A stretch of 64,000 bases of DNA. Source: Hypanus sabinus. Its lineage: Eukaryota. The stretch spans positions 165,230,001 through 165,294,000 of the forward strand of contig NC_082710.1 in assembly GCF_030144855.1 (NCBI RefSeq). Direction: 5' to 3'. Positions within the stretch are counted from its first letter, which is position 1, and every line of letters begins with the position of its first letter. Below are positions 1-64,000 of the stretch, piece by piece. The translations under genes were made by a program, and so were the position numbers. The notes under the pieces were generated by a model. It worked only from the letters and a program-made list of their open reading frames with translations, was not told the DNA's origin and did no database searches.

Positions 1-850
1 GCATAACCCTGCTCTTAAATTCAATCCCTCTAGCAATGATGGCCAACATTCCATTTGCCTTCCTGATAGCTGCTGCACCTGAAAAGCAACTTTTTTTGAT
101 TCATGCACAATGCCCTTTCTGACAAGCCTCTTCTATTTTCTGTTGTCCACATCCCAGCTGCTGCTGAGAGGCCTGTATATAAGTGTTATCAGGGGCCTTT
201 ACCCTTGCAAATTCTTAATTCAGCTGACAAGGATTGAATGTTTTCCAATCCCATGTCACATCTTTCTACTGATTTGATGCCATTCTTTACCAGCAGAACC
301 ATGCCACCCTCTCTGCCGACCTTCTTATCCCTCTGATACAATGAGTGACTTAAGACATTCAGCTCCCAACTACCACAATCCTTCAGCCACGATTCAATGA
401 TGGGCACAACATCATACCTTACAGTCTGTAAAATAGCAACAAGCTCATCCACCTTATTTCTTATACTCCATGTATTTGGATATAACATTTTGAGTACAGT
501 ATTTGCTATCCTTTTTGAATCTGCATTGCTAATGCACTGATACTCACCTTGCTGGCTGCAGTTATATCTTACAATCTGCCTGCCCTTCCTGACAGTCTGA
601 CTGCAAGCTATCTTTGCTTTTTTACCATCCATCTTATCCTGAGTCCCTTCACTTTTGTTCCCACCCTGACCCTCCCTAACTGCTCTAACAAAGCAGTCCA
701 TGAAAATATTGGTTCCCCTCAGATTCAGGTGCAACCTATCACTTTTGAACTGGTCAGACCCAGAAGAGATCCCAATGATCCAAGAACCTGAAGCCCTGTT
801 GCCTGCACCAGCTCTCAGCCACACATTAATTTGCAAATCACCCTGTTTCT
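1..850 (-). mobile_element. CR1-type LINE fragment (ORF1 esterase end, APE endonuclease start)
   Basis: ORF 189..836 has DRLHLNLRGTNI (SGNH esterase end) and LKMLYPNTWSIRNKVDEL...IIESWL (APE N-terminus); degenerate. Confidence 0.85.
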
Positions 851-879
851 ACCCTCATTGGCACTGGAGTTTAGAAAAC

Positions 880-1110
880 AGAGGGGTTCTCACTGAAATT
901 ATTGAAAGTCTTAGATAAAGTGAACATGAAGAGGATGCTTTCTACAATGGGACAGTCTAGGATCATGGGGCACAACTTCAAAATGGAAGGACGTCCCTTG
1001 GGAGCGGAGATGTGAAGGAATTTTCTTTAGCCAGAGGGTGGTTAACCTGTGGAATTCATTGCTACAAACAGTTGTGAAGGACAAATCATTGTGTAGATTG
1101 AAAGCAAAGG
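880..1110 (+). mobile_element. CR1 3' fragment
   Basis: GAAGGAATTTTCTTTAGCCAGAGGGTGGTTAACCTGTGGAATTC matches the CR1 ORF2 C-terminus (FFSQRVVNLWNSL). Confidence 0.75.
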
Positions 1111-2698
1111 TTGAGGGATGAAGGAGGGGAAGCCTGCAGAAGGTGGTGATCCCACGCTCCTGCTGCCCTTGTCCTTCTTGGTGATTGAGGGGCAGGTTTA
1201 GGAAATACTGTTAGAGTGGCTAAGGTGAGTAAGTGTGGACCATTTTGTTAATGGTACGTACTGCCGTTCCTGTACGTTGGTGGTGATTCCCAGATACTGA
1301 GGTTGAGGACACTGTTGCAGCTGTGCTGAACAACTGGTTGGGGATATTGTCACACCACGGATTCGGCAGTGCAGCAGATTCGGCAATTGCGCTTGTGGAT
1401 ATGTACGTGTCAGCTCACACAGAGACATCCAAGCATGAGCAGCATCAATCTGATGCCTGACATTGTCTAATCAGATTTAGAGTCGTGGATTGTCAATAAG
1501 AAAGAGTACCTTGCCCACTTCCCAGCTTTTGCCCATAAACAAACAAGATGTAGTCTTACTCTTTTTTACACATTAAAAATAGATCAAAACCAGTGCTGAA
1601 ATTAAGGGAGTTCAAGGTCATGTTATCACCAATTGAATCAGTGTCTTGTTACATTACGTGTGTGGAGAACAGAACACTCTTTGTCTCTTGACTTTCAATG
1701 GGATGGATATTAGTTCCACTGCCTCCATGATAGAAAGCACAAGATAGGCTTTCAATTGACTAAAAACACAAAGGTTTTCAGATGCCCAGTAGTGAATATT
1801 TCAGTTACATCTGAGTCAAACCGTGCCTTGCTTAGTAAGAGAAAATCTGAAGTCGCTTTACCCAGTCAACATGAGGTAATGAAGCTGGAAACTTGTACAG
1901 GCACAGTGCAACCAGTAGTAAATGCACTTCCACCTCTTCGTATTACTAATCCCAATGCGGAGCTACCCATGTTAGAATCAAAATATCAATCTCGTGTTAG
2001 CCATACAGTTAAATAACAATAAACTTGAAATTGAACTTGAACCACCTGCGAGTGGAAGGATCATTAAAGAGTGCTTATACAACTGCTTTACACATCATGG
2101 ATAAGATTTCTGTCATTTCCCCTCTCTGTAGGCAGGATGCAAGGCACCAGATAGCAGTAATATGCAGATGTGTATTTCTCCCCATTGCCTGGGCCAATCA
2201 TTTCTCATGCTCAGAAATGGATCATATTGGGCTCTTGCCATGCAGACCTCAAGATATTGTGTGGCATATTGTGTACAGTTTGGTAGCAATTATGTCCAAA
2301 GCAGGCAGGGATGTTTTGGTAATCAGCTGGTGTTTCCGCTTTCACAGCAAGGTAAGAGAAAGTTCAGCTTGTGTTTGTTATAAGGAAAATTAGAATGATT
2401 AACTTCTTTGATGAAGAAGCATAGCAGGGGTGAGATCAATGTAACTCATAACCTCTTTCTCCTCCTCTGTTGTACTTCCAAATGATGCATGAATGGAGTT
2501 TCGAATGGCATTCTACAAGACAGAATTGACTTGTTAGCCAAGTTAAGGCCAATGGGATAGAAGAGAAAGTGGCAGCACGATCACAGGCCGCAATAATGTA
2601 TGAAGACTGGAGGTGAGTCTATAGAAATACAAGGAAAGCTGAAAATAGTTGGTAGGTCAGTCAGCTCCAGCAAAGAGTCAAATAGAGTTAAGGGTTGT

Positions 2699-3371
2699 TG
2701 TGCTGTCTTTACGACAATTATTTAGTTTATAATATTTTCGCTTAGTAATTCATTCAATAGTATTTTCTAGTTAGAATTAGAAGTGTTTAAAGTATATTCA
2801 TTGCATGTAAAATATATCGGCATGCGATGACGTCACATCCGGTTTCGCCGCGTCTTGTGGGAAAACACCGGTTTGAAATTAGCGCGAGGGTGGGGGCTTT
2901 CCACGAGGCTCACCTGAGCAGAAGTTGTTTGCAGGCATGAGAAATCACAGTGAGAGCAACGCTGTAAGTTAATAGATAATCGACATATTGAACTAAGATG
3001 TTAATGCCGATCCTGTTAGAAGTAACGACGGTAGATAATGTTTATGCTTTCGTTAGTTAAAGAGTCGCGGATAGTTTGCATGGAAGTGTATTTAAAGTAG
3101 TCAATGGAGCAGGTAAACTCTCCCTGTATACTGCACCTTAGTGTAATGTAGTTATAGTCACCTTTGCAAGTATTTACACTTGAAACGTGATATTAAGGAA
3201 GGAACAAATACTGTATCAATCTTGTATTGTTTTATCAACAGTTTTCACCATATGTTAATGTGAAGAGTGAACAGTAAATGGTTAATCTTACTGCGATCTG
3301 GTTTCATTGACTGTGGTTTATCTCGACGTTAAATTCGACGTTATCACTTACACGCGAAGGAGAACGTTACA
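2699..3371 (+). repeat. 5' LTR of BEL element
   Basis: TGTGCTGTCTTTACG...GAGAACGTTACA; direct repeat of 6749-7421 with 2 substitutions counted by eye. Confidence 0.97.
2828..2835. promoter_or_regulatory. Full CRE/ATF palindrome TGACGTCA in BEL LTR (second copy 6878-6885)
   Basis: Exact consensus in the CpG-rich part of both LTRs; function not shown. Confidence 0.45.
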
Positions 3372-3385
3372 GTGAAAAAGCGGCA

Positions 3386-3595
3386 TTATCAGGTGTTTCA
3401 AGTGCTGCAATGTCAGCTCAATCCAGCATCAAGTCGACGCCGCCCAGCGGCAAGGGCAGTAAACCGACATCAAGTAAGCCCACCCAGGCGTTATCAGGTG
3501 TTCCAAGTGCTGCAATGTCAGCTCGATCCGGGATCAAGTCGATGGCGCCCAGCGACAAGGGCAGTAAACCGACATCAAGTAAGTCCACACAGGCA
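3386..3595 (+). repeat. 105-bp tandem duplication spanning the BEL Gag start
   Basis: TTATCAGGTGT...AAACCGACATCAAGTAAG units start at 3386 and 3491 (35-codon period). Confidence 0.9.
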
Positions 3596-6500
3596 AGAGC
3601 CAAGGCAGAAGCCGCCAAGGTGCGACTGCATTACGCCAAACAAGAAGCAGTTTTGAAAATGAAACTGGCCACCAAAGAAGCCGTAATCCAGAAAGAAAGG
3701 GCCGCCAGAGAAGCCGAAAGGGCCGCCAGACAAAGAGATGAGGCTGCCAGACAAAGAGAAGAGGCCGCCAGAGAAGCCGAAACCCAGTTGGAAATGACAA
3801 AAATATCGACAGAGTTGCAAGTGCTGCAGCGAGAAAGAGAAGAAGAAGCTGCCATGGTGGAAGCAGAGTACATAGAAGAAGCTGAAGGGTCGCGTGATCT
3901 GACCGAAACAAGTTCTGCTTTAGAAAGGACCAGACTGGAACGCACGAGCGACTATGTACAATATCAAGCAGACAGGCAGGCTCGTCTCCCCTCTCCATAC
4001 CTATTCGATAACTTCCCCAGCTACGAGGAAGAGAATTTACCCTCGCGGCTCCGCGATGAAGTCAAGAATGAAAGAGCTGACAACCGATATTCTTTGACAC
4101 CAAAGTTACAAAGTTCGATGCGAAGAGACGCGGAGGTTGAATCCAGGATGGCAAATTCCATGAGAAACGTGCGTTCTCAGTCATATAGGCGACAACGTAC
4201 TTCTCCAGCCCGCATGCCGCTTGCAGCCGATCCCACGCTGCAGTATTTAGCACGACGGGATCTCATCACTTCGGGACTGTACCAGTTTGACGATAAACCC
4301 GAAAATTACCGTGCTTGGCACTCCACATTCACCAACGTGATCGACGGGGTCCAGCTCAGTGCAACCCAAAGGTTGGACCTTATGGCGAAATGGCTGGGGA
4401 AAGAATCACGCGACCAGGTGAGACGCATGCATTCAGTGTACATCAACAAACCCGAGCTAGCCTTAAGCGAAGCGTGGGAGAGACTTTGGGAGAGATATGG
4501 GGCCCCCGACATTATTGAAGCGGCGCTATATCGACGTCTGGAAAACTTTCCTAAGGTGTCAGCCAAAGACCACTTTAAGTTAAGAGAATTCGGAGATTTA
4601 CTCATGGAGATCCAAGGCGCCAAAGAAGATGGCTATTCAGCTGGTCTAGTATACCTAGATACTCCATCCGGGATTAGACCAATTGTGGACAAACTTCCAT
4701 TTGGGCTGCAGGACAAGTGGCTGACTGTTGCCTCAGAGTACAAGGAAGAACACGGTGGTCGATTTCCTCCCTTTGAGCACCTCACTGAGTTTGTGCGCAA
4801 GGAGGCGAAGAGGCGAAACGACCCTAGCCTCGTAGGTCCAGGAAGCAGTTCGATTTACACCAAGCCAGGTAGATCCTCTTCGAATGTTTTCAACATTGAT
4901 AAACCCGTGTCAGTGCTCAAGACCGAAGCCCTTACAACTAACAACGACCCTGGCAAGTATTGTCCGTTGCATAACAAACTTCACCCCCTGAAAGCATGCA
5001 GAATGTTTAGGGAAAAACCCCTTGAAGAGAGGATGGCTCTTCTCAAGGAGAAAAGAATATGTTTTAGATGTTGTTCCTCAACCTCTCACCTCGCCAGAGA
5101 GTGTACGATCGCCGTGAAGTGTCCGGAATGTGATAGCACGGATCACGTCGGGGCCATGCATCCCGACCTGTCACCGCAAACGGAGAGCGCTCCTTCACCC
5201 CCACAACAGGACGGCGGGGAGGGAGAGGCTGACTCTAGGTCAACAGCTGTCAGCACGAACTGTACAGAAGTTTGCGGTCAAGCTCAGTCAAGTCGTTCTT
5301 GTTCCAAGATCTGCCTCACTAAGGTGTACCCTAAAGGAGCCAAAGACAAGGCCATCAAAGCCTATGTGATTCTGGACGATCAGAGCAATCGTTCACTAGT
5401 CAGTCCAGAGTTCTTTAAATTGTTCAACATTGAGAGTGAGCGGTTCCCATACTACCTCAAAACTTGCTCAGGCAACATGGAAACCCAAGGAAGGAAGGCA
5501 GAAGGCATCCAGATCGAGTCCCTGGATGGTAAAGTCGTCATCTGTCTCCCTCCGCTCTTAGAGTGCAATGAAATCATGAATAACCGCGCTGAGATCCCGA
5601 CACCAAGTGCGGTGCTACACCAGCCGCATCTCCACCACATCGCCAAACACATCCCAGAACTGGATCCGAAAGCGGAAATACTCCTGCTATTAGGAAGAGA
5701 TGTAATGCAGGTACACAAGGTTAGGCAGCAGGTCAATGGACCACACGACGCCCCCTTTGCACAACGCTTGGATCTAGGCTGGGTGGTGATAGGAGGGGTG
5801 TGCCCTGAAGACGTACACAAACCGATGGTTAACACACTCAAGACCAATGTGCTAGAGAGTGGCCGCCATTCAATCTTTCAACCCTGCCCGAGTGTCCCGT
5901 GCATCAAGGAAGCACAACAAGGCGTTAACAAGCGCGAGGCAAGCGACGAGTCGCTGGGCCAGTCAGTCTTCGCTCTAACGAAGTATGACAACAAACTTGC
6001 ACAATCAGCTCAAGATACCATTTCTTTAAAAACCAAAGACACCAAGGTCTTCAGAGATGAAGCAAATAATGGGGTTGCCCCACTGCCTATCAGAGAACCA
6101 TGCCAGCGCTCACCAGATAACAAAGAGCAGGCAGTCAAACGGTTCACGTCCTTACGGAAAACCCGGAAAGGGAAACCTGAGATGCAGCAACACACCCGAT
6201 TGGCCCACGAGGTACTGTGCACCCTAATGGCAGAGGTCACAGCCATTATGAACTCACGACCACTCCTGCCTGTGTCCTCCAACCCAGAAAACCCCTTCAT
6301 CCTTTCGCCATCAATGCTCCTTACACAGAAGGCAGGAGCACCTCCTCCACCAGGAGACTTTTCAGACAAGGATTTGTACACAAAGCAATGGAGACAAGTC
6401 CAGGCTCTGGCAAATCAGTTCTGGTCCCGCTGGAGACAGGAATATCTACCTTTGTTGCAACAGAGACAAAAGTGGACAGAACCCCACAGGAATCTTCAAG

Positions 6501-6691
6501 TTGGAGACTTAGTCCTGCTCAGGGACAAGCAAATCGCTCGCAACAGCTGGCCAACGGCCAGAATCACTGCTACATTCCCTATCGAGGATGGACATGTCAG
6601 GAAGATCGAATTGAAGACTACCGACCAAGGCGATGTGAAAATTTACCAAAGGCCAGTTACAGAAGTTATTCTACTTCTACCCAATGACTGA
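3410..6691 (+). CDS. BEL/Pao Gag-protease fused in frame to integrase C-terminus (1093 aa)
   Basis: Coiled coil; DUF1759-like Gag (FDDKPENYRAWHSTF); Zn knuckles CPLHNKLHPLKAC, CFRCCSSTSHLAREC, CPECDSTDH; aspartic protease YVILDDQSNRSLV; then KPEMQQH joined directly to TRLAHEVLCTLMAEVTAIMNSRPL and a DUF5641-like tail (FWSRWRQEYL...VGDLVL...RPVTEV). Confidence 0.92.
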   Translation: MSAQSSIKSTPPSGKGSKPTSSKPTQALSGVPSAAMSARSGIKSMAPSDKGSKPTSSKSTQARAKAEAAKVRLHYAKQEAVLKMKLATKEAVIQKERAAREAERAARQRDEAARQREEAAREAETQLEMTKISTELQVLQREREEEAAMVEAEYIEEAEGSRDLTETSSALERTRLERTSDYVQYQADRQARLPSPYLFDNFPSYEEENLPSRLRDEVKNERADNRYSLTPKLQSSMRRDAEVESRMANSMRNVRSQSYRRQRTSPARMPLAADPTLQYLARRDLITSGLYQFDDKPENYRAWHSTFTNVIDGVQLSATQRLDLMAKWLGKESRDQVRRMHSVYINKPELALSEAWERLWERYGAPDIIEAALYRRLENFPKVSAKDHFKLREFGDLLMEIQGAKEDGYSAGLVYLDTPSGIRPIVDKLPFGLQDKWLTVASEYKEEHGGRFPPFEHLTEFVRKEAKRRNDPSLVGPGSSSIYTKPGRSSSNVFNIDKPVSVLKTEALTTNNDPGKYCPLHNKLHPLKACRMFREKPLEERMALLKEKRICFRCCSSTSHLARECTIAVKCPECDSTDHVGAMHPDLSPQTESAPSPPQQDGGEGEADSRSTAVSTNCTEVCGQAQSSRSCSKICLTKVYPKGAKDKAIKAYVILDDQSNRSLVSPEFFKLFNIESERFPYYLKTCSGNMETQGRKAEGIQIESLDGKVVICLPPLLECNEIMNNRAEIPTPSAVLHQPHLHHIAKHIPELDPKAEILLLLGRDVMQVHKVRQQVNGPHDAPFAQRLDLGWVVIGGVCPEDVHKPMVNTLKTNVLESGRHSIFQPCPSVPCIKEAQQGVNKREASDESLGQSVFALTKYDNKLAQSAQDTISLKTKDTKVFRDEANNGVAPLPIREPCQRSPDNKEQAVKRFTSLRKTRKGKPEMQQHTRLAHEVLCTLMAEVTAIMNSRPLLPVSSNPENPFILSPSMLLTQKAGAPPPPGDFSDKDLYTKQWRQVQALANQFWSRWRQEYLPLLQQRQKWTEPHRNLQVGDLVLLRDKQIARNSWPTARITATFPIEDGHVRKIELKTTDQGDVKIYQRPVTEVILLLPND

Positions 6692-6748
6692 TTAAGAGAC
6701 TAAGTTTGTACTCTGCTCATTGTGACCTTACGAAGGTCAAGCGGGGAG

Positions 6749-7421
6749 TGTGCTGTCTTTACGACAGTTATTTAGTTTATAATATTTTCGCTTAGTAATT
6801 CATTCAATAGTATTTTCTAGTTAGAATTAGAAGTGTTTAAAGTATATTCATTGCATGTAAAATATATCGGCATGCGATGACGTCACATCCGGTTTCGCCG
6901 CGTCTTGTGGGAAAACACCGGTTTGAAATTAGCGCGAGGGTGGGGGCTTTCCACGAGGCTCACCTGAGCAGAAGTTGTTTGCAGGCATGAGAAATCACAG
7001 TGAGAGCAACGCTGTAAGTTAATAGATAATCGACATATTGAACTAAGATGTTAATGCCGATCCTGTTAGAAGTAACGACGGTAGATAATGTTTATGCTTT
7101 CGTTAGTTAAAGAGTCGCGGATAGTTTGCATGGAAGTGTGTTTAAAGTAGTCAATGGAGCAGGTAAACTCTCCCTGTATACTGCACCTTAGTGTAATGTA
7201 GTTATAGTCACCTTTGCAAGTATTTACACTTGAAACGTGATATTAAGGAAGGAACAAATACTGTATCAATCTTGTATTGTTTTATCAACAGTTTTCACCA
7301 TATGTTAATGTGAAGAGTGAACAGTAAATGGTTAATCTTACTGCGATCTGGTTTCATTGACTGTGGTTTATCTCGACGTTAAATTCGACGTTATCACTTA
7401 CACGCGAAGGAGAACGTTACA
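6749..7421 (+). repeat. 3' LTR of BEL element
   Basis: Direct repeat of 2699-3371, preceded by a purine tract. Confidence 0.97.
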
Positions 7422-8160
7422 GTTCTGGTCAATGACTCTGCATTTGAATTGGGTTCTGCAGTAGGATCACATCACTTCATGTTGGTCATGAGAAGGTAGA
7501 AGGAAATAACACCTTACCTAAGCACAAAACAACGCTGAAGGTAACAGATTTCACACATAGATTTAGTGATGTGGTCTCACATACAGGAACCAAGTGCTAC
7601 ATTTCGAAAGGAAACGGTGGCCAAAGTGATATGAACAAAGTGATAGAAATTTTTAAGCGGTGCAAGCACAGACATACTTTGGGCAAATGCACAAAAGACC
7701 TTGGAGAAAGCTGACATGCTCAAGGTACTTCAAGATCTCTGGTTGCATGTGAGCAGTGTGCTGATGTAGTGGGTGGTACAGCTGCCTCACAGTCTCATCC
7801 ATTCAAGTTTGGCCCTGTCCTCTGGTCACTAACTGCTGTATATTGCCTCCAGTGTGTGGGTGGCTGGTTAGAGAAGCAACAGCGTCCATGAGCCTATGAG
7901 AGAAAACAAGGCACAAGAAAAACAGTGTAGGATTGTGACTTATGGGATTTCTCTTAGACCAGATGGGTTAAGTGAAATAATTCTGAATATTTACAAGGCT
8001 TGTCACTTCCCATCTAGAGTGTGGTGGATGTAGCCATTTAGCAATGACTTTGGAGTGCTTCAGATCATTTGGGAGTTGCTATGGACCACTCTCATTATGT
8101 TGCATGGACAAACCGGAGTATCTGCACTGAATACAGGATTCTGTGAAAAATCCACTGAAG

Positions 8161-8240
8161 CAGGGGCTCCCAAACTTTTTAATGCCATGGAGCAATGCCA
8201 TTAAGCAAGGGGTCCAGGACCCTAGGTTGGAAACCATCAG
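8161..8240. mobile_element. Small hAT-type MITE remnant
   Basis: CAGGGGCTCCCAAAC start and AGGTTGGAAACC end resemble hAT-Charlie TIRs. Confidence 0.5.
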
Positions 8241-8479
8241 CCTAAAGGAAAAAATTAATGTCTCACTAAGTCATATGCTGTTTAAACTCAAAGGTGATAA
8301 CTCCCACAGTTTGGCAAGGCTTTTGATCTTGTGGACATGGAGGTTCATTCAGACCCTCTTCCAGTCAGGAAAATCCTTTGTGCCTGCATTATTCCAGGGT
8401 TCACCCCAGCATTGCATTAATTGGTTACTACCACATCTAACTCAGCTCCATGAGCAATAATTCTAATTTGTGCAGATAT

Positions 8480-8990
8480 TTCCCATGTAAGATACCCTAA
8501 CATCACTACATTCTCAGATGTGGGAGCAGAATTAGGCCCTATACCAAGTCTGCTTCCATTTGATCATGGATGATTTATTTACCTCTTAACACCATGCTCC
8601 TATCTTCTTCCAGTAACTTTTGATGCCCTACTATACAAGAACCTATCAACTTCCACTTTAAGTATACCCAAATGACCTCCACAGCCATCTGTGGCAATGA
8701 ATTCCACAGGTTCACCACTCTCCAGCTAAAGAAATCGCTCCTCACCTCCGTTCTAAAGGCACATCCTTCAATTCTGAGGCTGTGCTTTCTGGGCCTAGGC
8801 TCTTCCACTACTGGAGACATCCTCTCCATGTCCACTCTTCAATATTTGGTGTCTTTCAGTGAGACATCATGCCTTCATTCTTCTAAACTCCAATGAGTAG
8901 AGGCCCAGAGCTGTCAAACACACCTCACTCATTAACTCTTTAATTCCCAGGACCACTCTTGTAGCCCTTCTCTGGACCCTCTCTACTGAG
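8480..8990 (-). mobile_element. CR1 3' fragment
   Basis: Minus ORF FFSWRVVNLWNSLPQ. Confidence 0.8.
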
Positions 8991-9309
8991 CACTCTATAA
9001 AACTTCATCAGATGTACTGTGGAAAGTATCCTGAACCATTGCATCATGATCTGGTAGGACAGTTCAAATTCACAGGAAAGTACAAGGCAGCAGAGTGTTA
9101 CATTCAGCCCAATACTTCACTTGTTCACCCATCTGCATCATTGTCAGTATCTGCAGGAGGTGCAGCCCCAAGAAGAGGCAATATTTACTGTCAAATATCT
9201 CCACAATCTTCTCACAGCTACCAAAAGTCATGACTCACACAGTCAGTTTTTAGAGTACCTCAGCTATTCAGATCTTGAACCAATCTGCATAATTCTAATC
9301 ACACTTCAG

Positions 9310-9720
9310 TATCAGTAAATTGATTTATCATCACCACATGTACTGAGGTAAAGTGAGACATTTCACTCTGTCATCCATACAGATCATTTCATCTCATCAG
9401 TACATCAGTACATCTCAGAAGGTAGTACAAGGGGAGAAACATGAAGATAATGCAGAATAAAATGTTACAGTTACAGACAGAGTGCAGTGTAGACAGATGG
9501 TCACGTGCATCCTTGAGCAAGTGCACTGTGAAGACAGCAGCCCATCCCACCATACAATGGGACCATTCAATTGTCTCATAACAGCAGCATGGCAGCCGCT
9601 CTTGAGCCTGGCCATGTGTGCTTTCAGACCTTTGTGTTTTCTGCCTGGTAGGTAGGGGGAGAAGGGAGAATGTCCTGGGTGAGGAAGTCCTTGATTATGT
9701 AATACTGGGAGCAGCACAAT
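9310..9720 (-). mobile_element. Rex/Babar-like LINE 3' fragment
   Basis: Minus translation ARLKSGCHAAVMRQLN resembles the Rex C-terminus (RLKNSFYPQAIRLLN). Confidence 0.6.
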
Positions 9721-10399
9721 AAACACAATGAACACCGTGCTCTAACAATGGAATTTTTTTTGCTGTAATTATCTTATTGTCTAATTTTGTATAATTGATT
9801 TGATATTTACTTTCATTTGTGAATGTTGTCTCGCTGATGCTGTGGACCTGCGATGCAGCTGCAGGTTTTTCATTGCACCTTTGCAGACATGTTCCTTTTA
9901 CCAGTAAACTCAGCTTTGTTCCCACATCTGATTTCTGCATTAACTTTCTGTACCCTTTACGCTTTCACCTCTTTAACTTCACGTCAATAACCTACACACT
10001 GGATAAAGTTGAGCCTTCCATTGAAAAGAATATTTTGTTACATTAGTTGTGAGGAGAATAGAACATTCTTTGTTTCTTGACTTTCAGTGGGATGGATATT
10101 AGTACCACTGCTTCCAAGATCAAAGACATAAGAGAGGCTTTCAATTGGCTAAAAAGAATGCAAATATACAAAAACATTCTGGTCTTTTAATGGACGTGGA
10201 CAATACTGCATCTGTGTGGTGTCCATTACATCTGAGTCAAACTATGTCTTGCTTAGCAAGTGAAAATTCACACAATTGCTTTAGCCTGTTATCACCAGGC
10301 AATGAAGTTACACAAGCTGGGAACTGATACATTTGCCGTGCTATGTGAAAAGGGAGAAGCAACTAAGGGGCTTCAGATATCAGGAGCACAATGTACTAG

Positions 10400-10596
10400 T
10401 GTGGTGAACTATGTATACCTGTCTGGACTCGCCCCTCTGCTGACTGCTCCTGTGGCTCTTCCCACAGACCCCTGTATAAAGGCGATTGGAGGCACTGCTC
10501 CTCCCTCAGTCTCCAGGATGTTGTGTGGTGGTCTCTTGTAGCTAATAAAAGCCTATCATTCACCTCCCGTCTCCGAGAGTTATTGATGGTGCATCA
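10400..10596 (+). mobile_element. Solo LTR (197 bp, Gypsy-like) with 5-bp TSD ACTAG
   Basis: TGTGGTGAAC...GGTGCATCA; TATAAA and AATAAA inside; ACTAG at 10395-10399 and 10597-10601; same family as 18227-18443. Confidence 0.9.
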
Positions 10597-10844
10597 ACTA
10601 GTAGCAAACGCAACTCCCCCTCTGCATATCACTGATCCGATCACAGAGCAACCATGTGAGAATCAACATGTCAGTCTTCTGGGACACATTTCATTATTTC
10701 TTAATTTATTTGTGGTAACATTTTTTTACGTGCTGTGTTTGAGTTGTATTTACCCTGTTTTGCACCCTGGTCTGGATCAGTTTTGTTTCATTTCATTGTA
10801 TGCACGTATACTGTTGAACAACAATAAATTTAAACTTGAACTGA

Positions 10845-11410
10845 GACTGTAAGACATGGGAGCAGAATTCAGCGAGTCTGCTTCACCATTCCATCATGGC
10901 TGATCCCGGATCCCACTCAACCACATACACCTGCCTTCTCACAATATCCTTTGATGTCCTGACTGATCAACTTTCACCTTAAATATACCAACAGACTTGG
11001 CCTCCACCACGGTCTGTGGCAGAGCATTCCACAGATTCACCACTCTTAAAAAAATTCCTTCTTACATCTGTTCTAAATCATTGTGCCCTCAATTTTGAGG
11101 CTCTGCCCTCTAGTTCTGGATACCCCCACCATAGGAAACATCCTCTCCACATCCACCCTAACTAGTCGTTTCAACATGTGGTAGGTTTCAATGAGACACA
11201 TGAGACCCCTACACATTCTTCTAAATTCCAGTGAGTACAGGCCCAAAGCTGCCAAATGCTCCTCACACATTAACCCCTTTATTCCCAGCATTATCCTCAT
11301 GAACCTCCTCTGGACTCTCTCCAAAGACAACACATCCTTTCTGAAATATGGGGCCCAAAACTGTTGACAATACTCCAAGTGTGGCCTGACTAGTGTCTTA
11401 TAAAGGCTCA
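10845..11410 (-). mobile_element. CR1 3' fragment
   Basis: ORF 11073..11414 LYKTLVRPHLEYCQQFWAPY...LERVQRRF. Confidence 0.9.
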
Positions 11411-13750
11411 GCATTATCCCCTTATCAAGAAGAGAGCACAGCCTGGATGGTGGGACTTCTTGATGATGGATTCTGCTTTCCTGCGATACTGCTCTGTATA
11501 GATTTGCTCAATGGTGGGGAGGGTTTTACCTATCATGGACTGGGCTGTATCCAGTACTTTTTGTGGCATTTCTATTCAAGGACTTTGGTGTCTCCATACC
11601 AGACTATGATGCAACCAGCCAATATACTCTCCAACGCAATAGAAATTCATCAATGTTTTAGTTGATACGCCCAATCTTCACAAACTTCTATGAAAGTAGA
11701 GGTGCTGCTGCATTTTCTTCCAAATGGCACTAAGGACCCAGGGCAGATCCTTTGAAATGATAACATCGGGGAATTTAAAGTTGTTGACCCTGTCCACATC
11801 TGACCCCACTAGGGTGAGGACTAGCTCATGGATCTCTGTTATCCTCCTCCTGTAGTCAACAATAAACTCCTGGTTTTTTTGATTCCAATATGGATTCGGC
11901 ACCACTCTTGATTCGGCCCATGATAATGGTGTCATCCGTCAACTTAAATGTGGCATTAGAGCTGTGCTTAGCCTCACAATCGTAAGTATAAAGTGAGTAG
12001 AGCAGGGGCCTAAGTATACAGCCTTATGGTGCACCTGTACTTATAGTTACTGTGGAGGAGATATTGTTTCCAATGGGAACTGACTGGGGGTACAAGTAAG
12101 GAAATCGAGGATCCAGCTGCACACGGGGATATTGAGGCCTAGGTCATGGTGCTTAGTGATTGGTTTCAAAGGGGTGATAGTGTTGATTGCTGGGCAGTAG
12201 TCAATGAAGAGCACCCTGTCGTTTGCATCTTCACTGAACAGATGTTCCAAGGTTGAGTGAAGAGACAAAGAAATGGTATCTGTTGTTGACTTGTTATGAC
12301 AGGAGGAAAATTGGAGTGGATTCAAGTGACTCCTCAGGCAGGAGTTGATATGTTTCATCATCTACCTCACAAAGCACTTCATCACGGTGGATGTAAGTGC
12401 TCAGGACAATAGTCATTGAGGCAGATTACCACATTCTTTGGAGGCACTGGGATAATTGAAGTAGGTAGGCAACTCATATCAGCCTCAGAGACTGAAACCA
12501 CAGGGTTGTTGGGGGCTGAGGGAGAAGGTCAAAGTGAGTATAAAATGCATTGAGAAAATGAAACGTGGTTATCACCTATAGTGCTTGTTTTCACTTCGCT
12601 GGAGGTGAAAGCATTCATGCTCTGCAACAGCTGTCGAGCAACCTTCAGTGACTCACGTCTGGTCCTGAGTTGCCACTTTGCATGTGAGATGGCTTTCTGA
12701 AGATCATACCTGGACCTCTTGTATTTCACTTGTTGGCAGACCTGATAATCCATGACAATCATGGTGTATTTGTTCAGACCCTCTAATGAGCTCTTGGACA
12801 CAGCCCAGTTAACCAACTCAAAGCAGTCCTGAAGCCGCTACCTGGTCTCCTGTGACCACCTATTTGTTGTCCTTATATGTGGCATCTTACTCTTTTGTCT
12901 CTGCTTGTATGCCGGTAGGAGTACAGCCAAGTGATGAGATTTCCTGAAATGCTGTCTAGGGGTGGATCGCTAGGCATTCCTAATCATGGTAAGATAGTGG
13001 TCAAGTTTGTTGGGAACCATTGTGCTGCAGGAAATATGTTGATTATAATTGGGCAGAGATTTCTTCAAGCAAGCCTGCCTGATTGAAGGTCCCAACAATT
13101 ATTTGAAAGGTGGCAGAGTAGGATGCTTCTTTTTCACTAATCGTTGCACCCAATACCTCAAGAATTTGCTTAGCATCAGCTTTTGGCTGTAAGTACTGTG
13201 GTCAGGATGACAGAGGAGAACTCTATTGGTCCAGGTTAGAGGATCCGAGCATCTGAAAGAGTTTATCATGGAACACAGACTACCCCGCCACCCCCTCACC
13301 TTTAGCCCTCTCTGAATCAGCCTATGTATTGAATCCATGGTGTCCAGAGTGAGCCAAGTCTCCAGGACACAAAAATCCCATGGACCTGCTGGGTCAAGCC
13401 ACCTATTGCCATCCTGCAAGGCTCATGAGGAGAAATTTCCACGATGATTCATTTCATCAATGGGTAAGCATGACCATTGCAGGGGAGAAGCTCCAGGATC
13501 AGTTCCTGAAACCCATCAGGGAGTGGGACAATGAGACTGGTCATTCAAACCTCATCCCAGTCACTGTGCAATCAGTTCTGCCTCTGAAAGCACATGAAGC
13601 ATTTTTCTCCAAAGCCTGACGTGCAGACATTTCTATATTTGGGAAATACCATAAAATATTTGCAGCACTGTTTAGCTTTGATATAAAACAATAACTGTTT
13701 TTCTTTCCACTAATGCTGTCCAACTCTCTGAGTCTTTCAAGCATTTGCTG
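11410..13750 (-). mobile_element. Degenerate Rex/Babar LINE (APE + RT)
   Basis: Minus fragments CVLETWLT (APE) and NPLQFSSCHNKSTTDTISLSLHSTLEHL...RVLFIDYCPAINTI (Rex-type RT). Confidence 0.8.
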
Positions 13751-15179
13751 GGATCTTTTCCAACTACAGTTTTAAATTTCCATGTGTAATGGCATCTGTT
13801 GACTTTAACCACGTCAGAATGACAACACAGGAATGACAACATTCTTACTGATGTCTCTCACACACAAACCATGAGTCACTGACCAAATTGGTGAATACTT
13901 AGGTACTGTACTGACAATAGCACTTCATTCAAAGAGAAGACCAGAGACAGAATTTGAGTGAATAACCGACAGAAATATGACTGTGCATGCAAGCAGCTAC
14001 CACAAGCAGGAAGATAACTGAACTGGAGCTTAAACTACGCAGAAGGTATTCAGCAATAAAGCTGATATTCATTATGTACCATGGTAGTGGAGCTCTGTGC
14101 CAAAGTAGTGTAGCTATTAGTGAGCAGCTATTACAGCTCAGAGAGTCCTGGAGTTTGGAGTTCAATTCCAGAAAGGTATCTCTGTACATCCTCTCTGTAG
14201 GTTTTCTCCAGACCTTCTGGTTTTCTCCCATAGCGCCAAGACGTACCGCGTAGATTGTCGTGTCATTAAGTTAGAGTAAATTGGTTTCATTGGGGGTAGC
14301 GGTAGGGGCATGTCCCAAGGGCCAGAAGAGCCGACTCTGCCCTGCTCTGTGTTTTAGCCATATATAACCATATAACAATTACAGCATGGAAACAGGCCAT
14401 CTTGGCCCTTCTAGTCCGTGCTTTTTCTCTTTTGGAGAAAAGGTCAAGTACACTCAACCTATTCTCATAAGGTACACCCTCCAATCCAGGCAACATTCAT
14501 GGTGCACTGCATTTAATTGGACCTTTGGTTAAATGGACAACCATTAAAGAACGAAAGCTAATTGAGAAAATAGCTGAGATCCCCTTCCTTTGTTTGGGAC
14601 ACTATGCTGCTTAACTGGGGCAGGAGACTGTTTCCATTCAGTTTCTCACTATCATTTGCTTTTGTATGTTGTTAGACACTGCATCCTGCTAAATAGCAGC
14701 AGTTCTGTGTCTTTTTTGTCGCTGAAAGCTGTTGAGAGATTTTCCATAAGACAATTCAGACCTGTTTTGCTCATTGCGTTTTCAAGCATTCGGGTTAGAG
14801 AGGCCAGAAAGGGCCAGGAATTAAAACAAATTGATTTCTAGTCTCTACTACAACCAAGGCCACACAGCTCCCCCACCATCTAGTGCATGACCAAACAACC
14901 TGCAGCATCTTACATTATCAACGTCCAACAGGATCTTGTGATCGCAAGAGAAAAACCCATGGCTACACTGTATGCTGCCTTCCTGTTCCAATTCCAATGC
15001 TTCCTTCCGATGCTTTCCGGCAACAGGCAGCAACACAGCCGGCACCCAGTCCAGCACCCTCACCAATGAGAAGCTTGCTGATGGGGTAGACCTGCAGGAC
15101 CCAAACTTCTTGGAGTCCAGCATTGTCTTGCGATCTTAAAAAGGACACTTAACCATGGAAAAAGCACCTTTGTGGAAGT

Positions 15180-16150
15180 TGTGGACAATGATGTTTTGGA
15201 TACAGAGGCTCATGGGATTGTAGGCAAAGACTAAGACTAAGGTGGGCATTGAGAGTGCACCCAAATGCAAGTCACAGACACTGAAGTACTAGGGACAGGG
15301 CTAGGTGTGTCAAGAATGCAAGGGAAGTGGCGACAAGACACAGACCCCAGACGAGACTAGGATACAGGGCCTGGGCTAGGACTAGACTAGGAAAGCGGGA
15401 CCCGGACGAAGAAGTAGGAACTTGGAATCTGGACAATCACTCCAAGCCAGAAACTGGATAGGCACCCAGAACATGGGTCTTGACTCAGGCTCAGACATGG
15501 GAGACTGGAACACAGGGAGGGCCTTGGTCTCGGGAGGCAGGAATGCAGAACATGGCTGGGACCCTTCCTTGGGAACAGGACGTAGGGCCAGGACTCATAC
15601 ACAGAAAGCTGAACACGACAAGACAGGTCTCTACACTAGGCAGCGGCAAACGGCCAGACCTACCTAGCGAAGGCATGGACACAAAGAGATAGTTACAAAC
15701 ACCGAAAGACAGTTCCTTATCTGGACACAGCAAGGCTCCAGTCTTGCTCTGGCAGTAGAATTTGACAGCAAGGCTCCAGGCGAAAGGAAGCAGGTGAGGC
15801 TCCAGTCAAGGGCTGCAGAAAGAAGGGGAAGGGAAGGGAACAGTCCAGCCTGTAACAGCAAAGGCAGCCTGACTTACCCAACAGAGGCAAGGACAGGAAG
15901 GAACAGATCCAATCACAGGGTAACAGTAAAGACAGCCTGACTTACCCCACAGAGGTGAGAATGGATACTGACAAGCCAAACCAGCATCTACATTCGAACC
16001 CAGGCCCACTTATATTCCAGCCCCCAGTCGAAATTCAGGTGCCTATGATTAAGCCCAACTGAAACAAGGGACAGCTGGAAGACCCGGAGTCCAGAGTCCA
16101 CGGACCGGACCGTAAACTGAAACGCAAAGTTCACAGACCAGTCCATGGCA
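15180..16150 (-). mobile_element. Probable solo LTR (Gypsy-like) with internal short direct repeats
   Basis: Minus strand begins TGCCATGGACTGGTCTGTGAAC...GGTCCGGTCCGTGGAC; repeated GACAGCCTGACTTACCC; no ORF; distal boundary uncertain. Confidence 0.5.
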
Positions 16151-17210
16151 GTACCACTGCCAGCCCACCAACTGGAAAGTGTCATGGTTAAGGGTCGAAA
16201 CACTCTGTGAAGGTTGGGAACCATCTGATGACATCTGCTCCTGGCTGAACGCTATGGTTACCTCATAAGTATCTGGAGAATGCACCCTAACAGGTGCATG
16301 TAACAATGTAAAGAAAGAAAAAAAGGAAAAAAAATCTTTATCATATAGTGAAATATGTTATTCAGCAACATCTGTACTTTAAGAGCAAATCAGAGGTTTT
16401 TGAACATAGTTCAAAAATGGACCCCACAATGCTTGAAAGGCTTGACTAGATTCAGAAATTGAATAACGGATCTTCTCTAAATTTAAGCATAACATAACAT
16501 CACGTAACCATTGAGCATGAGTAGGTGGAACGACGTCCTTCCATTTAAGCAAAAGTGCCCTCCTAGCTATAAGAGAAATAAAAGGCGAAATGTACAAATC
16601 AGATGTCTCCAAAATAATATCGTTTCCTCCAACAATACCAAACAAGGCAGTCAAAGGGTTAGGCTTAAAATTTACATTGATAAGTGCAGAGAAAGTTTGG
16701 AATACTTCCTTCCAGTATTTTTCAAGACTCAGACAAGTCCAAAACATATGAATTAGTGAAGCTCCTCCATTGTTACATCTAGGGAGACAGTAGGGAGAGA
16801 TATCCGAATAAAAACGAGATAGCTTATCCTTGGTCATGTGAGCCCTATGAACCACTTTGAATTGTATGGTGGAGTGGCGGGCACATAACGATGAGTGTTA
16901 ACCAATTTAAAAATTCCATTCTAAGTTCCCTCAGAAATTGAAATCTGTGAATCTTGTTCCCAAAGGTTTTTAATTTTGTCTGAAGGTGCATTTTTCATTC
17001 CCAGTAACATGCCATAAATTAGTGGTTGCCAACCCGTCGATCACGATCGACTGGTCAATCTTTGAGACTTTCCCAGTAGATCCCCCCCAAAAAAAGAAAA
17101 ATAAATACACAAATACTGTTGAGAGATTGTTTCCGAGTTGTGGGGTTTTAGTTCCGTTCTTTCTGCCTAGTGTGCATGCATGTAGCTCCCCAGCACTACA
17201 CAGTGCAATT

Positions 17211-18045
17211 CAGTGGTCCCCAACCACCAGGCTACGAGGAATCTATATGAGAAGCTGTACCTTTCCTCATTCCCTGTATCGTCTAAATGCAATGATACCC
17301 TTGCGCCAGGGATCACTGGTTGGACTCGTGCAGCTGGCGGGAGGTGCCATTGCTACTGGCCTGGAGCACAGTCAGATGGGTGCCACCTCTAAACCTGTTT
17401 AGCACACCGAATGTTTGTGGGGAACCCAGTGTTAAAATATTCGCAGATGACCTAATTCAGACTCAGGGTTTCATAAGTAGCAGAGCAGCTACCTTGCTGC
17501 AATCTACTGAAAAAACTTTTGTTGGTGGATAGATCCTACAAGGTGGAGGGGGGCATGGGCAGGCATGTCCTGTCACAATCCTCGCTCGGTCGGCCGCTCT
17601 CTCCTGACTGCGAGCGCCGCGACCCTGGCTCGGGGACCTCCGGCTCTTACCTCGTCCTCTCACCACCCCCCCCCCCACGACCAGCCGCACCTGGCCAAGG
17701 CGTCTGGCGGCGGGCAGGAGGAGTCTGGAGTTCAGGCCCAGAGGTTGTCTAATGAGGCAATGAGGCCCTCAAAACTGCTTCAGTACCTTGAGTCCAAGCA
17801 CCCTGCTCTTAAAGACAAACCCGTTGAATTTTCTCAGTGGAAAAAAATGTGAGCAGGCGGGACAGAGGCAAGTGCTGATAGCTACGAAAACTAAATTGCA
17901 GAATAGACGGGACATAAGGAACCTGCTTCGAGTATCGCTGCATTCCAGTCATGTTTAACACACCCCCTCCCCCAATCGGCCGGTCCGCAAGAATATTGTC
18001 AATATTAAACCAGTCCGCGGTGCAATAAAAGGGTGGTGACCCCTG
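17211..18045 (+). mobile_element. hAT-Charlie deletion derivative
   Basis: Termini CAGTGGTCCCCAACC / GGTGGTGACCCCTG; remnant LSNEAMRPSKLLQYLESKHPALKDKPVEF of a Charlie/ZBED5-type transposase N-terminus. Confidence 0.8.
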
Positions 18046-18226
18046 GTGTTCATACACTATTTCTATTTCCAGGTTGCGGGGTTTTACTTCTGGTCTTTTC
18101 TGCCCCGGTGCGCAGGCATGTAACTAATCGATCTGGGGTCTATCTTGCCTTTCACTAAGGCCAAGGTAGGGGATCTTGGGCTTAAAATGGCTGGTGACCA
18201 CTACCATAAATATTAGATGTTGAACC

Positions 18227-18443
18227 TGATGCACCTTCAATAACTCACTCTGAGACGTAAAGGCGAGATATCGGCTTTTATTGACTGGAAGAAGGAACAA
18301 GCAGTGGTTGACCACCATACTACATCCTGGAGACTGAGAGGCCGGGCTCAGGCCTCAATCACCTTTATACAGGGGTCTGTGGGAGGAGCCACAGGAGCAG
18401 TCAGCAGGGGGCGTGTCCAGACAGGTATATGTAGTTTACCACA
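18227..18443 (-). mobile_element. Solo LTR (217 bp) with 5-bp TSD GAACC
   Basis: Reverse-complement homolog of 10400-10596; GAACC at 18222-18226 and 18444-18448. Confidence 0.9.
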
Positions 18444-18581
18444 GAACCATTATGAAAAGGTTTCAAATTAGAAATAACATCTAATAAGTTCTTATTAGGA
18501 CTTTCAGGAAATATATATATATAATTGAGATCGCAGAAAGTCTCCAATTTGTAGATATCGAAAAAAGTTGGTTTTTGGTAA

Positions 18582-18868
18582 ACACGAGGAATTCTGCAGA
18601 TGCTGGAAATTCAAACAACACACACAAAATGCTGGTGGAACACAGCAGGCCAGGCAGCATCTATAGGGAGAAGCACTGTCGATGTTTCGGGCCGAGACCC
18701 TTCCCGAGACCCGAGAAATGTGAATTTCCCCCTCCCCCCACTACTTTCAAATCTCCTATTATCTTTCCTTTTGGTTAGTCCTGACGAAGGGTCTTGGCCC
18801 AAAACATCGACCGCGCTTCTCCCTATAGATGCTGCCTGGCCTGCTGTGTTCCACCAACATTTTGTGTG
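18582..18868. mobile_element. Penelope-derived ~290-bp element with inverted arms and 12-bp TSD
   Basis: Arms 18621-18703 and 18786-18868 are reverse complements; GGTTTTTGGTAA at 18570-18581 and 18869-18880; the same terminal motif heads the GIY-YIG element at 30205. Confidence 0.8.
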
Positions 18869-21800
18869 GGTTTTTGGTAAGCTACATTTAGCTGACAATT
18901 TCTCAAACAAAAAGAGACTTCCTCCACAAGCAGATCCTGGAAGCATTTAATACCCAATCTATCCCATTCTTTAAAAACTGGATCGGTCATAGAATGTTTA
19001 AAAAAAATAGAAAAAATTTGACTTAAAAGAGAAAATCTCAATAAACCAAAAGTATTTTCTAAATTGTACCCAGATCCTCAAAGTATGTTTAACTACCAAA
19101 ATGTCAGTTAGTTTACTTAAAGATAAAGGAAGTGAGGATCCAAGAAGAGTAATAATAGAAAATTTATTAACTGAGTTAGCTTCTAAAGAGACCCATACCG
19201 AACAGTTCTCATGGTTAATATAGTATGACCAAAACCTAAGATTTCGTATATTGACTGCCCAGTAATAAAACCTAAAATTTTGTAAAGATAAACCTCCATT
19301 CATTTTAGCTTTTTGAAGATGAACTTTATTTAGTTGAGAATGTTTGTTTTCCATATATAAGAAGATAGAATAGAATGAAGAGAATCAAAAAAGGATTTAG
19401 GAATAAAAATGGGTAAGGCCTGAAAAAGGTATAGAAATTTAGGTAAGATATTCATTTTAATGGAATTAACTTGGCCAATCAACGATAACGAGAGGGGCAG
19501 GCAACCAGTTTGATAGTGCTGTTTTTACATAATTCAGTAGGGTAAGGTAAGTAGGTGTTTATAATTCTTAGTAATTGTTACACCCAAATAGGTAAATTGA
19601 TTTCTTACAATTTTAAAAAGGTTAGTATTAATTGCCACCTTTGCCACTAGTGTATCCAGCATATTGCCCATATTGTGGCCATTTCCCAATGAATCCCCTC
19701 CATTCAAAACAATCCAAGTCCTCCAGACTTGCAGAATTCCCTGAATTCTTCATCCTGGGTCAGTATTAACTAGCTACCCAGCCGCCTCCCATCCCCACAC
19801 CCACATCTCTCTGTTCATCACCCACGTGGACCGGCTAGTGTCCCTGGCTGACTAAACAGGAGATTCAACCTTGAACCCACAACAGGGATGCCAATTTTGT
19901 TATAAGAACTACCTTTTATAAGAATGATCAGTGAGGCACCGAGAGATCTGTATTGACCGACAAGAACCTTTATTGTTCAAAGTAACAAGTACGTGAATTC
20001 ATACACTAAGTACCTTGTGTGCAGCCCTGCTAAGTATCCCTGACTCTGCTGAAGAGTCAAAGATTAGCAAAGGTATTACTTAGGTAAAGGAGTCTATGCT
20101 GGCCAGTCATTCATCATAGTCCCGATCACACAGGGTTGCTCATATCGGTATCTGCGATGGTTATTCTTCAAAATCACCGCTGCCAGCACACACAAGGCAT
20201 CCACTTTTATATCCATTCCTTATCAATTCAAATATTGCTTTCCATTGTTATTGGCCACAGGTCATGTGTCTATCCTTTAACACTTTGTTACTGGCTCTGC
20301 TCCAAGCCATCATCAATTTATTGCCCCCTTCCCAGTTGATCATTTATGGCTGTTTGTTCTCAATCAGCAACCAGCTCAAATCACTCCAGTCAAGCACAAA
20401 ATGGACATTAGTGTGTCTTCACAAAATGACAGCCTCCATTCCCAGGCATGCAGAAAGAACAAAGACAACTAGACTGCTTGATTCCACTGTACTTGATTCA
20501 TTTGAATTCACTGATTTATAGAATGTAGTTCTTTCTGGCCAACAAACACCTCTGCCATGCTTGTCGCTGCCAACGACGTGTTCATGACAGGATTGTATGT
20601 TATCTCATTCTATACCGTTGTGAGCTGTGCCTTTGGATTTTGCTGTCCTTCATCGGCATCCAGTTGATGTAAGTGTCTCTGGCTCAAGGAGAGAATGCAG
20701 TTTCTTTAAAGAGAATGGAATACAAGAGCGAGTTCAGGCTTCAGCACTTCAAAATCAAGGAATTTTTAAAATCTGTATACATTTTAAAGGATAGGGTGAA
20801 AGAGAGATCATTATACGGTAATGTCAAAGGTGCTTTCTCATTGTTAGGGGCCTTTATATTGTGCGACATGCAGAGAACTGCTGCAGATTTCTGTTTTTTA
20901 TGATAATCTCGGTCCATCTAACTCTTCAGAGGGAGTACTTTACAGTAATGTGGAGGTTTTGACCATGGAGGAAGCTTTATGCTATAAGACATAGAGAAGG
21001 AGGTTCTCACAATGCCTGATGGAGTAATTCAGGAATTTCTCTGTACAGAGTAACATCCTGGGGTTTGTGTTGTAATTATGGAGTTAAATTTCTAAAATAC
21101 CTGTATTAAGCAAGAAACGTTGTACTGTCAGTGTGATCCAGATGAAGGTTTGATTGTTCCTTATTGGTCACCACCACAGCATTTGACTTAGGTAAATTAC
21201 TAACAGCAAATTTTAGAATACCAACAGTGTCATTAGTGGATGTAACCATGAATGTTGTCAGCTTATCAGGACTGCTTTAAATATGATGTGTTTGGTGTGT
21301 CCAGCACTGACTGCTCTCTCGCTCTGTTGGTTCTACTTGTTTCTGACAACTCGTCTGTATTTTTATTCAGACCCATGGTGTGGGACCGGAGTTAGTACCA
21401 GAGTATCTACAGTCAACATGCAGACTATGTTAAGCTGCATAATCTCTATATTGCCTCATGTATGGGGCAAAGCTTATTGGTGATTTGTTAAAAATTACTT
21501 TTATGTTCCCCTTCACAACTGTAATCTCCCTCAGTTGTATAATCCTCAAAAGACCTTCACATCATCTCTGGAACACTCCACTATTAACTTAATCACTCCA
21601 CTATTGCTGCATCCCATCAACTGTCAAATCCTGAAATAATGGAATCCCTCCCTAATCCAGTCGTATATTTCTGCTCCATCGAACTACCTGACTGAGGCTC
21701 TGTCTGCCTCTGTCTGCCTCTGGCTTTTGTTAACTGCACACTGCCAATTTATAGCGTTAACACTATGAAGTTCCCATAAATTTTTTTACTGCATTAAAGG

Positions 21801-21881
21801 CAATTTATAAATGCCAGTTTTGTAAATGAATCAAACTCTGCTTGTAGTAACTCTATCCCACACAGTCTTGGTGGCAAAGCC

Positions 21882-21904
21882 TCACTTTTGTATCTTGGTC
21901 ACAG
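21882..21904 (-). other. Candidate last exon (coding part) of CD2/SLAM gene: (A)VTKIQK*
   Basis: Strong acceptor ATCTCTTCTCACCGTTTCAG at 21905; open in phase 1; coding only if the exon-4 frameshift is corrected. Confidence 0.35.
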
Positions 21905-22200
21905 CTGAAACGGTGAGAAGAGATTGAAAGGGGTTCTGTTAGATTCATGAAGTTGCAGAAACAATGAAGGAAGGAGTCAGAATGCAACAGGGTGGGAGAA
22001 ACACTGATCAGAAAAATGCCCAAGGATGAAGGAATAGAAACCACAAGGAAATTGTCAGAAGAGGTACCTTGTTTTTCACAACAAATGCAAGATGAGGGAA
22101 TGAGAGAAAACACACAAGAACAAAGGTTACAGAGAATCTTGAGAAATTGGAAAAGGGCACAGTCCAGCCTCAAACTTTGAACAGCCATTCAAACTTTGAC

Positions 22201-22242
22201 CTTGCATATATTTAGATCCCATGAGAGGTACACTAATGCTTG
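22201..22242 (-). other. Candidate 42-nt cytoplasmic micro-exon 5: (A)SISVPLMGSKYMQ
   Basis: Acceptor ATTTCCTTTCTGTTCAG; donor CAAG/GTCAAA (weak); length divisible by 3 and open in phase 1. Confidence 0.4.
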
Positions 22243-22782
22243 CTGAACAGAAAGGAAATCCACACCCCAGGCATTGGTGAATGTGCAAGGGAAGACCACT
22301 CTTTTATGTGCTGCATTACAAAAAGGAAACTGGGGTCCACTGTGTTGGTGGCGGAGAGATGTTTGAGTTTTGTAGCAGATGGAGAGGTCGTCTAGTCAGG
22401 ATGGTATCTCCAGTCAGTTGAAGACAGAGAGCTTGTCCAATGTTGCAGGTTGGAACCAATGGAATAAAGGGTGTATGATGCAAGGTCTGTTGATGGGGCT
22501 GAATGAGAATAAGTTGAATGGGACCCACTGTGTTGGAAGTTAAGCAGGAAGATACTCTTTAAATGGTTCAGAAGAACAACTGAACTCCTGCCCAGGAGGT
22601 GGTCTGATTTCACTCCACTAATGATTGCCAGGTGGTGATCACTAGTTTAGTGAGGCCATACCTGATAGGATTTAATGGCAGAGATCCCATTCACAAAGAC
22701 TAACTTGAGCCCAAATATTGTGTGAGGCATTACCAGGTGCACATTTAAAAAGAGGATTCAAGAGTACCTACCTTCATTGAAC

Positions 22783-22883
22783 TTAAGCTCTCCTCCAATA
22801 CAAAGCGAAAATGATAACTATGATAGCTATCATAGCAGCAGCAAGAATTAAACCTATGTGGAGTGGCCTCAGTATCTTCTCAC
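22783..22883 (-). CDS. CD2/SLAM-family receptor exon 4 (TM + stop): GEKILRPLHIGLILAAAMIAIIVIIFALYWRRA*
   Basis: Acceptor CATCCTTTTTCAG; hydrophobic stretch then WRR; donor GAAG/GTAGGT at 22772. Confidence 0.85.
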
Positions 22884-23629
22884 CTGAAAAAGGATGGGCA
22901 GTCATCTGTGATTCTCTCAACAGATTAATTAAACTTTGCTTGAAATAGGAAATACAGCAGACTGGTGAAGCTGAGATCAAGAGAAGAGCTGATACAGATT
23001 TGCAAGATGACAACCATCTTAAGCAAGGTAAAGGGAGGGACGTTGACCTCATCGGCAGATAGTTCAAAGATCCGAGGTTACAGGAGCAAAAGGTGAAACT
23101 GGAGAGGGGAGAAGATGGGATAGATAGAGTGGCTGTATCCACATCTTGCTGTCTGTATGAATGGTGATTGCTACCAGAATTAATCAGAGCGTTCAAGAGA
23201 AAAACAGAAAAAACCTAGCCCTAGCATTAAAACAAAGCTATGCATCCTGAGGAAGGAGAGGGAAGAACTGGACTGACCCAATTATACTACTAGAGTCATT
23301 GAACAGAATGGCCTCCTTCTGCACAGTAAAGTTTAGTCATTGCAGAGAGGATGAAAACACATAAAAAGAACAAATAACAGATCTGAATATTCTAATATAT
23401 TGGTCCTGTCCTCAGGAGGAGCAATTCAGAAGAAGAATTATCAAGCCAATTCATTCTTTATTCTACTGATAAATTCACAATAATCATTAAATAAGATTAA
23501 TCATCAATGAAATTCCTCCTGCAAGGAAGAAAATTGTACTGTTCAAAGAAAATGTGGGTGGGCATACAACATCATTCTTATCAATTGATTCCTACGAAAG
23601 ATTAGACCAAATTACATTGGAGCAGATGA

Positions 23630-24810
23630 GGTCATTTGCCCCATTGAGTCTGCATTGCCATTCCATCATATAACCATATAACAATTACAGCAAGGAAACA
23701 GGCCACCTCAGCTCTTCTATTCCATGCCAACGCTTACACTCACCTAGTCCTACTGACCCACACTCAGCCCATAACCCTCCATTCCTTTCTTGTCCATATA
23801 ATTATCCAATTTTACTTTAAATGACAATACCGAACCTGCCTCTACCACTTCTACTGGAAGCTCATTCCACACAGCTACCACTCTCTGATTAAAGAAATTC
23901 CCCCCCATGTTACCCTTAAACTTTTGCCCCCAATTCTCAAATCATGTCCTCTTGTTTGAATCTCCCCTACTCTCAATGGAGAAAGCCTATCCACGTCAAC
24001 TCGATCTATCCTCCTCATTATTTTAAATACTGCTGTCAAGTCCCCCCCTCAACCTTCTACGCTCCAAAGAATAAAGACCTAACTTGTTCAGCCTTTCCCT
24101 GAAACTTAGTTGCTGAAACCCAGGTATCATTCTAGCAAATCTTCTCTGTACTCTCTCTAATTTATTGACATCTTTTTAATAATTCCATGACCAGAACTGT
24201 ACAGAATACTCCAACTTCAGTCTTACCAATGCCTTGTACAATTTTACATTACATCCCAACTCCTGTATTCAATGCTCTGATTTATAAAGGGCAGAATACC
24301 AAAAGCTTTCTTCACCACCCTATCCACATGAGATTCCACCTTCAGGGAACTATGCACCATTATTCCTAGATCAATCTGTTCTACTGCATTCCTCAATGCG
24401 CTACCATCTACCATATATGTCCTGTTTTGAATAATCCTACCAAAATGTAGCACCTCACGCTTATCAGCATTAAACTCCATCTGTCATCTTTCAGCCCACT
24501 CTTCTAACTGGCCTAAATCTCTCAGCAAGCTTTGAAAACCTACTTCATTAACCACAACACCACCTACCTTAGTATAATCTGCATACTTACTAATCCCATT
24601 TACCACCCCATCATCCAGATCATTAATGTATGTGACAAACAACATTGGACCCAATACAATCCCTGAGGCACACCACTAGTCACCGGCCTGCAACCTGACA
24701 AACAGTTATCCACCACTACTCTCTGGCATCTGCCATCTAGCCACTGTTGAATCCATTTTACTACTTCAATATTAATACCTGATGATTGAACCTTCCTAAC
24801 TAACCTTCTG
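23630..24810 (-). mobile_element. CR1 3' fragment
   Basis: Minus MEFNADKREVLHFGR...VKKAFGILPFINQSIEYRS; ATAACCATATAACAATTACAGC tail. Confidence 0.9.
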
Positions 24811-24889
24811 TGTGGAACCTTTTATGGAGATGATCTCTCTATCACTGCTTTTATTTTTGACAATTTTTCTAACTTAGCCTCATTTACTG

Positions 24890-25110
24890 AGTTTCTGGGG
24901 TGGCACAATACCAAAGTGGTTAGTGTAAGGCTATTACAGAGGAAGTGACTCAGGTTTATTCCCTTCTGCTGTCTGCGAAAAGATTGTACGTTTTCCCCAT
25001 GCTTGTGTGGGTTTTCTCCGGGTGCCCTGGTTACCTCCCATATTCCAAAGATGTATGGGTGAGGAGGGTAATTGTCCATATTGGTGTAATGAGCAGCACT
25101 ACCACATTTG
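24890..25110 (+). mobile_element. tRNA-derived SINE (HE1/V-SINE-like), degenerate
   Basis: GGTGGCACAATACCAAAGTGGTTAG head and GTGGGTTTTCTCCGGGTGCCCTGGTTACCTCCCA core. Confidence 0.6.
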
Positions 25111-26239
25111 GACCGGAATTTGACAACTCTAGATAGAGCGAAATCTTAAGTGTTTCCTATTATGTGTAATTAACTTCACATATATTTTGTGACAAGTTAC
25201 AGGCAATCGACACTAAATTGCTGAACTTTAGGGTATAAGCATCAGAAAGTGTTGGCAGGTTAATTATAAATATTTTGTTTCAACCACAGATCAAACTCAG
25301 GGAAAAATAAAGCCACTAACTTGACAGCAGAAAGAGAACAAAATGCAGTTTCAGATAAGCCACGAACACAAGCCCAAGAAAGTTATTTTCTCTTTTGAAA
25401 CCTGAATTGACTGTTTTCTCCAATCCATAAGCACTTCACGCAAGAACATATTCCGTCCTATTGTTTGTGCCGTTCTCCTTGCATCTGTGGCTTGTGGCCA
25501 TGGAACGATATGCTAATAGAAAATATCAAGGTGTATAAGATGATAAGAGTGGACAGCCATTCGGAAGTTGCAAACATAAGAGAGCATAATTTTATAGTAA
25601 TTTGGATGATACTATAGGTATCAGAGATAGTTTTTTTTACACAGAAAGTGGTTGCTGCATGGAACGTGGAGCCCAGGGAGATGGTAAAGGTGGATACATT
25701 AGAGAGATTTATGAGATTCTTAGATACACACGTGGATGAAAAGAAGATATAAGGCAATGTGGGAGGGAAGAAGTGCCTTTACTATGCTAGGACTTGCTGG
25801 CATATTGCCATCTCCCCCACCCTATGACACCCTATACTCAGCGTTCTCACCACCATCCTTTGAGATACGTTTGTGTACCAATTATACATCAGAAGATTCA
25901 TGACAGTCTGGACGATAATAAATGATTCGTACAGTCAGGTGGAGTAGAGATGAGCTTAACCTTAAATCTCAGATTTAGAGTAGTATCTGTGAAGTTGAAC
26001 TTGAGTGATTCCCTCCCGTTGCAGTCAAGCTCTGATTGACCCATAGATGGGGCCAGAATCATAGGGCAGCTAAGCTAAGTCAGGAGCTTTATACTCAGGC
26101 TGCACAATCTTAAAAATTACTGATCTATCTCAGAACTGACCTGGTCCGTTCTAAGGGTATTGAGATTAGAATAGAAATGAAATAGATTGCTTTCACTCTT
26201 TAATAAAAGTTTACAGGGGATGAAAAATTTATGGGAGAT

Positions 26240-29200
26240 GGAAGCCAATGTGAATAGGATGGCTGATAAAACAAACCAAAGATCGTGTGCAGTCAGACTG
26301 TCAGGAAGGGCAGGCAGATGATAGGACAAAATTGCAACCAGCTAGGTTGAGTATCAGTGCATTCAGGATGCAGAATCAAAAAGGATAGAAAATATAGTAC
26401 TTAACATGTTATATCTCAATGCATGGTGTATAAGGAATAAAGTGGATGAACTTGTTGCACTTTTACAGATGTTCGGGTATGATGTTGTGGCCATCACTGA
26501 ATTGTGGCTGAAGAATGGTTTAGTTGTGAGCTGAATGTCCAAGGTTACACATTGTATCGGAGGGAGAGGAACATAGGCAGAAGGGGTGCTGTTGCTCTGC
26601 TGGTATAGAATGGCATCAAATCATTAGAAAGATGTGACATAGGACTGGAAGACGTTGAGTCCTAGTGGATTGAGTTTAGAAACTGCCAGGGTAAAAGTGC
26701 CCTGATGGCAGTTATAGACAGGCCAACAAACATTAGCTGGGAAATGGACTAAAGGTTACAAGTGGAAATAGAAAAGGCGTGTCAGAAGGGCTATGTTATG
26801 ATAGGCAAGAGACATTTTAATATGCAGGTCGATTGGGGAAAATTAGGTTGGTAATGGATCTCAAGAGAGTGAATTTGTTGAATGCCTACAAGATGGCTTT
26901 TTAAGAGCAGTTTGTCAGTGAGCCTGCCAGGGGATCTGCTAAGCTAGATTAGGTGTTATGTAATGATCGAAAAGCAATTATGGAGATAAGGTAAAGGGAC
27001 ACTTAGGAGGCAGTGACTGCGATACCACTGAGTTCAAATTGAAATTTGATAGGGAGAAAATAAAGTCTGACATAGCAGTACTTCTGTTGAGTAAAGGAAA
27101 GTACAGTGGCATGAGAGAGAAGTTGGCCGATGTAAATTGGAAGGAGATGCTCGCAGGGATGATAGCAGAGCAGCAGAGGCATGAGTTTCTGGAAAAAATG
27201 AGGAGGTGCAGGACATGTGTATTCCAAAAAGAAAGAAATACTGAAATGCTAAAACAGTACAACAGTAGCTGACAAGGGCAGTCAGAGCTAATGTAAAAGC
27301 AAAAGGGAGGGCATACAACAAAGCAAAAATTAGTGGGAGGGTTGGGAATCTTTTCAAAACCTACAGAAAGCAATTAGAAGAATGATTAGGAGGGATAAGA
27401 TGAAATATGAAAGCAAGCTAGCAAACAATAAATATCAAGGTGGATAGAAAAATCTTTTTCAAGTTTATAAAAAATAAAAGTGAGATGAGAGTGGATATAG
27501 GACTGCTAGAAAATGAGGCCAGACAAATAATAACGGGGAACAAGGAAATGGCAGATGAACTACATGAGTATTTTGCATCAGTCTTCACTGTGGAAGACAC
27601 TAGCAGTGTGCCAGGTGTTGAAGGAATGAGAGAAGTGAGTGCAGTTACTGTTATGAGGGAGAAGATGCTCAAAAAGCTGAAAGACGTAAAGGTCCATATG
27701 TCACACGGACAAAAGGACTTGCACCCTAGGGATCTGAAAGAGGTGGCAGCATTAGGAATGATCTTTTAAGAATTATTACACTTTGGCGTGGTTCCAGATA
27801 AATGGAATATTGCAAATGTCACTCCACTCTCTGAGAAAGGAGGAAAACAGCAGAAAGGAAACTACAGAACAGTTAGCCTGACCTCAGTGGTTGAGAAGAT
27901 GTTGGAGGCAATTTTTTAAGGATGAGTTTATGGAATACTTGGTGATACAGGACAAGATAGGACAAGGTCAGCATGGTTTCCTTAAAGGAAAATCGTGCCT
28001 GACATAACTGTTGGAATCCTTTGAGGAGATTACAAGTAGGCTAGATAAAGGGTATGCAGTGGATATTGTATATTTGGATTTTCAGAAGTCCTATGACAAG
28101 GTGCCACACATGAGGCTGCTTACCAAGTTAAGAGCCCATGGAATTACAGCAAAGTTATTAGCATATTTAAAGCATTGGCTGATAGGTAGGAGGCAGTGAG
28201 TTGGAATAAAGGAATCCTTTTCTGGTTGGCTCATAGTGTTCTGCAGCGGTCGGTGTTAGGACCACTTCTTTTTATGTTGTATATCAATGATTTAGATGAT
28301 GGAATGGATGGCTGTGTTGCCCAGTTTGCAGATGATTTGATAATTGGTGGAGTGACAGGTAATGTTGGGAACGAGGAAGGCTGCAGAAGGACTAGGAGAA
28401 TGGGCACAAATGTGGCAAATGAAATAAATGTTGGAAAATGCATGGTCATGTGCTTTGGTAGAAGAAATAAATGTGCAGAATATTTTCTAAATGGGGAGAT
28501 AATCACAAAACCTCAGATGCAAAGAGACTTGGGAGTCCTTGTGGAGAATACCCTAAAGGTTATGTCAATGGTTATGTCAGGTTATGCAGGTTATGTCAGT
28601 AGTTATGTCAGGTTATGCAGGTTATGTCAGTGGTTATGTCAGGTTATGCAGGTTATGTCAGTGGTTATGTCAGGTTATGCAGGTTATGTCAGTGGTAAGG
28701 AAGACAAAGGCAATGCTAGTATTCATTTCAAGTGGCCTAGAATATATAGAATTCAAGGGATGCGATGCTGAGGCTTTATAAGCCAGTGGTAGGGCCTCAC
28801 TTTGAGTACTATTAACTGTTTTGGGCTCCTTATCAAAGAAGAGATATGCTGGCATTGGAGAGAGTTCAGAGGAGGTTCTCAAGGATGATTCCAGAAATGA
28901 AAGGTTTACTATATGAGGAGCATTTGCTGGCTCAGGGGCTGTACTCACTGGTATTTCGGTCAATGGGGGGGGGGGGGGATCTTATTAAACTCTATCAAAC
29001 GTTGAAAGGAGTAGACAGAGTAGATGTGGAAAGAATGCTTCTCATCGTGTAGGTGTCTGGGAGAAGAGGGCACAGTCTCAGGATAGACGGGCATCATTTA
29101 AAAAAGAGATGCAGAGAAATTTATTTAGCCAGAGGTTGGTGAGTTTGTTACCACAGGCAGCTGTGGATGCCAGGTCATTGGGTCTATTTAAGGCAGAGAT

Positions 29201-29348
29201 TGATAGATTCTTGATTGGCCATAGCATAATAAGTTATGAGTGAAGGCCAGGGAGTAGGGCTGAGAAGGGCCAAGTAAGAGTTGTGATTGAATGGTGGAGC
29301 AGAGTCGATGGACCAAATGGCCTTATTCTGCTTCTATATCTTATGGTC
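26240..29348 (+). mobile_element. Long degenerate CR1 (APE + RT + 3' end)
   Basis: Fragments VDIVYLDFQKSYDKVPH, LGPLLFMLYINDLD, FADD, LALERVQRRFSRMIP; ends about 20 nt from the exon-3 donor. Confidence 0.9.
28558..28695 (+). repeat. 31-bp minisatellite (4 copies) made of GTTATG(T)CAG subunits inside CR1
   Basis: Units start at 28571, 28602, 28633 and 28664. Confidence 0.9.
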
Positions 29349-29367
29349 CTAAGGGCAATGTACCAAC

Positions 29368-29655
29368 CTTCAGGGACTGGACAGAGCTTTCTGAGATCCA
29401 CACTCGTAGTTGCCTCACTGACAGGGTTCCTCACTGTGCAGTTGTACACTCTGTTATCACTCGGCCTTAAGGACAATTCCAGTCTTCTCCCTCCGTCAGT
29501 CAGTACATGTGACTCATCAGCCGTGACCTCATCACCTCCTGTCCACCAAGTGTAAACTGGCTCCGAGCCACGCTCCAGTAAACAGTGCAAACTGATGTTA
29601 CATACCTCATCTGTGAGGAACTTGCTGATATTTATTACTGGTGTTGATACAGGTT
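29368..29655 (-). CDS. CD2/SLAM-family receptor exon 3 (IgC2 domain)
   Basis: 288 bp, phase 1/1; acceptor CTCTTATAAACAG, donor GAAG/GTTGGT; EPVSTPVINI...CNISLHC...YTW...YNCTVRNPVS...LC shows the four-Cys CD2/SLAM C2 pattern. Confidence 0.92.
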
Positions 29656-30204
29656 CTGTTTATAAGAGAAACACAAATACAGATAATGGTTTCTCAACAA
29701 GTAGCTATTACCCATGAGCCTCTCATGAGAACTTTTGATATGGGACTAGGAGAAACCTGCTCTGCCATTCAACAATCTCATTTTTACACTATCCTAAATT
29801 CCTTTAAAATACAAAGCATCTATTTACTATAGTATTGATAGACCTTAATAATTAGGGCTCCCCAATGTTCCAAAGTAGACCTAACTCTAGCCTTCTTAGT
29901 CTGGGCAGATACCTCCAAAGCATCCACTGTCTTAAGACTTTTAAAATCTATTTCTTAAGTTTCAGTGAGTTCACCTCTCTTTCTTTTAAGCTGTAAGGGA
30001 TATAGGTGTACTCCATTCAGTCTCTTTTTTGGGAACCCCAGCAATGGCAGGAACCAGACTGCTGAATTCATTTAGAACTCCCATAACAAAGTGTGCCAAA
30101 GTTTTTTATAAGATCAAGTGGAACTTGTGTGAACAGTTTTATGAGTATTAGGAACATTCCTTACCCATGTTATTCATATTCCAACTGGATTCCCAAAAAG
30201 CAAG

Positions 30205-31800
30205 CACAAAAGACTAGTAACACACACAAAATGCTGGTGGAACGCAGCAGGCCAGGCAGCATCTATAGGAAGAATCACAGTTGACGTTTCAGGCTGAGAC
30301 CCTTCGTCAGGACTAACTGAAAGTAATGATAATAAGAGATTTGAAAGTAGGAGGGCAAGGGGGAAATCCAAACTCATAGGAGAAGACCGGAGGGGGAGGG
30401 GTGAAGCTAAGAACTGGAAAGGTGATTGGCGAAAGTGATACAGAGCTGGAGAAGGGAAAGGATCATGGGACGGGAGGCCTCAGGAGAAAGAAAGGGGGAG
30501 GGGAGCACCAGAGGGAGATGGAGAACAGGCAAGGAGTGATTGTGAGAGGGGCAGAGAGAGAGAAAAAGGAGTGGGGGAATAAATAAATAAATAGATAGAT
30601 AGATAGATAGATAGACAGATAAATAAATAAATAAGGCATGGGGTGAGAAGTGGAGGAGGGGCATTAATGGAAATTAGAGAAATCAATGTTCATGCCATCA
30701 GGTTGGAGGCTATCCAGATGGAATGTAAGGTGTTGTTCCTCCATCCTGAGTGTGGCTTCATCTTGACAGTAGAGGAGGCCATGGATAGACATATCAGAAT
30801 AGGAATGGGACGTGGAATTAAAATGTGTGACCACTGGGAGATCCTGCTTTTTCTGGCAGCCCGAGCGTAGGTGATCAGTGAAATGGTTTCCCAGTCTGCA
30901 TCAGGTCTCACCAATATATAGAGGGCCACACCGGGAGCACCGGACGCAGTATACGACACCAGCCGATTCACAGGTGAAGTGTCGCCTCACCTGGAAGGAC
31001 TGTCTGGGGCCCTGAATAGTGGTGAGGGAGGAAGTGAACGGGCAGGTGTAGCACTTGTTCTGCTTACAAGGATATGTGCCAGGAGGGAGATCGGTGGGAA
31101 GGGATGGGGAGGGGGGGTAAGTGAATGGACAAGGGAGTCACATAGATCCCTGTGGAAAGCAGAAAGTGGGAGGGGGGGGGAAAGATGTGCTTGGTAGTGG
31201 GATCCCGTTGGTGGTGGCAGAAGTTACGGAGAATTATATGTTGGACCCGGAGGCTGTTGGGGTGGTAGGTGAGGACAAGGAGAACCCTATCCCGAGTGGG
31301 GTGGCGGGTGGATGGGGTGAGAGCAGATGTGCGTGAAATGGGAGAGATGCGTTTGAGAGCAGAGTTGATGGTGGAGGAACCAGCATGTTTAAAAAAGGAA
31401 GACATCTCCTTAATCCTGGAATGAAAAGCCTCATCCTGAGAGCAGATGCACTTACAGTAGATATCAGTAGATAAACCGTCTCCCGAGATGGAGACAAAAA
31501 GATCAAGAAAGAGGAGGGAGGTGTCGGAAATGGACCAGGTAAATTTGAAGGCAGGGTGAAAGTTGGAGGCAAAGTCTGCTCAATGGAGGAGAGTGGTTGT
31601 AGAGGGGAACTGGTTAGGTCTGGAATACAAAAAGAAGCAAGGAGCTTTGAGACCTTCCTGGTGGGGGATGGAGGTATATAGGGACTGGACGTCCATGCTG
31701 AAAATAAGGTGGTGGGGCCAGGGACCAGTACAAGTTTCTGCTGTGTTTGACTTGCACACCTCTTCTGTGCTGTGTAATTCTCCTTCCAAGTAGTAAGGAG
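30205..31800 (-). mobile_element. Penelope-like element (RT and GIY-YIG remnants)
   Basis: Minus fragments MDVQSLYTSIPHQEGL, RDRVLLVLTYHP, VVYCVRCSRCGPLYIGET. Confidence 0.85.
30585..30634. repeat. Compound (AAAT)n(AGAT)n microsatellite
   Basis: AATAAATAAATAAATAGATAGATAGATAG...ATAAATAAATAA. Confidence 0.9.
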
Positions 31801-32273
31801 ATGTTAATGCTGCTGATGTCCCCTCACATCACTGACTGAGCAATGTGGTTTCTGGGACAAAAGGATGAGCACACAGATAGCAGCAAGAATTCACTTTAAG
31901 ACATGGGTTTCTAAATTGAGATCCACAAACTTCTTGCTTTGTGGATTTTGTCCATGGCATGAAAATGATTGGGAACCCTCGCTTCAAGAGCTCATCTACA
32001 CTAAATCAGATGACTTGGGGCCCTCTCCCTGAAACAGTTATCCACTTCCCTGATATCAGTATTTAAACAGGGCTTCAGACCGGTTCCTTAACAAAAATAT
32101 ATAGGGATATATAGGTGTGGCCCTCTATATATTGTTGCATCTTTTTGCTGCATCTGAGCAGAGTTTTGAAATTCCTTCTCCACAGGCTTTGGCTCAGACC
32201 ACAAACATCTCCCCTTTCATCCTTAATTACTTTAAAACTGTTAGATCAGAAAAAATAATTAAAATGATATTAC

Positions 32274-32603
32274 CATAAACTCGCAGTTCCGTCACTTCTA
32301 GATGGAGATCTGTATCTGTTCTTGCATTTATTTCATACAGACCTTCATCACTGTCTGTTAGGTTCCATATTTCCAAGCTGTAGTCCTTTGGATTTAATTT
32401 CATCCTCTCTCTGATACACTCTGTTGCACTGTTTTTATATTTCAAACATAACAGAACCATTTTTCGATTAGATGGATATACGTAATCCCAAGTAATGATT
32501 GAAATGTTTTCTCCTGGCACATTTCCTGACAAAGTGACTGACTGTCCCAGTGTCCCATTCACCACACGACGAGTAACCGGATTCCCATCGGACTCTGCCA
32601 GAA
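32274..32603 (-). CDS. CD2/SLAM-family receptor exon 2 (IgV domain lacking the canonical disulfide)
   Basis: 330 bp, phase 1/1; branch point and acceptor CTAATGCTTTGTCTTTCTGTTACAG, donor TATG/GTAATA; GQSVTLS...ITW...YSLEIWNLTDSDEGLYEI...LRVY. Confidence 0.92.
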
Positions 32604-32699
32604 CTGTAACAGAAAGACAAAGCATTAGATTCATTAGTCCCAGTGTGTTGGTGTCCACATTTCCACAGCATGTCGCAAACCTAAGGGATAAATGGAAGC

Positions 32700-33720
32700 G
32701 ATGAAGTCAAGTTTATTGTCATTTAACTACATACATGTATATAATGTATATAACAATATAATGTATATTAGAATGAGACAATGTATCTTTGAACCAGGCT
32801 GTAAAGCACTGTAGTACACATAACACACATAGCACATGATAACTTATTAAGGTAAAGAGAAGATCTACAAATGAATCACACATAAAGAACAGACTGAAGT
32901 ACCTTAATCTTAAATCTTATTAATACAGAACAGATTAGCCAGTGACACTTCGAATATGATGCAACAGGGAGTTCAGAAGCCTAATGGCCCATGGGAAGGA
33001 ATTGTTTCTCATCCTGACCATTCTTGTTTTTATGCATCATGGCCTCCTACCTGATGGTAGAAAGTCAAAGGGAATGCTGCATGGATGGATGGGACTCTTA
33101 ATAGTATGAAGGACCTTGCATACGCAGTGCTCCTGATAAACGTCCCTGATAGATGGTAGGGAGATACCCATGATCCTCTCAGCTGTTCTCACCATCTTTT
33201 GTAGGGACTTCGATCTTATGCTCGGCTGCTCCCATTACCAGCTGGAAATGTAACTTGTTGTGATGCTGTCAATGGTGCTCCTGTAAAATGCAATTAAAGT
33301 GGGGGGTGGGAGCCTTGCTGCCTCAATCTTCTTAGGAAGTGGAGGTGCTACTGTGCCTTTTTAATCAGGGAGGTGATATTAAGGGACCAGGTGAGGTCAT
33401 CTGTGGTGTGAGCTCCCAGGAATTTGGGGTACTTAACTCTCTCTATGGAACAGCCATGTATTCTCAGTCGGTAATAGTTCATGTGCACCTTCCTGAAGTC
33501 CACAGTGATTTGCTTGCCTTCTCCATGTTCAGGCTTAGGTTGTTCTTCTCACACCAATTCACCAGCCACCCAACTTCTGTCTCATAATCATTCTTCATAA
33601 GGCCAACCACTGTTGTTTCATCCACAAACTTGAGCTGGATCCCACGACACAGTCATGTGTCAGCAATGTGAAGAACAGTGGGCTGAGCACACAGCCTTGG
33701 GAATAACCAGTGCTCAGCGT
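32700..33720 (-). mobile_element. Rex/Babar LINE 3' fragment
   Basis: RT remnant on the minus strand and a GTCAAGTTTATTGTCATT tail. Confidence 0.7.
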
Positions 33721-33789
33721 AATGGGATGAGCCCATTTGGACTGACTGTGGCCTTACTGTTCAGAAGTCCAGTATCCAATTGCAGGAAC

Positions 33790-34490
33790 AATGCAGATAC
33801 ATAATTCCCTAAAAGTGGCATCACAAGTAGATAGGGTAGTAAAGAGAGCTTTTGGTACATTGGCCTTTATAAATCAAAGTATTGAGTATAAAAGTTGGAA
33901 TGTAATGGTGAGGTTGTACAAGACATTGGTGAGACCAAATTTGGAGTATTGTGTGCAGTTTTGGTCACCTAATTACAGGAAGGATATTAATAAGGTTGAA
34001 AGAGTGCAGAGAAGGTTTACAAGGATGTTGCCGGGACTTGAGAAATTGAGTTACAGAGAAAGGTTGAATAGGTTAGGACTTTATTCCCTGGAGCATAGGA
34101 GAATGAGGGGTGATTTGGTAGAGGTGTATAAAATTATGATGGGTATAGATAGAGTGAATGCAAGCAGGCTTTTTCCACTCAGGCTAGGGGAGAAAAAAAA
34201 CAGAGGACATAGGTTCAGGGTGAAGGGGGAAAAGTTTAAAGGGAACATTGGGGGGGGGGGCTTCTTCACGCAGAGAGTGGTGGGATTGTGGAATGAGCTG
34301 CCAGATGCAGTGGTGAATGCAGGCTCACTTTTAACATTTAAGAAAAACTTGGACAGGTATATGGATGAGAGGGGTTTGGAGGGATATGGCCCAGGTGCAG
34401 GTCAGTGGGACTAGGCAGAAAAATGGTTCAGCACAGCCAAGAAGGGCCAAAAGGCCTGTTTCTGTGCTGTAATGTTCTATGGTTCTATGG
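33790..34490 (+). mobile_element. 5'-truncated young CR1
   Basis: 207-aa ORF 33791..34414 (LVRPNLEYCVQFWSP...FFTQRVVGLWNEL) with TTCTATGGTTCTATGG tail. Confidence 0.92.
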
Positions 34491-35095
34491 AAGAGTTGAG
34501 AACCAGCAAAGACAGTTTCCCCACCAGTTTCTGAGGTATAAATGTGTTGAACGCTGAACTGAATCTATAAACAGCAGTCTGGCATATGAAATTCCAGGTG
34601 GGACAGGACAGAGTGGAGGGCAGAGGCTATTGCATCGTCAGTCATTCACGTTAAGTGATAGGTGAACTGGAAAGGGTCCAATGTAGCTATGAGAATGGCT
34701 TTAAAGTACTCCATGACCAGACGCTCAAAACATTTCATAACAGTTGATGTTAATGCCACCAGATGATAGTCATTTAGGCAGGTTACTGTGAACTCCTTTG
34801 CGGGCGGGCAGTGCTCACAAGGCTGATAGAATTCTTCAAAGAAGAGACAAAGCACTTTGATAAAAGTAGCACAATGGAAGTTGTGTTTACGGATTTTGGT
34901 AAAGCATTTGACAAGAAACCTTGACTATGTGAAGTCAGAATTGACTTGCTCACCAAAGGAGCCAAAGGTGGTAGTAGATGGAAAATACCCAGAGAAACAC
35001 TAATGGTCAATGACAAGTAGTGAAGCACAAGGGCCTGTTCTGGGACATTTGCTCAGTGATTTTTATGACTTACCCCTCTCCCCCATGGTAAGTAA

Positions 35096-35896
35096 GGCTA
35101 CATCCACACCACGGCGTTTTCATTCCCCAAAACTGGAACTTTTCAGAAACACTTTCCAGGATGGGTATTTTTGAAAACACTGCTCCAGCAGATCAGTATG
35201 GACGTGGTAACTGGAGACTTCTGAAAATGTTGTCAGACGGCTGCGTGCTATTTCATTGTTTTCTTGAATGCAACCTAACGATTTCAGAACAGACGGCAAA
35301 GAGACTGAAGCCAGAAGAGGTAGAAATGTACTCACCAAATACTTTGACCCATAACTTACTGAATAAGTATATTCACTTTGCCCTGTTTTCTGTCCTTGCT
35401 CATATGAAGGTGGTTGACCTATTTATGCAAGTACTTCCCTGACAATAGATGCGTAACAGCCTAATGTAACATTATATGGAAATACAAGATAACACTGATG
35501 CAGACATGTTTTATACATTTAACAAAATGCTTTATTAATGCAACAGAGTTAGTCAGTTTTTCAATGTTCGTCGTCAGCCGGGTCAACCTGTCCGTGAACT
35601 CCCTGTCAGTTGCCACCGTACACTCCAGTATTTGTTTTTTTTTAAGTTTTAAGTTCTCCTGCACGAGAGCCAACAAATGTCCTTTTTTAATAGATCTTCT
35701 AGTCTGTAACTACACAAACGCGCACTTTTACGGCGAGATTTGAAACCAAACATGTCGCTTGTTTTCGGAAGATGAGTCCTGTGCATGCGCAGCAGGAGGA
35801 GATTCGCCGAAATCTCTGTTTCAGTGTGGATAGAGATCTTTTCAAAAACGCAAAACCGGCGTTTTCAAACTTATCCGGTCTAGTGTGGATGTTGCC
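35096..35896. mobile_element. PIF/Harbinger-type non-autonomous element with TAA TSD
   Basis: TIRs GGCTACATCCACAC / GTGTGGATGTTGCC; TAA on both sides. Confidence 0.8.
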
Positions 35897-37414
35897 TAAA
35901 TTTACCATTGTATCAAGTGTGAACTTGTTGCCGTTCCGAGATATTGGTGTAAGATTACCCTGGGTTTTCCCATTATAACATGCAGTAAAAGGAATGTTAT
36001 ATGTTATTTGAGGAAACCTTCCCTATTTGTTTGGCTTGTAGGGAGTGAACCCTCTCCAGACAACATGCTGGTCCCTGTGAATCCTTGACAAGAGATGCAG
36101 GTGTATTAGACATGGGCAATTTCCAAACAGCTGCTGCAGCTAGGTAACCATTAATAACATGAAATAAATCTTCCGATCTGCAGCCTGCAATTCTGAAAGG
36201 ATGTCTTAAATCTGAGTACACTCGCACCGATGGTTAAGCACATAAATACATTAACATCTACCCTGAAGCTCCAGAGTCCAGTTGCATTACAAGTTGTAAA
36301 TGAATAATGTAAAAGTTAAATTTATTTCTGTGAGAATGAGCTCTTTACAGCAGCAGCACAGTACATTACAAACATGGCGTATATAAATTACTGTTCACAA
36401 ACATAAATTGACATATGTTATACGTAAATTGAATGACAGAATAAAAATAACAAAATGATGTTAGTGCAAATTGAGACACAGATTTAGGGACTTACAGGCC
36501 TATCAAGCATAGGGACGGGTATTGGAGGGTGGTAAATGTTTTTCCTTTGTTTAAGAAAGGTAATAAGGATAATTTTTTAGGAATTATGGACCCGTGATCT
36601 TATATCAGTGTTGGACAAACTGTTGGAGAGGATTCTTAGAGACAGAATTGATCATCATTTGGAAGAGCATGGTTTGATCATGATTAGTCAGCATGGATTT
36701 GTAAAGGGCAGGCAATTCTTCAAGGAAGGGACAGAACACTTTGATAAAAGTAGCAGATTGGATGTCATGTATATGGATTTTGGTAAAGCATTTGACAAAG
36801 CTCATTCAGGTGCTCTGAAGATTCAAGGATTCAAGGAATATTGGCTATGTGGAGTCAGAAATGACTTGCCCACAGAAGGAAGAGAGTGGCAGTAGATGGA
36901 AAATACACAGTGAAACAGCAAAGCTCAATGACAAGTAGTGATGCACAGGGGTCTGTTCTGGGACTCTTAGCCACAGTGATTTTTACGACATAGATGAGGG
37001 AGTGGAAGGGTGATTAGTAAGTTTGCACATGACATAAAATTGACTGGTGTTGTGGATAACATAAAAGGTTGCTGTAGGTTTCAACAGGACATTGGTAGGA
37101 AACAGAGAATTGGCTGAGCAGATACAGTTTAAACTAGGACATTGATAAGATGCAGAAACTTGGGCTAAGAAAAGGCTAATAGAGTGCAATCTGGAAAAGT
37201 ACTAAGTGATAACACTTTAGAAAGTGGAACTAACTTATCTTATAAGATAAATTAGCGCATATTTTTTCCAATATAAATCCCACCTGTATCCCACCTTTCA
37301 TTCAATATTTTCATATGATCTAATTTTTTTTTACTTTTTTTTTAGGTAATCTTTTTTCCTCTGTGAAGTTTTAGATTTGACCAGAAGGATTTTTCCTTTT
37401 TTAAAATTATATCC
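35272..37414 (+). repeat. Segmental duplication copy 1 (continues 42961-43710 after the L1)
   Basis: Homologous to 43826-46230 (direct) and to 49618-51440 (inverted). Confidence 0.9.
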
Positions 37415-40400
37415 GGTTGGGGTGATGACGTAGAGTCGAGCCGTTGGGAATCCAGCTCCCTCGTAAAAAGTCATGAAATAGGGTTTAAATGAAGAGTTAA
37501 CAAATATCTACTAGAAACTATTTATAAGTAACTCAGGATTATCTTTTGATATGGCTCCTAAACCGAAACAGAAGAAAGCTACTACTTCGAAGACTGCGCA
37601 AATCGGCGGGGAAAAAGGCCTAACTTTCCCGGCAAAGTCTCGGACTCAAGTTGGATCTCCTCCCGGCGAAGTGCATGCCAGTTCTGATGATGCGGGACAG
37701 GAAGTTGCAGCAATGTCGGCGGTCTCTAAGAAGAAACGGTAAGAACAACGTATGCGCGAAAGTATGCGTGAACAGGTAAGAACAAAACTCCAAATCCCAG
37801 CTACGGCTGGAAGTGGAATCAGACTCTGGGAAATTCAGAGGAAAAGAAGGAAGAGATTAAAGGAGACATAAAAGATATCCTGAAATATATTGTGAATGAA
37901 TTAAAAGCGATAAGAAGGATGCAGAATAAACTCGATAATGTGGTGGAAAAACAAATGAAGATGGATAATAAAGTTAAAGAGATGGAAGTAAAAGTGGAAG
38001 AAAACACTGAAAGAATAGATAAGATAGAAGATAATAATCTTGCCTGGACAATAGAAAGAAAACGGATGTTGGAAAAAATAGATGCGCTTGAAAATTCTAG
38101 TAGACGAAATAATATCAAAATTGTTGGTCTTATGAAAGGTACAGAGGGAGAAAATCCAATAAAATTCTTTCAAGAATGGATTCCGAAAATGTTGGAAATG
38201 AAAGGAGGAAGCCAAGTAATTGAAATTGAAAGAGCACACAGAGTTTTAAGACCAAGACCTCAACAAGATCAATTTTGATAAAATGTTTAAGGTACCAAGA
38301 TAAAGAAATGATCTTGAAAGGAGCTATTCAAGGTGCTAAAAAGAGAAATGGGCCATTGATAATAGGAGGGAAAAGAGTTTTTTTTTAAATCCGGACATAA
38401 GTTACGATCTTTTGAAGAGGCGGAAGGAATTTAATCCAGTGAAAAAATCTTTATGGGAAAAGGGCTTAAATTTTTATTGAGCTATCCAGCAAAATTGATA
38501 ATTTTCCTGGATAACGAAGAAAGAAGATTTTTCATTGACTACCGGAAAGCGGTGAAATTTGTACAAGAACTACCTTATGTCCATGAAGAGGAGTAAAGAA
38601 TTATAGAAATGAAATGGACTAATGATGAAGACTGAAACAAGTTTGGACTTGACGGACATTTATATAAAAAGAATAGTTGAGTATTTGGAGTAAAGATATT
38701 AATTATTTTCTTTTTTTCTTCTTCACTAATATATTTTCTTTTTTTTTGCGGGGGAGCTGGAAGAGCTGCTGATCGATGGCTGCGAGTTTCGCGTGTACAA
38801 TCATGGCGATTGCCATGACCCGTAAAATGGGGGGGGGGTAATGTTGTGTTCTTTTTATTCGCAACATTAGTGGGGGGGTACTTTTTTTTCTTATATTAGT
38901 TATCTATCTTTTATTTTTCTGTTTTTTGCGTTGGGGAGAAACTCATAGAAACATGGAGAATTTTAAAGAGTTCCCAAGATATTATGAATGATTAATTTAC
39001 TTAATTTTTTAAGTTTTAATGTTAATGGAATTAATGGACCTGTGAAAAGAAAAAGAGTTTTAACATATATTAAGAAAATGAAAGGAGATATAGCTTTTTT
39101 TTTACAAGAAACACATTTAACAGAAACAACATAAGAAATTAAAGAGGGATTGGGTTGGAAATGTCATTGCAGCTTCATTTAATTCAAAATCGAGGAGTTC
39201 CAATTTTGGTTAATAAATCTTTACCAATTAAGATACAAAATGTAATAATTGATTCTGGGGGGAGATATGTGATGATACATTGTCAAATTTTTTCAGAATT
39301 ATGGACTTTTATGAACATTTATGCACCAATTGAAAATGATGCAAAATTCATACAAGAAGTTTTTTTGAACTTGGCTGATGCACATGATAAAATATTAATA
39401 GGTGGAGATTTTAATTTTTATTTAGATCCAGTTTTGGATAGGTCAACTAAAATTGCTATACAATCAAAAGTAATAAAACTAACTTTATCATTAATGAAAG
39501 ATTTAAACCTGATTGATATATGGAGGAAAATTAATCCAAGAGAAAGAGATTATTCATTTTATTCAAATAGACATAAAACTTACTCAAGGATTGATTTTTT
39601 TTATTATCAAAAAATATTCAAGATAGAGTGAAAATTGTGGAATATAAAGCAAGAATACTGTCAGATCATTCCCCCTTGTTAATGACAATGATAATGATGG
39701 ATAAGGAGGAATCGATTTATAGATGGAGATTTAATTCAATTTTATTAAAGTCAAGATTTTTGTGATTTTATGAAAAAACAGATACAATTTTTTTTGGATA
39801 CAAATTTACATTCAGTTGAGGACAAAATTGTATTATGGGAAGCGATGAAAGCATATATAAGGGGTCAGATTACACATTATACATCTAAAATTAAGAAGGA
39901 ATACATGGCAGAAATAGATCAATTGGAAAAAGATATCATAAAGTTAGAAACAGAATATCAAAGATATATGACAGAAGAAAAACAAAGACAACTTGGGGTT
40001 AATAAAAAAACTACAATAATACACTCCAGACATATCGTACAGAAAAAGTAATTATGAGAACTAAACAGAAATATTACGAATTAGGTGAAAGATCACATAA
40101 AATTCTTGCTTGGCAGTTGAAAACACAACAGGCTTCTAAAACAATAAATGCAATTAGAACAAGTGTAAATAAGGTTACTTATAAACCTTTAGAAATTAAT
40201 GAAACTTTAAAAAAAATTGATACTGAACTATATCAATCAGAATCACAAAATAAGATAGCTGAGATAGATAAATTTTTATCACAAATAACCCAAAATTAAA
40301 TTTGGAAGAACAGAAAGGATTAGATATGCCCTTTACATTAAAAGAGGTTGAAGAAGCGTTAGGATCACTTCAGAGTAATAAATCCCCAGGAGAAGATGGT

Positions 40401-42960
40401 TTTCCTCCTGAATTTTATAAAAAAATTTAAAGATTTATTAATTCCTCCTTTTATGGAATTAATATACCAAGTGGAAAGAATGCATAAACTCCCACAATCT
40501 TTTTTAACAGCGATCATAACTGTATTGCCAAAAAAAGATAGAGATCCTTTAAAATAGGCCTATTTCTTTCTTGATTACAGATTATAAAATAATAGCAAAA
40601 AATTTATCTAATAGAATATCTAAATATTTACCAAAATTAATACATATGGATCAAACAGGTTTTATTAAAAACACAATCAATGGATAATATAACCCGGTTA
40701 CTTAGTATAATTCATTTGGCACAAAAAAAGAGAGGAAATGAGTGTGGCAGTTGCTTTGGATGCAGAAAAAGCATTTGCTAGATTGGAATGAGATTTTTTA
40801 TTTAAGGTATTGGAAAAATATGAGTTAGGAAAATCTTTTATACAATGGATTAAAACCTTAAATACTAATCCTTGAGCTAAAGTAGTTACAAATGGTCAGT
40901 TTTTAACACCATTTTGCTTAACTAGGTCAACTAGACAAGGCTGCCCATTATCACCTGCTTTATTTGTATTGGCAATAGAACCATTAGCTGAATTAATTAG
41001 AACAGATTCAGACATTGGGGGCTTTAGAGTTAATCAAGAAGAATATAAGATTAATTTATTTGCTGATGATGTTTTGATTTATTTAACAAACCCATTGCAA
41101 TCTTGGCAAAGATTATCTTTTAGATTGGAAGAATATGGGAAAGTATCAGGGTATAAAGTAAATTGGGATAAAAGTGAAATTTTACCCTTTACTAAAGGAA
41201 ATTATAATCAATGTCAATTAGTAACTCAATTTCGATGGTCAATAAAGGGGATAAAATATTTAGGTATTAGATTTGATAATGATGTAAAAGCTTTATATAA
41301 ACAAAATTATTTGCCATTATTAAAAAAATAAGAGGATCTTGATAAATGGATGTTACCAATAATATTAATAGGTAGAGTTAATGCTGTAAAAATGAATATA
41401 TTTCCTAGATTGCAATATTTATTTCAAACTTTACCAATACAATTACCTCAAGTTTTTTCAAGAACTGAATAAATATGCAAGGAAATTTCTTTGGAAAGGA
41501 AAAATGTCAAGAATATCATTGGAAAAATTGACATGCAAATTTGATTTAGGAGGGTTACAACTTATAAATTTTAAGAATTATTATAAAGCAAATCAACTTA
41601 GATTTATAGCATCTTTTTTTGATGAAGAAAAACCGGCATACATTAGAATAGAATTAGATAAGATAGGAGAAAACATACCAGAAGGTTTTATATATAAATG
41701 GGAATCCAGATGGATAAGGGACAAAAAAGAATCTCCTATATTAAGACACTTGATTGATTTATGGAATAAGGTAAATATGGACGATGAGATAAGGAAATCT
41801 TTATTAGCAAAAAGTACTTTAATTCAAAATAGGCTTATTCCTTTTACAATGGATAATAAACTTTTACATAATTGGTTCCAAAAGGGGATTAAATATATAG
41901 GTGATTGTTTTGAAGGAGGTATATTGATGTCGTTTGATCAATTAAAAAATAAATATAAAATATCAAATAACACTCTTTTCTGTTATTTTCAATTAAAGGC
42001 TTATTTACGAGAAAAGCTGGGTCAAACAATGTTGATGCCAAAATCTAGTGAAATAGAAATATTAATTCAAAAAAGAAAAATTTAAAAAATTATATCTTGT
42101 ATGTATAATTTGATTCAAAAACAGACAATTAAATCAGGAATTCATAAATCAAGACAAAAATGGAAATCTGATTTGAATGTTAAAATTGATGGAAAAAACT
42201 GGTCAAGATTATGTTCTGATAGTATGAGAAATACAATAAATGTTTGTCTTAGATTAATACAATATAATTTTTTACATCAATTATATATAACACCACAGAA
42301 ATTAGATTAAATTCAAATATGTCTGACCAATGTTTTCGATGTAATCAAGAAATTGGTACTTTTTTTACATTCTACTTGGTCTTGTTTTAAAATTCAACCA
42401 TTTTGGATAAATCTAAGACTTTTATTGGAACAAATTACTGGAGTACAACTCCCACATAGTCCAGTATTATTTTTATTAGGAGACATTGAAGGGACAATAC
42501 CGAAACTTAAATTGAATAAGTATCAGAAAAAATTTATAAAAATTGCATTGGCAGTAGCCAAAAAAGTTATCGCAGTTACTTGGAAATCTGATTTATATTT
42601 AACTATGGATTGTTGGAATAATGAAATACATAGTTGTAAACAACTTGAAAAAATTACATACAATCTAAGAAATGAATATGATATATTTTTGAAAATTTGG
42701 CTCCCATACCTACAAAAGATAGGATTAAATACATAGGTCCTTTGAAGATAAAATTATAAAGTAATTGGGGAAAGTAGAAATAAATATTAAAATTATTTTG
42801 AACTCCATGGAGCATGTGGGGATCAACCGATATCCAGGCAATCTTTCTCTTTTTTTTCTTTAGATAAGGGTTAAGGGGGGGGAGGGTCAATATTATTTTT
42901 CTCACTTTTTATCATCACATTTATTCTTTGTAATTTTCTAAAATTTAATAAATAAATATA
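37415..42960 (+). mobile_element. Full-length (~5.5 kb) L1-clade LINE with disrupted ORFs
   Basis: CpG-rich 5' UTR; ORF1 ~37551-38596 (SRRNNIKIVGL, IEIERAHRVL); ORF2 ~38988-42736 (APE GGDFN/YSRIDF, RT INLFADDVLIYL); ~18-bp TSD TTTTTTAAAATTATATCC / TTTTTAAAAATTAGATCC; empty site visible at ~50090-50115. Confidence 0.95.
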
Positions 42961-43825
42961 TTTTTAAAAATTAGATCCTCAAAATGGACTGCCCAGTCCC
43001 CTGTATTTTAGTTTTGTTTTAAGTTAGTTTAGTGGATTTTTTTTTCTTTCTCAATAACAGAAATTTTGAGTCTTTTTTCTATGATAAGAGCTGTGGTTCT
43101 TTTTCTATTAGCTCAGTATTATACTATACATGATTTTGACAGTGTATATTACTTTCTTTGTACTTTGATTGAAATATGTATTTGAGATAATTTCTCCTCT
43201 GACTTGTATCTATTCTTATCTTTTGTAAATCAAAAAAGATCGAAAATGAAGAAAGTAGAACGAAGGCAGAATACAGATTTAATGGCAGGATTCTTATCGG
43301 GTTCAGAATCAGGTTCAGTATCACTGGCATATCACTTAGTACAATGGGATGGGTACAATGCAATACATGATAGTACAGAAAAAATAAATCAATTACAGTG
43401 AACACACACACACACACATACATACTCCTGAATCCCTCCTCTTGCACAAAAAAAGAAACGTAATGGATCAGGCGCACTGACCCCCAAGTCCCCCATCCCT
43501 CCTCCCACAGAAGAAAAAACTCAAAATGGATCAGACACATCGACCTTAAAATCCCACCCCCCTCCCCCTTAAAATTCCCGAGAAGATCCGGTGAAAAAAA
43601 ACTTAGTATAAGATCCATAAGACTAAAAATTCGAGTCTATATTTAGTCCCAAGTCCAAATCCAAAAACAGAAAAAACCTGGAGGTAGTCTCCGCGCCCAG
43701 ACGCAGCAGCAGGCCTTTCAGGTCCAGAGCAGCTGATCAAAAGACAAGCAGCTGGTGCTCACAAATAATTTTTTAAAAAAAGTGAAGTTGTGTTCTTGGA
43801 TTCAATGCCTATTTCAGAATCAGAT

Positions 43826-46230
43826 GGCAGAGGGACCTAACGATTTCAGAACAGACAGCAACGAGACTGAAGCCAGAAGAGTTAGAAATGTACTCACCAA
43901 ATACTTTGACTCATAATTTACTGAATAAATAAGTATACTTTGCCCTGTTTTCTGTCCTTGCTCATATGAAGGTGGTTTACCTATCTATTTATTTATTTAT
44001 TAAAATTTTTAATTAGTTTTTCAAAACATTTTACAAACTAAAAATCCCAAATCCCAATGAGGAACATTAAAACCGTGCAAAATTAAGCATACTTTAACAA
44101 TTTGCTACAAAGAAAGAGAATTTAGCAAATAAAAGCACCTAAATTAAAGACAAGTAAGCTTAGTGTCCTCCCCAAGCCCCACAAGAAGAAACAACAGCAA
44201 CTCCAGACCAACCACAACACAATATAGAGAGTATAAGTCAGGACAGCCAAACTCCCAGACTGTGAATACACTCAGCAACAGAGGATAATAATGCCTTCTA
44301 CCAGAGAAAAAAGGAGCTGAAAGCAAGGCGTTTACCTATTTATGCAAGTACTTCCCTGACAATAGATGTGTAACAGCCTAATGTAACATTGTATGGAAAT
44401 ACAAGATAACGCTGATGCAGACATGTTTTATACATTTAACAAGGTGCTTTATTAATGCAACAGAGTTAGTCAGTTTTTCAATGTTCGTCATCAGTCCCCT
44501 GTATTTTTGTTTTGTTTTAAGTTAGTTTAGTGGATTTTTTTTTCTTTCAATAACAGAAATATTGAGTCTTTTTTTTCTATGATAAGAGGAGCTGTGGTTC
44601 TTTTTCTATTAGCTCAGCATTATACTATACATGATTTTGACAAGATAATTTCCCCACTGACTTGTATCTACCCTTATTTTTTTAAATTAATAAAAAAGAT
44701 TGAAAATGAAGAAAGTGGTATTTGAAGTCAGAATACAGAGTTAATGGCAGGATTCTTATCAGGTCCAGAATCAGGTTCAATATCACTGGCATATGCCATG
44801 AAATTTGTTCACTTAGGGGTGGGTACAATGCAATATATGATAGTATACCAAAAAATAAATCAATTACAGTGAACATATACGTCTAGCCTCCTAAATCGCT
44901 CCTTCTGCACAAAAAAAACAAACAAAATGGGTCAGGTACATTGACCTTCAAATCCCACCCCACTCCCCCTTAAAAATCCCGAGAAGATCAGGCAAAAAAA
45001 AACACATAGTATAAAATCTATAAGACTTAAAAATCAAATCTATATATAGTCCAAAGTTCAAATCCAAAAACACAGGAAAAACCTGGAGGTGGTCTCCGCG
45101 CCCAGACGCAGCAGCCAAACTCCCAGACTGTGAATACACTCAGCAACAGAGGATAATAATGCCTTCTACCAGAAAAAAAAGCTGAAAGCAAGGCGTTTAC
45201 CTATTTATGCAAGTACTTCCCTGACAATAGATGTGTAACAGCCTAATGTAACATTATATGGAAATACAAGATAACGCTGATGTAGACATGTTTTATACAT
45301 TTAACAAGGTGCTTTATTAATGCAACAGAGTTAGTCAGTTTTTCAATGTTCGTCATCAGCCGGATCAATCTGTCCGTGAACTCCCTGTTGGTTGCCGCTG
45401 TACGCTCCAGTATTTGTTTTTTTTAGATTTAAGTTCTCCTGCGCGAGAGCCAACAGTTGTCCTTCTTTTTTGAGTTTTTCTAGTCTGTAACTACACAAAC
45501 GCGCACTTTTACGGTGAGATTTGAAACCAAACATGTCGCTTCTTTTCGGTAGATGAGTCCTGTGCATGCGCAGCAGGAGGAGATTCGCCGAAATCTCCGT
45601 TTCAGTGTGGATAGAGATCTTTTCAAAAACGCATAGTGTGGCCTTCTATCGTTTTAACGCGAAACCGGCGTTTTCAAAATTATCCGGTCTAGTGTGGATG
45701 TAGCCTAAATTTGCCATTGTATCAAGTGTGAGCTGTTGCCGTTCCTAGATATCCGTGTAAGATTACCCTGGGTTTTCCCATTATAACATGCAGTAAAAGG
45801 GGATGTTATATGTTACTTGAGGAAACCGTCCCCATTTGTTTGGGTTGTAGGGAGTGAACCCTCTCCAGACAACATGCTGGTCCCTGTGAATCCTAGACAA
45901 GAGATGTAGGTGTATTAGACATGGGCAATTTCCAAACACCTGCTGCAGCTAGGTAACCGTTAATAACATGAAATAAATCTTCCGGTCTGTAGCCTGCAAT
46001 TCTGAAAGGATGTCTTAAACTGAGTGCACTAGCACCGATGGTTAAGCACATAAATACATTAACATCTACCCTGAAGCTCCAGAGTCCAGTTGCATTACAA
46101 GTTGCAAATGAATAATGTAAAAGTTAAATTTATTTCCGTGAGAATGAGCTCTTTACAGCAGCAGCACAGTACATTACAAACATGGCGTATATAAATTACT
46201 GTTCACAAACATAAATTGATGTAAATTATA
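43826..46230 (+). repeat. Segmental duplication copy 2, left part (Harbinger copy with internal re-duplications)
   Basis: Matches 35272-36420; Harbinger right TIR ends at 45705 followed by TAA; 44490-45112 copies the 42990-43710 block; 45112-45360 recopies 44245-44490. Confidence 0.88.
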
Positions 46231-46659
46231 TGTCAGAAACACACTGAGTCTCAGCAATTTGCAGAACGGTAAACTTTATTTTTCGAGTCTGCAGAGTCGG
46301 ACCCAACCAGCTCCTGCTAGATTGAGTGCCGAATTACACTTTGCACAGTTTTTTATACCCTACTTGTTTACGACTTTGTGAGTTGCACCCATGTGAGGTG
46401 CAGACATTCTTCCTTAATCTCATTACAAAATTACAAATGTGATTACCCTTTGGCCCACTTATCAGCCTCAGCGCATTAACACCGTTATTGTTCAACCGTT
46501 AAGCATGTCTTCCCGTTACCCGTATCGCTTCTTTAATCAGCAAGCTATTGTTTCATCCTGATTTTGCAAATTGGTTTATACATTGCCCTGCAAGTTGCTT
46601 TGCACGTTCTTTCTGTGTCAGCACATTCTAAATGGACTCCTTAAGAATCATTTCTCTCA
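46231..46659 (-). repeat. ERV 3' LTR (429 bp)
   Basis: TGAGAG...CTGACA on minus; preceded by PPT AAAAAGAAAAAGGGTGGAT; followed by TATAA. Confidence 0.97.
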
Positions 46660-46689
46660 ATCCACCCTTTTTCTTTTTAGAATGTGCTA

Positions 46690-47234
46690 TCAGTTGGGCT
46701 TTTGCCACGGGTTTACATAGGCTTCTTCCTCTAGCTCTATTTCCCTTTGTAGGAGTACCTGAACAGGATCAGCTGGGGCCCCTGGTTGCATGACTTGTCT
46801 TGCCACCCGAGCTACTAGCTCCCGCAAGCAGGGGATCAGACATGGTAGCAGAAGGAGGACCATCAATCCCCCTCCTATAACCCCTAAAGAGGTTCGCCAC
46901 CAGCCTCCTTTCAACCATCCGTCCAGCCAGTCCCAATACCCCAGTGGCTTCCAGGTCTGTACGGGCACGTGGGCCAGTTTCCTTATTTTATCTGATATTT
47001 TTTGAACCACCTTTCCGTTGTCATCTATCTTTAAGCAGCAGTTGGTTAGATTAAACTTTCCACATACTCCTCCTTTTTGTTGTAGTCATAACATTTCTCG
47101 TTTACATGCGAGTGTGATACAAAGGACCCTGGAAAAACCGTCATGCCCACCCTTACCGTCGTCCTGCACTTATCACATCCCCCTTCAGCGCTTCTCAACA
47201 ATAGCAGTATATACATTACAGTCCCAAAGTTCAT
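46690..47234 (-). pseudogene. env: ERV env with large internal deletion (signal/SU start joined out of frame to TM C-terminus)
   Basis: ATG overlaps the pol TGA; MNFGTVMYILLLLRSAEG...; second frame [17 protein letters not shown]...[12 protein letters not shown]...TM helix [19 protein letters not shown]. Confidence 0.92.
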
Positions 47235-49620
47235 TCTGTCCGTCTTTTGAGCTTTAGCACCATCGGGTCTTCTCCCTGGACGCAAGTCCATTCTGCACCT
47301 TCTTCGGGCTTTACGGGTCCCTTGATTCTCGCGGCGTGGGTCCACCCTTTTTCTTTTGTCCTTACTGCGGCTTCGGTGGTCAGTAGCACCTGGAATGGGC
47401 CTTCCCACTGCGGCTGTAACTTCTCTGGCTTCCAAGTCTTAATCAGGACCCAGTCACCGGGCTGAGTTCGGTGGAGTGTGAAGTCCAGAGGTGGGGTTTG
47501 TGCGAGTAACCCCTTCCTGCGCAATTCTGCAAAAGAACGAGACAGTGCCTGTAAATAGTCCCTTACAAAGACATCTCCCCCTTGCAGGGAAGGATAGCCC
47601 TCCACCTTGTTCCAATATGGAAGGCCAAACAACATTTCATAAGGGGATACTCCTATATCTTTTCGAGGAGCCGTGCGGATTCTTAGTAGGGCCAGGGGTA
47701 GACACTTAGTCCAGGGTAGCTTGGTTTCCATCATTAGTTTTGTCAATTGCGTCTTCAAAGTACTGTTCATCCTCTCAACTCTTCCTGAGCTCTGAGGGTG
47801 CCAGGGGGTGTGCAGCTTCCACTGGATTCCTAAGGCGTCACAGATTAGCTGGTGTGTTTTTGAGGCAAAGTGTGTTCCCCTATCTGAATCAATAGACCCC
47901 ATTATTCCATATCTCGGGACTATATTTTCTAATAGGATCCGTGCCACTGTAGGGGCGTCCGCTTTAGTGGTTGGGAATGCTTCCACCCACCGAGTGAAGT
48001 GATCCACAATTACTAACAGGTACTTCCATCTCTGAACTTGTGGTAGTTCCGTAAAGTCTATTTGGATCCGATGGAACGGTCGGACGGCTAGTGTTTGTCC
48101 CCCCTTATGGGTGGCACGCATCATTTTCTTGTTTACCTTTTGGCAGGTGTAACAGCCCCACACCTCCTGTTGAGCTAGTGTGAATATCCCTTTCCAAACA
48201 TAGTCCCTTAGGATAGTGTCGCACATAGCTTGCACTCCCCAATGGCTTTGTTGGTGTAGTTGTTGCAGTATATGACGAGTTACTTCCTTATTCAGTACTT
48301 GCCGTCCGTCGGGGGTCTTCCACTCGCCTTCTGATGTTTGTCGGGCTCCCAGCTGGCTCATAGCGTCTATTTCTACTTGGGTGAAGACTGGTAGTTTGTT
48401 AAGCCCTTCCCTTATTGGTATCAGGGTTAGAAGTCGGACCGTTTTTTCCATTGCTGCCCGCTTGGCTTCTTCATCTGCGAGCCGGTTTCCTATTGCTTCC
48501 GGGGCTGTTCCTCGTTGATGTCCTGGAACGTGAACCACTGCAATTTCTTGAGGTAGTGTTAGAGCTTCCAGAGTCATGCTTATCATTTGTTCGTGAGCTA
48601 ATTCCCTTCCCCTGGCTGTTATCAACCCCCGTTCTTTCCAAATCTTTCCGAAGGTGTGTACCACTCCATAGGCATACTTAGAATCGGTGTATATAGTGCC
48701 TATTTTGTTTCTTAACAGTTGCAGTCCCCTCTGCAAAGCATATAGTTCACAAGACTGGGCTGACCAATTACCCGGGAGCCGGCCGGACTCCACCGTCTCC
48801 CTAGTCCTCCCGTTTATAATAGCATATCCACTGTGTCGTACCCCATTGATGCATCTGGAGGAGCCGTCGATATATAGTTCCTCGCCTTCAATTAGGGGAA
48901 CTTCTTGTAGATCTTCCCTACTTTTTGTCTGAAGGTCTGTTAGCTCCACGCAGTTATGCTCGGTTTCCTCCCCTGTTGATTCCCCGTATAAGAACTGTGC
49001 CGGGTTACAACTATTGTTCTTTTCAAAGCTTAAATCATCCCCGACCATCAGAATGGTTTCGTATTTCAGTATGCGAGAGTCCGTCAACCACCGCTGAGCT
49101 TTTTGGGCTAAGAGGGTGCTAACGGAGTGCGGGGTATACACCGTCATTCTTCCCCCAAAGGTTAATTTCCGTGCTTCTTCTACTAGTACGGCTGCTGCCG
49201 CTACGGCTTGTATGCACGTCGGCCATCCCCGGGATACCGGGTCTAACATTTTTGATAAAAAGGCCACAGGTTGCCGCTTTCCTCCTTTTTCTTGGGTTAG
49301 TACTCCTAACGCAGTTCCTTCATTGTTTGTTGCATACAGCTGAAAGGGCTTTTCCAGTGCTGGCAGTGTTAATACCGGGGCCCGAATTAGTTGCCCTTTT
49401 ATTTTCCTGAACTTCTGTTCTTCTTCTTCGGTCCAGCTGATTATTCCCCGGTCTTCCTTTGCCAATTTGTCATACATAAACTTCACCAGGGAGGTATAAT
49501 TCTCTATCCAAATCCGGCAATAGCCCACTAAGCCCAGAAATTGTCTTATTTCCTTCTTTGTCCTGGGAAGCGGTAGTTTAGTTATTCCCGCTATTCTTTC
49601 TGGGGTTATTTGGCGGTGAT
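47231..49620 (-). CDS. pol: ERV pol, 5'-truncated but stop-free: RT thumb/connection, RNase H, integrase
   Basis: RQFLGLVGYCRIW; RNase H LYIDGSS/SAQSCEL/YTDSKY/GNRLAD; IN HQQSH...CYTC, IQIDFT, IDSDRG, SSGRVERMN, WEGPF; RT palm, PR and gag absent. Confidence 0.96.
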
Positions 49621-51440
49621 TTTATACTATGTGTTTTTTTTGCCTGATCTTCTCGGGATTTTTAAGGGGGAGTGGGGTGGGATTTGAAGGTCAATGTACC
49701 TGACCCATTGATTTATTTTTTGGTATACTATCATATATTGCATTGTACCCACCCCTAAGTGAACAAATTTCATGGCATATGCCAGTGATATTGAACCTGA
49801 TTCTGGACCTGATAAGAATCCTGCCATTAACTCTGTATTCTGACTTCAAATACCACTTTCTTCATTTTCAATCTTTTTTATTAATTTAAAAAAATAAGGG
49901 TAGATACAAGTCAGTGGGGAAATTATCTTGTCAAAATCATGTATAGTATAATACTGAGCTAATAGAAAAAGAACCACAGCTCCTCTTATCATAGAAAAAA
50001 AAGACTCAATATTTCTGTTATTGAGAACGAAAAAAAAATCCACTAAACTAACTTAAAACAAAACAAAAATACAGGGGACTGGGCAGTCCATTTTGAGGAT
50101 ATAATTTAAAAAAAAGGAAAAATCCTTCTGGTCAAATCTAAAACTTCACAGAGAGGAAAAAAAGATTACCTAGAAAAGTCAAAAAAAATTAGATCATATG
50201 AAAATTTTGAATCAAAGGTCACCAGGTTTGCTCAAATTTAAAAGATGTACCAAACATCCAACTTCTAATTTTCTCCAAACTTAAACACGACATGATAGAG
50301 GGGAGCCAGAAAAATAAAACAGTAGGTGAATTGGGATCCTTCCAATACAACAAAATAGCTCTCCTAGCCAATAAAGTTGAAAAAGCTATCATGCGTTGAG
50401 TGGAAGCAGGAACATTTCCCTCGTCCTTTGGAGTAATCCCAAGGATTGCTGTAAATGAATTAGGTCCAAACCTATGACTTCTGATAACGTTCTGAAAGCA
50501 TCTCTCCAAAAGTTATTTAACTTTATACAGGACCAAAACATATGAGTTAAGGTAGCCACCTCAGTGTTGCATCTATCACAGGTGGGATTTATATTAGAAA
50601 AAATATGCACTAATTTATAAGATAAATTAGTTCCACTTTCTAAAGTGTTATCACTTAGCATTTTTCCAGATTGCACTCTATTGGCTATTTCTTAGCCCAA
50701 GTTTCTGCATCTTATCAATGTCCTAGTTTAAACTGTAGCTGCTCAGCCAATTCTCTGTTTCCTACCAATGTCCTGTTGAAACCGACAGCAACCTTTTTTG
50801 TTATCCACAACAGCAGTCAATTTTATGTCATGTGCAAACTTACTAATCACCCTTCCACTCCCTCATCTATGTCGTAAAAATCACTGTGGCTAAGAGTCCC
50901 AGAACAGACCCCTGTGCATCACTACTTGTCATTGACCTTTGGTGTTTCACTGGGTATTTTCCATCTACTGCCACCCTCTTCGTTCTGTGGGCAAGTCATT
51001 TCTGACTCCACATAGCCAATGTTCCTTGGATCCTTGAATCTTCAGAGTTCCTGAATGAGCTTTGTCAAATGCTTTACCAAAATCCATATACATGACATCC
51101 AATCTGCTACTTTTATCAAAGTGTTCTGTCCCTTCCTTGAAGAATTGTCTGCCCTTTACAAATCCATGCTGACTAATCATGATCAAACCATCTCTTCCAA
51201 ATGCTAATAAATTCTGTCTCTAAGAATCTTCTCCAACAGTTTGTCCAACACTGATATAAGATCACGGGTCCATAATTCCTAAAAATTATCCTTATTACCT
51301 TTCTTAAACAAAGGAAAAACATTTACCACCCTCCAATACCCATCCCTATTCTTGATAGGCCTGTAAGTCCCTAAATCTGTGTCTCAATTTGCACTAACAT
51401 CATTTTGTTATTTTTATTGCGTCATATAATTTATGTATAA
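49618..51440 (-). repeat. Segmental duplication copy 2, right part (inverted)
   Basis: Reverse complement of 36420-37414 joined without the L1 to the 42975/44490-type block; keeps ~370 bp of old L1 ORF2 end that copy 1 has lost. Confidence 0.92.
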
Positions 51441-51869
51441 TGAGAGAAATGATTCTTAAGGAGTCCATTTAGAATGTGCTGACACAGAAAGAACGTGCAA
51501 AGCAACTTGCAGGGCAACGTATAAACCAATTTGCAAAATCAGGATGAAACAATAGCTTGCTGATTAAAGAAGCGATATGGGTAACGGGAAGACATGCTTA
51601 ACGGTTGAACAATAACGGTGTTAATGCGCTGAGGCTGATAAGTGGGCCAAAGGGTAATCACATTTGTAATTTTGTAATGAGATTAAGGAAGAATGTCTGC
51701 ACCTCACATGGGTGCAACTCACAAAGTCGTAAACAAGTAGGGTATAAAAAACTGTGCAAAGTGTAATTTGGCACTCAATCTAGCAGGAGCTGGTTGGGTC
51801 CGACTCTGCAGACTCGAAAAATAAAGTTTACCGTTCTGCAAATTGCTGAGACTCAGTGTGTTTCTGACA
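51441..51869 (+). repeat. ERV 5' LTR (429 bp), inverted relative to the provirus body
   Basis: Reverse complement of 46231-46659 with 3 substitutions; TATAAAA 51743, AATAAA 51820; preceded by TATAA. Confidence 0.97.
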
Positions 51870-51872
51870 ACG

Positions 51873-51890
51873 TGGGGGCTCGTCCGGGAT
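51873..51890 (+). promoter_or_regulatory. Primer-binding site for tRNA-Pro
   Basis: TGGGGGCTCGTCCGGGAT, identical to the 18-nt MLV-type PBS-Pro. Confidence 0.95.
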
Positions 51891-52074
51891 CCACACTCCG
51901 GCCGCGGTGGACACGAGGAAGGACATTGGAGACGGTGCACCCCGCCGAGTTTGGCGGTCCCTGACTCCTTGCTCGTCGCTCCAACGCGGCTTGAGCGAGT
52001 GATATCCGGACAGCGCAGAGCGGTAAACGGGGAGAAGGGGACAGTACCTGGTACTGGAAGTCCCCAGGACGCAC

Positions 52075-52083
52075 CGGGTAAGT
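52075..52083 (+). promoter_or_regulatory. Probable retroviral major splice donor in ERV leader
   Basis: CGG/GTAAGT ~190 nt after the PBS; leader ends at ~52097 where CR1 sequence starts. Confidence 0.6.
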
Positions 52084-52097
52084 GCCTTGGTGTATCG

Positions 52098-53270
52098 GCC
52101 TTCATTATTTGGGCAAGTAGAGTTGCAGGAGAATGGGAACCAGAGTGCCAGAACACTTGGCAGAGAGGTTGTGGAGGCAAATGTTGATAAGACCTCAGGC
52201 AAATTTAGGAATCAAATGTTTGAGCATGGTGTGACTATGTCCTGATCAGTATATATTTCAAGTACTGTCAAAGGAAAGGCAGGTAATAGAATTGAAGATG
52301 AGGTAACCAGTTTACAAACAGAGGGAATGTGTGCTGAGGCGAAGCTGTTGATCGGGCAAAATAACAGACAACAGGATGAGTTGCAACATAAAGGGCAGAC
52401 AAAATGGAAAAGCTCAGACAAAGTTAGGAATCAAAAAAGGTGGAGCATGGTGCCACAAAAATGAAAAGGGTGAACATGGAACTGAAGATATTGTATCTGA
52501 ATGCACACAGTATCCAGTATAAAAATGAAAAGGGTGAACATGGAACTGAAGATATTGTATCTAAATGCACACAGTATCCAGTATAAAGTAGCTGAACTTG
52601 CAGCACATGTGCAGATTGACAAGTATGATGTTGTAGGCATCACGGAATCCTGGCTGAAGGATTATAGCTGGGTGTTTAATGTCCAAGGATACACATTGTA
52701 TCAAAAGAATAGTCAAGAAGGCAGAGGGGGTGGCATTGCTCTGTTGGTAAAAAAAAGTTGTCTCAAATATTAGAACGAGGTGACATAGGGTCGGAATTGT
52801 TGAATCATTGTGGATAAATCTAAGGAACTAAAAGGGTAAAAAGACCCTGTTGAAAGTTGCATAAAGACCCCCAGACAGTAATAACCAAAGAGAGGGCATT
52901 TAATAGACCAAGATTAGTGGGAATTTAGAGGATTGGAAAGCTTTTAAATACCAACAGAAGGCAAGTAAAAAAGTCATTGAGAAGGTAAAGGTGAAATATG
53001 AAAGTAAGCAGAAAGTAATATTAAAGAGGAGACCAAAAGATTCCTCAGATACATAACGTGTAAAAGAGAGGCAAGAGTAGAAATTGGACGGCTGAAAAAC
53101 GATGCGGGAGAGGTAGTAATGGGGGCAATGAAATAGCAGGCAAACAATAAATATTTTGCATCAGTCTTCACTGTAGAAGACCCTAGCAGTGTGGTGGAAG
53201 TTCCAGGTGCCAGGGGGCATGAATGTGTAAAGATACCACAACCAGAGAGAAGTTTCTTGAGATTTGTGTG
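52098..53270 (+). mobile_element. CR1 fragment (APE region) with 64-bp tandem duplication at 52457-52584
   Basis: ILYLNAHSI...DVVGITESWL; duplicated AAAAATGAAAAGGGTGAACATGG unit. Confidence 0.85.
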
Positions 53271-53636
53271 TTTTTTACACATTTCGATCATAAAACGGTT
53301 AAGGTTTTCTCGCTTAATCGCGTGAGATCCCAGTCTCACTGTCCCAGTTAGGCACCGAGGGTGCTTACAGAAAGTCTCCCCACCACCCCCGATCTGCAAC
53401 GGCAAACGTGGCTCAGGGAAAGGAATAAAGAAACTATTCTTCACAAGATATGGACTGGTTTAAAAGAACTGGACAGAAAAAGGCTGCGCGAAGTAATCGA
53501 GATTAAACTCGAAACCAAAGCAAAGCCAGAATCAGAAGCACTTATTTCAGCTTCCTGCGTTGATGTCAGCGTGTAGCCCCTCCACCACCTCCTCTCCCCC
53601 CCACCACCCCTTCACTAGCTTAAGGCGTGAACCCAC

Positions 53637-53706
53637 CTCTCGAATTGCACAACAGCAGGCAAATAAACGCGCTGCCGGAGATGATCCACGAACTTCTGTT
53701 CAACAT
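53637..53706 (-). CDS. CD2/SLAM-family receptor exon 1 (signal peptide MLNRSSWIISGSAFICLLLCNSR)
   Basis: ATG, hydrophobic core and phase-1 donor GAG/GTGGGT in a CpG-rich non-repeat island; splices in frame to exon 2 (NSR-VLAES). Confidence 0.8.
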
Positions 53707-53719
53707 GTCTTCTGTGAAA

Positions 53720-53830
53720 CTAAGACTGACATTTAAATGTCGTGTTGTTAACCCGCTGAGGTGGGACGGATGAACATCGAGAGGCGGGGAAACGGAAAGC
53801 AGGTACGACGAAGCTGGCTCTTGTCACAAC
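53720..53830 (-). promoter_or_regulatory. Proximal promoter: GC box beside ISRE/ETS-like GGAAACGGAAAGC
   Basis: GAGGCGGGG 53781-53789 and GAAACGGAAA 53789-53798 (GAAANNGAAA), 75-90 bp upstream of the ATG. Confidence 0.5.
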
Positions 53831-53990
53831 ACGCTGGAGGAATTCAGCAAGTCGGGCAGAATCCGTGAAAACGAACAGGGTGTTGTGCGTATTGCTTTGA
53901 CCCCAGCATCTGCAGAGTATCTTGTGTTTACCAAGCCAGCTGTTCACTGCAGGATCCTATCAGTCGCCGTCCTTTGTACCTGTACCTCTA

Positions 53991-55866
53991 CAGGGGTGTC
54001 AAACTCAAATACACAGTGGGCCAAAATTAAAAAATCGGTACAAGTCGAGGGCCGGACTGGTTCAGCGTTTATGGCAAAACTTATTGAAATGAATTTACCA
54101 CACATATTAACATGGAACTAACAAAGCTTAGGTTATTGCCTACAAAAACAACATTGACCATTAAATAAATAAAAAATCAGTTGCATTTATTTCTTATGGC
54201 TTTATCTGCAGCTTTTCCGGAGTAATTTCTAATGAAAACATTTTTCCACAGGCCAACACTCTGTGATTCACACTAGTCTAAGCCAGATACTTGGCATCTC
54301 ATCTTGGATGCAAGTTCATCAATGTTTGGAGTCAGGCTCTGAGCTGAGGAAATCCTCAGAATTGAGTGAAGGTGTTCATCAAAACATCCTGTGTGATGTT
54401 TATCTTCATCAAAGAGAACAGTTGTTCACACAGATATGTGCTGCCAAACATAGAGAGCATTTGAGCAGCTTGGGTACGCAGCTGGGGCATTGTGTCGGGA
54501 ATGAAACGTAGAAACTGTGCAGCGCCCACCGAGTCATACTTTGCCTTGAGTGTGTCACTACATTGGAGTTCAATCAGCTCCATTTGTATGTTGGTTGGTT
54601 GGTGCGCTTTCAAACCTGCTTTTTTGGGCTTCAAATTGGCAAATCGCCGGGTGAAGTCGGCACCAAGTATGCTAAGTTTTTCAGCAAACTTTGCATGTGG
54701 GAACACTGCGGTAGAAACCTGCTCTTTCATAGTTTGGCAACACGGAAAATGGCGTAAGTTTTCTTGCTGCATCTGCGTCTCCCACGGGCGCAGCTTGGTT
54801 TTAAAAGCCCTCACTGCAGCGTACATGTCTGTGATCACACGACCCCGCTCCTGAAGCTGCAAGTTGAGCGCATTGAGATGGCTCGTGATGTCACACAGAA
54901 ACGCCATTTCACAAAGCAACTTTTTATCCCGGAGCTCTGTTGTGTCTTTCCCTTTGCTTTCCATGAACTGACAGATCTCCTCACGCAACTCAAAACATCT
55001 TTTCAGCACTTTTCCTTGGCTTAACCATCACACCTCTGTGTGATAGGGCAAATCATTATATTCTGAACCCAACTCCAGAAACGACTTGAACTCGCGATGA
55101 TTTAAACCTTTGGCTCTTATGAAGTTAACTGCTCGTGTTATGGTGCTCATTGTATGTTCCATTTTCAAGGCTTTGCCACACAACGATTCCTGGTGTATGA
55201 TGCAGTGATAAGCTGTCAGCTCACCTGCGCCGTTTACCTCCCGCATCTTCTCCCGGATCCTGCCCACCAATCCACTCTTTTGACCGCACATCGCGGCTTC
55301 TGTTTCTTGTCCAGATGCTTGTATTTGTCGTGGTGTTTCGTTTCATAGTGTCGTCTTACGTTATATTCTTTAATTACAGCCACACCGTCTCCGCACACAA
55401 GACAAACAGGTTTGCCCTTTATATCTGCGAACATATACTCTGCCTCCCACCTGCTTTGAAAACCCCTGTTTTCGAAGTCCACCTTTCGTTCAGCCATTTT
55501 TGGGGTGAGGGATCGCTGAAAGTTGACCACACGTGACTAGCGCCATAAGGATGCTGATGAGAGAGTAAGGCAAGCGCGAACAATGCACTGGCAGTGCATT
55601 GTGGGATTTGTAGTATTAGTGTGCATGCAATATACCGGCGGGCCAGCTCTAATAGAAAAAAAATTCATTAATGATATTCAGGAATTAAACCAGGGAAACC
55701 GAATAAACACTAAAAACCCTGAAAACCTGGTACCTGAATAAACTCAGCATTAGCCATATCATACGCCATAGGCGCTTCGATTACTGGGGCCAGCTTTAAT
55801 AGTAATTAGACATTATCTCGCGGGCCAAAGATAATTCCACCGCGGGCCTTGAGTTTGACATATGTG
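53991..55866 (-). mobile_element. hAT (SPIN/GTF2IRD2-like) transposon with deleted, frameshifted transposase
   Basis: TIRs CAGGGGTGTCAAACTCA / TGAGTTTGACATATGTG; KPVCLVCG...[33 protein letters not shown]; deletion at ~55297; CTCTA on both flanks (partial TSD). Confidence 0.92.
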
Positions 55867-56299
55867 CTCTACAACTTAATTTTCCTCCCATTTCTCACGG
55901 CAAGTTAACCTACCGCGGTACTGACTATAGACAATGCAATACAATGTAGTAGTCTAGTTTCAACCCTCCAGGTTGGAACAGACACTGTCTGCTCTTTATT
56001 TGCATTTCAATTGTATCAACTTCTGCAGGTCACTCCTTATCTGGGTGGTGCTCCATCTTGCGGAGTGGAATCAGAATCAGCTTTAATATCACTGGAATAT
56101 ATCATAGAATTTGTTGTTTTGTGGCAGCAGTAATCACTTAAAATGATAAATTACAATAAAAAATCTATAGGCAAATAAATAAGTAGTGCAAAAGAGAGTA
56201 AAAAAGAAAATAAAATGAGGTAGTGTAAATGGGATTATTGTCCACGGTGGAGGAGAAGAAGCTGTTCCTGAAACATTCAGTTGGTGTCACCTTTCACTT

Positions 56300-57430
56300 C
56301 TTGTATCTGCATCTGGTAATTTTCCCCTCCCCCTTCCCTCTTCTTGTAAATATTGATTTCTCCTTTCAATATTTTCCTTCCTTTTTTTCTTCTTATATTC
56401 CCCACTCTGGCCTCTCTGCTGTGCCGCTTTCTTCCCTTTCTCTCATGGTCCTCTCTCTTTTCCTACCAGATTCCTTTTTCTCCAGCAATCTTCCTTTCCC
56501 ACCCACCTGATCACCTTCTAGCTGGTCCTCCCCCATCTTTCATTCTGACATCTCCCTTCCTTTCCAGTCCTGAAGAAGGATCTCATCGAAACATAGAAAA
56601 TAGGTGCAGGAGTAGGCCATTCGGCCCTTCGAGCCTGCACCGCCATTCTGTATGATCATGGCTGATCATCCAACACAGAACTCATCCTGAAATATTAACT
56701 CTATATTCATTTCCATAGATGCTGCAAGAGAAAGAAATACTGCACCTGCGCAATCACCTCCTCCCTTACCTCCATTCAGGGCTACAAACAGTCCTCCTGG
56801 TGAGGCAACACCTCATTTGTGCATTTGTTGGGTTCGTCTATTGTATCTGGTGCTCCAAATGTGGCGTCTCCTATGTTGGTAAGACCCGATGTAAATTGAG
56901 GGACTGATTTGTTGAACACCTGCACTCCATCTGCCAAAAGTAGGATTTCTGATTGTCAACCATTTGCTCCTTATCCCCATTTCCATTCTGACATGTTGGT
57001 CCATGGCCTAATCTTTTGCCATGATGAGGTCACTTTTAGGGTGGAGGAACAGCACCTCATATTCTATCCAGGAAGCTTCCAACTTCATGGCATGAAGATC
57101 AATTTCAGTTTCAGGTAAGATTTTCCCTCCTGCTTCCCTCTTCTATTCCCCACTCTCATCCCTTAACTCTTCTCCTCACTGCACCCATCCCGGTGCCCCT
57201 TCTTCTTCCCTTTTCTCCATGCTCCATTGTCTTTTCCTATCAGATTCCTTCTTCTCCAGTCCTTTATCTTTGCCACCTACCTTCACATATTACTTTCTAG
57301 ATAGTCCTCCTTAACTTCCCCTTGTCTTTTTATTCTGGTGTGTTCCCCATTCCATTCCAGTCCTGGGGAAGTGTGTTCGTCCATTGATGCTGCCTGACTG
57401 GCAGATTTCCTCCAGCATTTTGTGTGTGTG
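56300..57430 (+). mobile_element. Penelope-like remnant (GIY-YIG) with nested CR1 tail at ~56588-56685
   Basis: FVYCIWCSKCGVSYVGKTRCKL; Penelope terminal motif near 57380-57428. Confidence 0.75.
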
Positions 57431-60214
57431 TACCTCTTCCTTTTTGGTAGAAATGAGAGGAGGGCATGTCCTGTGTGATGGGGGTCATTAAAGCTGCCTT
57501 CATGAGGCATTGCCTTTTGAAGGTGTTCTTGATGGTGGGGAGGCTAGTGGGAAACATCCGTCTTTGTTTCAGTATACATCCCTAGGGACAGCCCATTAAA
57601 CAAGTCCCTTGTTAGGTGATGGATTGGGATAAACCTCAGCCAAAGCCACTTCATCTCTTTATATCCCTCATTAGTGGATACGTGGCCCAGGAAAGAAATG
57701 GATAATCATTTCAATCCAAGCACAACCATCTCAATAGAAGTGCTTAATGGTACTGAGTGACTATACACGACAGTGAAGGCTGCACACTGATATTTTTAGT
57801 TCATTTCATTTTAAAGTGATGAGCTCTTTCAATGTGAAACTTGTCTGTGATATCCCACTCTGACCAAATCATGGTACTCACCAAGATGCTGTAAGCTGTG
57901 CCTGCAGGGAATGGATTCCCTTCGACTAATGCAGGCAAACATCCCGCATATAAAAGTGGCCAAAGATTAAATGACCAAAGAATATTCTGAGTACAGAAAT
58001 CAATTCTGCCAATTCATGGTTGAGCAATCTTGTTCTGATACCCAACGTCGTGTCCAATATTAGGATCCCATGGACATTATTGGTAAGTTTAGTGCAGCTG
58101 TTTACACACAATGCAGTGACTTGCAAGATCAGTGTGGTCAGTACATTATGTTGAATGTGTAATGGCTGATAAATGGTGAAACCACTGACCGCACAGCTAG
58201 TTGTCAAAAATCATGAATAATTTGGACAACAAAATGTTGTTCAACATTGTATTTAAATTACAAATGAAGAAATAAAGAAAATAAGTCGAAGTGTACTAAT
58301 CCCTCCCATCTCATCTCCTGTATTGTAGTCAATGAAGGAGCAGGTTGCCAAGTGGAATTAATGAAAAAGGTGTTAGAAGACATTCACAGTTCTTGTGCTC
58401 ACACATGGTACAAGCTCGGATGATTCTTAAAATTCAAAAACTGCCAGTAGTTCCAGGGTTTCTATGTTCCTGCTGCACAGACCGAGTCCCAGAACATGAT
58501 GTGAATGCCTGCAGCCCTGTGCCCGGAACTTCAAAATCAGCTGCTTTACAATGGCGTATAAAATAGGGTCGATGCTGGGAAACTGAGATAAAATCAGACT
58601 GTTGTGGATATAGTCAGCAGGCCTATGCAGGATCTGTGGGGGCATAGTGAGGCTGAAATTGGAAGGTCAATTTTGCGATCATGGTCAGATTTGATGGAAA
58701 GACTTTTACCTGAATCATTAACAATGTTCTTCACTGCACAGATACTTCTTTGTATGTGGGCATCTGCTGCATCTTTTGCGTTTACTGTCTCTCACCTCGT
58801 TGCTTGGCTCCTTAACATTGTCATAGCTGGAGGAGGTAGAGGGCATAAGCTCCTACTATTAAATATTCCCAATGACGTGCACCTCAAACAGCCTCTAACA
58901 ACCTTGTCGAACTCCTGACCTTCATGTGTGGCTTTGCTACTAAGCCATCAGAACCATATCTACTGATAGGAGAAGGGGCAGGTGGGTTACTGGCAACTTA
59001 AAACCAGTCGCTTCGGGCCGATAGTGTTTGTCAGCCATTGCTGGCAGGTTATCAAGTTGCAGGAAAACTCTGATCTCAAACCTCTGCTACACCCACTCAC
59101 TTGGAACCCGAAACCAGTCCTTTGTTGAGTTAGACCATAAGACCATAAGACAGAGGAGCAGGATTCAGGAATTTGGCCCAACGAGTTTGCTCCACCATTC
59201 AATCATGGCTGATCCTTTTATTTTCTCTTTCTCAACCCCATTTCTCGGCCTTCTCCCCATAATCTTTGATGCCATGTCCAATCAAGAACCTACCAATCTC
59301 TGCCTTAAGTAAACCCAACGACCTGGCCTCCACAGTTGCATGTGGAAACAAACTCCACAAATTCACCACCGTCTGGCTAAAAAAGTTTCTCTGTATCTGT
59401 TTTGAATGGACATCCCTCTATCCTGAGGCTGTGCCCTCTTGTCCTAGACTCTTCCACCATGGGAAACATCCTTTTCACATCTGCTCTGTCTAGGCCTTTC
59501 AACATCCCCCATCATCCTTCTAAATTCCAGCTTGTATGGACCCAGAGCCATCAAACGTTCTTCATATGATAACCCTTTCATTCCTGGAATCTTGTGTACC
59601 TCCTCTGGACCCTCTCCAATGCCAACACATCTCTTCTAAGGTGACGGGCCCAAAACTGTTCACAATACTCAAGGTGAGTCCTCAGCATTGCCTTATAAAG
59701 CCTCAGCATTACAACCTTGTCTTTGTGTTCCAGACATCTTAAAATGAATGTTAACATGGCATTTGCCTTCCTCACCACTGACTCAACCTGTAAGTTAACC
59801 TTTAGGGTATTCTGTGCAAACACTGCCAAGTCCCTTTGCATCTCTGATTTTTGGATTTTATGCACATTTAGAAAATAGTCTGCACATTCATTTCTACCAC
59901 CAAAGTGCATAACCATGCATTTTCCAACATTATATTTCATTTGCCATTTTCTTGCCCATTCCCCTAACCTGTTTATATCCTTCTACGTCCTACCTGTTTC
60001 TTCAACACAACCTGTCTCTCCATCAATCTTTGCAACATCCACTGCATCCCCTTTATCTATCCTACTTGTGACATCCTCAAAGAATTCCAATAGGTTTGTC
60101 AGGCAGAATTTTCCCTTAAGGAAACCATGTTGACTTCATCCTATCTTGTCCTCCATCACCTCAGCCTTAACAATTGACTCAACCATCTTCCCAGTCATTG
60201 AGGTCAGGCTAACC

Positions 60215-60529
60215 TTTTTAGGCATTCGTTAGTCTCGTAAGATCATGGATTTGCGCCTTGGAAGGTTTCCAGGGTGCAGGCCCGGGAAGGGTTATATGGG
60301 AGACCAGCAGTTCCACAAGCTACAAGCCTTCCCATCTCCACACCACCAATTTTGTTCAAGGGAAGGGCACTAGGACCCAAGCAACTTGGCACTAGTGTCA
60401 TCGCAGAGAAATGAGTTGTTAAGTGCCTTGCTCAAGGACACAACACGCTGCCCCAGCTGTGGCTCGAACCAGTGACCTTCAAATCACTAGACCGATGCCT
60501 TATCCACTAGGCCACGCACCAACACAACT
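60215..60529 (-). mobile_element. tRNA-derived SINE with 8-bp TSD GGCTAACC
   Basis: Minus A box TGGCCTAGTGG, B box GGTTCGAGCC, core GTGTCCTTGAGCAAGGCACTTAAC; GGCTAACC at 60207 and 60530. Confidence 0.85.
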
Positions 60530-61534
60530 GGCTAACCATTGAGGTCTATAATTTCCTTTCTGCTGCCCTCCTCCTTTCTTAAAGAGTTGAGTTACATTTG
60601 CAATTTTTCAGTCCTCTGGCACCATGATTTTTGAAAGATCATTACTAGTACCTCCACAGCCTCTACTGCTACCTCTTTCAGAACAGTAGGGTGCAGTTCA
60701 TCTGGTTCAGGAGACTAATGTACCTTTAGGTCTTTCAGCTTTTTCAACACATTCTCCCTTGTAATAGTAACTACACCCACTTCTCTTCCTTCACTCACGA
60801 CAACATCTGGCACACTGCTAGTGTCTTCCAGACTGAAGACTGATTCAAAATACTCATTTAGTTCATCTGCCATCTCCTTGTCCCCCATTATTATTTCTTC
60901 TGCCTCATTTTCTAACGGTCCTATATCCACTCTCAGCTCTCTTTAATTTTTTTATATACTTGAAAAAATGTTTACTATCTATTTTAATATTATTTGTTAG
61001 CTTGCTTTCATATTTCATCTTTTCCTTTCTAATGATTCTATTAGTGTTCTCTGTAGGTTTTTATAAACTTCCCAATCCTCTATCTTCCCACTAATTTTTG
61101 CTTTGTTGTAACTCTCTTTTTTTTTACATTAGCTTTGACTTCCCTTGTCAGCCACAGTTGCACAATTTTGCCATTTGAGTATTTCTTCATTTTTGGAATA
61201 CATATGTCCTGCACCTTCTTAATTTTTCTCAGAAATGTGCGCCATTGCTGCTCTGCTGACATCCCTGCAAGCAGCTCCTTTTAATTTAATTTGGCCAACT
61301 CCTCTCTTGTACCACTGTAATTTCCCTTACTCCACGGAAATACTGCTACATCCAACTTTACTTTCTCCCTTTCAAATTTCAAGTTGAACTCAATCATATT
61401 GTGATCACTGGTTCCCAAGGGTTATTTTAGCTTGAGCTCCCTAATCAGTTCCACTTGATTACATAACACCCAATACAGTATAGTTGATCCCCCAAGTAGG
61501 TTCAAAGACAGGAACCTACTTGATTAGATTCGAT

Positions 61535-62288
61535 TAGAATGATTAGGAAAAGGGGAGGTGCAACGAGACCTGGGTGTCATTGTACACCAGTCATTGAAAG
61601 TGGGCATGCAGGTACAGCAGGCAGTGAAAAAGGCAAATGGTATGTTGGCATTCATAGTAAGAGGATTTGAGTACAGGAGCAGGGATGTTCTACTGCAGTT
61701 GTACAAGGCCTTGGAGAGACCACAGCTGGAGTACTGTGTACAGGTTTGGTCCCCTAATCTGAGGAAAGAAAATCTTGCCATAGAGAGAGTACAAAGAAGG
61801 TTCACCAGATTGATTCCTGGGATGGCAGGACTTTCATATGAAGAAAGACTGGATCGAATGGCCTTAAACTCACTGGAATTTAGAAGATTGAGGGGAGATT
61901 TTATTGAAACATATAAAATTCTAAAGGGATTGGACAGGCTAGATGCAGGAAGATTGTTCCCAATGTTGGGGAAGCCCAGAACGAGGAGTCACAGTTTGAG
62001 GATAAAGGGGAAGCCTTTTAAGACCGAGATGAGGAAAAACTCCTTCACTCAGAGAGTGGTGAATCTGTGGAATTCTCTGCCACAGGAAACAGTTGAGGCC
62101 GGTTCATTGGCTATATTTAAGAGGAAGTTAGGTATGGGCCTTGTGGCTAAAGGGATCAGGGGGTATGGAGAGAAAGCAGGTACAGGGTTCTGAGTTGGAT
62201 GATCAGCCATAATCATAATGAATGCTGGTGAAGCTTGAAGGGCCGAATGGCCTACTCCTGCACCTATTTTCTATGTTTCTATGTTTAA
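61535..62288 (+). mobile_element. 5'-truncated young CR1 nested in opposite orientation
   Basis: 211-aa ORF 61558..62193; TTTCTATGTTTCTATGTTT tail. Confidence 0.92.
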
Positions 62289-64000
62289 ACTGTTCTAAAA
62301 AGCCAACTCTTAGGCATTTAGCAGCTCACGCTCTTGACATCCATTACCAACCTGATTTTCTCAATCGACCTCCATGTTAAAATCTCCCATGACTGTCACA
62401 ACATTGCCCTTTTGACACGCCTTTTCTATTTCCTGTAGTAATCTATGGTCCACCTCCCAACCACCATTGGGAGGCCTGTATACAATTGCCATCATGGTCC
62501 TTTTACCCTTGCAGTTTCTTAACTCCAGCCACAAATATCCACCATCTTCCAATACTATATCACATCTTTTTAGTGATTTGATGCCATTCTTTACCAGTAG
62601 AGACACACCATCCCCTCTGCCTACCTTCCTGTCTCTCTGATACAACATGTAACCTTGGATATTCAGCTCTCAACTACAACCATCCTTTAGACATGATTCA
62701 TTGACAGCCACAACATCATACCTGGCAATCTGTAATAGTGTAACAAGATGATCCACCTTATTTCTTATACTCTGCGCATTGAGATACAACACCTTGAGTA
62801 CCGCATTTGCTATCCTTTCTGATTCTGTATTCCAAATAATTTGATACTCAGCCTGTTGGTTGCAAATAAGTCCCATCACCTACCCTTCCTGCCAGTCTGA
62901 CTGCACACTATCTTTACTTTTTTACCACCCATCCGATCCTGAGTCCCATCACTCTGGTTTCTACCCCCTGCCAAATTAGTTTAAACCCTCCCCAAAAGCT
63001 CTAACAAACCTGCCCACGAGAATATTGGTCCCCCTCAGGTTCAGGTGCAACCCGTCACTTTTGCACAGGTCATTCCTCCCCCAGAAGAGATCCCAATGAT
63101 CCCAGAACCAGAAGCCCTGCCCCCTGCTCCAGCTTCTCGACCGCACATTTATCTGACAAATCATTCTGTTTCTACCCTCACTGATGGGTGGCAGAGGCAG
63201 CAATCCAGAAATTATTACCCTCGATGTCCTGCTTCTCAGCTTTCTACCTATCTCTCTAAAATCTCTTTCAGGACCTCTTTGCTTTTCCTCCCTAAATCAT
63301 TTGTTCCAATATGTACCAAGGCATCTGGGTGCTCTCCCTCTCTCCCCAATATGATGTAGACACAATCCGAGATGTCCCTGTCCCTTGCACCTAGGAGGCA
63401 GGGTGTCCCGTTCACGTCCACAGCATCTCCTGTCTGTTCCCCTCACTACCTCTCCCTGTTGAATGGTGACACCACTGGTGCTAAACCATATTGGTCAATG
63501 CTGTTGCTTTGGATTAACCAACTGCGAGAGGGCAGGAGGTCTGCTGCTTGGGCAACAGCTTGCTCTCCATATTGTACTGCTTTGGCTTGCTATCGTATAG
63601 ACAGCAGGGACACAACATACATAGTCGACCCCGACCAACAGAGGCCGAAGAAGTCTTTACTAGCCAGTTCTACAGAAATTACCAACCATGAACATTTCTA
63701 GCCTCGGTTAATTATTAAAAATGCCCCATAAAGTTCGCCAGAGTAGCCAATCTGCAGCTTCAAATGTTGCTTGGCAATCGTTCCAGACTTGGTTCATCTG
63801 TCTGCTTGCCACAGGGTGATGGGAGCAGATGGCGTAGATAAAATCATGAGAGGAATCAGCAGAAATTTTGAAATACTGTAGGGAGGTAGCTTCAAGGTGG
63901 AGGGAGTTAGAAATTAAAGGAGTTGCATATAGCATGTTTTATTTTCTTGCAAAATGAATTATAGGTGCTCGGAAAATGCTGTCCGGGTAGGTAATGGAAG

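What the first reader, a model, noticed from the sequence alone, without database searches (positions are those of the whole stretch)
2699..7421. Young BEL/Pao element whose single intact ORF keeps Gag+protease but has RT, RNase H and the integrase core deleted in frame
Seen: LTRs differ at only ~2/673 positions, a 5-bp TSD is present, and the 1093-codon ORF has no stops, yet it jumps at ~6190 from the pre-RT spacer (KPEMQQH) to the last integrase helix (TRLAHEVLC...). Known: BEL polyproteins run Gag-PR-RT-RH-IN, so 2-3 kb is missing. Inference: a non-autonomous subfamily that makes its own capsid and protease and borrows RT/IN in trans. The CAGCAACAC (QQH) at the junction may be microhomology. 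Why the IN C-terminal tail is kept in frame is unexplained.
Basis: partly seen in the sequence, partly recalled or inferred. Interest (0 to 1): 0.7.

Follow-up and report, generated by a model that had tools for sequence, protein, structure and literature searches.

The report
Stingray retrotransposon swarm of in-frame deletions
This is one of about a thousand copies of a ray jumping gene that lack the copying and inserting enzymes, so they likely borrow them from intact relatives, swap parts with those relatives, and appear to need an unbroken reading frame rather than a working protein.

Summary
The element is a young BEL/Pao LTR retrotransposon lacking 2,607 bp (RT, RNase H, integrase core) in frame. 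The junction motif occurs 1,090 times in the genome against 106 for the undeleted motif. Copies have distinct target sites, intact ~2,000-codon partners share the LTR, and the same gap occurs in another stingray genus. About half of the junction copies have also lost capsid and protease through two further in-frame deletions. In young copies like this one, Gag and protease match intact elements (dS 0.04-0.06) while the junction-side stretch is old (dS 0.52), which indicates re-acquisition by recombination. In triple-deleted copies, amino-acid changes are inherited freely but stops are not (0 of 130 shared against 7 of 153 singleton variants). The likely constraint is an open frame in cis, with the integrase tail a passenger. 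Gag-protease-only elements (wheat Sabrina/WHAM) and in-frame fusions that help in cis (mouse IAP 1Δ1) are known. This is a new variant of that kind.

The parts
2694..2698 (+). left target-site copy (GTTGT)
   Evidence: matches the right copy at 4 of 5 bases
2699..3371 (+). 5' LTR, 673 bp, TG...CA
   Evidence: 92.7-99.1% identical to the LTRs of 16 of the 17 Gag+Pol copies fetched, about 85% to the other
3372..3389 (+). sequence at the primer-binding-site position; lacks the usual TGG start
   Evidence: same or one-base variant in the copies printed; primer not identified
3382..3595 (+). 105-bp tandem duplication covering the ORF start; present once or twice among copies
3410..6691 (+). single ORF, 1,093 aa: Gag - protease - RT N-terminal remnant - integrase C-terminal tail
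3575..3982 (+). long N-terminal helices with a variable 21/33-bp repeat region; kept in all deletion classes
   Evidence: predicted helices at residues 56-191; repeats
4075..5178 (+). module A (1,104 bp: capsid and zinc knuckles); present here, deleted in frame in many sister copies
   Evidence: 66 of 149 bounded copies; deleted motif 542 times, intact motif 426 times in the genome
4232..4816 (+). capsid-like helical domain
   Evidence: DUF1759 at E 4.9e-5, below its cut-off; helical bundle with pLDDT about 90; weak Foldseek match to PNMA2 capsid, E 0.015
4960..5160 (+). Cys/His zinc-knuckle region
   Evidence: motifs read from the sequence; no Pfam hit in this copy
5303..5794 (+). retropepsin-type protease (ILDDQS motif)
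   Evidence: beta domain; best Foldseek rows are HIV-1 protease, E 4e-3, probability 1.0, none at E<=0.001
5336..5908 (+). module B (573 bp, includes the ILDDQS motif); present here, deleted in frame in many sister copies
   Evidence: 62 of 149 bounded copies, plus 2 scored as 576 bp
5670..6182 (+). old junction-linked patch: 82-93% mean identity to intact copies, against 93-100% over most of the rest
   Evidence: sliding identity; tree of the last 267 nt
6183..6191 (+). deletion C junction and 9-nt same-frame microhomology; 2,607 bp missing
6192..6688 (+). integrase C-terminal tail; DUF5641 at about 6383-6676; catalytic core absent
   Evidence: DUF5641 at E 5.8e-28; the rve region and WERMIG motif lie in the deleted part
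6739..6748 (+). polypurine tract
   Evidence: read from the sequence
6749..7421 (+). 3' LTR, 673 bp, 2 differences from the 5' LTR
7422..7426 (+). right target-site copy (GTTCT)

Best explanation
This is a young copy of a BEL/Pao LTR retrotransposon lacking RT, RNase H and the integrase core, one of about a thousand such copies, which are likely copied and inserted by intact partners, likely recombine with them in shared particles, and likely need an open reading frame rather than the fusion protein itself. Shown: the deletion, its amplification to independent sites, intact partners with the same LTR, three in-frame deletion modules in six combinations, and a mosaic of current Gag/protease/LTR sequence around an old junction patch. 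Inferred: one old template-switch deletion at a same-frame 9-nt microhomology; later loss of capsid and protease; re-acquisition of Gag and protease from intact RNA, giving copies like this one; and selection against inherited stops because the RNA must be translated to near its 3' end, either to escape nonsense-mediated decay or because packaging is tied to translation. The integrase tail would be a passenger that carries the frame to its stop.
For: Counts: 1,090 versus 106 motifs. On one chromosome, 38 of 47 young-type element starts are followed by the junction, 6 by intact pol, 3 unassigned. TSDs are perfect in 38 of 42 and 49 of 57 bounded copies, 45 of the 49 distinct. Nine of 18 young intact copies are open over about 1,930-2,050 codons. 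Classes among 149 bounded copies: ABC-deleted 59, C 51, intact 25, AC 5, BC 4, Gag/protease-deleted with pol 3, other 2. Mosaic: dS of young C copies versus intact is 0.057 in capsid, 0.044 in protease and 0.52 before the junction. Gag of one deleted and one intact copy is identical over 1,080 nt, the C label needs 14 changes on the Gag tree, and 11 C copies nest inside the ABC clade on the junction-side tree. The 53-bp tail deletion occurs in four classes. Frame: deletions of 2,607, 1,104, 573, 207 and 27 bp are all multiples of three, and A, B and the 207-bp one have only 1-2 nt microhomology in most copies. In 54 young ABC copies, stops are 0 of 130 shared against 7 of 153 singleton variants (p 0.013), while private shared changes run 50 nonsynonymous to 8 synonymous.
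Against: The frame rule has exceptions: two stop codons are shared by 3 and 2 young C copies, and an 11-bp frameshift in the protease region recurs in 3 older C copies. The stop-only test is not significant for C copies (p 0.085). The stronger values with frameshifts (p 0.0003 and 0.005) use a cut-off chosen after seeing the 53-bp tail deletion. Shared variants are not independent events, and three sets of copies with the same TSD were not removed. If few master copies made most insertions, an open frame may reflect those founders only. A sequence-tolerant role for the fusion protein is not excluded. Translation, decay and co-packaging were not observed.
Confidence: 0.55

Rival explanations
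1. Semi-autonomous Gag donor (first reader; Sabrina/WHAM/Quinta model): Gag+protease copies make their own particles and add capsid to the family pool, and are selected for that.
For: This copy keeps capsid- and protease-like folds. 18 of 34 young C copies are open to the natural stop. Older junction copies (LTR divergence up to 7.8%) mostly retain Gag and protease. Private shared capsid variants in young C copies are 0 nonsynonymous to 3 synonymous (few). The single ORF shows no stop or frameshift between gag and pol, so extra Gag could be useful (inference).
Against: 68 of 119 bounded junction copies lack capsid, protease or both and are as young. The capsid-deleted motif outnumbers the intact one, 542 to 426. 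Gag in young C copies comes from the intact pool. Private shared protease variants are 6 to 5, no clear difference from singletons. This can hold as a side effect, but it is not needed for mobility.
Confidence: 0.17
2. IAP 1Δ1-type: the in-frame fusion protein itself acts in cis, for example by its N-terminal helices joining helper Gag and bringing its own RNA along.
For: The N-terminal helical region and the tail survive in all deletion classes. Precedent in mouse IAP 1Δ1 (passages of PMC6466679 and PMC7411935). It also predicts depletion of inherited stops.
Against: No residue constraint in ABC copies: private shared variants are 12 nonsynonymous to 1 synonymous in the two helices and 20 to 1 in the tail. 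A tail frameshift is carried by 14 copies. The helices also change fast in intact copies, so this test has little power there.
Confidence: 0.15
3. No selection on the frame: deletion C is in frame because its microhomology is, and open frames merely reflect young copies from a few founders.
For: The 9-nt microhomology is in frame on both sides. Median LTR divergence is under 1.1% in all classes. Some shared stops and frameshifts exist.
Against: Four further recurrent internal deletions are in frame, three with only 1-2 nt homology. 130 shared substitutions include no stop in ABC copies. Longer skips in other organisms, 2,877 and 93 nt, are also in frame, while a 140-nt frameshifting one lies in the tail.
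Confidence: 0.12
4. A one-off deletion that happened after insertion at this locus.
For: None beyond the single locus.
Against: 106 exact 31-mer matches and 1,090 degenerate matches, distinct TSDs, and the same gap in Hemitrygon proteins.
Confidence: 0.01

Closest known systems
BEL/Pao (Belpaoviridae) LTR retrotransposons of fish, e.g. the Danio 1,912-aa polyprotein P0013
   Same: TG...CA LTRs, 5-bp TSD, single gag-pol ORF, DUF1759 and DUF5641; 55% identity over the front part and 75% over the tail
   Different: RT, Peptidase_A17/RNase H and integrase core are missing in frame, and deleted forms outnumber intact ones about ten to one
Wheat RLG_Sabrina_SA, RLG_WHAM and RLG_Quinta (passages of PMC9744471, PMC11302176)
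   Same: Gag or Gag-protease ORF without RT and integrase, long coexistence with an autonomous partner, shorter derivatives, recombination by template switching
   Different: Those are plant Gypsy elements, and Quinta's Gag forms its own lineage. Here Gag is shared with the current intact pool and an integrase tail stays fused
Mouse IAP 1Δ1 (passages of PMC6466679, PMC7411935; the primary paper was not held)
   Same: In-frame internal deletion giving a gag-pol fusion ORF; non-autonomous and more successful than the full-length element; translation matters in cis
   Different: IAP is an endogenous retrovirus with one 1.9-kb deletion, and the fusion protein is credited with the effect. Here three deletion modules reassort and residues look unconstrained
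Plant TR-GAG and barley BARE-2 (passages of PMC4350172)
   Same: TR-GAG keeps only Gag; BARE-2 lacks Gag but keeps pol, like the two pol-intact copies here that carry deletions A and B
   Different: Both forms, and the double loss, occur here within one recombining family
Poliovirus defective interfering genomes (passages of PMC8496841)
   Same: Natural deletions are in frame, and the defective genome uses helper proteins
   Different: RNA virus; those genomes still make their replication proteins

Membership tests
BEL/Pao LTR retrotransposon | TG...CA LTR pair with 5-bp target-site duplication | tested here: met
   (4 of 5 bases here); 49 of 57 perfect in sister copies
BEL/Pao LTR retrotransposon | single ORF in the order Gag-PR-RT-RH-IN with Pao-specific domains | tested here: met
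   met by intact copies of the family; this copy keeps the order with the middle missing
BEL/Pao LTR retrotransposon | placement by an RT phylogeny | not tested
   assignment rests on PF05380, PF18701 and PF03564 and on 77-80% pol identity of intact copies to P0013
BEL/Pao LTR retrotransposon | tRNA primer-binding site after the 5' LTR | tested here: inconclusive
   conserved sequence without the usual TGG start; longest complement in the LTR is 8 nt; not compared with a tRNA set
non-autonomous LTR retrotransposon | lacks essential enzymes yet is amplified to independent sites | tested here: met
non-autonomous LTR retrotransposon | autonomous partner with shared LTR ends, PBS region and PPT | tested here: met
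non-autonomous LTR retrotransposon | mobilisation in trans shown by experiment | not testable with these tools
   inferred only
semi-autonomous Gag(-Pro) elements (Sabrina_SA, WHAM, Quinta, TR-GAG) | intact Gag(-protease) ORF without RT and integrase | tested here: met
   true of this copy and of 18 of 34 young C copies
semi-autonomous Gag(-Pro) elements (Sabrina_SA, WHAM, Quinta, TR-GAG) | own Gag lineage maintained apart from the partner | tested here: not met
   Gag of young copies is interleaved with intact Gag
IAP 1Δ1-type | in-frame gag-pol fusion ORF made by an internal deletion | tested here: met
IAP 1Δ1-type | fusion protein promotes retrotransposition in cis | tested here: inconclusive
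   inherited stops are depleted but residues are unconstrained; no experiment
spliced subgenomic RNA retrocopy | GT...AG ends of the missing segment | tested here: not met
   the ends of the skipped part are not GT...AG in any register within the microhomology

The most novel reading that the evidence does not exclude
A vertebrate BEL/Pao family has become a defective-interfering-like swarm. An old pol deletion, shared across stingray genera, persists as a small hitch-hiking junction patch that keeps renewing its LTR, Gag and protease from whichever intact element is active. Further in-frame deletions reassort as modules, including a complementary Gag-less, pol-intact form, and the one conserved rule is translation to the 3' end. 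Similar cuts in teleost BEL proteins would make this a recurrent route for the superfamily.
Probability: 0.35. Interest if true: 0.7.

Novelty: new variant of a known kind. Interest (0 to 1): 0.52.

Why it matters
Non-autonomous LTR elements with open gag frames are usually read as capsid donors. This family, with about a thousand datable copies in six structural classes, allows protein function, reading-frame continuity and recombination with the helper to be told apart. It suggests that an intact ORF or a low Gag dN/dS in such elements need not mean that the protein is used. It also offers a natural, genome-scale test of the cis-translation effect reported for mouse IAP 1Δ1, in another superfamily and host. 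In practice it explains a set of 600-1,100-aa 'uncharacterized' or 'plectin-like' stingray gene models as transposon products.

Tried and rejected
Locus-specific deletion: rejected. Spliced-RNA origin: rejected, no GT...AG ends. Plain Gag dN/dS as the deciding test: computed but confounded by recombination and CpG codons. Tail kept as a functional domain: not supported. Self-priming from the LTR: only 7-8 nt complements. Expression: no RNA holder listed, which says nothing either way; contig depths were not used as copy numbers. PDB sequence search with the Danio polyprotein: nothing below E 0.1. Foldseek on the whole model: no row at E<=0.001; no second structural aligner result was obtained. 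Earlier scan notes: none by sequence or by words. Eight paper searches listed no description of such a BEL family in rays; Repbase and Dfam could not be searched and may hold it. Saito et al. 2008 was not held. 27 of 176 candidate elements had no two LTR ends found and were dropped from the class counts; many of these are probably older or truncated.

Full report
Observation. The element spans 2699-7421. Its LTRs are 673 bp and differ at two positions; the ORF runs from ATG 3410 to stop 6691, 1,093 codons; a polypurine tract precedes the 3' LTR. The target-site copies read GTTGT and GTTCT, 4 of 5 alike. Pfam finds DUF5641 and, below its cut-off, DUF1759. A model folded on 68 sequences (mean pLDDT 68.9, pTM 0.35) shows long N-terminal helices, a helical capsid-like bundle and a beta domain. 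Foldseek gives weak matches to HIV-1 protease (E 4e-3) and the PNMA2 capsid (E 0.015), none at E<=0.001. Against a 1,912-aa Danio BEL polyprotein the protein jumps from about residue 878 to 1747, skipping RVT_1, Peptidase_A17 and rve. The nearest named proteins are Hypanus sabinus gene models at 90-95% identity, so the host is probably a dasyatid stingray.

Amplification and partner. A degenerate junction motif has 1,090, the matching undeleted motif 106, and the reversed controls 0. I fetched 175 loci: 20 and 60 from the exact list, 55 junction hits on C1 not fetched before, 20 RNase H hits chosen for long open frames, and 20 from the undeleted list. With the window, 149 of 176 could be bounded by two LTR ends. 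TSDs are perfect in 38 of 42 and 49 of 57 junction copies, 45 of the 49 distinct. Intact copies of 7.2-7.6 kb share the LTR, up to 99.1%; 9 of 18 young ones are open throughout (this set is biased towards long frames). Against one of them the gap is 2,607 bp in all 119 bounded junction copies. TGCAGCAAC lies on both sides in the same frame in older-type intact copies; most current ones share only 4 nt. The ends are not splice sites.

The family is modular. Two more deletions recur: A, 1,104 bp (capsid and zinc knuckles), and B, 573 bp (protease motif). Classes: ABC 59, C 51 (the window's type), intact 25, AC 5, BC 4, Gag/protease-deleted with pol 3 (two share junctions A and B, one has another deletion), other 2. 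On C1, of 47 young-type element starts, 22 are ABC, 9 C, 5 BC or similar, 2 AC, 1 AB, 5 intact and 3 unassigned, classed by distance. Genome-wide the A-deleted motif occurs 542 times and the intact one 426. Own capsid and protease are therefore not needed for amplification. LTR divergence exceeds 2% in 14 of 48 C copies (maximum 7.8%) and 5 of 59 ABC copies, which suggests that C came first.

Recombination. Between young C and young intact copies dS is 0.057 in capsid, 0.044 in zinc knuckles and protease, 0.087 in the tail, and 0.52 in the 225 nt before the junction. The window copy is 93-100% identical on average to intact copies over LTR, Gag and most of the protease, but 82-93% over the last ~500 nt before the junction. 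On the Gag tree, C and intact copies interleave (14 changes; shuffled mean 18.9) and one deleted and one intact copy are identical. On the junction-side tree, 11 C copies including the window nest inside the ABC clade with high support, although the bootstrap had not fully settled. The simplest reading is that these copies regained Gag and protease from intact RNA by template switching, which implies co-packaging (inferred). All junction copies listed keep the older codon just before the junction, in line with one origin; repeated deletion at the same microhomology in the past is not excluded.

Other species. Three Hemitrygon akajei protein clusters (1, 3 and 32 members) lack the same 869 residues; two also lack 31 residues of the tail. 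In 8 public contig sets laid on an intact copy, the same joint appears in 3 (coded organisms A, B, D), loose ends at the junction in 4 more (C, G, H, I), and a longer in-frame skip of 2,877 nt in D and E. These were laid at 80% likeness with short sides, so they are supporting hints. Whether the sharing is by descent or by transfer was not tested.

What is conserved. Recurrent deletions of 2,607, 1,104, 573, 207 and 27 bp are multiples of three; A, B and the 207-bp one have 1-2 nt of microhomology in most copies. In 54 young ABC copies, stops make up 7 of 153 singleton and 0 of 130 shared codon variants (p 0.013); adding frameshifts upstream of the tail's second half gives 13 against 0 (p 0.0003, cut-off chosen after seeing the data). 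Variants shared among ABC copies and absent from intact ones are 50 nonsynonymous to 8 synonymous, 20 to 1 in the tail and 12 to 1 in the N-terminal helices. A 53-bp frameshift in the tail is carried by 14 copies of four classes and moves the stop only about 110 nt upstream. Against this reading: in 34 young C copies two stops are shared (by 3 and 2 copies; stop-only p 0.085), an 11-bp frameshift recurs in 3 older C copies, shared variants are not independent, three same-TSD sets were kept, and the repeat-rich first part of the ORF was left out of the main test.

Mechanism. Shown: deletion, amplification, partner, modules, mosaic, and a deficit of inherited stops in ABC copies. Inferred: mobilisation in trans, co-packaging, and a need in cis for translation to near the 3' end, by escape from nonsense-mediated decay or by translation-coupled packaging. 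I put about 0.9 on the non-autonomous, recombining part and 0.55 on the whole statement. Rivals are capsid donation (0.17), a cis-acting fusion protein (0.15) and chance (0.12).

Comparison with what is known. I read passages only. Wheat Sabrina_SA and WHAM encode Gag-protease without RT and integrase (PMC9744471). Quinta keeps its own Gag lineage and recombines by template switching (PMC11302176). TR-GAG keeps Gag and BARE-2 lacks it (PMC4350172). Mouse IAP 1Δ1 has an in-frame gag-pol fusion that helps in cis (PMC7411935, PMC6466679; the primary paper was not held). Poliovirus defective genomes carry in-frame deletions (PMC8496841). A Culex survey notes defective elements in general (PMC3286476). 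Eight searches listed nothing on this family; repeat databases and supplements were not seen and may bear on novelty.

Verdict. Real, well supported as a non-autonomous BEL/Pao derivative, and richer than first read: a recombining set of in-frame deletion forms. New variant of a known kind; interest 0.52.

Noticed in passing
window 47231-49621 (-): 796-codon open stretch of an endogenous retrovirus pol: RNase H, integrase zinc finger, rve, MLV-type integrase C-terminus.
   Followed up: partly
window 3372-3389: The conserved sequence at the primer-binding position lacks the usual TGG start; the primer is unknown. The LTR-PBS motif occurs 879 times in the genome.
   Followed up: partly
L093, L095 (G000 C78, C1): Pol-intact copies that carry the same capsid and protease deletions as the triple-deleted class; L093 has identical LTRs and a 1,466-codon open frame, a BARE-2-like form.
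   Followed up: partly
P0077 (Sebastes), P0079 (Trematomus), P0093 (Xenopus), P0108: Distant BEL proteins that also jump from about residue 850-880 into the integrase region; P0077 lacks a net 869 residues at nearly the same place. Could be convergent deletions or gene-model introns.
   Followed up: partly
L032, L035, L036, L043, L113 and others: A short LTR variant of about 394 bp (positions ~266-543 missing) occurs in several structural classes, sometimes paired with a long LTR.
   Followed up: no
L031, L141, L180, L200, L215: Copies that look like tandem units sharing an LTR.
   Followed up: no
window 33746-34414, 61543-62193, 41396-42085, 54356-55027: Open stretches of 216-229 codons without Pfam hits (three of the four scanned); by recall they resemble CR1-type and L1/Tx1-type LINE ends and a hAT transposase fragment.
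   Followed up: no
window 38001-44000: AT-rich stretch (GC 27-32%) with positive GC skew at 38-42 kb.
   Followed up: no

Follow-up and report, generated by a model that had tools for sequence, protein, structure and literature searches.

One provirus, two oppositely oriented LTRs: a single integration and its later rearrangement in the Atlantic stingray

Two long terminal repeats (LTRs) of an endogenous retrovirus (ERV) lie in opposite orientation, less than 6 kb apart, in the stretch of 64 kb of DNA from the Atlantic stingray Hypanus sabinus that was analysed here (the window). Does such a locus descend from one provirus or from two, and how could its LTRs have come to face in opposite directions? 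An original prediction, made from the sequence alone, placed pol, env and the 3' LTR on the minus strand and the 5' LTR, primer binding site and leader on the plus strand, and the parts were located where it had put them (Table 1).

Table 1. Viral and host features at the locus, by position in the window
Feature	Position	Strand	Remarks
Paralogous host unit A	35273..37414	+	carries the uninserted target site
Host segment X1	42961..43710	+	unit-A copy of X; closes its tandem unit, the following one beginning at 43835
Host flank L of unit B	43835..46230	+	ancestral orientation; ends in TTATA (46226-46230)
Local rearrangement in flank L	44244..45359	+	251-nt direct duplication bracketing X2
3' LTR	46231..46659	-	429 nt; TG...CA ends
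Polypurine tract	46661-46678	-	just upstream of the 3' LTR, with one base (46660) between
env remnant	46693..47291	-	N-terminal and C-terminal pieces; large internal deletion, frame change
pol fragment	47234..49621	-	RT thumb/connection, RNase H, integrase with MLV-type C-terminal domain
Host segment X3	49618..50114	-	unit-B copy of X, reversed; directly abuts pol
Host flank R of unit B	50097..51440	-	reversed relative to paralog A; TATAA (51436-51440) next to the LTR
5' LTR	51441..51869	+	429 nt; TG...CA ends; TATA-like motif 51743-51750, AATAAA 51820-51825
Leader fragment	51870..52097	+	GC 64%; CpG observed/expected 1.0; downstream bound approximate
Primer binding site, tRNA-Pro type	51873-51890	+	18 nt, 3 nt after the 5' LTR

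A single integration at a known empty site

The two LTRs form the arms of an inverted repeat and are 99% complementary over their full lengths, with exactly 3 differences in 429 positions, all of which are CpG transitions, as given in the original prediction, and zero indels (0.70% divergence). The pentanucleotide TATAA touches the outer end of both LTRs, each copy reading in the orientation of its own LTR, one directly and the other as the reverse complement of the TTATA that stands on the plus strand at 46226-46230. Target-site duplications of 4 or 6 bp were rejected; a length of 5 bp, as had been predicted, is the only one that fits both LTR ends, and the paralog agrees with it.

Flank L was joined to the reverse complement of flank R and one TATAA copy was removed, so that the alignment covered host DNA only. 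The rejoined flanks matched positions 36363-36477 without gaps, with 106 of 115 positions identical, and this region, which lies in a paralog within the same window rather than at an orthologous or allelic site, holds a single TTATA at 36418-36422, where an empty site had been expected (at about 36420). Because the same 5-bp duplication is found at both LTRs and the flanks rejoin exactly at an uninserted paralogous site, both LTRs were made by one integration event. On this evidence two independent insertions are excluded; separate insertions with different duplications had been named beforehand as the outcome that would overturn the single-integration reading, and the duplications are identical. 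Recombination between two different proviruses was also rejected, as the mismatched duplications expected from it are absent and the flanks rejoin.

The divergence of the LTR pair (0.7%) compares with 3.8-5.5% between the two host paralogs, and by this comparison the integration is judged to be recent. Together with the common duplication and the rejoining flanks, this bears out the single recent integration that had been proposed. The paralogous empty site, located in the same window, is a built-in control that proves the single integration and fixes the ancestral order, so that what happened afterwards can be interpreted with unusual certainty.

Viral content and relatives of the element

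The pol fragment is open for 796 codons, with no stop or frameshift, from its junction with host segment X3 to the natural stop, and the domains rve, RNase_H, RT_RNaseH_2, MLVIN_C and Integrase_H2C2 were matched in it. The best solved structures for this fragment were the 'Reverse transcriptase/ribonuclease H p80' chains 4mh8, 4hkq and 5dmq (E about 1e-88), which are of MLV/XMRV type. The match to MLV/XMRV RT chains begins at about residue 255-288, and the fragment, which is 98.6% identical to residues 482-1274 of a sister protein (P0125), starts just past the Pfam RVT_1 region of that protein.

Homology to gag, protease and the RT fingers/palm was found nowhere in the 64-kb window (E<=1), and residues 1-481 of P0125, which comprise gag and the RT palm, had no match in the same 64 kb. 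A tblastn search of the window with sister and relative proteins returned nothing beyond the known pol and env pieces. The gag, protease and RT palm have been lost from the provirus, as the original prediction held; the search that it had recommended for the missing gag-RT segment, run within the 64-kb window, found the segment absent. A Gag_p30 domain (p30-type capsid) is present in P0125, and none is found in the window because that part of the provirus is lost.

The env described in the original prediction does lie on the minus strand, but it was overstated, as what remains are N-terminal and C-terminal remnants, with about 385 of about 590 codons missing. The N-terminus is 96% identical to a second sister protein (P0126), and the matches to a 593-aa relative (P0127) are limited to residues 9-82 and 469-535. 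The TLV_coat profile gave 20 bits with the C-terminal remnant, under the cut-off of 22.5, and passed at 46 bits with P0127, the relative that matches both remnants. The outcome is a dead provirus, and since env also carries this large internal deletion, the inversion is not the sole disabling lesion. No tRNA genes or Rfam families were found around the locus.

The element was assigned from its sequence to the gammaretrovirus-like (class I) ERVs. The nearest proteins, 98-99.5% identical, are from the Atlantic stingray itself, so that a young ERV family with copies this similar in protein is present in a batoid genome; pol identity is 66-79% to other rays and skates and about 50-55% to bird and reptile relatives. 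The protein-database search gave no non-NCBI match above 65% identity, and the window's own pol product is without a record.

Likeness to MLV-type gammaretroviruses is seen in the tRNA-Pro primer site, in the RT/RNase H, which is nearest to MLV/XMRV structures, and in the MLVIN_C tail, and, among the relatives of the element, in the Gag_p30 of the sister copy and the TLV_coat-type envelopes. Letter for letter, the primer site equals the one that has been published as the tRNA-Pro site of a murine leukaemia virus (PMC1769482). The element differs from the MLV type in its batoid fish host and in the spacer from LTR to primer site, which is 3 bases long rather than 2. It also differs in its 5-bp target-site duplication, as that of MLV is 4 bp, a length that is typical of MLV and not class-defining.

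Junctions and history of the rearrangement

Host unit A is 91.6% identical to 45195-46233 with gapped columns counted (95.4% for the piece 35847-36411 alone), and its identity to 51440-50578, read in reverse, is 95%. Flank L (45195-46233) is colinear with this paralog; flank R (51440-50097) runs in the opposite direction. The segment bearing flank R, together with the 5' LTR, its primer site and the leader, was inverted after integration.

The junction between pol and host segment X3 was placed within 3 nt by two independent alignments. On the host side of it X3 is truncated, lacking the last ~97 nt of X, a tail that is present in X1 and in a further copy, X2; a 64-nt deletion that is private to X3 and bounded by AAT/AAT lies about 90 nt from the junction. 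The unit-A copy, X1, is 76-84% identical overall to X2 and X3, and up to 93-94% identical over the first ~150-190 nt, with several indels. A large inversion reaching past the window was rejected, as pol is directly adjoined by X3, whose usual place is 1.3 kb from the target site. The leader-side junction was placed by a change in composition only, from 23 CpG in 228 nt to 2 CpG in the next 359 nt, with the last CpG before the collapse at 52096, and we infer a position of about 52097. The predicted junctions (49620 and 52097) agree with these bounds, the first by alignment and the second by the CpG change only.

The sequence that follows the leader (52098-52456) is unique within the window, and neither the X tail nor the spacer that follows X1 was found there by sensitive blastn and 13-mer matching. 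Host DNA was lost at the leader-side junction as well, because the break on the host side falls within X and the terminal ~97 nt of that segment are missing after the leader. A segment was reversed after integration, as the original prediction proposed, but the flip was not a clean one that cost viral DNA only.

An error of assembly, in which a piece of contig from a colinear provirus was placed in the wrong orientation, might be expected in a region as duplicated and repeat-rich as this tandem array. Mis-orientation would, however, leave unexplained the absence of gag-RT from the 64 kb, the missing X tail and the tight contact of the truncated X3 with the pol frame. The window contains no N, and the whole structure spans less than 6 kb, a length that typical long reads exceed. 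We regard such an artefact as very unlikely.

The locus is probably the product of a single integration followed by local inversion and deletion, in two steps. A gammaretrovirus-like ERV integrated in the minus orientation at TTATA in unit B, the second copy of a tandem duplication of host DNA that is older than the insertion, creating the 5-bp target-site duplication. A later, non-homologous rearrangement then reversed the segment that now reaches from X3, across flank R and the 5' LTR, to the leader. Both sides of the leader-side junction suffered losses: the virus is short of the remaining leader, gag, protease and the RT fingers/palm, and the host of ~97 nt or more from the end of X. The first step would have been an inversion whose breaks fell in pol and in X, and the second, simultaneous or later, a single deletion across the new right-hand junction. 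This two-step history is the simplest; the order and number of its steps, and an end-joining mechanism for them, are inferred.

The LTRs are now inverted repeats 4.8 kb apart, so that any recombination between the two would turn the interval around and would not produce a solo LTR. The original prediction that a solo LTR could no longer form is accurate in that the direct-repeat route is gone, but inverted LTRs can still recombine. From this geometry, 429-nt inverted LTRs of 99.3% identity would be expected to interconvert two forms by homologous recombination, and the present form could be read as the flipped isomer of another structure, one with a solo-like LTR at the original site and, 1.8 kb from it, a separate pol-env-LTR-leader fragment in the opposite orientation. 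Such a history calls for a larger number of events (integration, formation of a solo LTR, capture of another fragment and the flip) and still requires the host deletion at the leader junction; we consider it extremely improbable. Its variant with two independent insertions is excluded, since the LTRs have the 5-bp duplication in common and their flanks rejoin exactly.

The simple picture of the original prediction also omits an equally young duplication beyond the 3' LTR. An extra, near-identical 617-nt copy of the unit-B X (X2, 44492-45115) lies 1.2 kb past this LTR, bracketed by the duplicate copies A (44244-44494) and A' (45112-45359), with microhomology of 3 nt (CAG) at the A-to-X2 junction and of 4 nt (CAGC) at the X2-to-A' junction. 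The divergences of A and A' (0.81%), of X2 and X3 (0.43%) and of the LTRs (0.70%) correspond to 2-3 substitutions each, and the ages are indistinguishable. The A-X2-A' structure suggests a complex event or a series of events and, being equally young and bounded by microhomology, appears to count against two simple steps of breakage and rejoining.

It is possible, though we think it unlikely, that all of these structures were made at once by one replicative template-switching event of the FoSTeS/MMBIR type. The nascent strand would have switched from duplicate A into X and then returned to where A begins, from which it would have copied flank L, followed by the 3' LTR, env and pol. A further switch within X, now onto the other strand, would have led it back along flank R and the 5' LTR to the leader, and a last one into distal host DNA. 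This path would yield A-X2-A', the reversed segment and both losses. Consistent with it are the two junctions with 3-4-nt microhomology, the 617-nt templated copy inside the 251-nt duplication, with its source about 11 kb away, the additional AAT/AAT deletion of X3 near the pol junction, and divergences of A/A', X2/X3 and the LTRs that cannot be told apart. In addition, X2 retains the X tail that X3 lost, and was therefore copied before or during the truncation of X3. On the other hand, similar ages that are based on 2-3 substitutions each do not show simultaneity, the microhomology between pol and X3 is 0-3 nt, an exact count of which needs an intact copy, and separate events in an unstable, tandem-duplicated region fit the same data.

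A further conjecture, which we hold to be doubtful, combines the two ideas, such that one template-switch event of at least 4 switches struck the fresh provirus and LTR flip-flop then followed, with two 4.8-kb isomers coexisting in the population. If flip-flop occurs, one isomer would mimic a solo LTR with intact duplications.

Comparison with other rearranged proviruses

A human-specific HERV-K locus, HERV-K124, has LTRs that are inverted relative to its 5' LTR, for which its authors invoke LTR inversion and template switching, calling LTR inversion rare (PMC3625200). Both loci are proviruses with opposite LTRs after rearrangement that followed integration. HERV-K124 differs in being betaretrovirus-like, human and partly deleted, with three LTRs and a mechanism that its authors left unresolved, whereas the stingray locus has two full LTRs, the duplication on both of them and a paralogous empty site that fixes the ancestral order.

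The solo-LTR route and the rearrangement seen here are alike in removing the coding capacity of a provirus. Solo-LTR formation needs direct repeats and removes all that lies between them, whereas the stingray locus retains both of its LTRs, which are inverted, together with 3 kb of pol-env. The locus exemplifies a way of inactivating a provirus that is distinct from solo-LTR formation and from point decay.

Rearrangements of proviruses were reportedly detected through target-site duplications by Hughes and Coffin in 2001 (Nature Genetics), and their cases are said to have been recombination between different proviruses, with mismatched duplications. As in that work, the duplications that flank the LTRs test whether both LTRs share one integration. 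In contrast to those cases, the stingray duplications match, and a non-homologous rearrangement has affected a single provirus together with its flank.

FoSTeS/MMBIR template switching was described for complex human structural variants. The stingray locus resembles such variants in its microhomology junctions, its nearby templated insertion and its combination of duplication, inversion and deletions in cis, and differs in that a single-event origin is a candidate reading only.

The locus is a clean but ordinary example of a genome disabling a provirus; it otherwise amounts to a single structural variant of one genome, with no function implied. It also carries a caution for ERV censuses, as pipelines that pair only LTRs in direct orientation would score it as two unrelated fragments.

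The LTR pair and the integration site

A repeat search of the window detected a 429-nt inverted repeat, 99% complementary, both copies of which start with TG and end with CA, and base-by-base comparison of the copies found three differences, each a C/T difference in a CpG context, and no indels. Given the placement of the primer site just past the plus-strand copy and of the polypurine tract before the minus-strand copy, the plus-strand copy is the 5' LTR and the minus-strand copy the 3' LTR, which is how the original prediction had assigned them.

Features of the provirus and of the rearranged host segments
Feature	Position	Strand or orientation	Remark
3' LTR	46231-46659	-	429 nt
Polypurine tract	46661-46678	-	18 nt, precedes minus-strand LTR
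env remnant	within 46693-47291
pol	47234-49621	-	796 codons
5' LTR	51441-51869	+	429 nt
TATA-like motif	51743-51750	+	within plus-strand LTR
AATAAA	51820-51825	+	within plus-strand LTR
Primer binding site	51873-51890	+	18 nt, 3 nt past plus-strand LTR end
X1	42961-43710		host segment X, in unit A
X2	44492-45115		host segment X, within flank L
X3	49618-50114	reversed	host segment X, directly adjoins upstream bound of pol fragment
Flank R	50097-51440	reversed	comes after X3

Target-site duplications are a standard test of whether two LTRs belong together, and were reportedly used in this way by Hughes and Coffin in 2001. The sequence TATAA is located on the outer side of each LTR, read in that LTR's orientation; duplications of 4 and 6 bp failed, and 5 bp alone fitted both LTR ends. 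The target region, which belongs to the second copy (unit B) of a tandem host duplication, has an older paralog in the window (paralog A, in unit A; substitution divergence 3.8-5.5%), and this paralog (35273-37414) corresponds to 43835-46233 in direct orientation and to 51440-50097 in inverse orientation. When 60 nt of flank L (host DNA beside the 3' LTR) and the reverse-complemented 60 nt of flank R (host DNA beside the 5' LTR) were joined, minus one duplicate, the resulting 115-nt string, consisting of host DNA only, matched 36363-36477 at 106 of 115 positions without gaps, with one TTATA at 36418-36422; the empty-site reference in this comparison is a paralog in the same window, not an ortholog. 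The ungapped fit therefore indicates that flanks L and R were adjacent at the time of integration. Two independent insertions, as well as recombination between two proviruses, are excluded by the common 5-bp repeat and the rejoining flanks, and the proposed single integration is borne out by TATAA at both outer ends and by the empty-site match.

In murine leukaemia virus (MLV), the target-site duplication is 4 bp and two bases separate the terminal CA of the LTR from the primer site, whereas the stingray element has a 5-bp duplication (51436-51440) and a spacing of three bases (51870-51872). These differences suggest integrase end-processing and spacing unlike those of MLV.

Coding content and family relationships

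The pol fragment is a single open frame encoding RT_RNaseH_2, RNase_H, Integrase_H2C2, rve and MLVIN_C domains (Pfam). Its closest solved structures are MLV/XMRV reverse transcriptases (E ~1e-88), which match only from their residue ~255-288 onward; the reverse transcriptase (RT) fingers and palm are therefore absent. At E<=1, residues 1-481 (gag and the RT palm) of P0125, a Hypanus sabinus protein encoded outside the window (XP_059823509), matched nothing across the 64 kb, and together with the start of pol after the palm this agrees with the predicted loss of both. The N-terminal ~80 codons of env are 96% identical to the sister protein P0126, and only the N-terminal ~75 and C-terminal ~70 residues of P0127, a TLV_coat-type env relative of 593 aa, find a match, in different frames. 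In terms of lesions, pol carries one truncation, with its N-terminal part lost, and neither stops nor frameshifts (0 of each), env carries one large internal deletion and a frame change, and nothing of gag or protease is left. Expression of gag-pro-pol or env from this provirus is no longer possible.

Window pol is 98-99.5% identical to four proteins of Hypanus sabinus, the Atlantic stingray (P0043, P0122, P0123 and P0125), 66-79% identical to those of other rays and skates, and about 50-55% identical to those of birds and reptiles. The window accordingly derives, in all likelihood, from this stingray or a very near relative. Judged by sequence comparison, the ERV family is young and multi-copy in the stingray. 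P0125 is a single frame of 1274 aa that passes directly from Gag_p30 to the last half of RVT_1, with nucleocapsid, protease and the RT N-terminus missing; this gag-RT fusion indicates that other family copies are internally deleted too, and such copies seem to be common in the family. Its primer site, whose letters are those printed as the tRNA-Pro site of a murine leukaemia virus (PMC1769482), its pol and integrase tail, and its relatives' gag and env mark the element as an ordinary gammaretrovirus-like ERV. A full-text literature search yielded no publication on such stingray ERVs, which is weak evidence of absence.

On the minus strand, 17 nt of the polypurine-tract letters recur exactly (blastn E=0.009) inside the integrase-coding end of pol (47341-47357), ~50 nt ahead of where env starts; this second copy may be a central polypurine tract or simply a chance match within purine-rich coding sequence.

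The inversion, its junctions and the companion rearrangement

The order of flank R followed by X equals that in paralog A, if a 5.5-kb AT-rich block found only in A is disregarded, and thus the inverted segment extends from a point within X to one within the leader. X3 stops ~97 nt short of the end common to X1 and X2, and the last 97 nt of X and the spacer following X1 were found neither after the leader nor elsewhere in the window, indicating that host DNA as well as viral DNA was lost at the leader-side junction. The original prediction of a flip holds for the reversed segment itself (X3, flank R, 5' LTR and leader), but the event was more than a flip, the ~97-nt X tail being gone. The leader-side bound was placed by composition only, from a drop in CpG (from 23 in the 228 nt that end at 52096 to 2 in the following 359 nt); 52098-52456 is single-copy within the window. 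A 64-nt deletion private to X3, with AAT/AAT at its edges, lies ~90 nt from the pol junction.

The simplest history would begin with an inversion whose two breakpoints fell in pol and in X; then or simultaneously, one deletion spanning the new right-hand junction would have taken the remainder of the leader, gag, protease, the RT palm and the X tail, along with some further host DNA.

X2 lies 1.2 kb beyond the 3' LTR and is bracketed by two copies, A and A', of a 251-nt stretch (44244-44494 and 45112-45359), with junction microhomology of CAG at A-to-X2 and CAGC at X2-to-A'. The indels separating X2 from X1 are all common to X2 and X3, so X2 was copied from the unit-B X, and X2 retains the tail missing in X3, which dates the copying to before or during the truncation. 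Substitution divergence is 0.43% between X2 and X3, 0.70% between the LTRs, 0.81% between A and A', and 3.8-5.5% between units A and B. The microhomology junctions, the X2 copy and the 64-nt deletion of X3 bear the hallmarks of repair that was mediated by microhomology and was possibly replicative.

A single path of template switching, which can generate the whole structure, is the main rival to inversion followed by deletion. The microhomology junctions, the templated X2 and the X3 deletion near the pol junction fit microhomology-mediated repair; several events in an unstable region, however, fit the same data equally, and a single path is considered unlikely. The HERV-K124 locus is likewise an ERV locus with inverted LTRs, for which LTR inversion was called rare and template switching was invoked (PMC3625200). 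That the arrangement reflects misassembly of the locus is considered improbable.

The inverted LTRs now lie 4781 nt apart, and from this geometry LTR-LTR recombination would flip 46660-51440 and delete nothing. The flipped isomer would present flank L, LTR and flank R, resembling a solo LTR with intact duplications.

Other features of the window

Unit B alone carries a 341-nt insertion (43989-44329), inside which the A/A' duplication begins. A 14-nt direct repeat with one mismatch, corresponding to 35413-35426 in paralog A, borders this sequence, which looks like a non-LTR retroelement insertion. The AT-rich block of paralog A (37415-42960, GC 27-30%), which separates flank R from X1, lacks repeats, internal or external, and its two longest ORFs (39155-39631 and 41504-42085) have no Pfam match; either A gained the block by insertion or B lost it by deletion. 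Within reversed flank R, a stretch of 358 nt (50220-50577) is not matched in paralog A, where its place would be between 37287 and 37293, and occurs only once in the window.

A second young LTR element (2699-7423) has 675-nt LTRs (2699-3373 and 6749-7423) that are 99.7% identical, with a 1093-codon ORF (3410-6691) between them containing DUF1759 and DUF5641, domains typical of BEL/Pao elements. Neither an RT nor a protease domain turned up in a scan of this ORF, so the element has probably undergone internal deletion.

An older repeat family (165-857, 26254-29354, 52502-53193 and 59135-63180; copies 70-83% identical), with a weak RVT_1 match at 28196-28768, is probably a LINE. One of its fragments lies 0.4 kb beyond the leader junction, and a 64-nt unit in two tandem copies (52457-52587, 98% identity) is located at the start of this LINE-like fragment. 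A 3-kb block (53000-56000) with a CpG observed/expected ratio of 0.6-0.8, versus 0.15-0.35 around it, may represent a CpG island or a young gene derived from a transposon; within it, a stop-free minus-strand piece (55237-55536) has a match to the Spin-doc zinc finger (PF18658, E=5e-11).
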